This document shows positions 1 to 64,000 of a DNA stretch of 64,000 nt, one piece after another. The stretch's first letter is position 1. Every line of letters begins with the position of its first letter. The notes under the pieces were generated by a model. It made no database searches and was not told the origin of the DNA. It saw only the letters and a list, made by a program, of their open reading frames with translations. Position numbers and translations under genes: made by a program. Source of the DNA: Azolla caroliniana (lineage: Eukaryota > Plantae > Polypodiophyta); assembly GCA_043228905.1 (NCBI GenBank), contig JBHGNT010000006.1, forward strand, positions 14,570,001 through 14,634,000. The letters are read 5' to 3'.

Positions 1-51
1 TCTATCTTGGTCTGGTTTATTTCTATTATTATTTTCTTGACACTTCTTACT

Positions 52-530
52 CTCATTCATTCTTGCATTGTCTTTATCCTTCTCTCAGGCAAACAATGGC
101 ATAGGCTCGAAGCTTTGGTAATGATATTAATGTTATCAACCAAACTGTTCATTCATTCTTGCATTGTCTTTATCCTTCTCTCAGGCAAACAATGGCATAG
201 GCTCGAAGCTTCGGTAATGATATTCATGTTATCAACCAAACTGTTCATTCATTCTTGCATTGTCTTTATCCTTCTCTTAGGCAAACAATGGCATAGGCTC
301 GAAGCTTCGGTAATGATATTCATGTTATCAACCAAACTGTTCATTCATTCTTGCATTGTCTTTATCCTTCTCTTAGGAAAACAATGGCATAGGCCCGAAG
401 CTTCAGTAATGATATTCATGTTATCAACCAAACTGTTCATTCATTCTTGCATTGTCTTTATCCTTTTCTCAAGCAAACAATGGCATAGGCCCGAAGCTTC
501 GGTAATGATATTCATGTTATCAACCAAACC
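52..530. repeat. Tandem repeat, 96-bp unit, ~5 copies
   Basis: CATTCATTCTTGCATTGTCTTTATCC...TTATCAACCAAAC recurs every 96 bp; this produces the 32-aa repeat in ORF 7..558. Confidence 0.9.
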
Positions 531-1144
531 GTTCCAGCTTTCCAACACCCAAGTCTAAAGTTCTAATAGTGTAGCATTGTAAAAGATAATGTGCGGAAGC
601 TAAGACAAAACTGGCTAGTCTGGATAACAGCAGAACACAAAACGAAGGTTTAATGGAAAGCTTGAATACATGGGAGAGACAGAGAGAGCAGAACAATAAA
701 ACTCAATTCAAAATAACAACACTATATATTTACAAATGTCCTATAATAACCAAGATCATTAATCCTACAATGAATACATAAGTGACACAATCATACTGAA
801 GATACGCGTTACCACCCATCCCCCCTGCGCTAGAGTCGACAACACAAACGAGGAATCTTGATTTGTCCCATACCAGCCAGGATCTCCTGTTAGGACCTTG
901 GTAGATGACTAGTCCACATCAAAGAAAGCTTCGTCAGACCACTCATGGGGCTCCCCCCGACTAAGGAGAGTATCCCCTATTTATAGGACCTCGGCCATGT
1001 AATGAAATCTACCTGACCAATCATGTGTGGGGTACCCAATGACACACATTATGTCAGTCCAATAAAGTCGACGACTCAGATATTACAGTATGATAGCCCC
1101 CAAATAAGCATGTCTAAACCAATGAACATTACATACTGCCCCTC

Positions 1145-1896
1145 GCCGTTTAATTGCAGTCTTGCAATGGGAAGTTAGGAAAATGTTTGCATAATGTCTC
1201 TTTAGTTTCCCACGTGTTGTCTTCTACCAATCTATCCTTCCACTTAACCGTTTAGCGATGAACAACCTTCAAACTTAGGTTTCTTGACCTATGGTCGAGG
1301 ATTTTCTCAAGTTCATGTGGAGAAAAATGATCATCCTCCAATGTCGATAAATTAGACGGTGATACAACATTATCATTATAACCAATTGCCTCCTTTAATC
1401 GACTCATGCAGAATACGGGATGAACCATAACATTAGAGGGCAAATCCAAACGATAAGCATTGGGACCTATATGTTTTAAAACTTTATATGGTCCACAATA
1501 CCGTGGGGCTAATTTTGCAAGGTCTTGTTCTCATTATTTCTGAGTCCTTTGGAACCCGTAGAAAAACTTGTTGGCCTACATGGAATTCCCTTGGGTTTTT
1601 ATCATGATTTACATAAAAGACATTTCTGTCCTATGCCATCCTAAGGTTTTCTTCTGCTAATTTACGTGCTTCAAGCATATCAGAGAGAAAATTCTTTGTA
1701 CTATCCAAAGTATGCGAATCGAAACATCAATAGGAGGACGTGGCGTATAACCATACAGCAACATGAACGGGTATTTTGTTGATGTATGCTTAGCACTACT
1801 GTAGGAAAATTCCACCATAGCAAGGTAAGTCTACCATAATGACGGTTTTTGCACTACATGTTCTCTCAACATATCCTCTAATATCTTATTCACTCT
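1145..1896 (-). pseudogene. Element A integrase C-terminus and chromodomain
   Basis: RVNKILEDML; LDLP...VHPVF..SRLK; PHELEKILDHR chromodomain start; several stops and frameshifts. Confidence 0.85.
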
Positions 1897-2342
1897 GTCA
1901 GTGTTGTCCACTGGAATAGTAACCAACGGACAAGAGCGTAGGAATAAGAAATAATATAAGATCATAACGCATGTAACGGTTCACGCAGGAAGCGTGAACG
2001 GCTAAATAGACCCTGCGTATATAAAGGGCAGAAAACCTTTGATAGAGGGAGCGTGTAATTTTGGGAATGTAAGAAACGTCTCATAATAGAATTCTATCTT
2101 CTCTGATTCTCTGTGTATAGTTACGGTTAATCCATTGTGTGTCTTGAGGACCTGAGCGTGTAAGAACGTAAGTGTAATCCTTGCTAAGGATTCAGTTGTA
2201 GCCGTCCCCCTTATACGCTGATAGGTTACAGGGAACATTCCCCTATGCATTATGCTTAGACGCCTATTTGTTGTTCCACACCCACTTGGAGGTCTAGGTC
2301 AAAGGACTGACCGCGGACCGTGTTCCTAATCGGCAACACTTT

Positions 2343-2356
2343 TGGCACGCTTGGTG
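2343..2356 (+). promoter_or_regulatory. Primer-binding site of element B (tRNA-Arg-like TGGCACGC..GGTG)
   Basis: Starts with TGG 4 nt after the LTR's terminal CA; resembles the TGGCACGCCCGGTGGGA class of plant Gypsy PBS. Confidence 0.75.
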
Positions 2357-2617
2357 ATCTGTGTCTTCTCACAGACGAGCAACGACGAATGGATGTTTAG
2401 CCCCAGAGAACCAACACGACAAGACCGGCCAATAACAAGGTCCATCACACGCTAGGCAGAAGAACGCGCACGACAAAAGCCTCGCCTCAGCAACCTCAGT
2501 ACTACTTGCCGTGAGTACAAAGGTGATTCTTCGCTCTCCAAATACCTCGATGAGACGCGGAGACTACGCTTACGACAGCCACCCGGTGGTCTTTCCCGAC
2601 CCGCCGTAGCCCCCACC

Positions 2618-5600
2618 ATGGCCTTTGCCTACCCCCGCTTTAACAACGAGACTGACGCCACAACTCATATTCGCATGTTCCTGAATTTCTGGAATGCGAA
2701 CCACATGGCGCAGAGCCTTTCGGAGGCGGTAGCACACTAGTCGAAAATGAGGGAGTTCGGGTTAACATTAGATGGGCGAGCGGCGTTTTGGCATTCACAG
2801 ATGGATTTACCAGCAATTGTTACAACCTTCGATCAGCTGCAGTCCGCTTTCTTGCGATTCTTCCATCGGAGGGTTCCATAACGCAAAATCCTCGGACAGT
2901 TTTATACAATTAAGCAACTGCCGACCAAGACGATAGCGGATTTCAGCTTACGTTTCCAAAATTTACGACGGAAACTGGAACAGAGCCCCGCGGAGGACGA
3001 GGCTCAGGAAACATTTCTGGCAGCTTTACGTCGGCCCATCCGGGCAACACTCAACAACAATAGCGTGAAAGGGGAAACGGCGGATGTGGTAATTGAACGA
3101 GCGTTACAACTTGAGTTGGATGACGAGGAGGAAAGGTTTTCTATGTCCTCCTTACGACAAGCGTTACCTCAGGACGAGAAACGCCAGTTTCTTCAAGCAA
3201 TCCAGTGCACGATTTGGTTGAACTCGGGGCATTCCACAGTGGAGTGCAATATGCGAATCCATTTCCCAATCTGCCACTCGAAGGCTCACACAGTCGACCA
3301 ATGCGGATACAATATGTTAAATAGAGCCACTCCCGCAGTCCGCAGCATGGACACACAACGTCAACCACACCAGATTGAACAGAGGAAGCAAGAAGACTGA
3401 CCCCGGAATAAGGATCGCAACCCACGGGAGGACCAACACCACCGGAATCGCCAGAATCACAACGATTCCAAGGAGGATGAACCAAAGGACGAGGATTATC
3501 GTGGACATCCGAGTTACGCCAAAGGGCATCGGTGCTACGAGAATCACCGGCCGACAAACAAACGGGGCAGCTTCAATGGTTATCGTGGTAAGCCATGGCA
3601 ATATCGAGATCACCGGCGTTACGACGAAAGCTCGGGAAATGAGCGGCACCAGGAACAACGAAGGGACCAACAATAGCCACCGCGTACGTTCCTCGAGGAG
3701 CAAGTAGCACCAGGGGAGCGGCACACACCACCAGGAGCCGAGAAGGGTGAATCAAGCATCCATTGTTTTATTTGTTAGCAACCCGGAAATTATGCCATGC
3801 AATGCCCAGCATGCAAGGGCTTTAAAGGGGCCCGTTGTCAATACGATTACGACGGAAGTGCAGTAGGTCATGACACGCCAGCAAACAAAAACGGTTGATT
3901 GGGGTGCGCAAGACGAGGTATGCCAACAAGCCCAAGCGTGGGTGGAAAAAGCAAACGCGACAAATACGGAACACATGCGGAAGGAGTCCGCGAAAACAAT
4001 GGAGCGAGCAGAGGCCGAAAGACCAGTCCCAAACCCCATTTGGCAGGCGTCAGCGGGCTGTGAGATAACGTTAACCATGGAGAAACTATTGCAACTAGTC
4101 CCACGCTTCCGCCAGACCATGGAAGAACGGGTGACAGGCATACTCGGGGTGAGTATCGCTACAAACCTTACAGACGTTAGCAATGGACCGTCGGTAGTGG
4201 ATCAACACAACCCAACTATTACATTAATATTACACGGACAACAAATTCTTGGATGCGTAATCAACGGCGGCTCAGGCGTCAATGTAATTAGCGCGAAAAC
4301 TTGCGAGCAGTTAGGCATTTTAAAATGGGAGGCTTGCCCATTCTGGCTCCGAATGGGAGATACCCGCTCAGTACGACCATTAGGGTTAATTCGCAAAATA
4401 GTTATTATCGTGGGCGGACACTGAGTCGACATCTCAGTGGTCGTCCTCACCTTGGACGCCCCAGGGGCGTACCCAGTGCTTCTGGGCAAACCATGGCTTC
4501 GTGCAGCAAATATCAAGCAGAGCTGGCAACACAAGTGTATCAGTTTCCGACACAGACGCACTAAGGTTCGCGTACCTACAAAAGGAAGCACGCCACAACC
4601 GAAGGGTATAACACCATTATACGCAGAAGATATAAATGTGTTGGCTGGGGTGGAGGATGCAGAATTAGAGGCATACCTCGATGAGCACCCTCGGATTATT
4701 CCGCTATTTGAAATAGACATCATCGCAACCGCGGTAGAATATACCACGACCACTGTTCTCCATGACGCGCCTTACGAACCAAACCCAGAGTCCATATTGG
4801 AACTCAGGAGAGCACAGGCAGCCTTCAAAAGGGAAATGGAGATTTCACGATGAGTCACCGCTTCCGCCCTCGAAGAAGTAAATATGGGTACGGAATCGAA
4901 GGCTTGGTTCCTCTTCATCGCAAAGGAATTAAGGCTGGACCAGAGAAAAACGATGATCGCACTACTCACAGAATCTAAGGATGTGTTCTCTTGGGCTCAT
5001 GAGGACATGAAGGGGGTTAGATCCCAAGTTCTATCAGCATAAGATCAATTTAGCAACCAACGCAAAACCCGTCCAACAACGCCGCTACCACATGAACCCG
5101 AACTACGCGACCCGTGTGAAAGAAGAAAATAACAAGCTCCTGAAGGCGGGGTTCATACGACCAGTTAAACAAGCGACATGGTTAAGCCCGATAGTGGTCG
5201 TTCCAAAGAAAAACGGCAAAATAAGGGTATGCATAGATTACCGAAAATTAAACACTGTCACCATTACGGACGCATTTCCCTTACCCTTCACCAATAGCGT
5301 ACTGGATGCCGTCGTAGGCCATGAGATGTATAGTTTTTTAGATGGCTTCAACGGCTATAACCAGGTACGCATGCATCCTGAGGACCAAGAAAAGACGGCA
5401 TTTGTCACGGACTGGGGAGTATATGTGGGAGTCGTCATGATGTTCGGGTTAAAGACGGCACCGGCAACATTTCAACGGACAAGTACAGAGATCTTTGGGG
5501 AATACATTCCGGCGTTCATGCAAGTTTTTTTAGACGACTTTGCAGTATATGGGAGAACAATAGACCATTTTTCGCACTTACAACTATGCCTGGAACGTTG

Positions 5601-7690
5601 TCGCACCGCACGCTTAAGCCTGAATCCCGTGAAATGTGCTTTCGGCGTGACCAGTGGGACTCTCCTGGGCCATATAGTCAGCAAGGAGGGAATAACGGTT
5701 GACCTGAATAAAATCTCTGTGATTACGCAAGCCAAAACTTCGACAAACGCTAAATCACTCAGCCGGTTTTTACGACAAATACGGTGGCATAGTCGGATGA
5801 TACGGTATTTGGCGGACTTCGCCACGCCGTTACACGTTGTTGTACATCGGACTCCTTTCCAATGGACTCCAACGGAGGATAAGGCCTACGAGGCACTTAA
5901 GATAATGCTCACACAGGCTCCTGTCGTACAATCACCAGTTTGGGCGAAGCCATTCCACGTGTTCGTCGACGCCTTGGACATAGCAATAGGAAGTGCACTA
6001 ATGCAGCTCACCGAACCAAGCTAGTACCGGTCAGTATACTACGCTAGTCGCAAATTATCAATAGCAGAGCGTAACTACTCCACAATGGAGTGGGAGGTGC
6101 TAGGGATGATCTATATCATCAATAAATTCCGGCACTATTTATTAGGAAGGAAATTCATGTTCCACGTAGATCATTCGGCGTTACTGTATTTGGTGGAGAA
6201 ACAAGCTCTGACAAGGAAATTGGCGTGGTGAATGCTGCTGCTCCAAGAATTCGATTTCGTAATCCAACACCGACCAGGGAGGCAACATGCAGTGGTGGAT
6301 TTTTTGAGCAGACTCGAGAATGGAGAAACAGTACAGAAAGATGACAACGATTTTCCGGACGCTGATATCCTGCGGGTAGCGACACTCGCAGAAAGAACAG
6401 AATCGACCTTTCCGGACCTGTGGCTTATGGAAATGACGTACTTTTTGACTACGGGACTGCCTCCACCACAATTACGCACGGTCGAGAAGAAACGACTAGC
6501 CGTCCGAAGCCGTCACTTCTGCCTTATCGAAGGCGTTCTATATCACAAAGGAAGTGACGGCATTTGGGGACGTGGGGTACGGTAGGATGAGAAGGAAGCA
6601 GTTTTACGGGAGGCACACTGTGGCACGGCAAGCGGCCATTACGTGGGCAACGTTACATCCCGGAAAGTATGGCAGGCGGGCGTATGGTGGCCAACAACGC
6701 AGAAGGACGCATCTGCGTATTGTAGAAAGTGTGATTTGTGTCAACGGATGGGACAGCCCGCGGAGGGCGCAAGGATACTACACCAGCCCGTATTACCGCT
6801 AGACCCCTTCCAAAAGTGGGGATTGGATTTTGTGGGGCCCTTCACACTGGCGGCAGCCCATACGGGCAATAAATACATATTGGTAGCCACAGATTATTGC
6901 ACCAAATGGGTAGAAGCAAAGGCACTACGGGAAAATACAGCGGCCGTCACAGCCAGATTCCTTTACGAGCACATTTGGTGCCGGTTCGGCTGTCCGATTG
7001 AGCTTATCAATGACCAGGGGAGCCACTTTCTCAATGCGATTGTTCGAGAACTAACACATCATTACGTCGTAGTCCATAAGAAGAGTATGCCATATTATCC
7101 GCAAGCGAATGGATTAGCAGAATCCACCAACAAGACGTTGCAGACCATTTTTAAGAAAATCGTCAATGAAAATAGAACGGACTGGGATACCAAACTACAG
7201 AGTGCGTTATGGGCGTACAGAACCAGCTACAAAACAAGCATACAATCAACACCGTTTCGACTAGCGTTTGGGCTGGAGGTTGTGATGCCGGTCGAATTTC
7301 AAGTTCCTAGTTTGCGAATTCAGGTATGGAACCAACTATCAGAAGCCAAGTCGGAGGAGGTACGGCTCCACCAACTCCTCGAACTAGTGGAAAAACGCGT
7401 CCACAACATGGCTTTGTTGGAGCAGGAACAACGATGGCGTAAAGCGTTTGTGGATCGACATCGGAACGCAAGGGAAAAGGAGTTCGCCGTGGGTCGAGCA
7501 GTGCTGGTTTTCCAAACTCGCATGGGCCATATGCCGGGGAAGTTACGATTCCGTTGGACCGGCCCGTATTGGATAATTGGAGCGGAACAAGGCATGTTCC
7601 AACTAGGTACGCTAGGGAAGTAGTCCGGCAAAAGGTGAATGGGTTTCGGCTCAAACCTTACCTGGGCCCTACGCCACCTAACCCATTCAT
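2618..7690 (+). pseudogene. Element B gag-pol, broken by stops and frameshifts
   Basis: Gag with Cys/His knuckles (3065..3400); protease VI(D>N)GGSGVNVI; RT YSFLDGF.GYNQ and FLDDF (5092..6024); integrase WGLDFVGP, DQGSHF, NGLAE (6643..7623). Confidence 0.93.
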
Positions 7691-10600
7691 CGCCGAACAG
7701 GGCAGAGCCAGAGAACCCGCACCGTAAATGAGCGCCCCACTTGTAACATAATGTAAAAATAGGTTCTAGATAACCATTACAAAAAAAGAGAAAAAAAGAA
7801 GGCAGAAGATAGCGACTATTAAAACGACTAAAGGCATGCACAAACTCCTAGTTCAAGAACACGCGGCACCACGATGGCTCACCGCCCAATGAACCTTAAG
7901 CCACAAAAAGAAGGAAACAGAAGATTTTCTGCACAAAACAGAAACTCATCTTCTAGCTATCAGCGCTTCCATCGCTCCTCCCCCTCACCTTCTCCTCCAT
8001 CCTTTCACACAGCTTCAACCCACCGCAACCACCAGTCTCCTTTCCACGAAGCTCCTCTGGCGATGACAATCTTCATCTCTACTGCCTTACGCTGATGGCT
8101 CGTGGAGAAACGCTTGGATGGGTACATCCGGGTCGCAGAAGCACCCCCACACCCACATGCCATGGACATCGCCAGGAAGCTTAACATCAACACGGTCACC
8201 AACTCCTCCATCCGGAAGGAATTGGACCTGTCATCGCTAGGCGAAAGGCATTTCGAAATCCCTCCGGTAGAGGCACTACAACGATATTTCGGGCCATATT
8301 CCTCCTCCGCCAAAGCCTATAGAACCAAGCAGATTCCGGATCCCTTCTTCCGTGAAGTTGCCAAGTTCCTGCTAGAAGTTGGGCATCATTATCGATACCT
8401 TTGAGGGGCGCGCGGTTGATTGGGGGGTCATCACAGGGCCGGCGTTAAGGAAAGGCCTGCATGCGTACCAGGCAGGCAAAAAGCTTAGGCCGATCATACA
8501 ACAGTACCTTACGGTACTATTTCCACCCCGAGGCCTGCCGGCACCGCAGCCCAGCCGGCCCACGCCCCTGCCCCGATCCGCGAAGCGCAGGTTAGCGGAG
8601 TTATCCGCCCCAGAGTGGGGAGAGGAACCCCAACCCGCCCAGCCTGACCCAAGGACAACACCACCTACCGACCAGCCAGACACACGGACAACGCAGGAGG
8701 AACAGCCGGCACGTTCTATGGAAGCAGTCCCAGAGCCAAACACCGAAACACGACAGGATAGCCCCAGACCGAAACAACGTAGATTGGACAGGAAAGATGG
8801 GCGGGGGTTGGTCAAAAATGCCCCCACGACGACAAAAACACCAACCGAAGGCGATGCCTCCGCAACTACGGAACCCAATACCACTTTCGAAATCATCCGG
8901 GAGCCAGGACCGATCATTACAACCTAGTCCCAATGAGGGAAAGCTGTATTGACGGCGAAAAGCGAGGTTTTGGCATATCCGGATATCCCGGATATGGCCC
9001 ATGAGTTCAGCGCCCTCTTACAGTTTGACACTTCTTTTGAGCTCATGGAGTTCCTGGCAACACAACAGGTAAAAGACGCCCAACTAATGGCCAAAGAGCA
9101 TGCGGAACGCCAGATGATTGAGCGCGCCCTAACACAAACAACGGAGAGCGACAATGAGGACTGGTTAGCCAGGGTCGGCAGACAGAGGAACGCCGGGGTA
9201 CTCCGAGTGGGGATGGAGATACCCCCATTAAACACGGCCCTAGTCAAAGTCCATCGGGAACTAGCCAAGGTCAGCATGGGCGCCAAGGAGATGGCCATAA
9301 AAAATAAGAGTGTTTGGAAGAAGGTGAAACTGACCCAAGTCGAACTACAAAAAGCCAACGAACACATTGCGGAGTTGGAAGCTCACGTGACTATGGCGCA
9401 ACACGCAACTCCGCCACCAAACCACGCCATTGATGCTTTAAAGGAAGAAATTGAGGCTCAGACTGTCATCGCCTCAAAAGCGAAAAGGGTCGTGCAACTA
9501 GCGGAATCAGAAATTGACCGCCTTCGAACAGAACTACGCCAATCCTCAGACCGAGAAAAGGAGATACGGCCGGAAGGTAGTAAAAACCCCTGAAGAGAAA
9601 CTCGCGACGGAGGTAGCTCAGCACATCCGGACAAAAGACGACAACGCCCAATTATGGGAAGACGCGAAGAAATCGGAGGCGACAATCGCGGGACTTCAGG
9701 CCTGTGAAAGATTGCTTGCGGAAGCGTTAGAAAGAACAATACACAGAGACAGAGAGAGAGTATGCGGGAGAGACAGAGAGAGAGAGAGAGAGAGCAAAAC
9801 ACACTATTTTTCAAAATTATATGAATACTCTGTGCTCTGTATCTACAACGCGCTCATCAGCACTATTTATACAAGTCCACACGGAACTGTTAGAAGTACG
9901 GTGTACTGCAATGCTCACACGAGCATCTGACACTAACTACGAGACTATAACTGCCTAGTAGTCTAACCTATACTAGGCTTCCAGTTACGGATTGGATCCG
10001 GCATACCGGCTCCTCTTGCTTACCGGTCCTTACTGCTTACCGGCTTGGTTGCTCACCGGCATACCGATTCCTCTCGCTTACCGGCTCAGGCTTATTCAGC
10101 CGATCCGGCTCCGGTTGAGCTTGCCGCTCAACACTCCCCCTCAAACTCAACCTGAGGTAGGGTCGTAGTGTCAACCTCTGTCGCAGCCGGTTCTTCCAAC
10201 CAACTTCTCCTGGCGTCGCTTCGCCTTGCTTGCGCTCCTTGTCCAGTCCGGTTCCGTTTGCCGCGACCCCTTTGGTTCTGCGCGCATGTCTGCTCAATAG
10301 ACCCATCTCAGCTCATTCGCTGCTATGACTCCGGCACTTGCCGATCCGTCGGTTCCACCGTGATGGCATCGACTTCCGCTGCGTCTGTGTCTCCTTGGCC
10401 TTTTGTTGATCTGACTCATCTGGATCTGTCTGTTGATCCGAATCGGTTGTCGTCAACTTGTTACAGCTCTTGTCCGAATCGGTATCCTTCGATTCGATTT
10501 TCGGCTTCAAGCCTCTCACCACATCGGACCACGTCCGGGTCTTGGCCTTCTCTGTGCTTCCCTTGGCTTCTTCAGCCAGTTCACCGACTTGTTCGGATGT

Positions 10601-12383
10601 GCCGACTTCCTTCGTCAACTCGGCTTCATTTTTCTTCTTGTCTCCACCTCTACCGGTTCTTCTCTTACCTACGGGTTCAACAGTTTTTCCTTTGCCCGTT
10701 TCGGTAGTGTTTTTGCCCTTGCATCTCCCCCTCAAGTGCGGCACGTCGAGATGCTGAACACCAAGCATTTCGGTAAAGTGCTGCAACTTGTCCGACCCGA
10801 GCAGCTTGGTGAAGATGTCGGCAACTTGCCGCTCCGTGTGAACATACTGTAGTTCAACTTCACCGCTCAGGACCCGCTCACGCATGAAGTGATAATGCAC
10901 TTCTATGGGCTTTGTGCGAGCATGGAACACAGGGTTCTTGGCGAGCTGCATGCTGCTGAGGTTATCGCAGTAGATCAGGATCGGGGTCGGTACCATGATC
11001 CGCAAGTCTTGCAGTAGCCGTCGAAGCCAAATGGCTTCACAAGTGGCAATGGTCGCGCCCCGATATTCAGCCTCAGTGCTGGATAGAGCCACTATTGGCT
11101 GCTTTTTGCTGCTCCATGCAACAGCCCCGCTCCCAAGAGAAAACATAAAGCCGGAAGTTGAGCGACGATCCGTTGCATCGCCAGCCCAATCGGCATCCGT
11201 GTAGCCGACAAGCTCTTCGGTTATACCTTGCTAGTATAAGAGCCCCCGGTCCTTAGTGCCGCTTACATACCTCAGTATTCGTTGCGCGCACTGAAGGTGC
11301 TGCACGATCGGCTTCTACATGAATTGGCTTACCACTCCGACCGGATAGCTAATGTCGGGTCGGGTGATGGTCAAGTAGATCAGGCTTCCGACTATTTGTC
11401 GGAACCGTTTCTCATCGCAGGCTGGTCCGAAGTTGGGACGGATCTTCTGATTCCGGTCCAGGGGTGTGGAGACAGGTCAGCATTCCGTCATGCCGAACTT
11501 GTACAACATATTCAACACATAATGGCGTTGAGAAAGCAATATGCCGTTGGGGGTGCGGATCACCTCGATCCCCAAAAAATAATGAAGGTCCCCCAAGTCC
11601 TTCATATCGAATGCGCCCGACAACTGGGACTTGACACGGTTGATTTCCGGAAGACCTAGGCCGGTGATGACTAAATCATCAACATAGAGTAAGATACATA
11701 CCGGACCGTTTGAGCCTTGATGGATGAACAGGGAAGAGTCTGACTGAGAGGCAACAAACCCCATCTTTCGCAACCAGTGCGTGATCTTAGCATTCCAAGC
11801 ACGGGGGGCTTGCTTCAAGCCGTACAACGACTTCCGCAGCCGGCATATCGCTGACTTGTTCATCTCCGATTGAAATCTGGGGGGTTGAGTCATAAAGACT
11901 TCTTCTTCAAGATCTCCTTGAAGGAAGGCATTCTTCACATCCATCTGATGAAGATGCCACCCCCTTGCCGCAACAACCGCCAGTACCACACGAACCGTCG
12001 TCATCTTCGCTACAGGAGTGAAGGTCTCAGGGTGAAAGCATGCAAGTGGAAACAATTAGCTATGTCCTTGACATAGCTAATTAGCTATGCAAAAAGCTAC
12101 CATTGATAAATAGTCATTTTAGTAAAAAGCCATCATTAATAAATTAAGTATGCAAAAAACTACCATTGAAAATACTAGAGTGTTTTAATTACATATGTAA
12201 ATGAGTGCCATAAATGTGCAACATAAATTGATGTGTGCACCATAAATGTGTACCATAAATTATATATCGAATTCCTAGGTCCATTATGCATGATCCTTTG
12301 CCACATCACGTAGGCCATCTCTAGTTGAGTATTGTGGGTTAGTTGCTACCACTGTTGCTAAACCCTATCAAGTCCACCTGCCG

Positions 12384-13037
12384 CCACTCTACACTGAGGG
12401 GCCGCTACTGTGCGTTCCAAGCATCATCAAAGAGCTGCTCAATCTGACGGGGTTCTCTTCTTTGTGACACTCTACACTCAGGGGCCACTACTATGCATTC
12501 CAAGCATCATCAAAGAGCTGTTCAATCTGACGGGGTTCTCTTCTCTGTGCCACTCTACACTCAGGGGCCACTACTATGCGTTCCAAGCATCATCAAAGAG
12601 CTGTTCAATCTGACGGGGTTCTCTTCTCTGTGCCACTCTACACTCAGGGGCCGCTATTGTGCGTTCCAAGCATCATCAAAGAGTTGTTCAATATGACGGG
12701 GTTCTCTTCTCTGTGCCACTCTACACTCAGGGGCCGCTATTGTGCGTTCCAAGCATCATCAAAGAGTTGTTCAATCTGACGGGGTTCTCTTCTCTGTGCC
12801 ACTCTACACTCAGGGGCCGCTATTGTGCGTTCCAAGCATCATCAAAGAGCTGTTCAATCTGACGGGGTTCTCTTCTCTGTGCCACTCTACACTCAGGGGC
12901 CACTACTGTGTGTTCCAAGCATCATTGGTAACTGTTCAATCTGACGGGGTTCTCTTCTCTGTGCCACTCTACTCTCAGGTGCCTTCTATGTGTGTTCCAA
13001 GCATCATCGGTAACTGTTCAATCTGACGGGGTTCTCT
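12384..13037. repeat. Tandem repeat, 83-bp unit, ~8 copies, upstream of the transposase
   Basis: TGCGTTCCAAGCATCATCAAAGAG...CACTCAGGGGCC recurs at 12410, 12493, 12576, 12659, 12742, 12825 and onward. Confidence 0.95.
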
Positions 13038-13369
13038 CCTCCATTGCCATCATTCTATACTCAGTTGCCGCTACTGTCCAGTCCCGGATTGCTTCCACAT
13101 TTCGATTTGACGGAGTTCACTCATCCAACGGCAACATTCTACACTCAGTTGTCGCCATTGGTCGGTCTTGGATCGCCTCCTCAACTGTTTGATCCAACGG
13201 AGTGAACTCCTCTACTATTTGGTCTTGGATTGCAATAACTTTTCTGTCTATTGATTATCTTGTGTATTGTTGTGTCTAATCTTGTGTATTGTGGAATATT
13301 TTTGTGTATTGTTGTTGCCCATACCCATCTTAAATACTTGTTTTTTTTCTGGAAATTTAGGGTTTTAAC

Positions 13370-16300
13370 ATGTCCAGCCAAATGGAAGGGGAAGAAGGGT
13401 GTTTAGAATTACCCCTCAATGATCATAAGGATAGGGATGATGCTATCAGGACACAACAAGCCATACAAAACTATTGGGCAGAAAAAAAAAGGAAACATCG
13501 TCAATTGTTGAAGGATACGAAAGCCACACTCAATAAAGGTAAGGATAGTTTAGCTGAGAATGTAAGTAATGCGACTACCATCATAGAGAGAAAGGTTGTA
13601 GACTATTTCAATGTTCAAACCAAGCACATCAGCAATGAAGAAAAGAAGGTAGTACTTTATGGAATATGTAATGATCCATCGATAAAGGACTTAGTTGATT
13701 GTGATGGTCTTAATGCAAAATATCATCTATTTTAGTAAATAATCTTCGTAATAGTTTCGTATCCATGAGCAGGTCAGAAGATGATCTTGTCTTAAAAAGG
13801 TCCAGTCTAATGATGTTACTTAATAGTGATGTTGGCGATATAAACATCAGTGAGCTATCTAAGGTAATTGGTGTTAGTAGAAAAACAGTGTACAATACAA
13901 TGAACCGTATAATTTCCTCGGGTGAAGGATCTAGTCTACTAAAGCTAACTACAAGATGTAAGCCAATGACACCCATAACATTTGAAATCAAGGATGTAAT
14001 CACAATGTTTTGGACTAATGAGAGTAGGGTTTCACCCAATAAAAAGGATTTATGCAGGAAACGTGTTGGAAGAAATCAATACGAGGAGCATCCCATTCAT
14101 CTTCTTGATGTACCTCAAGTATTTACATTTATCTCAACATTTGTTTTGACTCTACACGGAAAGTTAATTAGCTCAGTTAGCAGAAAAGCTAATTAGCTTA
14201 TCAGTTACATTTACCTCAGTTAGCTACTAGGATAGCTACTACATAGGTAACTGGCTACTCTCAATAGCTATTACCATGATAGCTAATGAGCTATTCTCAA
14301 TAGCTAATTTAGGTACTACCAGATAATTAGCTGTACTAGTAGCTAGTTAGTTATCATGGTAGCTAGTTAGCTATTTCGTTATTACCAGCTAATTAGCTAC
14401 TAGGAAAGCTAATTAGCTACCATGATAGCTAATTAGCTTACTAGGACAGCTAATTAGCCACCGTGATAGCTAATTAGCTACTAGACCAGCTAATTAGCTA
14501 CCATGATAGCTAATTAGTTACTAGGAAAGCTAATTAGCCACCACGATAGCTAATTAGCTACTAGACCAGCTAATTAGCTACCATGATAGCTAATTAGCTA
14601 CTAGGAAAGCTAATTAGCCACCATGGTAGCTAATTAGCTACTATAGCTACTAGACCAGCTAATTAGCTACCATGATAGCTAATTAGCTACTAGGAAAGCT
14701 AATTAGCCACCATGATAGCTAATTAGCTACTAGGACAGCTAATTAGCTACCATGATAGCTAATTAGCTACTAGAATAGCTAATAAGCTACTAGAATAGCT
14801 AATAAGCTAGGATAGTTAGCTAGTTACGAGAATAACTAATTCCCCTTTATTACGCAGGTCGATTTATTTATTAGGTTCAAACGAATGCATCCAACTATCA
14901 AAGTTCAACTATGAACATTCGAGTCTCTTAAGCCACACTTTGTGAGACGCTTAAAGGATCGATACACATGTTGTTGCATTTACCATGTACGGATGGGTTT
15001 TCTGAAGGACTCTGTTAATCTACTACGTCACCATAACGCATCCCTAACTAATACAGTTTGCACATGTGGTGCCCAATCTGTCGATCAAGCCCGCAAGTGG
15101 AGTGTAAATCATCTGAGCACGTTATCTCTTCCATGAGTTATTTATTAGATTCAATATTGTGTCCGAGAGAAACTTACGCTTTCTTCCATATTCATAAATG
15201 TGTCATGGGTTTATGTCAAGATTGTGGCCCTACTAGATTTAGGTGGTGTCCAAATGAATTGAGTAGTGAAATATTGATCTCTGTGAAGTTCTTTGAGTTA
15301 GTGAACACCAATTTCGAAGGAAAGGTGTGTAAAAGAAAGGATCTAGTTCGGAAGATGCTTAAACCAAGGGATTTGGTGTCTCTGTTTGTAGTATCTCTAG
15401 GAAAGTTCATTAAACACAACTTCATTTTTTGATGGCAGGCCCATCAGTTTAAGACTTCCATATCTGATTTCCCAAATGATGTAGTAGTCTCAGTAGTAGA
15501 TTTTGCAGAGAATTATACTTTCAAGCAGCAGAATGAAATTCAATATATGCATTGGTGTTCAGTTCAGGTAACCATTTTTGTGCACATAACATATTTTCGA
15601 GTTTCAGGTGATGTTAAAAAAGTAATTCATTTCTTTATTTCCGATGATAAGTTACATTGGCAGTGGTTATTAGCTCAACGTTTGGAGCTTACTCAACATT
15701 GGGTCTGGTCTGACGGAGTTGTGTCACAATTCAAGGCTCGACGTCCATTTTATTTTGTGGGGAGGTATCCTGCTATAACAGGTTTGGAGATGAGATGGAA
15801 TTTTTTTGGGTCTGGCCATGGTAAAGGTGAACATGATGGTGCAGGGGCTGTTATAAAGCGGGCACTTACCCATGAACAACTAAAGACAGATGGTGTGCAC
15901 ATGAATTGTGCATCACATGTAGTTGAATTTTTAAGAACAAATATGTCAACGAGTGCAACAGGTGTTTATTCCTCGCAAGTCCGAGATATCAAACGTGAAT
16001 TTTGGGAAGTGAAGATAGATGAAGTAAATAGGGAGAAGACCTGGGAGTGCCAAGGAATTCCCGAATTGCGATCTTTGCATGCTGTTCGCGGTTATTCCAG
16101 GTTGGATGGTCATTGTATTGCGGTTAGAAAATTGACTTGTTTTTGCTTCCATTGTGTGCAGGGAAATTGGAGATATTTTCTAAACAAAGCATACATTCAG
16201 AATTGGGAGTATCACACTCTGAATGATAAGGAAGCAGTTGATGGAGAAACAAGGTAGAATGCTGACTTCACATATGAGGGACTTGGAGATACTTTGAGTG

Positions 16301-16662
16301 ATGTCCTGAACGTTGGGGATAACTTCGCTGTAAATGATGAAGAAGGCAATTCAGAGGGTGCTGATTTCTATATATTAAAGTGCACGGTTAGTAAACAGTG
16401 TGCAAGGCAGAATATTGTAGATGCATGGGGAAATTTTGTATCTGCCGGGACATTCTACATCGAAGGCATTTTTTATGCAAAACTAGATGACTATGAATAT
16501 GTGTATAGGCTGTTAGAAGACAAACCAGCGGCGTACATGTACTCTCATTTCGTCAGGTGCATCAACGTCCCAATGTCAGAATACAATAGCTACTCAGGTT
16601 TATACACTGTTGGTGCTAATGTGTATGAATGTATTTACAATAGTATGCCATGGAATTTGTAG
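13370..16662 (+). pseudogene. Sola2-type DDE transposase, 2 exons (13370-14118, 14858-16662), with stops and frameshifts
   Basis: F.SLKP.FV...RYTCCCIYH; VDFAENY; FFISDD; WSDG..SQFK; FFGSGHGKGEHDGAGAVIKR; C-terminal CFCFHC; phase-0 GT..AG intron 14119-14857 joins DVPQ|VDLF. Confidence 0.85.
14165..14840. repeat. Array of the palindrome (T)AGCTAATTAGCT(A), ~20-bp period, filling the transposase intron
   Basis: About 20 copies between 14385 and 14810 with short recurring spacers. Confidence 0.95.
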
Positions 16663-17011
16663 CTACAAGTAGCACTTACCATGTTCTCTTGTAAAACAAA
16701 CATGTATTTCGCGAAAACAGTTAAATAAATTCGTTTGAGAATCAATTTCTTGTATACAATCTGCTTTCTGTGCTTCTTTCTCAATAAAATCATGTTTTTT
16801 TTTGTTAAGTTTTAAGTTATAAGTTATAGCGAAATAGTCATCAATAGCTAATTAGCTGTACAAATGCAGCTAATTAGCTGTCAATAGCTAATTAGTCATC
16901 AATAGCATGAAATCAACAATCTGCAACATATTCCTCAAATTACACAATAGATAAGTACAGTGGGAACAAGTAATTAAATTCTTCATTGAATAATGTCATC
17001 TCTTTACATAT

Positions 17012-18305
17012 TTATAAATTACCATTGGAAATATCTACAAATCTCCTATAAACAGCTAAGCTCTTGCTAGTCAGTGGAATGAGTCTACATATATTATCCG
17101 CATATCGAGCTCGGTATGGAGTCCACAACCATGCACCTAGTTGGCAGCTCACTGTTTGCACCAGGTACTGTTCAGGCATTTCCTCGGGTAGAATGAGACA
17201 GCATCTCCGAATATTGAAGTAGTGCCGGAAATGTTCTGTATCCAAAATCAATGTATTGTCGGCATTATATTCAGGCCAAGTAGCCCAAAAATCAGAAAGT
17301 CTCTTGAATCTTGCAGCTTCCATTTGCTCACAATTTTCTCGTGCCCATTGACCTTTAAAACGACTTTGCCATTTTGGGAAGAATCTTGCCAAACACTTCC
17401 ACACATCTGATTTTGGTTTTTCACTCCAAATAAACAAATCAAAGTATTGCACAGCCCACTCTAGAAACTGATTCGCGTCCCTCCTTGGTTGCATATATCT
17501 CACACTCATCAAGACTTTATCAAGCTCCAAGATCAAGGCTCTTCTTTCGACTTCTAGTGGTTTAGGTTTCCATTCCTGAAACTGAGCTGTTGTTACACCA
17601 TTTTCTGGTAAGATACAATCAATCTCAATCAGCTCAGGTTCGGCCGACACAACTGGCATCCTTTTTCTCTTCAAACCCCTAGTCGACTGTGTTGGGCCTG
17701 GCTTCACATTCTGGTGCTCTTGTTTTGTCGACTTAGTTATCAATCCTTGGATTACCTCGGTGCATGTAGCTACTGATCTGCTCGATATCAGTCCACTGGT
17801 ATCACATGTTGCATCTACCTGCAACACCAAGTCATCCGTGCTACATGCTGCATCTACCTGCAACAAACACCAAGTCATCCGTGCTACATGCTGCATCTAC
17901 CTGCAACACCAAGTCATCCGTGCTACATGCTGCATCTACCTGCAACACCAAGTCATCCGTGCTACATGTTACATCTACCTGCAACACCAAGTCATCCGTG
18001 CTACATGTTGCATCTACCTGCAACACCAAGTCATCCGTGCTACATGCTGCATCTACCTGCAACACCAAGTCATCCGTGCAACATGCTTGATCAACTTGTG
18101 TGACCAGATCACTTGTGTCAGTTGCTACATCTACTTTCAAGATGGGGCCCTTTAAACATGCCGCAATATCAACAGTATTCACACTGCCATTGGCCTTACG
18201 AGCAATAGAATCAAACCCTTTAGACTCTGCAACATCAGAAAACATCAACATATTCCCACTCACAAAGTAACTAACAGTCTCACAAAACAACATCTTGAAC
18301 ATCAA
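17012..18305 (-). pseudogene. Accessory gene: 13-aa repeats, basic NLS-like patch, FCP1/NIF (CTD-phosphatase-like HAD) domain with degenerate catalytic motif
   Basis: RRALILELDKVL..R..ANQFLEW...FDLFIWS...FKRLSDFW...YNADNTLILD matches the NIF pattern; a 4-bp insertion in one repeat unit (~17865) shifts the frame between ORFs 17841..18305 and 17012..17896. Confidence 0.7.
17805..18087. repeat. Coding minisatellite, 39-bp unit (LQVDAACSTDDLV), ~7 copies
   Basis: CATCTACCTGCAACACCAAGTCATCCGTGCTACATGCTG repeated in tandem. Confidence 0.95.
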
Positions 18306-19019
18306 AGAGTTTCAGTCATAGAACAACACTCTTCAAATTATCTTGGAAAAACATCATAGAGTTCCATTACATAATGTGGATCAAGCAACAACCAATCTGA
18401 GGTTTTACTTGTCCAACAGGATAGTAAAACTTCATAAAACCCTAGCAAAATCCCTAAGCTAACAATCATATCCAACTAAACAGTATTTCGCTCCACTACG
18501 TCTGGGCCCCTTGACCGAGTAACTGGTCTTGTTCTTGATCGTGGCCCCTTCTTCAGCCTTTTTCTGGTCGGTTCCCCATTTAGCCTTGCTTCTTTCACCC
18601 AATGCGCAAGTGTGTCCTCCGACAACCTTCCCATCGCCTCAGCAGCTAATTGCACATCAGCCGTTTCTTAAACTAGCTTTTCAAGCACAGAGGGATCTGT
18701 TTGGACATTTTCAGTAGTTGGGCTCGGTGGGGTGGAATCAAGGTCTTGAGATTCGAAGAAATGTTGCATCAAGTGTTCATAAACACTGTTGTTGTGAACC
18801 TCAGTTTTACATGTTGTTTCCACTATTTCATGGCATTTCACATCGTTGCCTAATTCAGTACACTGTTCCAAAAGAATAGGGTGGAGCTGATCTTAAGGAG
18901 ATGTGATAGCAGGGCTCTTACTTTCAGCCACGTTGGCAGCAGTATCCTCATCTGTTGCAGCGTCATCAACACCAAACACATCATGTGCCGTCCTTAGTCC
19001 ACAAGATTCTACAATAACA

Positions 19020-20110
19020 TGGCAGCTATTTAGGATAGCTAATTAGCTACTTTACTAAACTATGGTAGAAGCTAGGATAGCTAATTAGCTAGTACGATAG
19101 CTAATTAGCTACTTTACTCAACTATGGTAGTAGTTAGGATAGCTAATTAGCTACTATGGTAGCTAATTAGCTACTTTACTTAACTATGATAGTAGCTAGG
19201 ATAGCTAATTAATTAGCTACTTTACTCAACTATGGTAGTAGCTAGGATAGCTAATTAGCTACTTTACTCAACTATGGTAGTAGCTAGGATAGCTAATTAG
19301 CCACTTTACTCACTATGGTAGTAGCTAGGATAGCTAATTAGCTACTTTACTCAACTATGGTAGTAGCTGGGATAGCTAATTAGCTAGTAGGATAGCTAAT
19401 TAGCTACAATGATAGCTAATTAGCTACTTTCTCAACTATGTAGTAGCTAGGATAGCTTATTAGCTACTAGGATAGCTAATTAGCTGCCAGTAGCTAATTA
19501 GCTACTAGGATAGCTAATAAGCTACTTTACACAACTATGGCAGTAGCTAATTAGCTACTATGATAGCTAATTAGCTAATAGGATAGCTAATTAGTTGCCA
19601 GTAGCTAGGATAACTAATTAGTTGCCAGTAGGATAGCTAATTAGTTTTTTTACACAACTATGGTACTAGCTAATTAGCTAGTACCATAGTCAATTAGCTA
19701 CTAGGATAGCTTATTAGCTACTTTATACAACTATGGCAGTAGCTAATTAGCTAGTAGGATAGCTAATTAGTTGCCAGTAGCTAATTAGCTAGTAGGATAG
19801 CTAATTAGCTACTTTACACAACTATAGTGCTAGCTAATTAGCTATGAGTAGCTAATTAGCTAGTAGCTAACTAGCTGGCATTAGCTAATTAGCTGCTAGT
19901 AGGATAGCTAATTAGCTAGTAGCTAACTAGCTGCCACTTAGCTAATTAACTACTGTAGTAAACTATGACAGTAGCTAATTAACTAATATGATAGCTATTA
20001 GTTGCTTTAATAAACTATGGTAGTAGCTAATTAGCTACAACGATAGCAGCAAAATAGTTTCCATACTTTTTACAGCTTAGCTAATTAGAAAAGACTAAGC
20101 TTATTAGCTA
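19020..20110. repeat. Second, larger TAGCTAATTAGCTA palindrome array (probable intron of the accessory gene)
   Basis: Roughly 30 or more copies interspersed with TTTACTCAACTATGGTAG-type spacers. Confidence 0.93.
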
Positions 20111-21499
20111 CAGTATGGTATACATGTTAGTTTTCTCCACTCATTTGGTAGAGCTGTACTGCAATCTCCCAAACAAAATGCAGCAATTCGACAGGCATGT
20201 TGAAAACAAAGCAAATGGTATGTGTGTTTGCATGGTTGTAGGTGAACCAACAAAGACGTAGTTTTGTCCTCCACACCTAACCTGCAAGCGATGCAACGTG
20301 CTTGAACTATCAATAAATCATTTTCTGGTTTTGCTTCATTTGGTAAGGGAGCAAGAATGTTCAGGTCCAAATCTTGTCTGGTCCTTACCATTCCCTCCAC
20401 AAAATGTAGCTGCTTCTTAAGGCAGCTAACTACCTGTTCTTGATGAATGTATTGTTCCTTCAACGCAACAGAGAAATTTACCAATTAATTATTCCTGTTG
20501 TTGAAAGATACACCAACTTTGCTCAGGAATCGTTAACTTACTTGAAGCTTATCCAAATTGTAATCTGCAATAGTATTTACACCTAGAAGGTCCAGGTTCA
20601 TTGAAAGAACCTGGATCTCTATTTGCAGTTGTATTTTACATTGGGGATCTAGTGGCCCCTCTAATTCAAGCTCCTGTTGCGCAACCTATTCCAGATAATG
20701 CTTGATTAGCACATTTTACCCTTAAAGTTATTTATAACACAATCACATACCAGCAAAACAATAGTTACCTGAATCTTATTTCTAATCGTTGTAACAGCGG
20801 AAGTAACTTTGCTCTCCATTGCAGAAGCCATTGTGGCTTTCTCTAAATCAGTCTTAAAACATGTCAATGTCTCACAGGCTTCATGGACATTTTTTAGCAT
20901 ATAGCTAACCAATGTCTCACCTATATCATCGACATTGGCTTTCCTTGGGTGTCGGTGTGGTGTATGCCCCCAGTCTTGCTGGGAGTCGGTAGTTGCATCA
21001 ACAACTGCCATGCTCCAAAATCTGTCTATTTTTTGTGCCAAGGTCCCCATCTTTCGGCATCTTTTTACCGATGCCTCACCATAGACTGCCCAAGCTACCC
21101 TATACATTTGAGGGTCTCTGGATTCCTCCGCTGTTTTGTAGTACTCATATGCAAATGCTCTAGCAAATGAAACTGACAACTCATTGTTGACTGGGATCTC
21201 CTGATGAACTTTCTGGTGCAGTCTCATGCAGTCATCGTACAAGTCGGCTCGTACATGCTTCAGCTTGACCTTGCCTTTGACTCTAAGCACTGTATATACT
21301 GTCATCCAGTCTACATCACTGATCAATTTATCACTTAGGACAGTAGGGTCAACACCCTCGAGTGACAGACCATAGGTGTTGTGGAAGTCCTCCTTTGTCT
21401 TGCAAAATTTTGCGAAGTTTAGCACTCTCGTATACGGAGGAACAAGCCATCTGAAATATCATTTCAGAAATCATAAAATAGTGCAAAATCAGAATATGT

Positions 21500-22015
21500 G
21501 AGAATCAGAAACCCCAATCAACAACAACAAAAATGGTGCAAAATCTTTAACTTAGCAAATCAGAAACCCTAATCATAATTTGTATTCAGAAATTTGAAAT
21601 CAGAAACCCTAATCAAAATCTGTAATCAGAAGTTTGAAATCAGAAACGCTAATCAAAATCTGTAACCAGAAACCCTATTCAGAAATTCTAATCAGAAATT
21701 TATAATCAAAACCCTAATCAGAAATTTCAATTAGAAACCCTAATCAGAAATTTCAATCACAAACCCTAATAAGAAATCCTAAACAGAAATTTATAAACAA
21801 AAACCCTATTCAGAAATTCTAATTAGAAATTCTAATCTATAATCAAAATTTGTAACCAGAAACCCTATTCAGAAATTCTAATCAAAAATTTATAATCAAA
21901 AACCCTAATCAGAAATTTCAATCAGAAACCCTAATCAGAAATTTCAATCACAAACCCTAATCAGAAATTTATAAACAAAAACCCTAATCAGAAATTTCAA
22001 TTAGAAACCCCAATC
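21500..22015. repeat. AT-rich array built on AGAAACCCTAATC (telo-box-like), in intron 1 of the accessory gene
   Basis: More than 10 AAACCCTA(A) motifs alternating with CAGAAATTT. Confidence 0.9.
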
Positions 22016-22257
22016 ATCACTAAAGACAGGATTAAACACAAAAAAAGCAATATAAACACACCTGTTGCTACTCCCCGATTTGCGAGACATCCTTACATGG
22101 GACTCCAAGGACTTCGCCCTATTCGATTTTGGGGAAATATGAATCGGCACCAAAGTTCAGACAGTAGTCAAAAAGAAAAAACAAATGTTTGGGGTTTCTA
22201 TAACTGAAACATACCTGGACGATGATCGAGCGGGTTCTGTGTTGTAGCTCTCAATCT

Positions 22258-22423
22258 GCAATGTCGATTTTCTGTTGTTGCGGGAGCTACGTTTGCGTTC
22301 GTGCTCTGAGTACTCCATCTGCGTTCAAAATCAGACTTAGGCAATGTCGATTTTCTGCTGTTGCGGGAGCTACGTTTACGTTCGTGCTCTGAGTACTCCA
22401 TCTGCGTTCAAAATCAAACTTAG
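22258..22423. repeat. Two-copy 83-bp direct repeat near the right end of the Sola2-like element
   Basis: GCAATGTCGATTTTCTG... starts at 22258 and 22341. Confidence 0.85.
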
Positions 22424-25400
22424 GCTAAACAGGAAATTGATGACATTGAAGTCGACCTTAGATGATGGTGCTATTCCCCAAGTTCCACTACGTCTGAAAC
22501 AGAAGTTCAAATATTTGAGTTTTTTCATAGATTAGTTTTTCAAATATTTGATTTTCCCACAAAAAAGACTAGCTAAACAAATAGCTAATTAGCTATGGCC
22601 ATTTTAGTAGCTAATTAGCTATAATAGTGTTTCCACTCGCATGCTTTTACCCCTCATCGTAGTCAATTTCGTGGGTCTGCACATATCCCTTCGCCACTAA
22701 CCGGGCCTTGTACCGGTTAACTGTACCGTCGGCATTGTACTTTACCTTGTACACCCACTTGCATCCGATCGGTTTACAGTGACGGGGAGGGTCAACCAGG
22801 TCCCAAGTTCCGTTGGTATCCAGTGCCTGCATTTCACCCTTCATAGCGGCACGCTAATTTGCGTCCTTTGCGGCTTCTGCATAGCTCTCCGGTTCACGCA
22901 CTTCCGCGACCTTGGTCATGTATGCATAATGATGCGCCATGTACTCGTTATACCCGTACTGTTTAATGGGATCCTTCTAGCGGGTGGACCGGCGTAACTC
23001 ACCGTTCCCCGATATGAGACCCTTCTTGGCCTGTTCGGTCTTCGTTCCCGAAGATCTGCCTATGTCCTTGGCAAGGTCAGATACGCACCGATCCGACTCA
23101 TCATTGCCGGTCTCGAATTCCGGCATCTTCTGCTTCCCTTTCTCTTTGCGTGTGAATCGTCTCCTCGGTTCTTTGCACGGGGAGAGCACGATAGAGTCTC
23201 CACTACTCACCGTCTCATCATCCGAATGGTTGGACTAATCCAGTCTCTCATTCGGTCTGCTTAACCGGAACGATTCCGGACTCTCATCTTGAGTCCCGGC
23301 TTCATCTTTCTCTACCTGAGCCGGTTCGGGCTCACTAGCCCCATCCTCCGACATCGGGTCGGGATCGGAAGTCGGAGTCGGTAAGGAATACCACGATGCC
23401 GATTCATCAAACTCGACATCTCGGCTTACTCGGACCTGCTTCGTCCGAGGGTTATAACACTTATACCCCTTTTGCTCTTGAGCATAGCCGACTAGAATGC
23501 ATTTTTCCGATTTTGCATCCAACTTTCTCCGCTTCTCATCCGGCACATGTACATAGGCTATGCTGCCGAATATCCGGAGGTGTCTCAAATTCGGCTTGCA
23601 CCCGAAATACAGCTCATGAGCTGACACCTTGTCCCCGATCCGGTTCTGGATGTAAACGGCCGTTTGGACCGCCTCCGCCGAGTAGAACTTGGGCATGCTC
23701 TTTTCCTCCAGCATTGCCCTAGCCGCGTCAATCAGCGACCGATTCTTCCTTTCAGCCACACCATTCTGTTGTGGTGTGTATTTGCAGCTGAATTCTCGCC
23801 GAATTCCTTTTTGTTGCAGATAGTTGTTGAATTGGCCGGAAAAGTACTCTTTTCCGCCATCCGACCGTAGGCATTTGATCTTCCTCTCCGATTCCCGTTC
23901 CACCATCTTCTGGAGGCTCTGGAAACACTCAAAGACTTCGCTCTTCCGTTCAATGCGGTAGATCCACGTATGAAGGAGACGAAATATCAACTCCCGCCAA
24001 TGCTAACATTTTGTGCTGGTCCCCACACATCCGAATGGATAAGATCGAGCTTGTTACGGCTTCGATTTCTTTCGGTGGGGAATGGAAGCCAGTGTTGCTT
24101 CCCGAGTTGGCAAGCTTCACAAATTTGGGCTCTTCGGCCGCTAAACTTCGGCAAACCGAAAATGACTTGTTCCGTTTGCAGGGCTTGAAGCCTCCGGTAG
24201 TTGACGTGGCTGATCCGCTTGTGCCACAGGTCGATATCCGACTCGGCCTTCTGCCCTTTGGTGAATAGTGCGGTGCCGACGCCATTGGTGTTGAGGATAA
24301 ACATCCTCCCATCTCTACGCCCTTGCGCAATAACTTCGCCCTCATCCTCAATGAAGCACCCGAGGTGCGTAAACCGCACCTGCATCCCCTGGTCGACGAT
24401 TTGTCTGACCGACACCAGGTTCTTCGTGATCGTCGGAACATGTAATACATTCATCAGCTTCCCCCTATGTCCGACGTGGCTCAAAGGGACTTCTCTGACG
24501 TGCACGATCGGGTGGGGTGTGTCGTCTCCAGTTTCGACAACTCCCAGTTGATCCGGCTTCTCCAAAAAGGAGAACCACTCCCCGTGGCTCGCCATGTGGT
24601 TCGATGCACCGGAGTCAACGTACCACACTTCCTCCGATTTGGAAGTGGTCTTCTTCATTGAGTTTGCCTTGTGCTTCATCACCAAGGATAGCCCCTACCT
24701 ATTCTTGGATCCTCCCGATCCGTGTGCGTAGTGCGAGCTTCGCCGGCCTTCCTTACCGGTCTTGCCGGATCCGGATTTGTCTGAATCGGCACGCTTTCTC
24801 CAGCACTCGCTTTCCCTGTGGCCCTTTTTGCCATAATACCAACATTCCGTAGCGGGTTTGTCTTGCTGGCCTCCGGCACCACCTTGACTCCCCCTACTTG
24901 TGGAAGTCCCGGAACTGCTGTCGGCACACTCACTGTGCCTTCGTTCCTGCTCTTGCTGGCCGCCTCCATTGCGTGCCGACCTGCCTCATCCACCACGCCC
25001 GTGGGACCAATCCGCTCCTGTGTACAACATCCGGCTGTCTGGGTATTATAGATCTTGATACTAACGTAAGCTTAAGATAAGGATAATGAAAAGATAGATA
25101 GAAAGGAGAAAGAGAAAGAAGGGTGCCGATCCACCCGACCACCCCCGAGCGAAGGGATCGAGACGGACTCGAGCCTCGATCAGCGTCCCATACCACCGTC
25201 GTGGCGTCGAGTCGTACCTGGTGCTGGCGCGCTCGCTACAAGAGTTGACCCACCACACGAGCAGAGTCTCGATGTAGTCAAAAGATGATCAAATGAGGGT
25301 AGCTAGGCCTCTTATTTATAGCGATACCCAAGGCCCCCAGGCAAGTTCACACTTGACCTAATGGGTTGTCTCAATCCCGAGGATTAAAAGTAATCCTCCC

Positions 25401-25484
25401 CTTCTTTACACTCTCATTTAACCCTCACACTTATCCACGTGTATAGAATACTACGGTAAATTCTTACCACGGGATATTATATGG

Positions 25485-28400
25485 TCATGCCCGTAACATA
25501 CTCCCCCTCTTTAAAACATTGCACTCTTGCAATGGAAAGTTAGGGAAGTTAGTTCTAAGTGTATTTTCGCGTTCCCATGTGGCATCTTTTATTGATTTAT
25601 CCATCCATTTTATTTTGAATTCTCGGATTTCTTTAGTACGTAATTTTTTTGTTTTAACATCGAGAATTCTTTCTGGCACATGTGGTTTAGAAGATAATTC
25701 TTCAGAAGTAACCAGAGTTTCAGTCATAACTATATTGTCGCCAGAACCTAGAAGTTCTTTTAGACGACTCACATGAAAGACTAGATGAATTCCGACACCA
25801 TCGGGAAGAGCGAGACGATAGGCTGATGACCCAATGCGTTTGAGGATTGTAAAAGGTCCACAAAACCGTGGGGCTAACTTAGCGCACTTACCCGTAGACA
25901 ATGTCTTAGAATTGTGAGGTACACGTAAAAATACCTTCTGTCCAAGGTTGAATACACGAGGTTGCCTATGATGATCGGCATAAAAACACGCTCTATCTTG
26001 AGCTGTTTTTATATTATCTCGTGCAATATGCAACATATCTTGCATATCCCGAAGAAAGTTTTGCGTACTTCGCAACTCATCATGATGTATATTAACATCA
26101 ATCGGGGCTCGTGGCTGAAAACCATACATCAACATAAAAGGACTATATCCCGTCGACGTATGCTTGGAGCTGTTATAAGCAAACTCCAAAATTGGGAGAT
26201 AACGTTCCCATTTTGTTGGTTTTGCACCAACGTATGCTCGAAGCATGTCCTCAATAATTTGATTTACTCGTTCTGTCTGTCCATCGGATTGAGGATGATC
26301 CGTGGAGCTCATGCTCAACGTAGTTTCTAACTTCTTAAAGACTTGTGTCCAGAAGTCACTAGTAAACTTTGGATCTCGATCACTCACGATATCCATCGGT
26401 AACCCATAAAAACGAAACAATTCGTCAACGAATTGGTAAGCCAATTCAGGAGCTGTTATCGTGGTTTTAGTAGCAATAAATCTGGCCATTTTAGTTAGTC
26501 GATCAACGACAACCCAGATGGCATCATGAGCTTTTTGGGTGTGAGGAAGGCTAACAATAAAATCCATGGATATACTTTCCCACGTATTATTGGGAATGTC
26601 CAAGGGATGTAAAAGTCCTGCGGCTTTAAGTCGCTCGGCTTTGTTAACCTGACACTGGTGACATTTAGTCACATAGCTATGTATGTCAGGACGCATCTTA
26701 GGCCAATAAAATTGAGTGGAGATGAGAACGAGTGTACGATGTATTCCAGGGTGCCCTGCGGAGGGTGCATCATGGCATTCAAAAAGAATCCTCTTTTTGA
26801 CCTCGGGTAAATGTGGAACACAAACCTTCCCATTACGGTAGAGCAAACCGTTAGCAATGTGGAAGTATTCCTTCGAGGATGTGGTGGTGTCTATTCCAGA
26901 CTCAACTCTTGCCCAGTATTTTGCGAAATAACTGTCATCAGGATACTTTCCTCGAAGGTGATCATAAAGATCTGATGATATTTCAGTGAAGCTAAGTGTG
27001 TTAACTTCACGGATGCGACTTAGTGCATCAGCGACAGTGTTCATGGAACCTTTACGATATCGTATGGAAAAATCAAAGTCCTGGATGAGATCAGCCCATC
27101 GTGCCTTACGACCTTTCAGGTCTTGTTGGTCACAAAAATATTTCAAGGACTCGTGGTCCGTAGTTACCACAAAGTGATTTCCATAAAGATAATGGCGCCA
27201 TGTTTTGAGCGCATGTATAACTGCAAATAATTCCTTTTCTTGAACGGTATACCGACATTGAGCAGAATCAAGTTTCTTACTCTCGAATGCTATTGGTTTA
27301 CCATCTTGATACAAGACAACACCTATAGCATAATCGCTTGCATCGGTTTCAACCTCAAAAGGTTTTGAAGGATCAGGTAAAAGAAGTGAAGGAGCCTTGC
27401 AAACTAGGTCCTTGAGTTCCTTAAATGCAAGGTCTAGTGTAGCATTCCACACAATAGGTTTTGTAGACTTACGCGTTTGACCTTTTAAAAGATCAGTAAA
27501 CGGCATCGTCAATTGGGAGTAATTACGAAGAGACTTTCGCAAAAACCCCACAAAACCAAGGAATGATCGAACTTCTCGAATATTCCGAAGAGTGGGCCAA
27601 AGCTTGATTTTCTCAATGCGAGAAGGATCAATTTCAACTCCTCGTTCGGTTATGAGATGTCCTAGATAAGTAATTGATTTCTTGAAGAACTCACATTTTG
27701 AGATCTTCGCATAAAACTGTTTGTCACGCAATGTTTGTAAAACAAAGCGGACATGTCTAGCATGTTCTTGTAATGTACGGCTATAAACTAAAATATCATC
27801 CAAGAAAATAACGACAAATTTTCCAAGTTGTTCTCGGAAAATGTCATTCATTTCTTGTTGAAAAGTAGCCGGAGCATTGGTCAAACCAAAAGGCATAACC
27901 AAAAACTCGTAATGGCCATAACGCGTACGAAATGCCGTTTTAGAAACATCGTCCTCACTTATTCGTATTTGATGGTAGCCAGTACGGAGATCAAGTTTCG
28001 TAAAATACCGAGCTCCCTGGAGACGGTCAATTAGATCGTCAGCCCGGGGCAATGGATACGAATTCTTGATCGTCACTTTATTCAAGCGTCGGTAATTAAT
28101 ACACATACGCCATGTGCCCTCTTTCTTTTTAACCAAGAGAACTGGTGCACCCCATGGAGATTTACTATAACGTATATAACCCATTCGTAAATAGTCCTTG
28201 AGTTGCTTAGATACCTCATCTTCTTCGGATCGACTTAAGCGATACGGAGGTATACTTATTGGTGCAACACCAGGTACAATATCTATACGATGGTCTATAT
28301 TACGTTTAGGAGGTAACCCATCAGGTAGTTCACTTGGAAAAACATCATGAAAATCATTTAAGATTTCATCAAGTTGTTGTTGTTCAAAATATGTTAATTG

Positions 28401-28796
28401 AATCGGGACATTATCGATATTGTAAACCTGAATGTCCGGATCAAGTACACAATAATATAACGTAGAACAAGACAACTCGGATATTGATGGACACGAGGAA
28501 ACAATCGAGAGGGATTGTTTTTTTACACATTGAATAAAATGCGTACAATCGTTCAGTACAAAAGAAATGGAATGACGAACCCAATCAATAAATAAAGAAG
28601 AGTTTTTATTATAAAACCAGGGATAACCCAATATTACATCGGTGGTACAAAGATTCATTACATGGAAGTCTACTTCCTCTATATAAGTATCAATAGAAAT
28701 TCCTAATGAATGAATCGCCCCGTTGATGTATTGTACTCTTCCATCAGCCAAGTGCACCGTGTAGGTGTGATCACTTACGGTGGGTTGATTCCCCAT
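25485..28796 (-). CDS. pol: Element E pol: RT-RNase H-integrase-chromodomain (1103 aa open; protease N-terminus in another frame)
   Basis: [31 protein letters not shown] zinc finger, SMDFI, SDRD, GQTE, C-terminal chromodomain PERILD...KW....DATWE. Confidence 0.92.
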
Positions 28797-28930
28797 ATCT
28801 GAACCAAACGATCATTCACAAAATTGTGTGAGCTTCCCGAATCAAATAAAAACTGTACGGGAGATCCATTGATATACCCGTTTGCACGTAGTAAATCATT
28901 GGGACCCAATACATAGTGAGGGAAAGAACA

Positions 28931-29917
28931 TTAACAATTACTTAAATGATGTGTATAGACCTGAAGGACATTAGGAATCTGACCTTTATGGTCTGCAGCT
29001 TTAGCTTTGTTGTCGTGCTCTTTCCGTTGGAGCTTTCGACATTGATCTTTTGTATGACCCTTCTTTTTGCAGAATACACAAAAAGGATGTTGTCGCTTAC
29101 AATCGCGATCCAGGAATTCGTTGGGTGTCTTGCGTTTCCCAACAAATTGCGACTGCTTAGTCCCGGGCGCTTCGTTGGGTTTGTTATGGTCCTTCTTCGA
29201 AGTGCGTTGATGGCGAAGAACTATTTCAACGGCCTCTTCGAAGGATTTTGGATCCTTATCATGCACTATCCAGTGATAGTCCGAATTGGGGATGCCATTG
29301 ACAAAACAAGCTATCAACCAATTGTCCCCTTCTAGACCCGATTTTTGGATTTGGGTTCTAGCATGGTGAACATAGTCTTCTAGCGAGGAAAATTTCCTGC
29401 TAGAGAGGTTCATTAAAGCTTGTGCTGCCTCGGTTCGAGAGGGAGGTTGCAGAAATTGGCCCTTAAAAACCGTGACAAAATCTGTCCAGGTATCGGGCAA
29501 TTTCCCCATAGTATGGAGGCCACGCCACCAAGCGGCTGCCTTACCCCCGAGTTCTCGACCGACATATGCAATCTTCGTACTATCTGGCGTGGGATAGAGC
29601 TCAAAATGAGACTCCCATCGTCCCAGCCATGTGCAGATTGCTTCTTCGGTTCTTTCCTTTTTGTCTCCCGTAAATGGCTTAACGACAAATGATGGTTCAC
29701 CCTGTCGCTCATCAGGTCTATTAGTCTCACGTTGTAGACTAATGACACGTGCCTCAAGAGCACTCTGAGATTGCCGAAGTTCGGTCATCTGTTGAGCGGT
29801 GAAACTAAGGTATTGGGTTATTTGTGCCAAATACATCTCAGTGGACATTTGTCCAGGAGGATTCCCTTGAGTTCCTTCCGCTTGAGCGGATGACATCGGG
29901 TCGTTAATTTGAGCCAT
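28931..29917 (-). CDS. gag: Element E gag
   Basis: Capsid-like region (L.GKAAAWW, TW.DF...F) and CCHC knuckle CVFCKKKGHTKDQC. Confidence 0.9.
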   Translation of the reverse strand: MAQINDPMSSAQAEGTQGNPPGQMSTEMYLAQITQYLSFTAQQMTELRQSQSALEARVISLQRETNRPDERQGEPSFVVKPFTGDKKERTEEAICTWLGRWESHFELYPTPDSTKIAYVGRELGGKAAAWWRGLHTMGKLPDTWTDFVTVFKGQFLQPPSRTEAAQALMNLSSRKFSSLEDYVHHARTQIQKSGLEGDNWLIACFVNGIPNSDYHWIVHDKDPKSFEEAVEIVLRHQRTSKKDHNKPNEAPGTKQSQFVGKRKTPNEFLDRDCKRQHPFCVFCKKKGHTKDQCRKLQRKEHDNKAKAADHKGQIPNVLQVYTHHLSNC

Positions 29918-31104
29918 TAAAGATTATTTCTGGAAAAGAAATAGGATAAGGTCAGAGATATAGTCATAACATCATGTCGTGATGTAAACATATCATGGGC
30001 GAGCATTAATCGATATCATTATCTCACGTCAATACCCCTCTAGACGTATGAGATGAGGTTCAAGATCAGGTTACTATGGTAACACAAAGGTGTTTTAAAA
30101 ACCATGGGGGTGACAAATAAATGTCTTTCCCTTATCTCTATATCGATTTTTTCATGGTGGCTCCCCGAGGCTCAACCATGTATGTTCGCGTCATGAATAG
30201 TTTATACACGAAAAAAATGTTAATAATAAACTATGTTTTGGTGCCCACATATGTGGTTTCGGCTCTTTAAGTCCTATTACGAGGACCCCGAGGTGCACTT
30301 AGACCTTAAGTCTAAACATGTGTTATAGTCATATGTATCAAGGATGTTGTATGGTCTTGGTCATATTTGAACTCGAGACCTCGAGAACAAATACATGAAA
30401 CACTTGAGCCAACCAAGTAAGTTGCTCTTCTCGAATGCTTAATGTTTGATGCGTATAAGAGATATGCGAGGCAATTGATCATATATGTTTTTTTAAAAGA
30501 ACATATATGTCAAGGTCCTTATTTCGCCCTCATTTACCAAAACTATGTTGGTACGTTACCTAACCTCAAGTCTCGTAATTACGATGGCATATGCCAAAGG
30601 GCAACCTAATGGTCAAGCCAAATGAGCCCTCGTTTCGTAGTAGGCTCACGTGGGCCATCACATGGTCACGTCATTACGAATGCCTCTCGTAAGAACGAGC
30701 TCATGGTGGCATCGTATCCATGTAACGAGGGAGGGATGTTGGATACGTGCGTCATTGGAGCGACCTCACTTGAAGTGGGTCAAGCCCTACGTACTCAACA
30801 TCATTTTGGCTATTCGCGTTTCTTTACGTAACGAAATCGAGGTCGTCAATGGGGTTATCAACAATAAAAAAATGTTGAAAAAGGGATGGTGACAACGCCA
30901 TTCTCACAAAAATGTGAGGACGGCCACCAACATCCTTTTCCCGACAAGGACAACTTTCGATATAATCACGTAATAACGAATATACACATATGTTTACTTA
31001 TCACATATATACGATCAAATACGTATATATGTGACCACATATGCCTATATTAAACATATCGTTATATTAAATAGCCACAAATGATGTGATCGAGATACGT
31101 AATC

Positions 31105-31352
31105 GAGGTATATACCTCTACGCACATGAAACATCCACAAATAAGAGATCATCGTAATACGCAATGGAGGTATTGACCTCTTACGCATACGAGACCAAAC
31201 GCATATCGTTTACAACAAATCAAGGTATTAAACTCATACGCAAACGTAACATATGTTCGTGAACGTAATACGTAATTGAGGTATTAACCTCGTACGCATA
31301 CGACACTCATCACATATTATCAATATGTCAAACGAGGTATTGACCTCGTGCA
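31105..31352. repeat. Five spaced hairpin-core motifs GAGGTATTRACCTC(N)TACGCA in the element E leader
   Basis: Cores at 31105, 31167, 31222, 31278 and 31334 with dissimilar spacers. Confidence 0.75.
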
Positions 31353-34198
31353 CATATGTAAACGTTTTAGATAATCAATTAAAGACCACTACAACATCAT
31401 TGACTTAATGAAAAAAATTACATATAAACTAAACACATGATTAGATGGGAGAAGAGAGAATAGAAAGAAAAATTATGGAAAGAGTTACCGAAGTTCTTTG
31501 TTGATCGTTGTCTGGATAAAGGCCAACCGCACAACGATCGATCAGCATCAATCAAAAGACAAATGAAAAACAAAGAAACATTAGTACAAAAATCTGATAC
31601 CAAATATTATAGATCTTGATACTAACGTAAGCTTAAGATAAGGATAATGAAAAGATAGATAGAAAGGAGAAAGAGAAAGAAGGGTGCCGATCCACCCGAC
31701 CACCCCCGAGCGAAGGGATCGAGACGGACTCGAGCCTCGATCAGCGTCCCATACCACCGCCGTGGCGTCGAGTCGTACCTGGTGCGGGCGCGCTCGCTAC
31801 AAGAGTTGACCCACCACACGAGCAGAGTCTCGATGTAGTCAAAAGATGATCAAATGAGGGTAGCTAGGCCTCTTATTTATAGCGATACCCAAGGCCCCCA
31901 GGCAAGTTCACACTTGACCTAATGGGTTGTCTCAATCCCGAGGATTAAAAGTAATCCTCCCCTTCTTTACACTCTCATTTAACCCTCACACTTATCCACG
32001 TGTATAGAATACTACGGTAAATTCTTACCACGGGATATTATATGGTCATGCCCGTAACACTGGGGATGCACTGGTAGATGCACCGGCGTGGTTCTCCTCT
32101 ACAAGGAGCATCGATTGTAAGTCGAAAAATGAGGGTGTATTCTCCCTTGTACAAACCGCAGGCCGGAAAGCTCCGAACTTGGACGCCAGGCCTCCAAGAC
32201 AGACCTACACCATCTCATCTTCCTCTACGGTGACGTTAATAGAGGCAAGCGAGTCACAGATCCCTTTGATCCGATCTGTGTAATCTGCCACCGACATGTT
32301 CTTCTGTCGAACATTGCTCAACTCCTGTTTGAGTTGCAGCTTCCGGGCAGTGGTGCTTGCGGCGAAGACCTTTTTCAAGTTTCCCCAAGCATCCTTCGGT
32401 GTCTTGGCGTCACAGATATGGCTGAGCAGCTGGTCACCAACACTGGACGCGAAGCAGTACATCACCCTGCTTGCCGCCTGTTCCCACACTGGGAAGTCCT
32501 TGTGTGTCGTCTCCGGTGCTGAGTCGTTCACTCCGTCGACATAACTCCAGTAGCCATGCCCAAGCAGGTACTGGTGCATCTTGTATGACCAAGATGCGTA
32601 GTTGGTTCTGTCGAGCTTCTCCACCGGGAGCGACGTAGCCATACCTCTGTCCATTTCTCCTTTTGTGTCTGTTTTCCGATCTGTTAGGGTTTCCTTCACA
32701 AGCGTAGATGTCTGCAGCAGAGGTTCTCAACGCACGCGCTCTGATACCATGTGAAAGATTGCTTGCGGAAGCGTTAGAAAGAACAATACATAGAGAGAGA
32801 GAGAGAGAGTACGTGGGAGAGGCAAAGAGAGAGAGAGAGAGCAAAATGCACTATTTTTCAAAATTATATGAATACTCTGTGCTCTGTATCTACAACGCGC
32901 TCAACATCGTTATTTATACAAGTCCACACGGGACTGTTAGAAGTACGGTGTACTTCAATGCTCACACAAGCATCTGACACTAATTACGAGACTATAACTG
33001 CATAGTAGTCTAACCTATACTAGGCTTCTGGTTACGGATTGGATCCGGCATACCGGCTCCTCTTCTTACCGGACCTTACTACTTACCAGCTCGGTTGCTC
33101 ACCGGCATACCGATTCCTCTCGCTTACCGGCTCAGGCTTATTCAGCCGATCCGGCTGCGGTTGAGCTTGCCGCTCAACGGGGCCTTATTAGAGAAAAAGA
33201 AGGTATGGTTCGACGAGCAGTTGGTGGTCGAACAAGAAAGAAGGCTTCAGCTCGAAATCTGCCTAAACAATGAAATGGGGAAATTAGAAGAACAACATGC
33301 AAAGAAATCCCAACTGTGGGCGGGCCTGAAGGCCACGTACGAAGTAGCAACGGCGGTTAAACAACAAGAAATTGCAGACCTCTAGAAGTCGATGGAGGAC
33401 GCACGCAACCATTGCCAGGCCATCATAGATAACGTGTGTATCCTTCTCCAAACAAATCAAGAGAGGTTCATAGCACAATTGAAAATGGTGTTGGACAAAG
33501 GATGGATGGTGTGGGCAACCCAAGCAGCAGAATTGCACGCGTATCGTGCGGACTGGGAGAACCGGCAAAAAGACGGCCGAGGTTTCTATAAGCTAAAGGA
33601 GGAGAGCATTGCAGTCGTACGAGAGGACCTAGTGCAAGACTATCGTGCACTAGCGGACCAACACTCCGAAGAACTCGCGCAGCTTTTAGATGATTTTGGT
33701 GAAAGCCAGGAGGAGCTATTTCACCAGATCACACAAGCCGGCAACACACGCACAAACTAGGAATCCAGCGCGATGCCAATTCCGGGCACGACCGAAGAAG
33801 AGGAACCTCAAGCTCGATCACTAGAAATGACAACGATGGAGAATAGCGCGGACCGACGAGCGGAGTCCCCCACAGTACCAAACAACGAAACCACTGCACA
33901 AGAGGAGGTTCATCCGCATGAGCCCAAGCTATCATCGGACCACACGGAGAACGATTCCGCCCCACTCCCTAGAATGTACGAAAACGGCCGACACCACGGA
34001 GGATGTAACAATGGAGGCAGAGCCGCAGCCGACTGCAAGCACGACAACGGAGGAGCCCAACCCACTAGCTCAAGAAGAGCCCACCGTACCCGGACCGCCC
34101 ACACACGGCGACTATGACTCCGGGAGAAACCAGCCCAACCAAACAGGGGAGCCACACCACGATGCACCTACGGGCCCTACGTCACCTCGGGACGCGGA

Positions 34199-37100
34199 TG
34201 TCGAATACATGTGTATAATGGACGTATTCATACTATCCCGTTTTGGACATTTATGTAATTAGCATAAAGGGCAGTTGCCCTAAGTCGGTCACTATATATA
34301 GTGACCTTGTAACCTTTTTGTAAGGTTGGATGTTGTATTATTGCTTTATGGAATAAGTAGTCTTTTGTGTCTCTCTCTCTCTCTCTCTCTCTGTGCAACG
34401 ATCTACAAACTGTCATACGCAGGTACTTAACAGCAGTCGAATGCTTCTTGATCTTCCGCACAGACGACATTGTCTCCAACATCTGGTATCAGAGCCTGCA
34501 CAGTAGTCGGTCCTTCAATCCGCTGTCGGCCGTCGTCTCAGCATTCGGTTTCCTGCGTCACTCGAAGAAGAGAGAAGAAGAAGAAAAACCAGGTTTGCAT
34601 CTCATTGCGTTAGATCATCTTTGCTTGGAGTAAGCCAGCAGGTTGTACTCTGTCCTCCGTGATCGTAACCGCTCGAGGTGAAATCCCCTTGTGCAACATT
34701 GACACGATCGTGCTCCATTCGGTTAAACGGCATCCGAAGAGGTCATCAATCGCCGCTCGTTGTAACCATTCGGTGCAGATCGGTCTCAAGACAACAACCC
34801 CAATTCGTGCTTCATCCGGCTGATCGACATTCGAGAGGATCAGTTGGATCCATCTCTCTCGTCGCTGCAGCCACCCGAAGCAGAATCGGTCCAGATAATC
34901 GGTTTTAATAATCGGTATTCGGCATATATATCCGAAGCGAACCGGACTCACTCCGACTCGGTAACATTCGGGAAGACCAGTCGGTTCTGTCCCTCAAGCT
35001 ACCGAAGTCAATTCGAGCAAGTTCCGAAGCCGAACCTACTCGGGTTCAAATCCGACTAGAACGATATCGGGTGAGCCAACCGGCTGCACTCCAACAAGGT
35101 TCGTAGTCGACTCCGAACCGAGCTTCGTCAACCGAAACCGAATTCGATGGCATCAACATCCGGCTCGTCAGAAATGAGTCTACGAAAGTTCGATGGATCG
35201 AACTTCAACTTCTGGAAGGAGCAAATGCAGGACTATCTCATAGTCAAGGGGCAAATCGATCCCATCGAAAATGAAGAACCTCCAGAAGGATACAAACCAA
35301 TTGAGTGGCAGAAGCTGGACAGAATCGTCCGCGCCACGATTCGGATGCACCTATCGGAATCGGTATACTTTACGGTGCAATCGTGTACGACAGCATTCGA
35401 ACTGTGGAAAACACTGTCGGACACTTACGAAAAGAAGGTCGCCGCAACGAAGATGTTTCTGATCCGGCGCCTCTACAACTTGCGGATGAAAGAATCCGAT
35501 TCGGTTCAAGCACACCTCAATGAGTACGAAAGCATAAGCTCCCAAATCTCGTCACAGGGGACGGCAATCGAGGATGAACTCAGAGCAATGATACTCATGA
35601 GCAGCCTTCCCTCATCATGGGAAACTTTCGTCACAACCGTGTGCAACGCGTCAACCACGGTTGTTAAGTACTCCGAAGTCACGAGCGCAATCCTGACCGA
35701 AGCAGCTCGGAGAAAGTCTTTCGCCAAAGACTCAACAGACGACGCTTATGTAGTACAAGGTTCGACAGACCGATCAAACATACGAGGAAGAGATTCCTCA
35801 CGGCCGCCGAACAATCAGCGAAGACGGAGCCAGTCACGGGATAACCGAATCTGCAACTATTGCAAGAAACCCGGACACATCAAAGCCGACTGCCGCGCAC
35901 TCAAGAACAAGAACAACAAGAAGAGTGGCCGGCATGAGGAGATCAATTACGTCAGCTTCTCAGCTGATGTACTACCGGACGACCCGAATATACTATCAAT
36001 CGAAAATCCAGTCGGATCAGAAGTTCTACTCACGACTGAAGAATCGAGCACATGGCTCTTAGATTCGGGCGCGTCATTTCACGTGACTCCTCATCGATCC
36101 CAATTTCGGCAATATACGATCCGTCACTCCGACTCAGTTCGAGTCGGCAACTCACAACACTGTGACATCATCGGAATCGGCACAGTAGAGCTCAACCTTG
36201 CAGGTGGCTCTACACTTGTACTTCACAATGTCCGACATGTACCCGAGCTCTCAAGGCCATTGATCTCAGTCGGACAACTAGATGAAGACGGCATTCGTGC
36301 CGGCTTTTCTTCGGGAGGGTGGACACTCCACAGGGGGAACCTCCTGCTTGCTAGAGGACCCAAGATACACTCACTGTATCCGTTACATGTTACGCTTAGA
36401 GAGGGTAACCTGTTTTTGGTGGATATTCCTGTGTCATCACTATGGCACAGAAGATTAGGACACCTCAGCAAGGCCGGCATCACGCATCTATCTAGAGCCG
36501 GATACATCCCCAAACTCTCCTTTTCCGACCATCAATTCTGCGAGCATTGCCAGTATGGCAAACAAGCAGCCGCATCACACCCGACATCAGCACCAAGAGA
36601 AACGAGACCTCTCGATTTAGTCCATTCGGACGTCTGTGGCCCAATGCCGCATCAGTCTCTAGGCGGTGCCTCTTACTTCGTCACTTTTATTGACGATTCG
36701 ACTCGAAAGGTGTGGGCTTATCCGATTCGCACCAAAGATCGGGTCTTCTCGATCTTCTCAGATTGGCTCGCTATGGTAGAAAATCAAACCGACCGAAAAC
36801 TGAAATGCTTTCGGACAGACAATGGGGGAGAGTTCAAATCCGAAGAATTCGTCAAATTCTGCCGACAACGCGGCATCCGACGTGAATTTACGGCACCACA
36901 CAGCCCGGAGCAAAACGGGATTGCAGAACGAATGAATCGGACAATCCAAGAAAGGATAGTTTCCATGCTCCAACAGTCCGGACTGTCGGATGGCTTCTGG
37001 GCAGAGGCTCTACTCACGGCAGTACACATAATCAATATGTCGCCAAGTAGACCTCTAGGACTTCAAATTCCTCAGGAACTATGGATCGGCAGTACGCCGA

Positions 37101-39636
37101 ATTACGACAAGCTGAGGATCTTCGGATGCGAGGCGTACGCCCTTATTCCGAAAGATGATCGCCGAAAACTTGCACCTCGGTCCAGGAAATGCATTTTCCT
37201 TGGATATGGATCCGACGGCGAAATGGGATACCGACTCTGGGACCCCGAACGCAGACAAATCGTTCGAAGTTCGGACGTTGTGTTCAACGAGTCGGCTATG
37301 AATCCATCAGTCGAAAAACCGATCGAAGTCCGAAGGGTAACATTTTCCGATGTGCCGACCCTTCAAGAAGGCCCCGCTCTCAACACACGGTCAGCTTCAC
37401 GGGTAGCTGAACCTTACACTACCGACTCGGACAACTCCGACTCGGCACAGCAGAACAATCCGCTTTCGGACCATCCGACCACGATACCCGATGCGACCAG
37501 TCCACTCATACCTCGACGATCCGAGAGACTGTCGCAACCTCCGGAGAGGTATTCTCCTGGAATTTTCTTCACCGACGCCGGCGAACCGACGTCTTACGAA
37601 GAAGCATCGACATCTGTCGATTCAGCCACCTGGCATCTGGCGATGGAGTCGGAAATGCACTCCATTCGGGCAAACAAGACTTGGGATCTGGTCGAATTAC
37701 CTAAGAATCGACGTGCTCTTCCTTGCAAGTGGGTTTATCGACTAAAAGAGACGTCTGATTCGACCACCCCAAAGTACAAGGCCAGATTAGTTGCGAAGGG
37801 CTTCCGACAAGAATATGGCGTCGACTTCGACGAGATTTTTTCACCAGTGGTGAAAATGACAACCCTTCGTTTCCTACTCGGCGTAGTGGCAGCCGACAAC
37901 TTGGAGCTGATTCAGCTAGATGTCAAAACAACCTTCCTCCATGGTGATCTTGAAGAGGAAATTTATATGGAGCAGCCAAAAGGCTTCGTAGCACCTGGCC
38001 AAGAACATCTAGTCTGCCGACTCAGGAAGAGTCTATACGGCCTCAAACAGGCACCGCGACAATGGTACAAGAAGTTCGACGACTTCATCCAATCGATCGG
38101 CTTCTCAAAAAGCGATGAGGACCATTGTCTTTTTACCAACACAACTCAAGATGGATCACCCATCTTCCTCATCATTTACGTGGACGACATGCTAATTTCT
38201 AGACGCCACGCGGGCGACCTTGCCGATCTCATTCGGCAACTGCGGTTGAAGTTTGCCATGAAGGACCTCGGTCCGGCACGACACATCCTTGGCATGAAGA
38301 TTAGTCGGCATCGCGATAAACGACATCTTTTTTTGTCTCAGACTGACTATATCGGACGTGTCTTGGAACGCTTCAACATGCAATCAGCCAAATCTGCTTC
38401 AACCCCGCTCCCCATGAATCTTCGGCTCTCTCAGCGAGACTGCCCGACATCCGGTTCGGAGGGGGAAGATATGAAGTCGGTACCGTATGCACCGGCAGTC
38501 GGCTCCCTTATGTACCTGATGGTCGCGACACGGCCTGATATTTCTCACGCCGTAGGAGTCGTTAGCAGATTTATGCACAATCCTGGCCGATCGCATTGGA
38601 ACGCAGTCAAGCATGTGTTCAGATATCTGGCTGGCACAAAAGACCACGGCATTCTTTTCGGTCCGAACCGAACCTCAGGCGTAGTCGGTTACACCGACTC
38701 GGACTTCGCCGGCTGTATAGACAGTCGGAAATCAACAACCGGATACTGCTTCAAATTCGGCAATGGAGCAATCTCGTGGAAGTCGAAACTTCAGGAGTGC
38801 ACAGCGACCTCAACGACCGAAGCAGAATATGTAGCTGCGTCCGACGCAGCAAAAGAAGCTTTGTGGCTCGGTCGGCTGGCGCACACGTTTCGACAAGTCG
38901 ACCATGACTCGGCTCCAGTTGTCTACAGCGACAGTCAAGGTGCTGTTGCCTTGTCGAAAAATCCGGTTCACCACAACGCCTCCAAACATATCGACGTTCG
39001 ATATCACTTCGTTCGGGACTGCGTCATTTCAGGGAAAATCGGTCTAGAGAAAATATCCACAACCGACAATGTCGCAGATGGAATGACCAAGTGTCTTTCG
39101 GCAGACCGCTTTCGGTCTCTTCGGCATCAGATGGGCGTAACGACAAACCAGTCCGGTTAGAGCCGGACACAGAGCAGGATGGTTCCCGACAACCGACATC
39201 AGTTTCTTAATGATCGGCTTCAACTATTCCGACCCGACCAGTTCGGTCTTCTGCCTTCGGACCCTGCCGACTCGAACAAAGCTGATATGTCCAAGAACCT
39301 AAGTCTATACCTGTAATCTTAGATAACCCATGTATACGCCCATTACGGGGGAGTGTCGAATACATGTGTATAATGGACGTATTCATACTATCCCGTTTTG
39401 GACATTTATGTAATTAGCATAAAGGGCAGTTGCCCTAAGTCGGTCACTATATATAGTGACCTTGTAACCTTTTTGTAAGGTTGGATGTTGTATTATTGCT
39501 TTATGGAATAAGTAGTCTTTTGTGTCTCTCTCTCTCTCTCTCTCTCTGTGCAACGATCTACAAACTGTCATACGCAGGTACTTAACAGCAGTCGAATGCT
39601 TCTTGATCTTCCGCACAGACGACATTGTCTCCAACA
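34199..39636 (+). mobile_element. Intact Ty1/Copia element D (Tnt1/Tork-like)
   Basis: 283-bp LTRs 34199-34481 and 39354-39636, identical by eye; perfect TSD GCGGA; PBS TGGTATCAGAGC at 34484; PPT GGGGGAG at 39347. Confidence 0.98.
35147..39160 (+). CDS. gag-pol: Copia gag-pol polyprotein, 1337 aa, uninterrupted
   Basis: CNYCKKPGHIKADC; WLLDSGASFH; HSDVCGP/RTDNGGEF/NGIAERMN; YVDDML; YTDSDFAG/TEAEY/ADGMTK. Confidence 0.97.
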   Translation: MASTSGSSEMSLRKFDGSNFNFWKEQMQDYLIVKGQIDPIENEEPPEGYKPIEWQKLDRIVRATIRMHLSESVYFTVQSCTTAFELWKTLSDTYEKKVAATKMFLIRRLYNLRMKESDSVQAHLNEYESISSQISSQGTAIEDELRAMILMSSLPSSWETFVTTVCNASTTVVKYSEVTSAILTEAARRKSFAKDSTDDAYVVQGSTDRSNIRGRDSSRPPNNQRRRSQSRDNRICNYCKKPGHIKADCRALKNKNNKKSGRHEEINYVSFSADVLPDDPNILSIENPVGSEVLLTTEESSTWLLDSGASFHVTPHRSQFRQYTIRHSDSVRVGNSQHCDIIGIGTVELNLAGGSTLVLHNVRHVPELSRPLISVGQLDEDGIRAGFSSGGWTLHRGNLLLARGPKIHSLYPLHVTLREGNLFLVDIPVSSLWHRRLGHLSKAGITHLSRAGYIPKLSFSDHQFCEHCQYGKQAAASHPTSAPRETRPLDLVHSDVCGPMPHQSLGGASYFVTFIDDSTRKVWAYPIRTKDRVFSIFSDWLAMVENQTDRKLKCFRTDNGGEFKSEEFVKFCRQRGIRREFTAPHSPEQNGIAERMNRTIQERIVSMLQQSGLSDGFWAEALLTAVHIINMSPSRPLGLQIPQELWIGSTPNYDKLRIFGCEAYALIPKDDRRKLAPRSRKCIFLGYGSDGEMGYRLWDPERRQIVRSSDVVFNESAMNPSVEKPIEVRRVTFSDVPTLQEGPALNTRSASRVAEPYTTDSDNSDSAQQNNPLSDHPTTIPDATSPLIPRRSERLSQPPERYSPGIFFTDAGEPTSYEEASTSVDSATWHLAMESEMHSIRANKTWDLVELPKNRRALPCKWVYRLKETSDSTTPKYKARLVAKGFRQEYGVDFDEIFSPVVKMTTLRFLLGVVAADNLELIQLDVKTTFLHGDLEEEIYMEQPKGFVAPGQEHLVCRLRKSLYGLKQAPRQWYKKFDDFIQSIGFSKSDEDHCLFTNTTQDGSPIFLIIYVDDMLISRRHAGDLADLIRQLRLKFAMKDLGPARHILGMKISRHRDKRHLFLSQTDYIGRVLERFNMQSAKSASTPLPMNLRLSQRDCPTSGSEGEDMKSVPYAPAVGSLMYLMVATRPDISHAVGVVSRFMHNPGRSHWNAVKHVFRYLAGTKDHGILFGPNRTSGVVGYTDSDFAGCIDSRKSTTGYCFKFGNGAISWKSKLQECTATSTTEAEYVAASDAAKEALWLGRLAHTFRQVDHDSAPVVYSDSQGAVALSKNPVHHNASKHIDVRYHFVRDCVISGKIGLEKISTTDNVADGMTKCLSADRFRSLRHQMGVTTNQSG

Positions 39637-40178
39637 GCGGACACCGCAGCAGAGGCAAACATCCGGGCCATTTTGGAAGAGGATTAACGGGATGGGTCCG
39701 ACGTGCCATGGCACTATCCCATAAGCGTGCCAGGTGTTGTCCGCCGGAATAGTAACCGGCGGACAAGAGCGTAGGAATAAGAAATAATATAAGATCATAA
39801 TGCATGTAACAGTTCACGTAGGAAGCGTGAACGGCTAAAAAGACCCTGCGTATATAAAGGGTAGAAAACCTGTAATAGAGGGAGCGTGTAATTTTGGGAA
39901 TGTAAGAAACGTCTCATAATAGAATTCTATCTTCTCTGATTCTCTATGTATAGTTACGGTTAATCCACTGTGTGTGTCTTGAGGACCTGAGCGTGTAAGA
40001 ACGGAAGTGTAACCCTTGCTAAGGATTCAGTTGTAGTCGTCCCCCTTATACGCCGATAGGTTACAAGGAACATTCCCCTACGCATTACGCTTAGACGCCT
40101 ATTCGTTGTTCCACACCAACTTGGAGGTCTAGGTCGAAGGACTGACCGCGAACCATGTTCCTAATCGGCAACACTCAG

Positions 40179-42780
40179 TCTGCCCATCTAACTGAGGATG
40201 ATCAAAAGAACTAAGACTCAAGGTTGTTTGTAGTTTCTGCATAACTTCTAACCAAAATGTACTTGTAAACTTGGAGTCTCGATCACTTACAATCTCCATT
40301 GGTAGACCATATAATCTATAAAGATTTCTAATAAACTTAATAGCCAATTGCTTTGCGATAATTGTGGATTTTGTTGGAATGAATCTTGCCATCTTGGTAG
40401 GCCGATCAACAACCACCCAAATGACATTATTTCCCTCAGTGGAACGAGGTAATCCAACTATGAAATCCATGGATATACTTTGCCACTTTTCAGATGGAAT
40501 ATCGAGGGTTGCAATAAGCCAACTTTTTTCTATCACTTGGCCTTAATGACCTGACATTGTGGACAACGTATGGCATAGGACTCTACCTTAGGTTTCATCT
40601 TTGGCTAGAAAAACCCAGCTTTAATCAAAGCTAATGTTCTTTGCACACCTAGATGTCCAGCAAAAGGGGCATCATGACATTCATACAAAATTTTATTGTT
40701 GATGCCCTTTATGTGTGGTATGCAAACCTTACTATTGCGGTACAATAACCCATTCGCAACATAGTAAAGGGTCTTCGGGGTAGATGTGTTTCCATAATCG
40801 ACGTCAATACCTATTTCAGCTCTCTTCCAGAACTTGGGAAATGTTCTGTCATCAAGATTTTTTTTTTACCCCGGATCAAATCAAATAAGTCGTCGTTAAA
40901 TTCTACAAAACTTAGGGCATTAATTTCTGGAATACGACTCAGGGCATCTGCAATGGAATTCAAAGCTCCTTTTCGATATCTAATTTCGAAATCGAAGTCT
41001 TGCATCAACTCCGCCTATCTTGCCTTTCGACCCTCAAAATTCTTTTGAAAGAGGAAGTATCGCAAGGATTTGTGGAACCTATTAAAAACTGTAAATTTAC
41101 TACCATACAAATAATGTCACCATTCTTTTGTTGAACCGAGTAATTTCTTTGGGCCGGATCCAATTTGTTGCTTTCAAAAGCAATTGGTCTCCCAAATTGA
41201 AATAATGCAGTCCCAATAGCATAATCACTTGCATCCGTCTCAACTTCAAATGTTTGATTTGGGTCAGTTATAGCTAAAGTAGGTGCATTCACAATTAATG
41301 AATTCAACTTATTGAAGGTTTCTTCAAGAGAGGCATTCCACTCAATAGGTTTCGTAGACTTTCTTGTAATACCCTTCAATAGGTCTGTAAATGGTGTAGT
41401 GTAGGATGAATAGTTTTGAAGAGATCTTCTTAGGAATCCAACAAATCCTAAGAAAGATCGTAGATCCTTAACATTTGAAGGTCGTGGCTAATTTAATATT
41501 GCTTCTATCTTAGATTTATCGATAGAAACACCCGACCTAGATATATGGCGTCGAACATACGCAATTTCCTTTTGAAAAAAATCACATTTAGATAGTTTGG
41601 CAAATAGCTTGTATTCATGAAGCTTGTCCAAAACTATTCAGCAATGACACGCATGATCCTCAAATGTGTTACTATATACCATAATTTCATCAAGGAATAC
41701 GACCACGAAATCGCCTAGCTGATCTCTGAATATATCATTCATGAATTGCTAGAATGTGGTTGGAGCATCAATCAACCCAAATGGTAGAACCCGAAACTCA
41801 TAATGACCATAATGAGTTCGGAAAGTTGTTTTGGAAACATCTTTATCCGAAAGTTACCCTGATCTGATGATAGCCAAAGCGCAAGTCTATCTTGGTGAAA
41901 TATCGTGCACTTTGGAGTCTATCTATCAAGTCATCAGAACGAGGCAAAGGGTAGGAATTGTGAATGGTGAGTTTATTCAAACCCTAGTAATTTACACACA
42001 TTCGCTAAGTTCCATCCTTCTTCTTGCCCAAGATGACGAGAGCTCCCCATGGCGATTTGTTGTACCAGATGTGTCCCATCCTCAAGTACTCCTTGCTTTG
42101 TTGGGCAATTTCATCATCTTCAGTTCAACTCAACCGATAAGGGGGTATGCTCATAGATTTAGCACCTAGGACCAAGTTTATCTTATGTTCTATAGACCGA
42201 GGAGGTAATCCTTGAGGTAACTTATCTAGGAATAAGTCCTTAAAATGCAACAAGATGTCATGTAGAGCATCTTTCTCAAAATCATCCAATGAACTCTTAT
42301 CTACAAATTGATACAAAGGATCATTGGGCTGTAATATACACGCATAAAATTGTGCATCAACATTTCGATCATAAGTATAAAGATGATTAACAGACATTAA
42401 ATTGTTTATCGCAATCCCATGAATAAAAACTTGTTGGTTGTTATTTCCTTCAAAAGAAATAGTATGATTCGACCAATCGATATCAAGACTATGTCTATTA
42501 TAAAACCATATGTAACCAAGAACTACATCTACCGTTCGTAAACGCCTTACATGAAGTGTAGTTATTTATTACTACGGGTACATCATGTGCAATTAATGAA
42601 TGCCTTTGGACATGGCCTCCTGTAGTAAGGACTTTGTAGTCGTGGTCACTTTTGGTTGTTTTTATTTGTAACATCTGCACCATATTAGAGACAAGAAAAT
42701 TATGAGTGCCACCACAGTCAAATAGTATAGTTACACTTTGATTGTGGATAGTCCCATAAGTTTTTGTAATACATTAGAAC
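40179..42780 (-). pseudogene. Element A pol (protease-RT-RNase H-integrase N-part), degenerate
   Basis: [43 protein letters not shown] motifs in ORF fragments 41005..41379, 40811..41008 and 40129..40536. Confidence 0.9.
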
Positions 42781-42838
42781 TAACGGAATTCAAATAATTC
42801 AAGAACATACTTGGATTATTGGAAGTTGATGGATTTCT

Positions 42839-44500
42839 TTACGGATTGTTGGAGTTACCGCTCTCCTTTCTCCGCCTACACTTGTTGGCTTTTTGCCCAG
42901 GCTTCTTACAAAAGTTGAAGATTATTACCCGCCTTTTAGGATTGTCGTTGTCGCGAAAATACGACGAGGATACGTGAACGTTGAGGAAAAGAAAAACAAT
43001 ATAATATCTGGAGAGAGCATGAGTGTAGGAAAAAAAATGGAATTTTATATGGAGTTCTCCCTTGATCATCTGCATGTCCACTTTTTGTTGCATTGCCTCT
43101 ACTTTTAGTTGCTTAACTTTTTCTTTTAGTTGCATCTTTTTTTAGTTGCATGGCTTTTTCGTTTAGTTGCATGTGACTGTCCACATGACCTTTACTTTTT
43201 GCATGCACTCCAACTTTAGTTGCTTGCGTCCACATGGCCTTTACTTTAGTTCTCTTCACTTTACTTTAGTTTGTTGCATGATCCAATCTTCCGTCCGTCC
43301 GCGTCCAACCTCGTCCGGTAGCCGGTTCCGCCCTATCGCCGAATCCCTCGCCGACCGGTTCCATTTTTCTTGTCGGCCGGTTCCGATTCCGATTTTGCTT
43401 GCCGGCCAGTTCCAGTTCCAGTTTTCTTGCCGGTTGTGGTTCCAGTTTTGCTTACCAGCCGGTTTCCCGATTCCGGTTTTGCTTGCCGGCTGGTTCCGGT
43501 TCCGGTTTTGCTTGCCGGCCGGTTCCGGTTCCGGTTTGCTTGCTGGTTCCGGTTCCGGTTTTGCTTACCAGCCGATTTCCGGTTTGCATACCGGCCGGTT
43601 TCCGGTTCCGGTTCCAGTTTTGCTTACCGGCCTGTTTTTGGTTTGCATACCGGCCGGTTTCCGGATTTGTTTACTGGCCAGTTTCCGGTTTTAGGGAATT
43701 TGGCCACCATCATCCATCAAGACAAAGTGGCCAAAGTGCTCTTAGCACAAATGGAAAATGAGGGAGCTCAAGGTGCTTATATAGCCAGGGCCTTAACTTT
43801 CCTATCTATGTGGGATAGTTCTAATTTCCCTATCTTCTCAAACTTTATTTTCACATAACTTGATATGTATTTCTCCATTTTGTATATAGTAAAATACGTT
43901 TTGAAGCTCTTGAGTATATCCATCTTTCTATAGTAAGCTACTAATCTAATCTATAATAATTAATTCATTATTTTTTTACATAGTGTGTGAAGATTCACAC
44001 GACATCGCCTTGACCTATCAGAGAAGATTGGTATCTACGTTTACCGCTTTCTCCTTCTGACTCTTTTGGTTGGTAATGAGCTTTTGTGTCAAATAGAATG
44101 TTGGCACGTTCCATCGCTTCTCCCAAAGTCTTGGGTTGATGAGCGTGGATCTCATAATGAAAATCTTTAGTATGGAAACTATTAATATACAATCCTATCA
44201 ATATTTCCTCATTAGAAGCAGATAATAGTTCATGCTTTGTTATCAAGTCGTCGAAATACTGATTGAATTGGTCAATAGTTCTACCCTTATCTGACAAGTG
44301 AGGCTTCCATCGGTTTATCCAATTGCTCACAAAGTCGTGGTTGTGTTGCTTATCGCTTCTCGAGAACTGTTGAGGAGTAAATGAAGGCTTCTTCGTAGTG
44401 CTTGATGTGGAAGCGTGTGCCTTCAACTCCAAAATTTGTTGTTGAAGGTTTTCAAACTGATGCCTATTGGCCTCAAGAAGCCCTTCAAGTTAACGTAGTT
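42839..44500 (-). pseudogene. Element A gag, interrupted by a ~1-kb insertion
   Basis: ORF 43995..44432 is gag-like (P.QF.....WI.RW, PKTLGEAME.A); degenerate zinc knuckle FCKKPGQKANKC at ~42880-42915. Confidence 0.7.
42979..43986. mobile_element. ~1-kb insertion in element A gag, probable solo LTR, with CCGGTT-rich degenerate repeats (43310-43690)
   Basis: Flanked by GTGAA (42974-42978, 43987-43991); starts (C/T)GTTGAG and has ...TTTTACA at 43980; ends are imperfect. Confidence 0.45.
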
Positions 44501-46023
44501 GTGACCATTGTCATTGAGTTTACAATATTGTCTTGTGTTTTACGGAAATCATCCCCGTGGCAAATTGGATATCGTCGTTAATATCCGCATCATGGACTGG
44601 AGATATTGGTCGGTCGTCCTCATCTCACATAGGAGAAATTGGATGACCTTGACGGGTGGGAGATGTGGGATGTGTCGAAAAACGTCGATGGTTGGGAGAT
44701 ATGTGATGTGTGGAATTGCGAGAGGAGGAAGCCATGAAAAATAAGGAGAGTTGAGAGAGTAAAGAAAGAAGTATACTAAAGTCTAAAGTACTAAAGTGTG
44801 TTATAAAAGACTTTAGAATTTGGATGAGGAAGCGAAGAGTGATAGATCATGAGTCGGTGAGTAATAAAGATCCCCCTAGATATGTCCAATTTAGGCATTT
44901 TTCTCCTTTTCATGTATAGGGATTCCTAGATTAGACATTAGGAGTAATACCTTCCCTTTTAGGAAGTCGGCGATGAGAAGTCGGTGATGAGAAGTTGGTG
45001 ACCACCTCTCTAAGGTTAATCTCTTGAATGCCTCCAAACTAGGAAATTCTCCCTTTTTAGTTATGAGAATTCCTAGTTTAGATTTTAGGGATAAACATCC
45101 TCGGTTTGGAAGTCGGTGGAGATAGTACTTAGGTGACTTCCTTCAAAATCAGTGTACTAACCAAATAATGGTAATGATCATGCCAATAAGGATGATCTCT
45201 TCACTCACCATCCCAATATTCTTCCCATCCATCTCATAGTCAGGATCCCCTCTTAAATACTAATTATTTTTCTTATCCCTCTCCTTCGCATCGATTAATA
45301 AATCATGATTATCTTATCCTTATAATCATATAATCATCCTTATAATCAACTATATAATCATCCATATAATTCAAACGCACCCATAGTGATGGATAATTAT
45401 AGCCCTAAATGATATAATCATAAGGTCGATGATCAATTTGATTATTGACATTCAACGATCATCACCCTAATTCTATTAGCCAATTTTAATAATGTTGATT
45501 ACAAATGATCATTATCCATATATATGATGATCATCAATTATTTGATCAAAATTAGAGGATCAAGCATCACCTATAGTATATTAGGTGGCCGACCTCTTGA
45601 GATGCAATCTCCACACGTAAGGCCACCTCATGGGCATGGCCATCTTGATCAAGAGGGGTATACAAAAAATAAATAAAAGAATATTTATGGTTCTTTTATT
45701 TTAATAAATATATATGGTGCTTTTATTTTAATAAATATATATTGAATATTGAAATGTATAAACACATATTATTATTAATAAATAACCCTAATTTTATAAA
45801 ACTCTTTTTTTCTTTTACTAACCCCTTGCTTTTTGGTCCATCAGTGGATTGAACTCAAAGCCTTTCTCAAGGTTATGAAATGAATATACTAACAAACCAA
45901 TCACACAGATCTTAACGTTAAACCCTCAATATTTTTATTATACATCAACACTGCACATCAACACATCACCGCAAAAGAACTCTCTGTGGCATTTTTGACA
46001 CTCCCCCAATCCATTGTCTAACA

Positions 46024-49000
46024 TGAAAGGAATACCGTTCCCTAAGCTATGCTCAGCCACAATCGAGACGTCGGATCAAGCACAGAAAACAAGGATGTGG
46101 TGAGATGTATTTATGCACGAAACAGTAAAGAAGAGAGTGCACTGGAAAACCCAAATCTGGGAAAAACCATGACAGCCCTCAGACTGCAAAATATCACTAT
46201 ATCAAGATTACAATAATGGGGCACGGAGGCAACGACCTCTTGCTCCCTCGCTTTGCCACTAGGCGGTTACAATAGAGGCAACAACCTCTTCTTCTCTCTC
46301 TCTCTTCTCTGTACACGGTTACGCTCTGAATTATAGCCACAACGATAATAATACAACCAACTCTACATCATACAATTAAGTTTGCCCTAGGTCATATTTA
46401 TACTAATATGACTTTCGGGTTATTTACAAATATAGCCTCAGTGATACCTATGTTGGATGTGCTTCATCCTGGAATGGTACGCTGCGTTCTTAACAGGGTG
46501 GATGGCACTTTGACTGTCGCAATAGAGCCGGTATTCATCTTACCGGATACCGAGCTCACCGATGAAGTCCTTCATCCATAATATTTTCTTGCCGGCTTCC
46601 ACAGCCACCATGTACTCCGCCTCCGTGGTTGACAACGCAACCATCCTCTACAGCCTCGATTGCCACGAAACAGCTCCCCCTGCATATGTCATTACATACC
46701 CGGATGTAGACTGGCTGGTATCCACATTAGCGGACATGTCCGAATCGGTCAAACCGTCAAATTGAGGTTTACCGGAGCCGAATCAGAGACACATATTCGA
46801 AGTGCCCTTCAAGTACCAAAGTATCCATTTGACCGCGTTCCAGTGCTCCTTGCCGGGATTGCTCATAAACCGGCTCACCACTCCGACTGCGTATCCAATA
46901 TCCGGTCGAGTACACACCATTGCGTACATTAAGCTCCCAACGGCAGAAACATATGGAACCTTCATCATATCTGCCTTCTCTGCTTTCGTCTTCGGGCTTT
47001 GCTTACCGGATAGTCTGCAGTTTGTCGGGAGTGTCGATCTGACCGGTTTTGCTTCTAACATATTGGACCGCTGAAGCACCTTTGTCACGTATTTCTCATG
47101 TGACAACCACAATTTCTTCTTTGACCGGTTCCGGATGATGTGCATCCCCAGTATCTGTCTTGCCAGGCCCAAGTCTTTCATTGCGAAGGTTCGATTGAGA
47201 GCCTTCTTCAGCATCTGTATTTTGGCTTGGTCTCGTCCGACGATCAACATGTCGTCCATGTACAAAACGAGTATCAGGAAGTCGTCTCCTTCGAACTTCT
47301 TTACAAACACGTGGTGATCGGTTTGCATTTTGTGATACCCTTGGTCAGTCATGAAGGAGTCAAACTTCCGGTACCATTGTCGGGGAGCCTGCTTCAGTCT
47401 GTATAGGTTCTTCTTCAACCGGCAAACCAGGTGCTCCTTCCCTTTCTCAACAAATCCTTCCGGTTGTTGCATGTAGATCTCCTCTTCGAGGTCACCGTGA
47501 AGGAATATTGTCTTCACGTCCAGCTGCTCTACCTCGAGTTCCATGCTTGCCGCTATACTCAGCACCGTCCGGATGGAAGTCATCTTTACTACTGGGGCAA
47601 ATATCTTGTCGAAGTCCACACCCTTCTTCTGCTGGAACCCCTTCACCACGGTCCTGGCTTTGTATCTCGGGGGTTTGCCGGTGTCTCCCGGTTTCAACTT
47701 GTACACCCACTTATTTCGGAGTGCCCGCTTTTCTTTCGGCAACTCCACCAATTCGTACGTATGGTTCTCATGCAGGGAATCCATTTGCGGTTGTGGGGGT
47801 CATCCTTCGCTTCTTCGAAGCTTTCCGGCTCTCCCTCATCTGTTAGTAGCACATGCTCTGCATCCGGAAATCTCTGGGGGGGCCTTCTCTCTTTGAGAGG
47901 ATATCTCCGTCTTTGGCCTTCGGCAACCGGCTCCACTATTTGTTCTTCATCCAAATCTAATTCAGGGTCTTGGCCGGTTCCGATTTTAGCTTCCTCTACT
48001 TCTTCTTCTGCCGGTTCGGTATCCTCACCGTAACCGGCTGGTTCCTCGAGTGTCAACCAGCTCTTAGCCGGGTGGGTCCGAATCTCATCGGAGTTCATTA
48101 TCTTCTTCTCCGACTCCTAGTCGGCAAGAGTCTTGTCCTCCATGAAGATAATATCTCGGCTCCGGAAAACCTTCTTGTCAACCGGATCCCACACTCGGTA
48201 GCCGAACTCATCATCGTCGTAACCGAGGAATATGCATGGCCAGGTCTTCGGATCTAACTTTCCTCTCCGGTCCTTACCAACATGCATGTACGCGAGACAC
48301 CCGAACACCTTCAGATGCTGGTAGGACCCTTCCTTACCGATCCACACCTTTTGCGGTGTGTCTCCATCCAAGGGCACTGAGGGTGATCTGTTTATCACAT
48401 ACGTCGCTGTCGATAGCGCCTCAGCCCAGAATGTATTGGGTAATTTTCCATGCGCCAGCACTCTCCAGACCCTCTCCATTATGGTTTGGCTCATCCTCTC
48501 GGCCAGCCCGTTTAGTTCCGGCGTCTTCGGCATGGTAAATTCGAGCCGGATTCCCTTCGAGCGATAGTACTCCTCGAACTGCCCCAGGTATTCACCTCCG
48601 TTTCTGCTCGAACCGCCTTCAACTTCCGGCCGGTTTCTCTTTCTACTCTCATGTGGAGCTCTTTGAAGACGGATAGCACCTGATCCTTCGTCTTCCACGG
48701 TGTGGCCCACATCTTCCAGTTGTGGTCATCTATGAATGTCACGAAGTACTGCGATCCGGCATGTGACTTCGTGTCCACTTGACACACATTAGTTTGCACC
48801 AACTCCATTGGTGCATTACTTCTCATCGGTGGCCTTGAGCGGAAAGAGGTTCGGTTTTGCTTACCGGCTAGGCAGTCGGTGCACCTCTCAAGGTGCACGT
48901 TCTTCACTGGAATGAGGTTGTCATCGGCAAGCCTCTTCATCCCCTTGACACTCATGTGACATAGTCTCTTGTGCCACAGCTCACTGGAAATGTCGGAAGC

Positions 49001-50989
49001 CACGTTCACTTCTTCCAGGCATAATCGGGCATTCATTAGGTACAACGTGTTCACCTTCCGGGCCCGAACCACAATCAGGCTCCCTTTGCTGAACTTCATA
49101 ACATCATTCCGGATGCTACTCATGTAGCCTTCATCATCTAGCTGACCGGCTGATATCAGGTTCAGTCGAACCTCCGGAACGTGTCAGACATCCTTCAGCA
49201 GCAGCTTGCATCCGGTTGGTGTTGTCAACCACACGTCTCCTATGCCGAAAATTCGGCATGTACCTTCATTCCCCGTCCGGACACAGCCGTGATCATCGGC
49301 TGAGTAGGATGAGAAGCATTTCCGGTCCGGGGTAAGGTGGAACGACGCTCCGGAATCGACCACCCAGGTCATCTCGTTGCCAACAAGGTTTAGCTCACTC
49401 TCCTCAGTGATGAGCATCAACTCTTCTTCACTTGCCGTGATTGCTGTCATTCCCTTCCGGTCCGGCCCCCTCCGGTCTTTACCGTTTCAGTCCAGTGTCC
49501 GCTTCGAATCGGTACCGTCGGTTTCCTTGTCTTTTCGGAAGTGCCGACAGTTCTTCTGGAAGTGTCCCGGCTTGCCGCAATAGAAGCAGGTAGGCCTCCC
49601 CCTTGACTTTGATCGTGTCCCCGACTTCTCCCAGTTTTGGGGACTACGATTCCTTTGTCTTCCGCGTTCCGATTCGGTAATGAGCGCTTTGGAGTCGGAG
49701 ATCGTATCCTTGTCTTTCCGACACGCCTCCTCATCTAGCAAGCTCAACTTCACTCTTGCTAGGGATAATTGTTTCCCTTCCGGCCCGGCGTTGCCCAAAG
49801 TGACAACCAACGTCTCCCAGCTATCTGGGAGGGAACCGAACAAGAGTAGTGCTAGTACCTCAGCGGCGAGAGGTACTTCTAATGATGTTGCATGGTGTAT
49901 CAGCCCCTAGAAGGCATTCATGTGCTCCATCATGCTAGAGCCATCTTGGTACCGGAGTCTTACTAGCTTCCGAAATACCGAAACCTGATTAACAACATTT
50001 TTGTTCTAAAACATAATGTCGATCTTCTCCCAGAGCTCATGAGCCTTGCTCTCTTCATTGAAGTTGTTGTATAGACTCATGTCGATGAAGCACCGTATGT
50101 ATACCGTTGTCTTCATGTGCATCACCTCCCATATTGTGGCATCGATTTTGTACGGTCTCTTGTCCCCGAACTGAACCGGCAACCAAAGATCTTTAACCAC
50201 GTGCATGTCCCTCATCTTTGACTTCCACACTAAATAGCTGGAGCCGGTGAGATTGAACATGCCTCCCAACGAATCGTCCATTTTTCTATGTCGTTTCGCT
50301 CTGATACCAGTTTGAAAGGAATACCGTTCCTTAAGCTATGCTCGGCTACAACCGAAACGTCGGATCAAGCACAGAAAACAGGGATGTGGTGAGATGTATT
50401 TATGCATGAAACAGTAAAGAAGAGAGTGCACTGGAAAACCCAAATCTGGGAAAAACCATGGCAGCCCTCATACTACAAAATATCACTATATCAAGATTAC
50501 AACAATGGGGCACAGAGGCAATGACCTCTAGCTCCCTCGCTTCGCCATCAGGCGGTTCCAATAGAGGCAACAACCTCTTCTTCTCTCTCTCTCTTCTCTG
50601 TACACGGTTACGCTCTGAATTATCGCCACAACGATAATAACACAACCAACTCTACATCATACAATTAAGTTTTCCGTAGGTCATATTTATACTAATATGA
50701 CTTTCGGGTTATTTACAAATATAGCCCCAGTGGGCTCTCTCTGGAACATATTTACATATATGTCCCTTCATTCGGTGAGACGTTCTCACCGGGTCTTCCG
50801 TTGCCGGGTACTCCACATCCGGTTCTCACCGGGTCTTCCATTGCCGAGTACTCCACATCCGGTTCTCACCGGGTCTTCCGTTGTCGGGTACTCCACATCC
50901 GGTTTCGGCCTTAGCCTATCGGCCTCGGCCGAGTTGCTCATCAACGTTGTTCTTCTCACTTCCCATCCGGAGGGACCTGTTTCCTAACA
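46024..50989 (-). mobile_element. Ty1/Copia element F, degenerate, 3' LTR partly deleted
   Basis: 5' LTR 50313-50989 (with three ~40-bp repeats at ~50782-50905); partial LTR 46024-46443; TSD TAACA; PBS at 50298-50309; CFYCGKPGHFQKNC, WVVDSGASFH, NGLAER, QLDVKT.FLHG, YMDDML. Confidence 0.93.
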
Positions 50990-52056
50990 TAACATTCATT
51001 CATAAAAAGAAATATCATATTTCCTAGTACTATAGCACACAACGCGAATCTAATCAAACATTATTTTTTAGGATTAAAACCGGTTAGATACCATATGTAA
51101 TAACCAAGATCATTAATCCTAAAATAAAGACATAAGGGACACAATCATACTGAAAATACGCGTTACCACCCATCTGACCCCGCGCCAGAGTCGACAGCAC
51201 AAATGAGGAATCCTGATCTGTCCCATACTAGCCAGGATCTCCACGTTAGGACCTTTGTAGATGACTAGTCCACATCAAAGAGAGCTTCGTCGGAACCACT
51301 CATGGGGCTCCCGCCGACTAAGATGAGTATCCCCTATTTATAAGACCTAGGCCATGTAATTACATCTACTTGACCATTAGGTCAGTCCAATAAATCCGAT
51401 AACTCAGATATTACAGTATGATAGCCCCCAAATAAGTGCATCTAAACCAATGAACAATATATGTCCTACCGAACACTATTTATACAAGTCCTTAAAAGGA
51501 TTGACAGAAGTACTTACAAGTACTTCAATGCTCATAGGAGCGACTAATACTAACTCCAAGGAATATGCTTACGTACTAGGCTCAAACCGTAGGCTCCAAC
51601 GGACTACCGGTTCTCACTGTTCCGGAGTATGATCCGGTTCTCCGGTCCGGCTCTAGGTTCTGAGTACCAATCCGGTTCCCCGTTCTAGATAACGATCTGG
51701 CTCCGTCTTATTCAGTCGATCCAGATACGGTTGAGCTTGCCTGGTTAACACTCCCCCTCAAGCTCAACTTGAGGTCGGATCGCTATGTGTGTCCACCAGT
51801 CCTTTCCTCCAGCTCCTCCTGGTGTCTTCCCACCTTGCTCGCGCTCCTTGACTCATCTGGTCCCACGCACCTGGACCTTCTCGGTGGGTTGTTGTCTCAT
51901 AAGGCGCTTCTCAACTCCTTCACTATTGCGACTTAGGCGCTTCTCGACCCGTCGGTCCCTCCATGTCGGTGTCGACTTCCGTTCCCTCCTCGTCCATTTG
52001 GTCTTCTGTTGATTTGGCTCCTCCAAATCAAACTGCTCTTCAGAATGAATTGCCTC

Positions 52057-52790
52057 CTATTCGTTCCAACTCTTGTTCGAATTGGCTGTCTCTAATTCTT
52101 CTTCAACCTTAAGGCCCTTCACCACGTCGACCCACGTCCAGTCAGCTCTGTCATTCATGACTCTGTTGCCATCACCGCTTGTTTCGACTTGTTTGGACAT
52201 GCAGACTTCTTCAGTCGACTCGGCTTCCTTCTTCTTGTTGTCTCCCCCTGCTTCATCTGTTTCCTTCTCTCTGGTTGCTTGTCCAATGCCTTTCCCGGTT
52301 TTCCCAGTTCCCGTTCCACTTTCTTCCTTGCTCCCCCTCAAATGCGGCATGTCGAGATGTTGAAGACCAAGCATCTCCGAAAAGTGTAGCAACTTGTCTA
52401 GGTCGACCGGTTTGGTGAAGATGTCGGGAGTCTGTTGAGCCATCGGAACATACACAATTTCGACTTCACCGAAGAGGACACGCTCACAGAAAAAATGGTA
52501 GTGTACCTCAATGTGCTTGGTCCGGGTGTTGAAAACGGGATTCTTTGCCAGCTGGATGATGTTGAGGTTATCGCAGTAGATCGTTGTCGGATCTGACGCC
52601 TCCACCTATAGATCCTTTAGGAGCCTCTTGAGCCATATGGTTTCGCATGTCGCTCCTCGATACTTGACCTCTGTGTTCAACAGTGCTACCACCGATTGCT
52701 TCTTACTACTCCAAGTGACTGTGGGGCTTCCAAGTGAAAACACATATCCGGATGTAGACCTATGGTCGTCGACGTTTCCAGCCCAATCAG
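52057..52790 (-). pseudogene. Copia RNase H remnant with K/E/T-rich tail
   Basis: IYCDNL..IQLAKNPVFN.RTKHIEVHYHF...PDIFTKP; breaks off abruptly at ~52793. Confidence 0.9.
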
Positions 52791-52841
52791 CACTGGGTTA
52801 CGCGCCCGTTTACGCACCCAATGTTGAGCTTGTATCTCAAC

Positions 52842-53736
52842 AAAATATCCGCAAATAGAGAAGATGGTTAAGGACTTTGTGGAGCTGACCCTAGCACCAT
52901 TATGACGTATTGTTATATTTGACAGTATGGGTTAGGCATTATTGGTCATGACTGCATTGAAGTCGAGATGCCATGCCACCGAACATATGCATTGGTAAGC
53001 ATTATGTTACTATATATTTAATGTATGGATTCTATGTTGCTTACTACATATTTATTAACTTGTTTTGATTCAATTATAAAATAGGGTTAAAACGAACATA
53101 ACTTGTACCCCAGGTGATCGAATGGTGAGCGTTGTGGAGCACATTTACGTGGGCTACTACGAGGCAATTTCTAAGAAGAAGGCTCCAACACATGTTAATG
53201 AGCGGAATGTTGTCAACTATATCATGTGCCCAGTTGTAATGAAGAAATTGTGCCACGTGTCTAGGGATATGAGTTTAGTAAGCCCTAACAATTGATTAAT
53301 CGATTAGTCAAGTTGTTCTCAAACCCTGATGATTGGGTCCTCGACTTATTTTCTAGAACAGGTAATCTCATAAGTTTCATCAATTTTTTTTAAAATGAAA
53401 TATTATTTCTTGTCTTGTTTTCTTACTTTTGTATGTGTGATTGTTTATTTGGGAACGACAACTGCATGTGCTCTTAAACTGTTCAGGAACTGCGTCACAT
53501 TAGAAAAGGACCCTGACCAAGTCAATTTTATTAAAATGAGGATCCAAGGCATCTGGGATTGTCCCGACCAGAACCAAGAGCCGATGGAACCTATAGACGA
53601 GCAAGGAGGTGACTTGTCGACCTTGAAGATGCATCGGGTTCTTATCATATACAAGATTCAGCTGAGGAGACATAACATGTTGATGCAGCACCATTGTCAG
53701 CTAATCTTGGAGAGCAGCTTGTTCCAGACCTCCTAA
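52842..53736 (+). pseudogene. C-terminal part of a beta-class DNA N6-adenine/N4-cytosine methyltransferase (N6_N4_Mtase-like), 3 exon remnants
   Basis: Spliced reading MHW|VKTN...RMVSVVEHIYVGY...LINRLVKLFSNPDDWVLDLFSRTG|TTTACALKLFRNCVTLEKDPDQVNFIKMRI; introns 52995-53084 and ~53362-53452. Confidence 0.75.
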
Positions 53737-55019
53737 TGGAGTGATTGTATATTAGTTTGTATTTGTAACTATAAAATTGTAACACTAAACTTGTTTTGGA
53801 ATATAAGATTATTTTGTTTGAGTACCATTTCTTTACACTATCTTATTGGTTTGCAAACTTTAAGTGTCTAACATATATTTGTATTGGCTGACTTGCAAAG
53901 TATGTGGTTGTTAAGTATAATTTTTATTGAATAAATGATGATGAACTTATCGATTGTATGACAAATGTTGGTTATAATTGTTTCTTTATTAATATAATTG
54001 AATTTAGCTTTATTCTAGGATTTCTGAGGTCTTTAATCTTGGTTATTTAGTTTCGAGTGTACAGAATAATATTACGTCAACGTTGTTGCTCACTTGATCT
54101 TATATTTAGGTTGTTCATATATGATTGGGATATAATGTTCGTAGAAGTTTTTGGGCATGTGAGGTATATAATATGATATTCACTTGTGAATATGTGTCTA
54201 ATTATACCCAAAAATGCAATTTGCTCATTTAATATAACAAGCTTTATAGGAGTTAGAGAGAAATATAGCATTAAAATTGTGTTTCTAAAATTGTTCAATT
54301 GGATTCAAATTCAACATTATGTAAAATGAAGCATATTACAATGATAGTTGAAAGCATTCTCGTAATCCAAGTGAATGTCTAGCTAAATATGTGTATGAAT
54401 TGAGAAAATATAGGTTAAATTTGAAATCTTGATAATATTAATTGTGTTTTTTATTGATGTCTTTAAAAGTCATGTGTGCATGCATGATACATTCTTGAAG
54501 GTTTGTTAAAAAATTGTAATTCTTGACATCTCATGTATTTATCAATAAATGAATGAGACATATTACATGTTCTAATGACCCGGTGTTTTGTGCATATTTT
54601 AAAAAGCACACCCCACTGAATAAGTGACTTCTTCTAATTATGTGTGTATATTTATATATAATATATCTTAAAGCAAATTGTGAACCTTGCAATTAAGAGA
54701 TACTACTATGTTAAGAGAAAAATTCCATTGACACGTGATACATGACATCGTCAATGTATAAATAAACTAGTCTACAATAACATTCCAATCATACAAGTAA
54801 ATGATAGAGTATAATGTTATCTCCCATATGCCCTAAACGACAGAGGAAACTTTAGGCAACATGTACACATACAAATTATACTTAAGCTCTAAGTTCAATG
54901 AGTGTTACATGAAAATTATAAATAAGCTCAACTTATATATTATGTCAAAATTTAACAATTCATATTGTTCAAATTTCACAATAAGCCATATGCATTCTAT
55001 CCAATAATAAGTCTGGTAA

Positions 55020-57267
55020 AGATGGCTCTTCAATATTAGCTCTTTCATTAGGATTATCCTCAGTCGGTACGCTCAGTTGAATGGTTAGTATGTTCAGACT
55101 CTGTCACATCTTCTAAATCAACAAGGTTCCCTGCTTCTTCATCTATAGGTTCCATAGGTTCTCTAGAAGTCATCTGGAACATCTCAGTTTCATTGATATG
55201 CTTTGCCCCAACTTCTTGGTCTTTGATTAGGACAATCCCAGATATTTTGGATCCTCATTTTGATGAAATTAACCTACTTAGGGTCCTTCTCTAATGCAAC
55301 AGAGTTCCTGAACATCTCTAAAGTGCGTGTTGTAGTAGTACCAAACAGTAGAATGAAAATTGCACATGTAACATCAAACTGAAAAATAGACTATACGTTA
55401 ATCTAAATTGGTGTGATAAGTTTTATATTATATACCCGTGACAGAAAACAAATCTAAACCCCAATCATTAGGGTTTGCAAACAGCTCTATTAGGTGGTTG
55501 ATTAGTCTTTGTGGTTTTTGTTAATGGTTCACCAGGTTCTTATCGCCAGATACATGACATAGCTTCTTTGTTACAACTAGGCACATGATGTAGTTTACAA
55601 CATTTCTTTCTTTGACATGTGTGGGGGGCCTTCTTCTTTGTAATTGCATTGTAGTACCCCACACAAAGATGTTCAACCGTAGCAATAATTCGATCAACCG
55701 GACTATGTGTGATATTAGTTTAATCCTATTAACATCATATGATCGTGTTAAGAATACAGTTTGCAGCATATTAAACAACATTTATAATAGTAAATCAAAT
55801 TAACTTGTATATGTTGATGTCCATGCATGTTCGAGTTCCTCCATGTTAGCAATGACAATTGCTTCATCGTCAGTTCTTGGATCTTCATGTGTACTTTATG
55901 GCTAACAACCAAAGAAATTACGGGTCAATCGCGGTAAGAAAACAAGAAACCAATCAAAGAAGAACCTATGAATAATACTTATTTCTGAAATTAAGTGACC
56001 ATCTCATCCAAGCTAAACTCCTTGGCTACTACTCGTGAAAGTACAGAATTAATAACCTTTCGTCTTTAATGCCTTGTAAAGACCACCAAGGGAGTAGCTT
56101 CATATCTTCGGGGAGTTCCTCAATAATCAAATCACTTTTACATAATTTTGACTTCATTTCCACCTATGGATCGAGTTTGGCCTTCTTTGACCGTTGTCCT
56201 TTCACCTCTTTCTACTCCCACATGCTAAATATTTTGTCTTGCAATTCCCAAACCTCCCCTGTTCTAAAGGCTAATTGAAACCACGAGCCATATTTCCTCA
56301 ATCCTTTCGACCTTGTGCTTTCATCAACCGCTATACCCACCTCCAATAGACATTGTCGATGCAAATTTGGATGTATCCTGGGACCAAATCTTTGCAATAC
56401 ATTGAGGTGCTCGTAGTGAAAAAATCTTATTCGCTTGATCCAAGACATCTTTTGTCTATAATCATTATCATTAATGTGGTCCCAGGCTAATAACTTGGCC
56501 TCTTCATGTGTAAGACCGGCGTAGACTTTGCATTCTGCATATTTGAAGAATGGGGTCAGAGGATATTCTTTCACGAGTTGTCGTCGGGGTTCAGCCGAAT
56601 GTGATCCTCCAATAGCGTAGTAAGTATAGTCATCAATTGAACTATACTTGAAATTAGCAGTGGTGGGGCATTGGTCAGGATCCATCGTTACCCAGAAAGG
56701 TACCACTAGGGCATGCATATTAATCTTCATTTTACTCTTAAGGTTTTTCACGTTCACAACATGTGGCTCTTGAATTTCTAATGGTCATCTCCCTGTCAGA
56801 AGATTTTTTGGCGGCCTTTGAATCGAACTTATAGGCAAATGAAAAAGCTAGCCTTTATGTACCAGTTTTGTCCTTGGAATGTTCTCTCTAATAGCATTTT
56901 GCTCAAACGATAAAATGCATGATGACATTTGGCCTCTTGGAGCAACAACTTCAATTTGTTGCTCCTCCGCGTCTTCCTCCTTTACGAACTCTAGCATCTC
57001 TTGTTTATCTTCATCAGGTTTTGGTCGTTTTTTATACCTTTTATGTTCGAGATTTCACTTATGAGACTTCTTCGGAGGCGTCTCTGCCTCTCTAACCATT
57101 AGCTCCCCAGTAACATAAGGACAAAGAGCAACAATTAGGTTGATGTTCGTTTGTATGTCCTTTTGGAAAATTTTGGGGCTACAACCCTCAGCCACCATGT
57201 TTCCTTCATCAACGAGTACCCGCCTAGTCCCATTCGAGATTATTACATCAAGGACGAGATTAGGCAT
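55020..57267 (-). pseudogene. ParB/Srx-like N-terminal domain followed by a beta-class N6/N4 methyltransferase C-terminus
   Basis: FHLPISSIQRP...VKNLKSKM...YYAIGGSHSAE.RRQL...CKVYAGLTHEEAKLLA (56212-56880); QKPQRLINHLIELFANPNDWGLDLFSVTG|TTTTRTLEMFRNSVALEKDP (55520-55280); stops, frameshifts and a missing middle. Confidence 0.7.
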
Positions 57268-58240
57268 GTTACCGTACGGGATGCATGGGAGATGTAGAGT
57301 GTGATGAGGGAGGGTCGAATGTTATAATGTTGTTCATGTGTATGTGTAAATGTAATTGTGAGTGTGACTTGATGTGTATGTGTACACATGTGTGCATGTG
57401 GACGGATATGAAGAGGTGTGATTGAGTGATTAGTATGAATGGACAAGGGGGCTTGCACCCCTGTGTATCTACCCTTTTGTAACTATTTAACCCCTTATGG
57501 GAATGAAGGAATAGTTCTCTCTCAATCTCTTTCTCTTGTCATCTCTCCCTCTCTCTGTCCCTTACGTCCACCCCACAATGCTTCTCAACATCTTCCACAT
57601 CCCCATCCCTATCACTACCTTATTATCATCATAATCATCATCCCTAACCCTAAAACCTATAAGAAGGCAAGTCACTATCTTCGTACTCAACATTCCGAAG
57701 TCTACCATATGTGAAGCTCTTGCCTAAATCCATTTTCCCCTTTCCTTTCGACTTTGCAAATATTAGGAGTAACACTCCTTCCTCAACGTAAACCAAACTC
57801 CTAGAATGGCTCCACCCCCCTCCCAAGGGGGTTCAACATAAGGGAGAGAGAGAGAGAGAGAGATGACAAGAGAAAGAGATTGAGTGAGAACTATTCATTC
57901 ATTCCTTATTCATTCCCCATAAGGGGTTAAATAGTTACAAAAGGGTAGATACACAGGGGTGCAAGCCCCCTTGTCCATTCATACTAATCACTCACTCACA
58001 CCTCCTCGTATCTATCCACATGCACACATGTGTGCATGTGTACACATACACATCGAGTCACACTCACAATTACACTTATACATTTACACATACATATTAA
58101 CAACATTATAGCATTCGGCCCTCCCTCATCACACTCTACATCTCCCGTACATCCCATATGGTAACACACCTAATCTCGTCCTTGATGTAGTAATCTTGAA
58201 TGGAACTAAATAGATACTCATTGATGAAGGAAACCTGGTG
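57193..58240. repeat. Long imperfect inverted repeat: arms 57193-57564 and 57839-58240, 274-bp spacer
   Basis: For example GAATGGACAAGGGGGCTTGCACCCCTGTGTATCTACCCTTTTGTAACTATTTAACCCCTTATGGG is matched by its reverse complement at ~57916-57980. Confidence 0.92.
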
Positions 58241-59100
58241 TCTAATGCAGACCAAACATTGACAGCCAGAGACAACGCTGGAAAGACACGACTGGATGCA
58301 CCAAGCATGGACAACCGCAAAGGCACTACTGAAACGGACCGTAAGGACATGGTTGAACCAGAAAAATAAAAGACACAACCAAACCGGAGAAGCTGGGCCG
58401 CACAGGCACAGACAGAGATGAACGACACGGATGAAAAGCAACCGAAATGGCTAATGAATGATGACAAACAATGTCGGATAATAGAAACGACGAAGTAGCA
58501 GAAGGAAAGGAGCAACAAAGATGATTCATAAGAAACATCAAAAAATGAAAGGAAGAAGAAGAAGTAGAAGATGTGAAAGAAGAAATAGAGCAAGAAGAGA
58601 AGAAGAAGTAGAAACAGAGAGAATGAAGAAGAAGAGAAGAAAGAGAAGCAGCAACGGCAACAGAAGAAGAAGAAGAAAACACATAAGGAGATAGAAAGGC
58701 GGGAGACAAAAAAAGAGATAGAATCAAAGAAGAAGAAAACAATAACACAAAAAGAGGGGGAAAAAGAAAAAACCCTAAGGGCATTGTTGGAATTTTAAAA
58801 AATATATAAAAAATCATGAAGGTAAATATTGTGGTATTACCATGAACATTTAACCAAGGTCCCATGTAACTAGGGTCACATTGACCGTACCTAAATCAGG
58901 GGTCAATCAACTCCCCGTAATTAGGGAAACTCCCCATAACTGATGAGAGCGGGAAAACACCCGCCAGGCTACATGCCTATAAGATGTAACTCCAACTTAA
59001 TGGAATATGGGGTGGATAAATCGATTATTCAGAGCACTTCACATCCTGGTGGAGAAGATGGGCATAGTAGCCCCAACTCCCGACCCCCACAACACACACC

Positions 59101-59622
59101 ATGATGCAACACGACAACAACATCGGCAACACAAACTCCATGAGTCCAGAATTCTTGATGCAACAAACTCAAGAACATCAACACTCATCGCCAATCGACC
59201 AACTTGTTCAGGCAATTTCTAGTATTATTTTACAAGTTAACCATACTAACCAAGTCATGTTGTCATTCCTCGCAGCGCGATCCGAGCGACAACAGAATCT
59301 CCTGGAGCCCCGAGTTCACCCAAAACCATTTTCCGGCCTACCATCAGAGGACGTCCTCTCTTGGCTGGATCATTTCGACATGGTGGCCAGTTACCACCAG
59401 TGACCACACCCACGGAAGGCAATGGAAATGAAGACACTCCTCGAGAATATCGCAGCAACATGGCTCGTGCAACAACCCAAGGAGAAACACAATGTCTGGG
59501 AACCTATTACGGGCAGCCATGATTCGGAATTTCAGACATCAAGACTCCCATCAGACAACCCTACAACAACTCGAATCAATCGCCCAACAGCCACGCGAAC
59601 CCATCACCCAGTTCGTGGTTCA
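59101..59622 (+). pseudogene. Gypsy-type gag fragment, interrupted by Copia G
   Basis: PKPFSGLPSEDVLSWLDHFDMVASYHQ*...LLENIAATW...Q.PRE.I..F. Confidence 0.7.
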
Positions 59623-62600
59623 CGTTGAGCGGCAAGCTCAACTAGAGCTGGATCGGCTGAATAAGCCTGAGCCGGCAAGCGAGACGGATCGGTAAGCTGT
59701 GAGCAACCGAGCCAGCAAGCAACAGAGCCGGTGAGCTGGGGAGCCGGTTAGCCAGATCCAATCAGTAACCGGAAGCCTAGTATTAGCGTAGACTACTAGG
59801 CAATTATAATCTCGTAGTAAGTGTCAGATGCTCGTGTGAGCATTGAAGTACGCGGGACTTCTATCAGTCCCACGAGGACTTGTATAAATAATGATACTGA
59901 GCATAGTTGTTTGTATAGAGTGTTTTTATTGTTTTTGAATATAGCCTTGAGGTTTTGCTCTCTCTATCTCTCCCATGTACTCTGTGTATTCCCTACCTTC
60001 TCTGTTTTCTAACGCTTCCGCAAGTAATCCTTTACATGGTATCAGAGCGCGAGGGTTGAGAACCTCTGCAACCGACAAACTCTTGAAAGCAAACCCTAAC
60101 AGGTCGTAAAACAACAGATAGAGAAGTGATGGATAGAGGGATGGCTAGCTCGCTCCCTGTGGAGAAACTCGAAAGATCCAACTATGCATCTTGGTCGTAT
60201 AAGATGCACAAGTACCTGCTTGGGCATGGCTACTGGAGTTTCGTCGAAGGAGCCAACGAAACAGCACTTAATGCGACACATAAGGACTTCCTAGTGTGGG
60301 AACAATTGAAAGCAGAGTGATGTACTGCTTCACGTCCAGTGTCGGAGACCAGCTGCTGAGCCACATTCGAGACACCAAGATGCCGAAGGAGGCTTGGGGG
60401 AACCTGAAGAAGGGTTTCGCCGTGAGCACTACAGCACGGAAGCTGCAACTCCGACAGGAGTTGAGCAATGTCCGACAGAAGGACATGTCGGTGGCGGATT
60501 ACACGGCCCGGATCAAAGAGATATGTTACTCACTTGCCTCTATCAACGTTATCGTAGAGGAAGACGAGATGGTACAGGTCTGTCTTGGGGGCCTGGCATC
60601 TAAGTTCAGAGCGTTCCGAACGGCGGTGTGTACAAGGGAGAATACGCCGTCATTTTTCGACTTACAGTTGATGCTCCTTGTAGAGGAGAACCACGACGGT
60701 GCGTCACCTAGCGCACCCACTGACAGCCGGATGTTGTACACGAAGGCGGATCGGTCTCGTGGGCGTGGTGGACGAGGTGGGTCAGCATGCAATGGAGGTG
60801 GCTGGCAAGAGCAAGAACGAAGGCATAGAGAACGTGCCGACAACGGTTCCGGGATTCCCACAGGCAGGGGGAGTCATGGCGACACCGGAAGACGCCAAGA
60901 GAAGTCAGCAATGGAATGCTGGTACTGTGGCAAAAAGGGCCACAGAGAAAGCGAGTGCTGGAGAAAACGAGCCGATTCGGACAAATCCGGATCCGGCAAG
61001 GCCGGAAAGGATGGACGGCAAAGCTCGCACTACGGGAAGGGATCGGGAGGATCCAAGAACGGCAACGAGCCTGCCTTGGTGATGAAGCACGAGGCGAACT
61101 CGATGAAGACCACTTCCAAATCGGAGGAAGTGTGGTATGTTGATTCCGGTGCATCGAACCACATGGCGAGCCACAAAGAGTGGTTCTCCTTTTTGGAGAA
61201 ACCGGATCAACCATGAGTAGTCGAAACCGGATCAACCAGGAGTAGTCGAAACCGGAGACGACACTCCTCACCCAATTGTGCACATCGGAGAAGTCCATTT
61301 GAGCCATGTCGGGCAGAAGGGGAAGCTGATGAACGTATTACACGTTCCGATAATAACGAAGAACCTGGTGTCGGTCGGACAGATCGTCGACCAAGGGATG
61401 TAGGTGCGGTTTACGCACCTAAGGTGCTTCATCGAGGAAGAGGGCCATATTATTGCGCAAGGGCGCAGAGACGGGAGGATGTTTATCCTCGACACCAATG
61501 ACGTCGGCACCGCTCTGTTTGCAAAAGGATAGAAGGTCGAATCGGACATCGACCTGTGGCACAAGCGGATAGGCCACGTCAATTACCGGAGGCTTCAAGA
61601 CCTGCAAACGAAACAAGTTGTTTTCGGTTTGTCGAAGTTTAGCGGCCAGAAGGCCCAAGTATGTGAAGCCTGCCAACTCGGGAAGCAACACCGGCTTCCA
61701 TTCCCACCGAATGTAACCAGAGCCATAACAAGCTCGACCTTATCCATTCGGATGTGTGGGGACCGGCACAGAATGTTAGTCTTGGCAGGAGTCGATATTT
61801 CGTCTCCTTCATCGACGACTATATGCGACAGACATGGATCTACCTCATTGAATGGAAGAGTGAAGTCTTCGAGTGTTTCCGGAGTCTCCAAATAATGGTG
61901 GAATGGGAATCGGAGAGGAGGATCAAATGCCTGTGGTCGGATGGTGGAAAAGAGTACTTTCCCGGCCAATTCAACAGTTATCTGCAGCAAAAGGGAATTC
62001 GGCGAGAGTTCTGTTGCAGATACACACCGCAACAGAACGGTGTTGCCGAAAGAAAGAACCGATCGCTTATTGATGCGGCAAGGGCAATGCTAGAGGAGAA
62101 GAGCATGCCCAAATTCTACTGGGTGTAGGAAGTCCGAACAACTGTCTACATCCAAAACCGGATCGGTGACAAGGTGTCAGCCCACAAGCTGTATTTCGGG
62201 CGCAAGCTGAATTTGAGACACCTTAAGATCTTCGGTAGCATTGCATATGTGCATGTACCAGAAGAGAAGCGGATGAAGCTGGATGAAAAATTGGAAAAAT
62301 GCATCCTAATCGGCTATGCTCAAGAGGAGAAGGGTTATAAGTGTTATAACCCCCGAACAAAGTAGGTCTGAGTTAGTCGAGATGTCGAGTTCGATGAATC
62401 GGCATCATGGTACTCCTTACCGGCTCCGACTTCCGAATCCGACCCAATGCCGATGGATGAGGCTAGTGAGCCTGAACCGGCCCAGGTAGAGGATGATGAA
62501 GCGTGGACTCAGGATGAGAGTCCGGAATCGTTCCGGTTGAGCTGGCCAAACGAGAGACTGAGTCAATTTGACTAGTCCGATGAGGAATCGACGAGTAGTA

Positions 62601-64000
62601 GAGAGACTCTGTCGTGCACTCCCTGTGCAAGGAACCGAGGCGACAGTTCATGCGCAAAGAGAAGGGGAAGAAGAAAATGCCGGAATTCAAAACCGGCAAC
62701 GATGAGTCAGATCAGTGTGCATCCGACTCTGGCAAGGAGAAAGGCAAATCTTCGGCAACGAAGACCGAACCGGCAAAGAAGGGCCTCAAACCGGGTAAGA
62801 GTGAGTTACGTCGGTCCACCCGCCAGAAGGATCCCGTCAAGCGGTACGGGTACAATGAGTACATGGCGCATCACTATGCGTACATGACTAAGGTGGCGGA
62901 AGTGGGTGAGCCGGAGAGCTACGCAGAAGCGACCAAGGACACCAATTGGCATGCCTCTATGGAGGAAGAAATGCGGGCACTTGATGTCAACAAGACATGG
63001 GACCTGGTTGACCCTCCTTCTCACTGTAAACCGATCGGATGCAAGTGGATATACAAGGTAAAGTACAATGCCGACGGTTTTGTTAACCGGTATAAAGCCT
63101 GGTTAGTGGCGAAGGGATACGCGCAGACCCACGGAATCGACTACGACGAGACCTTCGCTCCAGTAGCGAAGATGACGACGGTTCGTGTGGTGCTGTTGGT
63201 TGCTGTAGCAAGGGGGTGGCATATTCACCAGATGGATGTGAAGAATGCGTTTCTTCAGGGTGATCTTGAAGAAGAAGTTTTTATGACTCAGCCCCCCAGC
63301 TTTCAATCGGAGATGAACAAGTCAGCAGTATGCCGGCTGAAGAAGTCATTGTACGGCCTGAAGCAAGCCCCTCGACCTTGGAATGTGAAGATCACGCACC
63401 GGTTGCGTAAGATGGGGTTTGTGGCCTCCAAATCCGACTCTTCTTTGTTCATCCGGCAAGGCTTAGCCGGCCCGGTATGTATACTGTTGTATGTTGATGA
63501 TCTAGTCATCACCGGACCGGGTGTTCCAGAAATCAACCGCGTCAAGTCCCTGTTGTCGGACGCATTTGAGATGAAGGACTTGGGGGACCTTCATTATTTT
63601 CTTAGGATCGAGGTGATCCGAACCCCTGACTTCATATTACTCTCACAACAACATTACGTCTTGAATATGTTGTACAAGTTCGGCATGACAGAATGCCGAC
63701 CTGTCTCCACACCCTTGGACCGGAACCAGAAGCTCCGTCCCAACTCCGGTATGGCCTGCAACGAGAAATGGTTCCGACAACTTGTCAGAAGCCTTATTTA
63801 CCTTACTATCACACGCCCTGACATAAGCTATCCGGTCGGGATGATAAGTCAGTTCATGCAGAAGCCGACCGTGGAGCACCTTCAGTGCGCACAACGGATA
63901 TTGCGATATGTAAGCGGCACGAAGGACCGGGTATTGTTATACCAGCGAGGTATAATCGAAGAGCTCGTCGGTTGCACGGATGTTGACTAGGCCGGCGATG
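59623..64000 (+). mobile_element. Ty1/Copia element G (same family as C), degenerate, runs off the window
   Basis: LTR 59623-60036; PBS TGGTATCAGAGC at 60037; gag CWYCGKKGHRESEC, WYVDSGASNHM, integrase and RT (62614..63990) with several stops. Confidence 0.95.

Follow-up and report, generated by a model that had tools for sequence, protein, structure and literature searches.

The window, namely the whole stretch of 64 kb of Azolla caroliniana DNA that was analysed, is a nest of LTR retrotransposons. One of these, element B, belongs to the Ty3/gypsy group: an LTR pair with TG...CA ends and a target-site duplication (TSD) is present, a primer-binding site (PBS) lies just downstream from the 5' LTR, with gag accompanied by reverse transcriptase (RT; RVT_1), RNase H (RH) and integrase (IN), in the order RT-RH-IN. 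The two LTRs (1902-2338 and 39735-40173, both with TG...CA ends) show 25 differences over 437 aligned nt (K2P 0.06). The components of the element, and the insertions that interrupt it, are as follows:

1897..1901, plus strand: left target-site duplication, 4/5 matching 40174-40178
1902..2338, plus strand: 5' LTR of element B, TG...CA, its right border backed by low-agreement loose ends behind 2338
2343..2356, plus strand: PBS, after a 4-nt spacer, which we take to be of the tRNA-Arg type
2396..7650, plus strand: gag-pol remnant (gag, RT, RNase H, integrase), interrupted by stops and frameshifts
8063..9702, plus strand: first part of an extra 3' ORF, broken, without a Pfam family and with 4 homologues of up to 872 aa
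9703..33178, minus strand: nested Copia element C and further nested insertions, foreign to B
33179..34198, plus strand: middle part of the extra 3' ORF, broken
34199..39636, plus strand: nested Copia element D, foreign to B, with LTRs 100% identical and a 5-bp TSD
39637..39687, plus strand: last part of the extra ORF (...AILEED stop), with acidic codons that make up a purine-rich stretch at about 39675-39687
39735..40173, plus strand: 3' LTR, with a strong hairpin at its start (39735-39768) and a TATA-like motif at 39851
40174..40178, plus strand: right target-site duplication

The extra ORF is thus split by two Copia insertions (9703-33178 and 34199-39636), and B sequence picks up again 98 nt upstream of its own 3' LTR. 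In relatives this forward ORF reaches about 870 aa (P0121) and has a tail of low complexity, with a conserved acidic motif at the C-terminus; among longer proteins the search gave only 4 homologues, and no Pfam family was found for it. The acidic terminus is common to the window, to a related metagenome locus (L001) and to the proteins P0121 and P0124, the shared terminal motif having been judged by eye, and BLASTP gave no significant match between the ORF tail of L001 and P0121. Copia D, which carries a 1361-aa open frame and lies 98 bp upstream of the 3' LTR of B, is a very recent insertion with identical LTRs, and has left the junction described below intact. The nest also contains tandem arrays (14187-14872, 19031-20047, 53-532, 12300-13046, 17745-18177 and 21584-22028) with units of about 20, 96, 83, 39 and 13 nt, the arrays at 14187-14872 and 19031-20047 sharing a palindromic unit.

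Placement of element B within Ty3/gypsy

No Chromo hit was obtained in the scanned frames of B (element E has one), the nearest homologues are likewise without it, and an assignment to the chromoviruses was discarded for want of a chromodomain after the integrase. The Tat clade (TatI-III, Ogre, Retand) was also discarded, B being without the additional archaeal RNase H; indeed, its RT-RH-IN region aligns without insertion to P0001 and P0002, which lack PF13456. In a quick, midpoint-rooted IQ-TREE search on 69 rows chosen from the 79 loci of a metagenome scan and 120 listed proteins, the Tat rows form a clade separate from B, which itself falls outside the seed-plant clade and the clades with Asp-type PBSs, in a tree with open deep nodes and without reference sequences. 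The closest RT homologues are metagenome proteins (74-77%), while named near matches, which include Riccia and Adiantum, reach 42-54% over most of the query, from which a host other than a seed plant is likely.

Compared with the groups described in the available text of PMC6317226, B resembles the plant non-chromovirus Ty3/gypsy (OTA) group in having no chromodomain, a 5-bp TSD and an extra 3' ORF, and resembles Ogre, TatIII and Retand, for which tRNA-Arg is listed there, in its type of PBS, whereas the extra archaeal RNase H of Tat is missing. The PBS of Athila (Asp/Asn/Ala) is of another type; Phygy (PBS Trp, 4-bp TSD) and Selgy (PBS Ala, 4-bp TSD) were rejected because B has a different PBS, a 5-bp TSD and the extra ORF. 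A further difference from the groups described is that the extra ORF of B is forward. In that same text three primer types are distinguished, all of them for the start of reverse transcription, and the polypurine tract (PPT) is named as the 3' element. Element B is a variant of Ty3/gypsy, whose route of priming we infer from what follows.

The 3' junction and its tRNA-like cassette

The PBS starts at 2343, 4 nt past the end of the 5' LTR (2338), and, as the original prediction had it, the reverse complement of its bases 2343-2352, AAGCGTGCCA, stands at 39723-39732, followed by GG (39733-39734) and by the LTR from 39735. This 10-mer occurs at just these two places in the 64 kb, both strands considered, and simple arithmetic gives a chance of roughly 6e-6 for a 10-nt match at a fixed site with about 6 offsets; both LTR borders (39735 and 2338) are backed by loose ends in public sequencing runs. 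The absence of a PPT next to the 3' LTR is equally borne out: directly before their 3' LTRs, elements A, C, D and E carry at least 4 G in a row, and B has no such run, even if purine count alone does not set B apart (9/15, as in D). A canonical PPT-primed LTR element was rejected, since no polypurine tract abuts the 3' LTR of B or that of L001, and the loose ends listed for the family contigs show no consensus of this kind. Copia F (46024-50732, minus strand) is likewise devoid of a purine tract at what appears to be its 3' junction, where the LTR is without a TG start; this junction looks damaged, probably by a deletion. As to the hairpin announced before the site of B, the fold does exist, while its stability is no better than that of shuffled sequences (z between -1.5 and +0.9 in four folds of the junction).

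For the feature that takes the place of the PPT, tRNA-half cassette is a more fitting description than inverted PBS. It is composed as follows:

39692..39701, plus strand: cassette part 1, resembling tRNA positions 49-58 (5' strand of the T-stem and T-loop), with 2 differences
39702..39715, plus strand: cassette part 2, a 14-nt insert with a 4-bp stem-loop, sitting between the equivalents of A58 and G59
39716..39732, plus strand: cassette part 3, a tRNA-sense copy of positions 59-76 with CCA at its end, one base short at about 66; the predicted tRNA docking site on minus-strand DNA
39733..39734, plus strand: 2-nt spacer GG between CCA and the LTR

The reference for positions 59-76 is the reverse complement of the full 18-nt PBS of L029, a Tat-clade element whose first 8 PBS nucleotides are the same as those of B, and thus comes from another plant element and not from a host tRNA gene; its position numbering and its Arg label are our assumptions. 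The motif expected for positions 49-58 was derived from T-stem pairing and the universal T-loop. Measured in this way, the site of L001 lies 2 edits and that of the window 4 edits from the tRNA 18-mer, both being without the same single base near position 66; in both, the upstream part (10-11 nt) is 1-2 edits from the expected positions 49-58 and the insert is 13-14 nt long, with one compensatory change (G-C to A-T) in its stem between window and L001. The two-part pattern has 2 matches in 1.36 Mb (window and 79 loci, both strands), exactly the sites of the window and L001, a figure that gauges rarity and not discovery, the pattern having been designed after both sites had been seen. The match is to the 18-mer from the L029 PBS and, partly, to the PBS of B itself; the cassette, however, covers tRNA positions outside the reach of the PBS (59-62 and 49-58), and its geometry (CCA, short spacer, TG) is that of a PBS.

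A tRNA gene or a full tRNA-like structure was rejected: ARAGORN reported no tRNA in the window or in the 79 loci, Rfam gave no match to a tRNA-type family (every hit with E of at least 0.96) and no acceptor-stem partner was found near the cassette in cis. No relevant printed plant tRNA-Arg ends were found in the open literature, scans of viral contigs gave no match, and five hits of the junction motif in prokaryote contigs were taken as chance. The same probably applies to a 14-nt match to the cassette of L001 at 24991-25007 (minus strand), within a Copia interior.

Conservation in relatives and in public sequencing runs

The relative L001 (RT 76% identical to that of B at the amino acid level, in the same clade with support 99) is a permuted, probably collapsed contig that leads from the extra ORF through the junction and one LTR into gag; it is the sole clade member reaching the junction, the close relatives L002, L003, L006 and L027 stopping in or just after pol or leaving the element. 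After its ORF stop it carries a 41-nt cassette that agrees with the window in 30 of 41 columns, ends 0-2 nt before the TG of the LTR and reads CTA, not CCA, next to an LTR whose alignment with that of B yields no more than short words (the TATA box, for instance). The PBS of L001 (L001:925, located from its distance to the start of gag) has TGGCGACCACG as its first bases, and the duplex between PBS and cassette is worth -7.4 kcal/mol, against -20.6 in the window copy; a tRNA 18-mer on the minus-strand site gives -27 and -31 kcal/mol, RNA parameters serving as a proxy. Since L001 keeps the cassette together with a different, non-pairing PBS, the cassette is conserved independently of the PBS, and what it tracks would be a tRNA. 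Two readings are not supported on this account: one takes the site for a PBS copied in inverted orientation, the exact complementarity being moreover limited to 8 nt family-wide, and the other requires a single tRNA species for both strands.

This comparison also bears on the idea that the site pairs with the PBS in the RNA, for circularisation, for control of tRNA loading or for self-priming of the minus strand. In the window copy the PBS is indeed the best partner of the site within the element (-18.6 kcal/mol), and long-range 5'-3' contacts are described for Ty3 in the available text of PMC5371799; we nevertheless consider such a role very improbable, given that the cassette of L001 has been kept with a non-complementary PBS, that only 8 nt are exact in the family and that the plus-strand primer would be left unexplained. 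Circularisation in particular, once suggested for B, is contradicted as a conserved function by the non-pairing PBS of L001 and by the extension of the cassette to tRNA positions outside the PBS.

Another possibility is that a tRNA piece was captured once, in an aberrant round of reverse transcription, and kept for some other reason (for example, as a protein-binding site), priming being imprecise or unspecified. RT stops on tRNA at A58/G59, which is where the similarity borders, and the insert looks like a tRNA end fused to its own complement. Against an event of this kind, which we hold to be quite improbable, stands the conservation of a non-coding 41-mer while the adjoining LTRs have become unalignable, together with a distance to the LTR held at 0-2 nt and with precise LTR starts.

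Ordinary PPTs are found outside the clade, in L013, L017, L063 and L073 and, in weaker form, in L079; L063 and L079 lie within the 27-row starred clade of the tree, L013, L017 and L073 outside it. Among the nine repeat pairs listed, four (L017, L063, L073 and L079) have a usable 3' junction with a purine tract, and five are unclear or belong to another element. As distant relatives have PPTs, the cassette appears to be derived, and replacement of a PPT by the cassette is the likely direction. The PBSs of the PPT-bearing L063 (L063:4805) and L079 (L079:5055) begin much like that of L001 (L001:925), hinting that the L001-type PBS is older in the clade than that of B.

At the family level, contigs of four public DNA runs (X1, X3, X4 and X10, from four studies, with two species labels and a leaf metagenome) were aligned on 39637-40230 (2259, 1899, 1964 and 410 contigs, respectively). 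Just before the LTR the summed depth is of the order of half the depth at its start, which is what a cassette forming the normal 3' junction should give; the ratio is a rough guide, as depth is not copy number. Loose ends at 39735 agree at 0.39-0.44 among the rows listed (18 and 10 contigs), as random flanks would, with no purine-tract consensus among them, and the LTR starts are precise. Among the variants listed, position 39716 is G in 82-88% of depth, 39722 is C in 82-91% and 39724 is G in 79-99% across the four runs, with no variant at 39725-39734. On the PBS side the letters of the window are common, T at 2351 being kept in 78-93% of depth in X1, X3 and X4 and C accounting for 7, 9 and 22%, respectively; the run contigs are unphased, and PBS and cassette letters are compared across pooled copies. 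A further run with another species label, X11, had no contigs on the PBS region, which does not prove absence there.

The typical family copy has 8 exact complementary nucleotides and a G.U pair between site and PBS, and family-wide the exact complementarity shrinks to these 8 nt (39724 mostly G, 2351 mostly T); because of a private transition at 39724 in the window copy, the 10/10 match is partly copy-specific. The majority letters at 39716, 39722 and 39724 (79-99% of depth) are those predicted for the tRNA from the 18-nt PBS of L029, so that the family is closer to the tRNA than the decayed window copy is. At 39692 most of the depth reads A, and at 39722 most of it reads C, a combination that makes an A.C mismatch in the plus-strand RNA stem but, at this one position, would be tolerable as G.T against the tRNA. 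A one-off rearrangement, an outcome that would have spoken against the original prediction, was rejected, the site being present across the four runs and in L001: the cassette is a real, family-wide feature, conserved across a deep split.

In one run, a subfamily has both a T-run and an extended purine run right before the cassette (30 contigs, agreement 0.57), and this favours a displaced PPT, in which a purine stretch upstream of the cassette would prime, the 43-nt extension would be trimmed and the cassette would act as an end-processing or packaging signal. In the window and L001, the best purine 13-mers (11/13 and 12/13) stop 47 and 48 nt short of the LTR, and T-rich boxes precede PPTs elsewhere, according to the available text of 10.1101/2022.12.06.519325. 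The stretch is, however, the coding end of the extra ORF, whose acidic peptide is kept in the window, L001, P0121 and P0124; in L001 it contains pyrimidine-ending codons, and it is displaced by 7 nt with respect to the cassette. To our knowledge, trimming of 40 nt by an integrase has no precedent, which also counts against a displaced PPT, and we regard this explanation as improbable.

Candidate routes of plus-strand priming

In the RNA the cassette is tRNA-sense, and hence unable to bind a tRNA; on the minus-strand cDNA its complement could do so. What is observed is that a PPT is absent and that a cassette is present which is conserved and does not depend on the PBS, and priming of the plus strand by a tRNA, already put forward in the original prediction, is the best reading of a site that is conserved, tRNA-like and PBS-independent. 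With moderate confidence, we propose that in this PPT-less, non-chromovirus Gypsy clade the complement of the cassette binds a second host tRNA, probably tRNA-Arg, which would prime the plus strand 2 nt before U3. It is likewise somewhat probable, judging from sequence comparison, that the whole non-seed-plant Gypsy clade uses two tRNA primers and no PPT, with a split docking site that would open the T arm around m1A58 and with different tRNAs usable for each strand.

In this scheme, clearance of the RNA by RNase H would expose on the minus-strand DNA about 17 nt complementary to tRNA positions 59-76 and about 10 nt complementary to positions 49-58 (a split site of about 27 nt in total), the insert hairpin being looped out at A58, a residue which, as m1A, does not form Watson-Crick pairs. 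Docking would open the T arm and place the 3'-OH of CCA before GG-TG; once the second strand transfer has taken place, the minus strand would meet the tRNA, RNase H would remove the latter in the same manner as the minus-strand primer, and the linear cDNA would owe its two ends to one and the same chemistry. Priming by a second tRNA would account for the letter-level identity to tRNA, the independence from the PBS, the fixed spacing and the common A/C at 39692/39722.

Several points count against a second tRNA. The CTA of L001 puts a mismatch next to the primer end, RNA on DNA is a substrate of RNase H, and both elements have a purine-rich 13-mer whose end lies 47-48 nt before the LTR; moreover, the cassette can fold in cis (-13 kcal/mol for the RNA of L001, in which an extra A lengthens the cis stem). 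HIV-1 RT reportedly prefers to extend the DNA in DNA-tRNA hybrids. Non-PPT RNA primers of HIV-1 are, according to the available text of PMC2665208, weak and suppressed by NC.

The fold in cis is at the basis of a further explanation, already contained in the original prediction as a tRNA-like primer supplied by the RNA: the cassette of the element's own RNA would refold as a T-arm mimic, resist RNase H, be cut after CCA and be extended as a tRNA is. A single hairpin with a free 3' tail is obtained in L001 and in the fold of 39686-39732 of the window, the stem of the insert shows one compensatory pair, and the usual principle, a genomic fragment that resists RNase H, as presented in the available text of PMC5371799, would be kept. 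On the other hand, folding is no better than in shuffles, no acceptor-stem partner lies nearby in cis, most copies have an A.C mismatch at the base of the RNA stem, and the kept letter identity to tRNA, beyond shape, is left unexplained; this explanation is weaker than that of a second tRNA and, on balance, unlikely.

Among known systems, canonical Ty3 replication, as given in the available text of PMC5371799, is shared by B as regards LTRs with TG...CA ends, a tRNA PBS for the minus strand, the order gag-PR-RT-RH-IN and a primer end 2 nt before U3. The second contact of Ty3 with its tRNA, part of a bipartite PBS, lies within U3; in the RNA it is antisense to the tRNA, and it serves to initiate the minus strand, whereas the 3' site of B is tRNA-sense, lies outside the LTR and stands in the place of the PPT. 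The self-priming elements Tf1/sushi, Tcn1 and TAR resemble B in swapping a standard primer by means of a PBS-complementary sequence; in these, the 5' end of the transcript replaces the minus-strand tRNA and the PPT is kept, while in B it is the PPT that is replaced (PMC6317226 and 10.1101/2022.12.06.519325, in their available text). The Helenus TRIMs of PMC10886601 also contain tRNA-derived sequence inside an LTR retrotransposon, but, in the text available, it is located in the LTR and is proposed to be a Pol III promoter, PBS and PPT are present, and a priming role is excluded by the author. A tRNA-like site replacing the PPT does not appear in the available text of PMC6317226, PMC5371799, PMC10886601, 10.1101/2022.12.06.519325, PMC2665208 or 10.64898/2026.03.20.713144, and no description of one was found in the open literature; subscription journals, Repbase reports, bioRxiv supplements and Neumann's per-element table may hold an unremarked record.

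If correct, priming by a second tRNA would be a mechanism of plus-strand priming undescribed for LTR retrotransposons or retroviruses. Given that plus-strand priming from a PPT is held to be near-universal in LTR retroelements, a successful, high-copy clade without it would indicate that this step is replaceable, and would offer a natural system in which to study how an RNA primer lying on DNA comes to be chosen or spared by RT and RNase H; from a practical standpoint, annotation filters based on the PPT may miss such elements or assign them wrong borders. Should one of the other explanations hold, a tRNA-half cassette conserved at the origin of the plus strand would still be a cis-element for which no description was found.

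The hairpin at the LTR start (39735-39768, and 1902-1935 in the 5' LTR) is worth -22.3 kcal/mol in the 3' LTR and -10.7 kcal/mol in the 5' LTR. In related subfamilies the match of many contigs breaks off at about 39765, so that cassette and hairpin together seem to form the best-conserved block; the LTR of L001 starts with just a weak 5-bp stem.

Follow-up and report, generated by a model that had tools for sequence, protein, structure and literature searches.

In the brown alga Ectocarpus, the transposon Sola1-1_Ec32 carries, on the strand opposite to its transposase gene, an accessory gene for a protein of 1104 aa with a ParB-like part and an N4/N6 methyltransferase (MTase) part, for which self-modification has been proposed. 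The report (PMC12477816) gives the element as 21.5 kb long, with a 282-bp imperfect terminal inverted repeat (TIR), a 4-bp target site duplication (TSD), termini that start with AACCG, and two intact copies. MTase and ParB accessory genes with adjacent inverted-repeat arrays are described for the Plavaka (EnSpm) elements of Bostrychia (PAG2 and PAG3), with self-binding proposed (bioRxiv 10.1101/2025.02.11.637652). Prokaryotic-type β-class amino-MTases also occur in eukaryotes as host genes. MpDN4MT1 of Marchantia and N4CMT of bdelloid rotifers have TSPPY or SPPY at motif IV, write N4-methylcytosine (4mC) and are without a ParB part (bioRxiv 2021.02.12.428880, PMC8885841), and N4CMT has a chromodomain and silences transposons (PMC8885841). 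ParB-MTase loci are known from phages as well, and the clades listed in section 8 of PMC4738411 hold no family of the Azolla type.

The DNA analysed here, a 64,000-nucleotide stretch of contig JBHGNT010000006.1 of the fern Azolla caroliniana (the window), contains a defective copy of an accessory gene, the second gene that a Sola-like cut-and-paste transposon carries. Its intact relatives are the second gene of a DNA transposon that has many intact copies and at least three subfamilies. Like Sola1-1_Ec32, to which it is likened by description, the Azolla family is of Sola type with a 4-bp TSD, has termini starting with AAC (AACAC here), and bears an accessory gene (about 969 aa) opposite to the transposase strand; unlike it, the family resides in a land plant, is 7.6–9.5 kb long with TIRs of 36–37 bp, and has measured selection and a defined palindrome. 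Plavaka shares with it a transposon-borne PF01555 domain and a ParB-like domain with 7BNR as the best match in both, but has a transposase of another superfamily and, in separate genes, an MTase fused to SET and a ParB fused to a 2OG-oxygenase. In contrast to MpDN4MT1 and N4CMT, the Azolla gene is transposon cargo and reads DIPY at motif IV, and in contrast to phage and bacterial MTases it has introns, a long N-terminal region and a ParB part without a phage sequence match. The self-marking design has already been proposed for algal transposons, and the Azolla family would be a further, land-plant case. We found no land-plant description of the family in the openly accessible papers and preprint main texts that were searched.

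The broken copy in the window

An earlier note, made from the letters of this stretch, had placed a minus-strand gene at 55020..57267 that joins a ParB-like part to an amino-MTase of bacterial type, with an intron inside the FxGxG motif. All of the motifs that it quoted are present in the six-frame translation of the minus strand: YAIGGSHSAEP at 56596-56619 with CKVYAGLTHEEAKLLAW directly downstream, (W)IKTNITHSPVDRIIATVEH at the opening of exon 5 (55725), QKPQRLINHLIELFANPNDWGLDLFSVTG at 55520-55436, and GTTTTRTLEMFRNSVALEKD from 55341 onward. The intron at 55435-55342 is borne out by its occurrence at the same place in subfamilies A, B, and D. The gene extends beyond the limits given, with a piece at 57801-57672 and an end near 54999. 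The features of the locus are as follows.

58169-58260: duplicated gene piece
About 57800-58161: inverted second copy of the repeat at 57265..57671
57672..57801, minus: separated fragment of exon 2 that covers residues 84-127 in the 969-aa model (tblastn, 73% identity; blastn to subfamily-C copies)
57265..57671, no strand: unrelated repeat inserted in exon 2 (inverted repeats I1, I2, I4, and I5; blastn to the L083 flank and to L081/L082)
55983..57264, minus: remainder of exon 2, residues ~129-554, with the ParB/Srx-like and helical domains (72% identical to the intact model by tblastn)
56596..56619, minus: ParB/Srx-type G-G-S-H motif, YAIGGSHS (translation and family alignment)
55810..55901, minus: 5' part of exon 3, truncated by a deletion
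55809..55810, no strand: junction of the ~577-bp deletion (576 bp against L071, 580 bp against L076; relatives split at query base 1431/1432)
55436..55725, minus: exon 5, with the target-recognition region, the QKP motif and the first half of the SAM motif
55342..55435, minus: intron 5, phase 1, within the FxGxG motif, acceptor AG lost (common to subfamilies A, B, and D; spliced join in run X2)
54999..55341, minus: exon 6, with GTTT, RNxVALEKD and an acidic tail, one stop and frameshifts (tblastn)
54588..54998, minus: 3' non-coding part of the element (82% to L086:8707-9218)
54551..54587, plus: right TIR of a second copy (86-89% to the family TIR)
52843..54587, plus: 3' fragment of this second, more diverged family copy, residues 706-969, without DIPY

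The window copy falls in the older, decayed subfamily C, where its nearest kin are 81–87% alike to it and none of ten regions examined holds an intact copy. Overall it has at least eight stops and several frameshifts, and it has lost the donor of intron 2 and the acceptor of intron 5. Exon 2 at 55983..57264 contains six stops, a frameshift near 56047 and a donor changed from GT to AT; exon 5 contains one stop, a frameshift near 55630 and DLFSVTG where intact copies read DLFSGTG; and the 94-nt intron behind it retains the donor GT with TG as the acceptor. The inserted repeat, its inverted copy and the duplicated piece replace the 5' part of the gene, and exon 1, the palindrome array, the transposase and the left TIR were absent from the window in a transposase search and a scan for the array motif. 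The ~577-bp deletion, which is private to the window copy when compared with two aligned relatives, took the last part of exon 3 along with intron 3, the whole of exon 4 with the catalytic DIPY, and the start of intron 4. Motif IV, rightly reported as not visible in the window, is therefore missing because its exon was lost by a deletion of 576–580 bp and not because it diverged; intact copies read DIPY. At the other end, the 3' non-coding part stops about 260 bp before its own right TIR (that of L086 ends near 9480), and the second copy, which lies tail-to-tail with the first, was likely inserted into it. What remains at this locus is no more than a fossil. The repeat at 57265-58260 is about 400 bp long and rich in CA/GA runs, is present there in two inverted copies and occurs again in the L083 flank; it is probably a small mobile element that set off the rearrangement.

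The intact transposon and its fused accessory gene

With the longest stop-free piece of the window copy (56215-56784) as the query, 1234 candidates were found in the fern's own genome (523 Mb), and the 150 that were scored are all matches, with 73–83% identity apart from the query itself. An exon-4 query returned 1265 candidates; both figures are lower bounds rather than copy numbers. These matches, together with the stops and frameshifts, support the proposal that the locus is a decayed member of a multi-copy family. The 30-kb regions around six matches have a block of ~9 kb in common, and two insertions on different chromosomes are 99.93% identical over 8980 bp. The family has transposed recently. 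Both ends were located in 17 of 20 subfamily A/B regions, which were picked from the best matches and include one insertion twice (L060/L061), and an exact 4-bp TSD flanks 16 of the 17, the other being off by one base. Subfamily D, uncovered via a distant-relative query, shows both ends in 15 of 20 regions with an exact TSD in every one of the 15, bringing the overall count to 31 of 32 elements with both ends. The TIRs are 37 bp long in A/B, starting with AACACCGGG, and 36 bp long in D, starting with AACACGTTCG. Elements measure 7.6–9.5 kb, except for one deleted copy of 6.5 kb; those of subfamily A (8.6–9.0 kb) are 94–99.9% alike, those of subfamily B (7.6–8.1 kb) 97–98%, and the two subfamilies are ~77% alike.

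Each element has a single-exon transposase of 890–926 aa that is arranged head-to-head with the ParB-MTase gene. The transposase matches Pfam DUF7869 (E 1e-49), had no match among PDB sequences, and in A, B, and D retains the Asp contexts DGMDQ, LDN, and GHTHDHID, whose sequence conservation suggests the catalytic role expected of a DDD transposase. Both genes are open in 12 of 40 A/B/D regions, a sample biased toward good copies. What had been put forward as a possibly mobile gene is thus demonstrated to be one through the TIRs, the 4-bp TSDs and the transposase of its intact relatives, and the search proposed at the time, for intact copies with such flanks, recovered them with DIPY as motif IV. 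A 4-bp TSD is given for the Sola superfamily in PMC10741241. The Azolla family has this TSD and TIRs, at 7.6–9.5 kb against a typical 2–9 kb, and by analogy appears to be a Sola-like DNA transposon; a "Sola1-like" label would follow from the Ectocarpus precedent.

The gene model was built in region L049, where six exons separated by five GT-AG introns give a 969-aa open frame; introns 2-5 occupy identical positions in A, B, and D. In run X2, which is probably RNA by automatic classification and is labelled as another organism, reads join across intron 2 (7100 to 7182, with GT..AG ends) and lead from the exon 3 end straight into exon 4 in each of the two subfamilies compared; within the SAM motif they also span intron 5, where two letters differ. 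The gene was absent from all runs on record as RNA, and no joins of introns 1 and 4 were seen in the RNA-like runs, of which X3 and X4 covered the gene barely or not at all. In the model, exon 1 and intron 1 are predicted. An annotated Ginkgo protein shares the N-HKVYMKIQE junction. Exon 4 carries LLIADIPYG, and exons 5-6 carry QKP and DLFSGTGTTT; with DIPY at residues ~689-692 and DLFSGTG at ~847-853, motif IV precedes SAM motif I. The earlier proposal of one gene with a ParB-like part and a β-class amino-MTase is upheld by the open frame and by single annotated relatives that bear both domains. A reading as two separate genes was rejected on the grounds of the same frame, the spliced joins and the fused relatives.

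The N-terminal part is predicted to have a ParB/Srx fold. This region had no match in Pfam or PHROGs, so the ParBc hit that was expected of it did not appear; the predicted structure of the intact domain instead resembles ParB, Noc, and Srx. The AlphaFold model has a pLDDT of 77.5, its top ten Foldseek matches are all ParB/Noc (E 3e-5 to 7e-4), and the top nine chains in a wide VIA search are all ParB/Srx (PadC: Z 10.0, rmsd 2.8, 99 aligned). Bacterial ParB proteins have an Arg-rich CTP box, G-x-H/E-R-R (GERRxRA). The family reads GGSHSAEAR or GGGHSREAR at this place, and the Arg of the bacterial box is not kept. Against phage proteins the ParB part gave a best tblastn match of only E 0.6. As a side observation, the ESM Atlas features of the ParB domain (L049:6100-7098) lie near fungal DUF3723 clusters (0.96, 184 of 256 in common); DUF3723 is found as Starship cargo, and it may therefore be a related ParB-like transposon accessory domain.

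Sequence and model both indicate that the C-terminal part is probably a β-class amino-methyltransferase. The Pfam N6_N4_Mtase profile (PF01555) matches a 29-aa piece of the window copy below the curated cut-off (E 6e-4) and the intact exon 5 above it (E 2.2e-8), an outcome in line with the class first suggested; the value for the Ginkgo protein P0066 is E 8e-18. The fold was read from the model of a full-length relative, P0084, whereas the family's own ParB domain was modelled separately. P0084 is closest to CcrM (Z 23.1, rmsd 3.5, 228 aligned; Foldseek E 2e-11), followed in the VIA ranking by M.BceJIV (22), MboIIA (21.1), HpyAVI (20.9), rotifer N4CMT (19.8), and PvuII (19.4), so that 6mA enzymes (23.1-20.9) are split only modestly from 4mC enzymes (19.8-19.4). 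The fold and the motif order IV-TRD-X-I are common to CcrM, M.BceJIV, MboIIA, and M.RsrI, at 16–20% structural identity. Phage MTases show 24–28% sequence identity, and the ESM Atlas neighbours of the domain are mostly phage PF01555 clusters. Motif IV is a D-x-P-Y variant throughout, versus the canonical (D/N/S)PP(Y/F/W).

A profile search returned 774 representatives at E<=0.001. Among the best 150, the 20 that were looked up comprise eight from Chara braunii, four from Riccia sorocarpa, three from Adiantum nelumboides, two from Ginkgo, two Logan contigs, and one JGI/IMG record, and none of these named relatives is from a flowering plant; a third Ginkgo protein came from a separate search. 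PF01555 scores above the cut-off in 7 of 23 relatives scanned. Both domains occur in one annotated protein in Ginkgo, Chara, and Riccia and also in one JGI/IMG ORF, and word-index searches found no longer fused forms. The relatives read DIPH, DAPY, DVPY, DFPY, or DLPY at motif IV, with DFPC in two. Several paralogues per species suggest that the relatives may be mobile elements in those plants too. In 80 metagenome loci, the divergently oriented transposase gene is present wherever at least 4.5 kb lies upstream (9/9), a strict test finds the DIPY exon in 34 of the 43 with sufficient downstream DNA, and the motif IV matches read DIPY in all but one case (48/49). In one Logan record (P0134), the family's helical domain follows a sterile alpha motif (SAM) domain, with neither the ParB motif nor the MTase present, possibly by domestication or as a gene-model chimera.

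The palindrome array, selection and decay

Predicted intron 1 holds an array of palindromes, CGATGCA-N-TGCATCG in subfamilies A, B, and C and CGATACG-N-CGTATCG in D; the metagenome loci add further variants, and the consensus is CGATRC-N3-GYATCG. Exact consensus sites number 4352 in the genome, compared with 17 for the reversed control. Of ten array clusters, taken from the start of the site list, nine lie no more than 5 kb from family genes, and two of the nine had been among the known matches before. The tenth, L201 (C1:5334300-5344299), has five CGATACA-N-TGTATCG sites at ~100-150-bp spacing and neither family gene within 5 kb, and may be a non-autonomous derivative or another family with the same address. 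The inner bases differ between subfamilies, and the variable inner positions stay complementary in 377/390 and 341/390 sites. The commonest spacings, 31-32, 40-42, 50-52, 62-63, and 71-73, correspond to about 3, 4, 5, 6, and 7 helical turns, although a formal test backs the phasing only weakly (R 0.35, p ~0.004, with non-independent spacings and nine periods tried). The palindrome holds two invariant CpGs, is absent from the TIRs of A, B, and D, and occurs 1–20 times per copy, with the abundant subfamily B having only 1–5 sites. In bacteria, parS is a palindromic site present in several copies. As modelled, the family resembles ParB-parS in a ParB/Srx fold followed by a helical domain and in a multi-copy palindrome of similar length; it differs in having no ParA and an altered CTP-binding Arg box (GGSHS), and the binding here is predicted.

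Strong purifying selection acts on the ParB-MTase gene. When the subfamily consensuses are compared, pS is 0.61-1.0, at or close to saturation, whereas pN in the ParB, helical, and MTase parts is 0.04-0.08 for A-B and 0.17-0.25 against D; for the ParB domain of A versus B, pN is 0.041 and pS 0.86. The A-B dN/dS is 0.045 for the MTase and 0.058 for the transposase core, and the ParB and MTase domains are each 92% identical versus 86% for the transposase core. Within subfamilies, copies drift, with a dN/dS of 0.1-0.4 against the consensus. The gene also co-diverges with the transposase: trees of both proteins from 10 elements show the same three clades, and their identities are correlated (Spearman 0.86, Mantel p 2e-4, with kin not independent).

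The copies are host-methylated most of the time. Relative to the consensus, C-to-T changes at CG and CHG are ~10 times those at CHH in A and B and 2.6–4.4 times in D. No sparing of palindrome CpGs was found in A (0.043 vs 0.024 at other CpGs) or B (0.077 vs 0.037), and the values in D are 0.016 vs 0.019. This decay, of the kind seen in 5mC-methylated DNA, does not support a lasting shielding of copies or palindromes from 5mC, and whatever the cargo does would be transient or unrelated to 5mC. CHG-type decay and the flanking genes suit a land-plant host.

Possible roles of the accessory protein, and other elements in the window

Our preferred reading, to which we give roughly even odds (about 0.5), is that the accessory protein binds its own array, writes 6mA there, and aids the expression or movement of the element. 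The ParB and helical part would recognise CGATRC-N3-GYATCG as a dimer in a parS-like manner, with the sites on one face of the helix, and an active MTase would make 6mA, perhaps on the palindrome's ApT, a short way downstream of the gene's own start site. The mark would act transiently, in one cell type or right after insertion, and not as a lasting 5mC shield. Judged by sequence, DIPY favours 6mA over 4mC of the Marchantia and rotifer type: PMC8885841 gives SPPY for most N4C enzymes and DPPY for N6A ones. As 6mA at ApT downstream of start sites goes with active transcription in other eukaryotes (PMC12695648), an activating role for the element's 6mA is plausible by analogy. With D-I-P-Y in place of D-P-P-Y, the enzyme may have reduced activity or none.

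The same self-targeting could yield 4mC instead, for example at the palindrome CpG in competition with host 5mC. The β-class fold common to N4CMT and PvuII (Z 19.8 and 19.4), the two invariant CpGs, and the ability of plants to use 4mC, as stated in the Marchantia preprint (bioRxiv 2021.02.12.428880), would suit this outcome, but it is quite unlikely given Asp in place of Ser at motif IV in all relatives read (SPPY being typical of N4C and DPPY of N6A enzymes, PMC8885841) and palindrome CpGs that are not spared from C-to-T. Likewise, the link to Marchantia and rotifer 4mC writers that the earlier note had raised is weakened, since intact copies read DIPY and not TSPPY or SPPY. A somewhat more serious competitor, though still improbable, is a structural or regulatory cofactor on the array, whose MTase either binds DNA or SAM without catalysis or has the element's RNA as its substrate; binding would then serve autoregulation of the common head-to-head promoter or the pairing of ends for the transposase. 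The non-canonical DIPY, a ParB motif without the usual Arg, the position of the array directly behind the predicted first exon and between both genes, and the lack of any sign of durable 5mC protection are all compatible with such a cofactor. DIRS elements are known to carry amino-MTases that are inactive (PMC4738411). However, relatives from Chara to Ginkgo keep the catalytic D, the P-Y and a complete DLFSGxG SAM motif, and selection constrains the MTase and ParB domains to the same degree.

It is highly unlikely that the MTase marks DNA broadly (the host genome, target sites or sperm chromatin), with an array that is bound by the transposase or arises from repeat turnover independently of the accessory protein. 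Chara, Riccia, Adiantum, and Ginkgo, from which the named relatives come, have swimming sperm, the number of array sites turns over fast (1–20), and CACTA-type accessory proteins bind internal repeats, all of which would fit this reading. Against it, the TIRs of A, B, and D, where a transposase normally binds, do not contain the palindrome, the array consensus is kept across subfamilies with saturated synonymous sites, and a second ParB-bearing algal family also has adjacent inverted-repeat arrays (bioRxiv 10.1101/2025.02.11.637652). A neutral passenger, that is, a Pack-type capture of a host or bacterial fragment, or bacterial contamination has a negligible probability: the window copy is dead and copies drift within subfamilies (dN/dS 0.1-0.4 vs consensus), but spliceosomal introns at matching positions in three subfamilies, chromosome-scale contigs, TSDs, a between-subfamily dN/dS of 0.045 or lower, and the co-divergence with the transposase speak otherwise, and for the family as a whole it is ruled out by the introns, selection and co-divergence.

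To our knowledge, 6mA in plants is disputed and has no clear dedicated writer. For the preferred reading of self-marking with 6mA, the family supplies young, intact, high-copy elements along with a candidate enzyme and its putative 15-bp target, which makes an idea that has so far been an algal proposal directly testable. If this reading holds, transposon anti-silencing proteins would gain a counterpart that writes methylation, and the gene might serve as a programmable DNA-marking module. A tentative extension, which we consider doubtful, is a streptophyte-wide Sola-like lineage, in Chara, liverworts, ferns including Azolla, and Ginkgo, that has kept a parS-like address and a ParB-guided adenine MTase for hundreds of Myr as an element-switching source of 6mA; in land plants such 6mA would be genuine, enzyme-made and locus-specific and would turn elements on, for example in the male germ line.

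The window also contains a second, unrelated TIR element of 10.6 kb (12030-22652) with the 4-bp TSD CTCA on both sides. Its broken transposase (13361-16662) has an HTH match (E 5e-5) and the motifs DFAENY and GHGKGEHDG, and is presumably Sola2-like. This element has two arrays of TAGCTAATTAGCTA palindromes (14150-14850 and 19030-20050), and its minus-strand cargo consists of ORFs at 20104-20484 and 20706-21458, which gave no clear match, and a NIF/FCP1-like phosphatase at 17012-17896 (Pfam E 4e-8). Nested Ty3/gypsy and Ty1/copia retrotransposons occupy 2900-11200, 23200-40500, 46800-52600, and 60300-64000, with long open frames at 25485-28811 on the minus strand and 35075-39160 on the plus strand.
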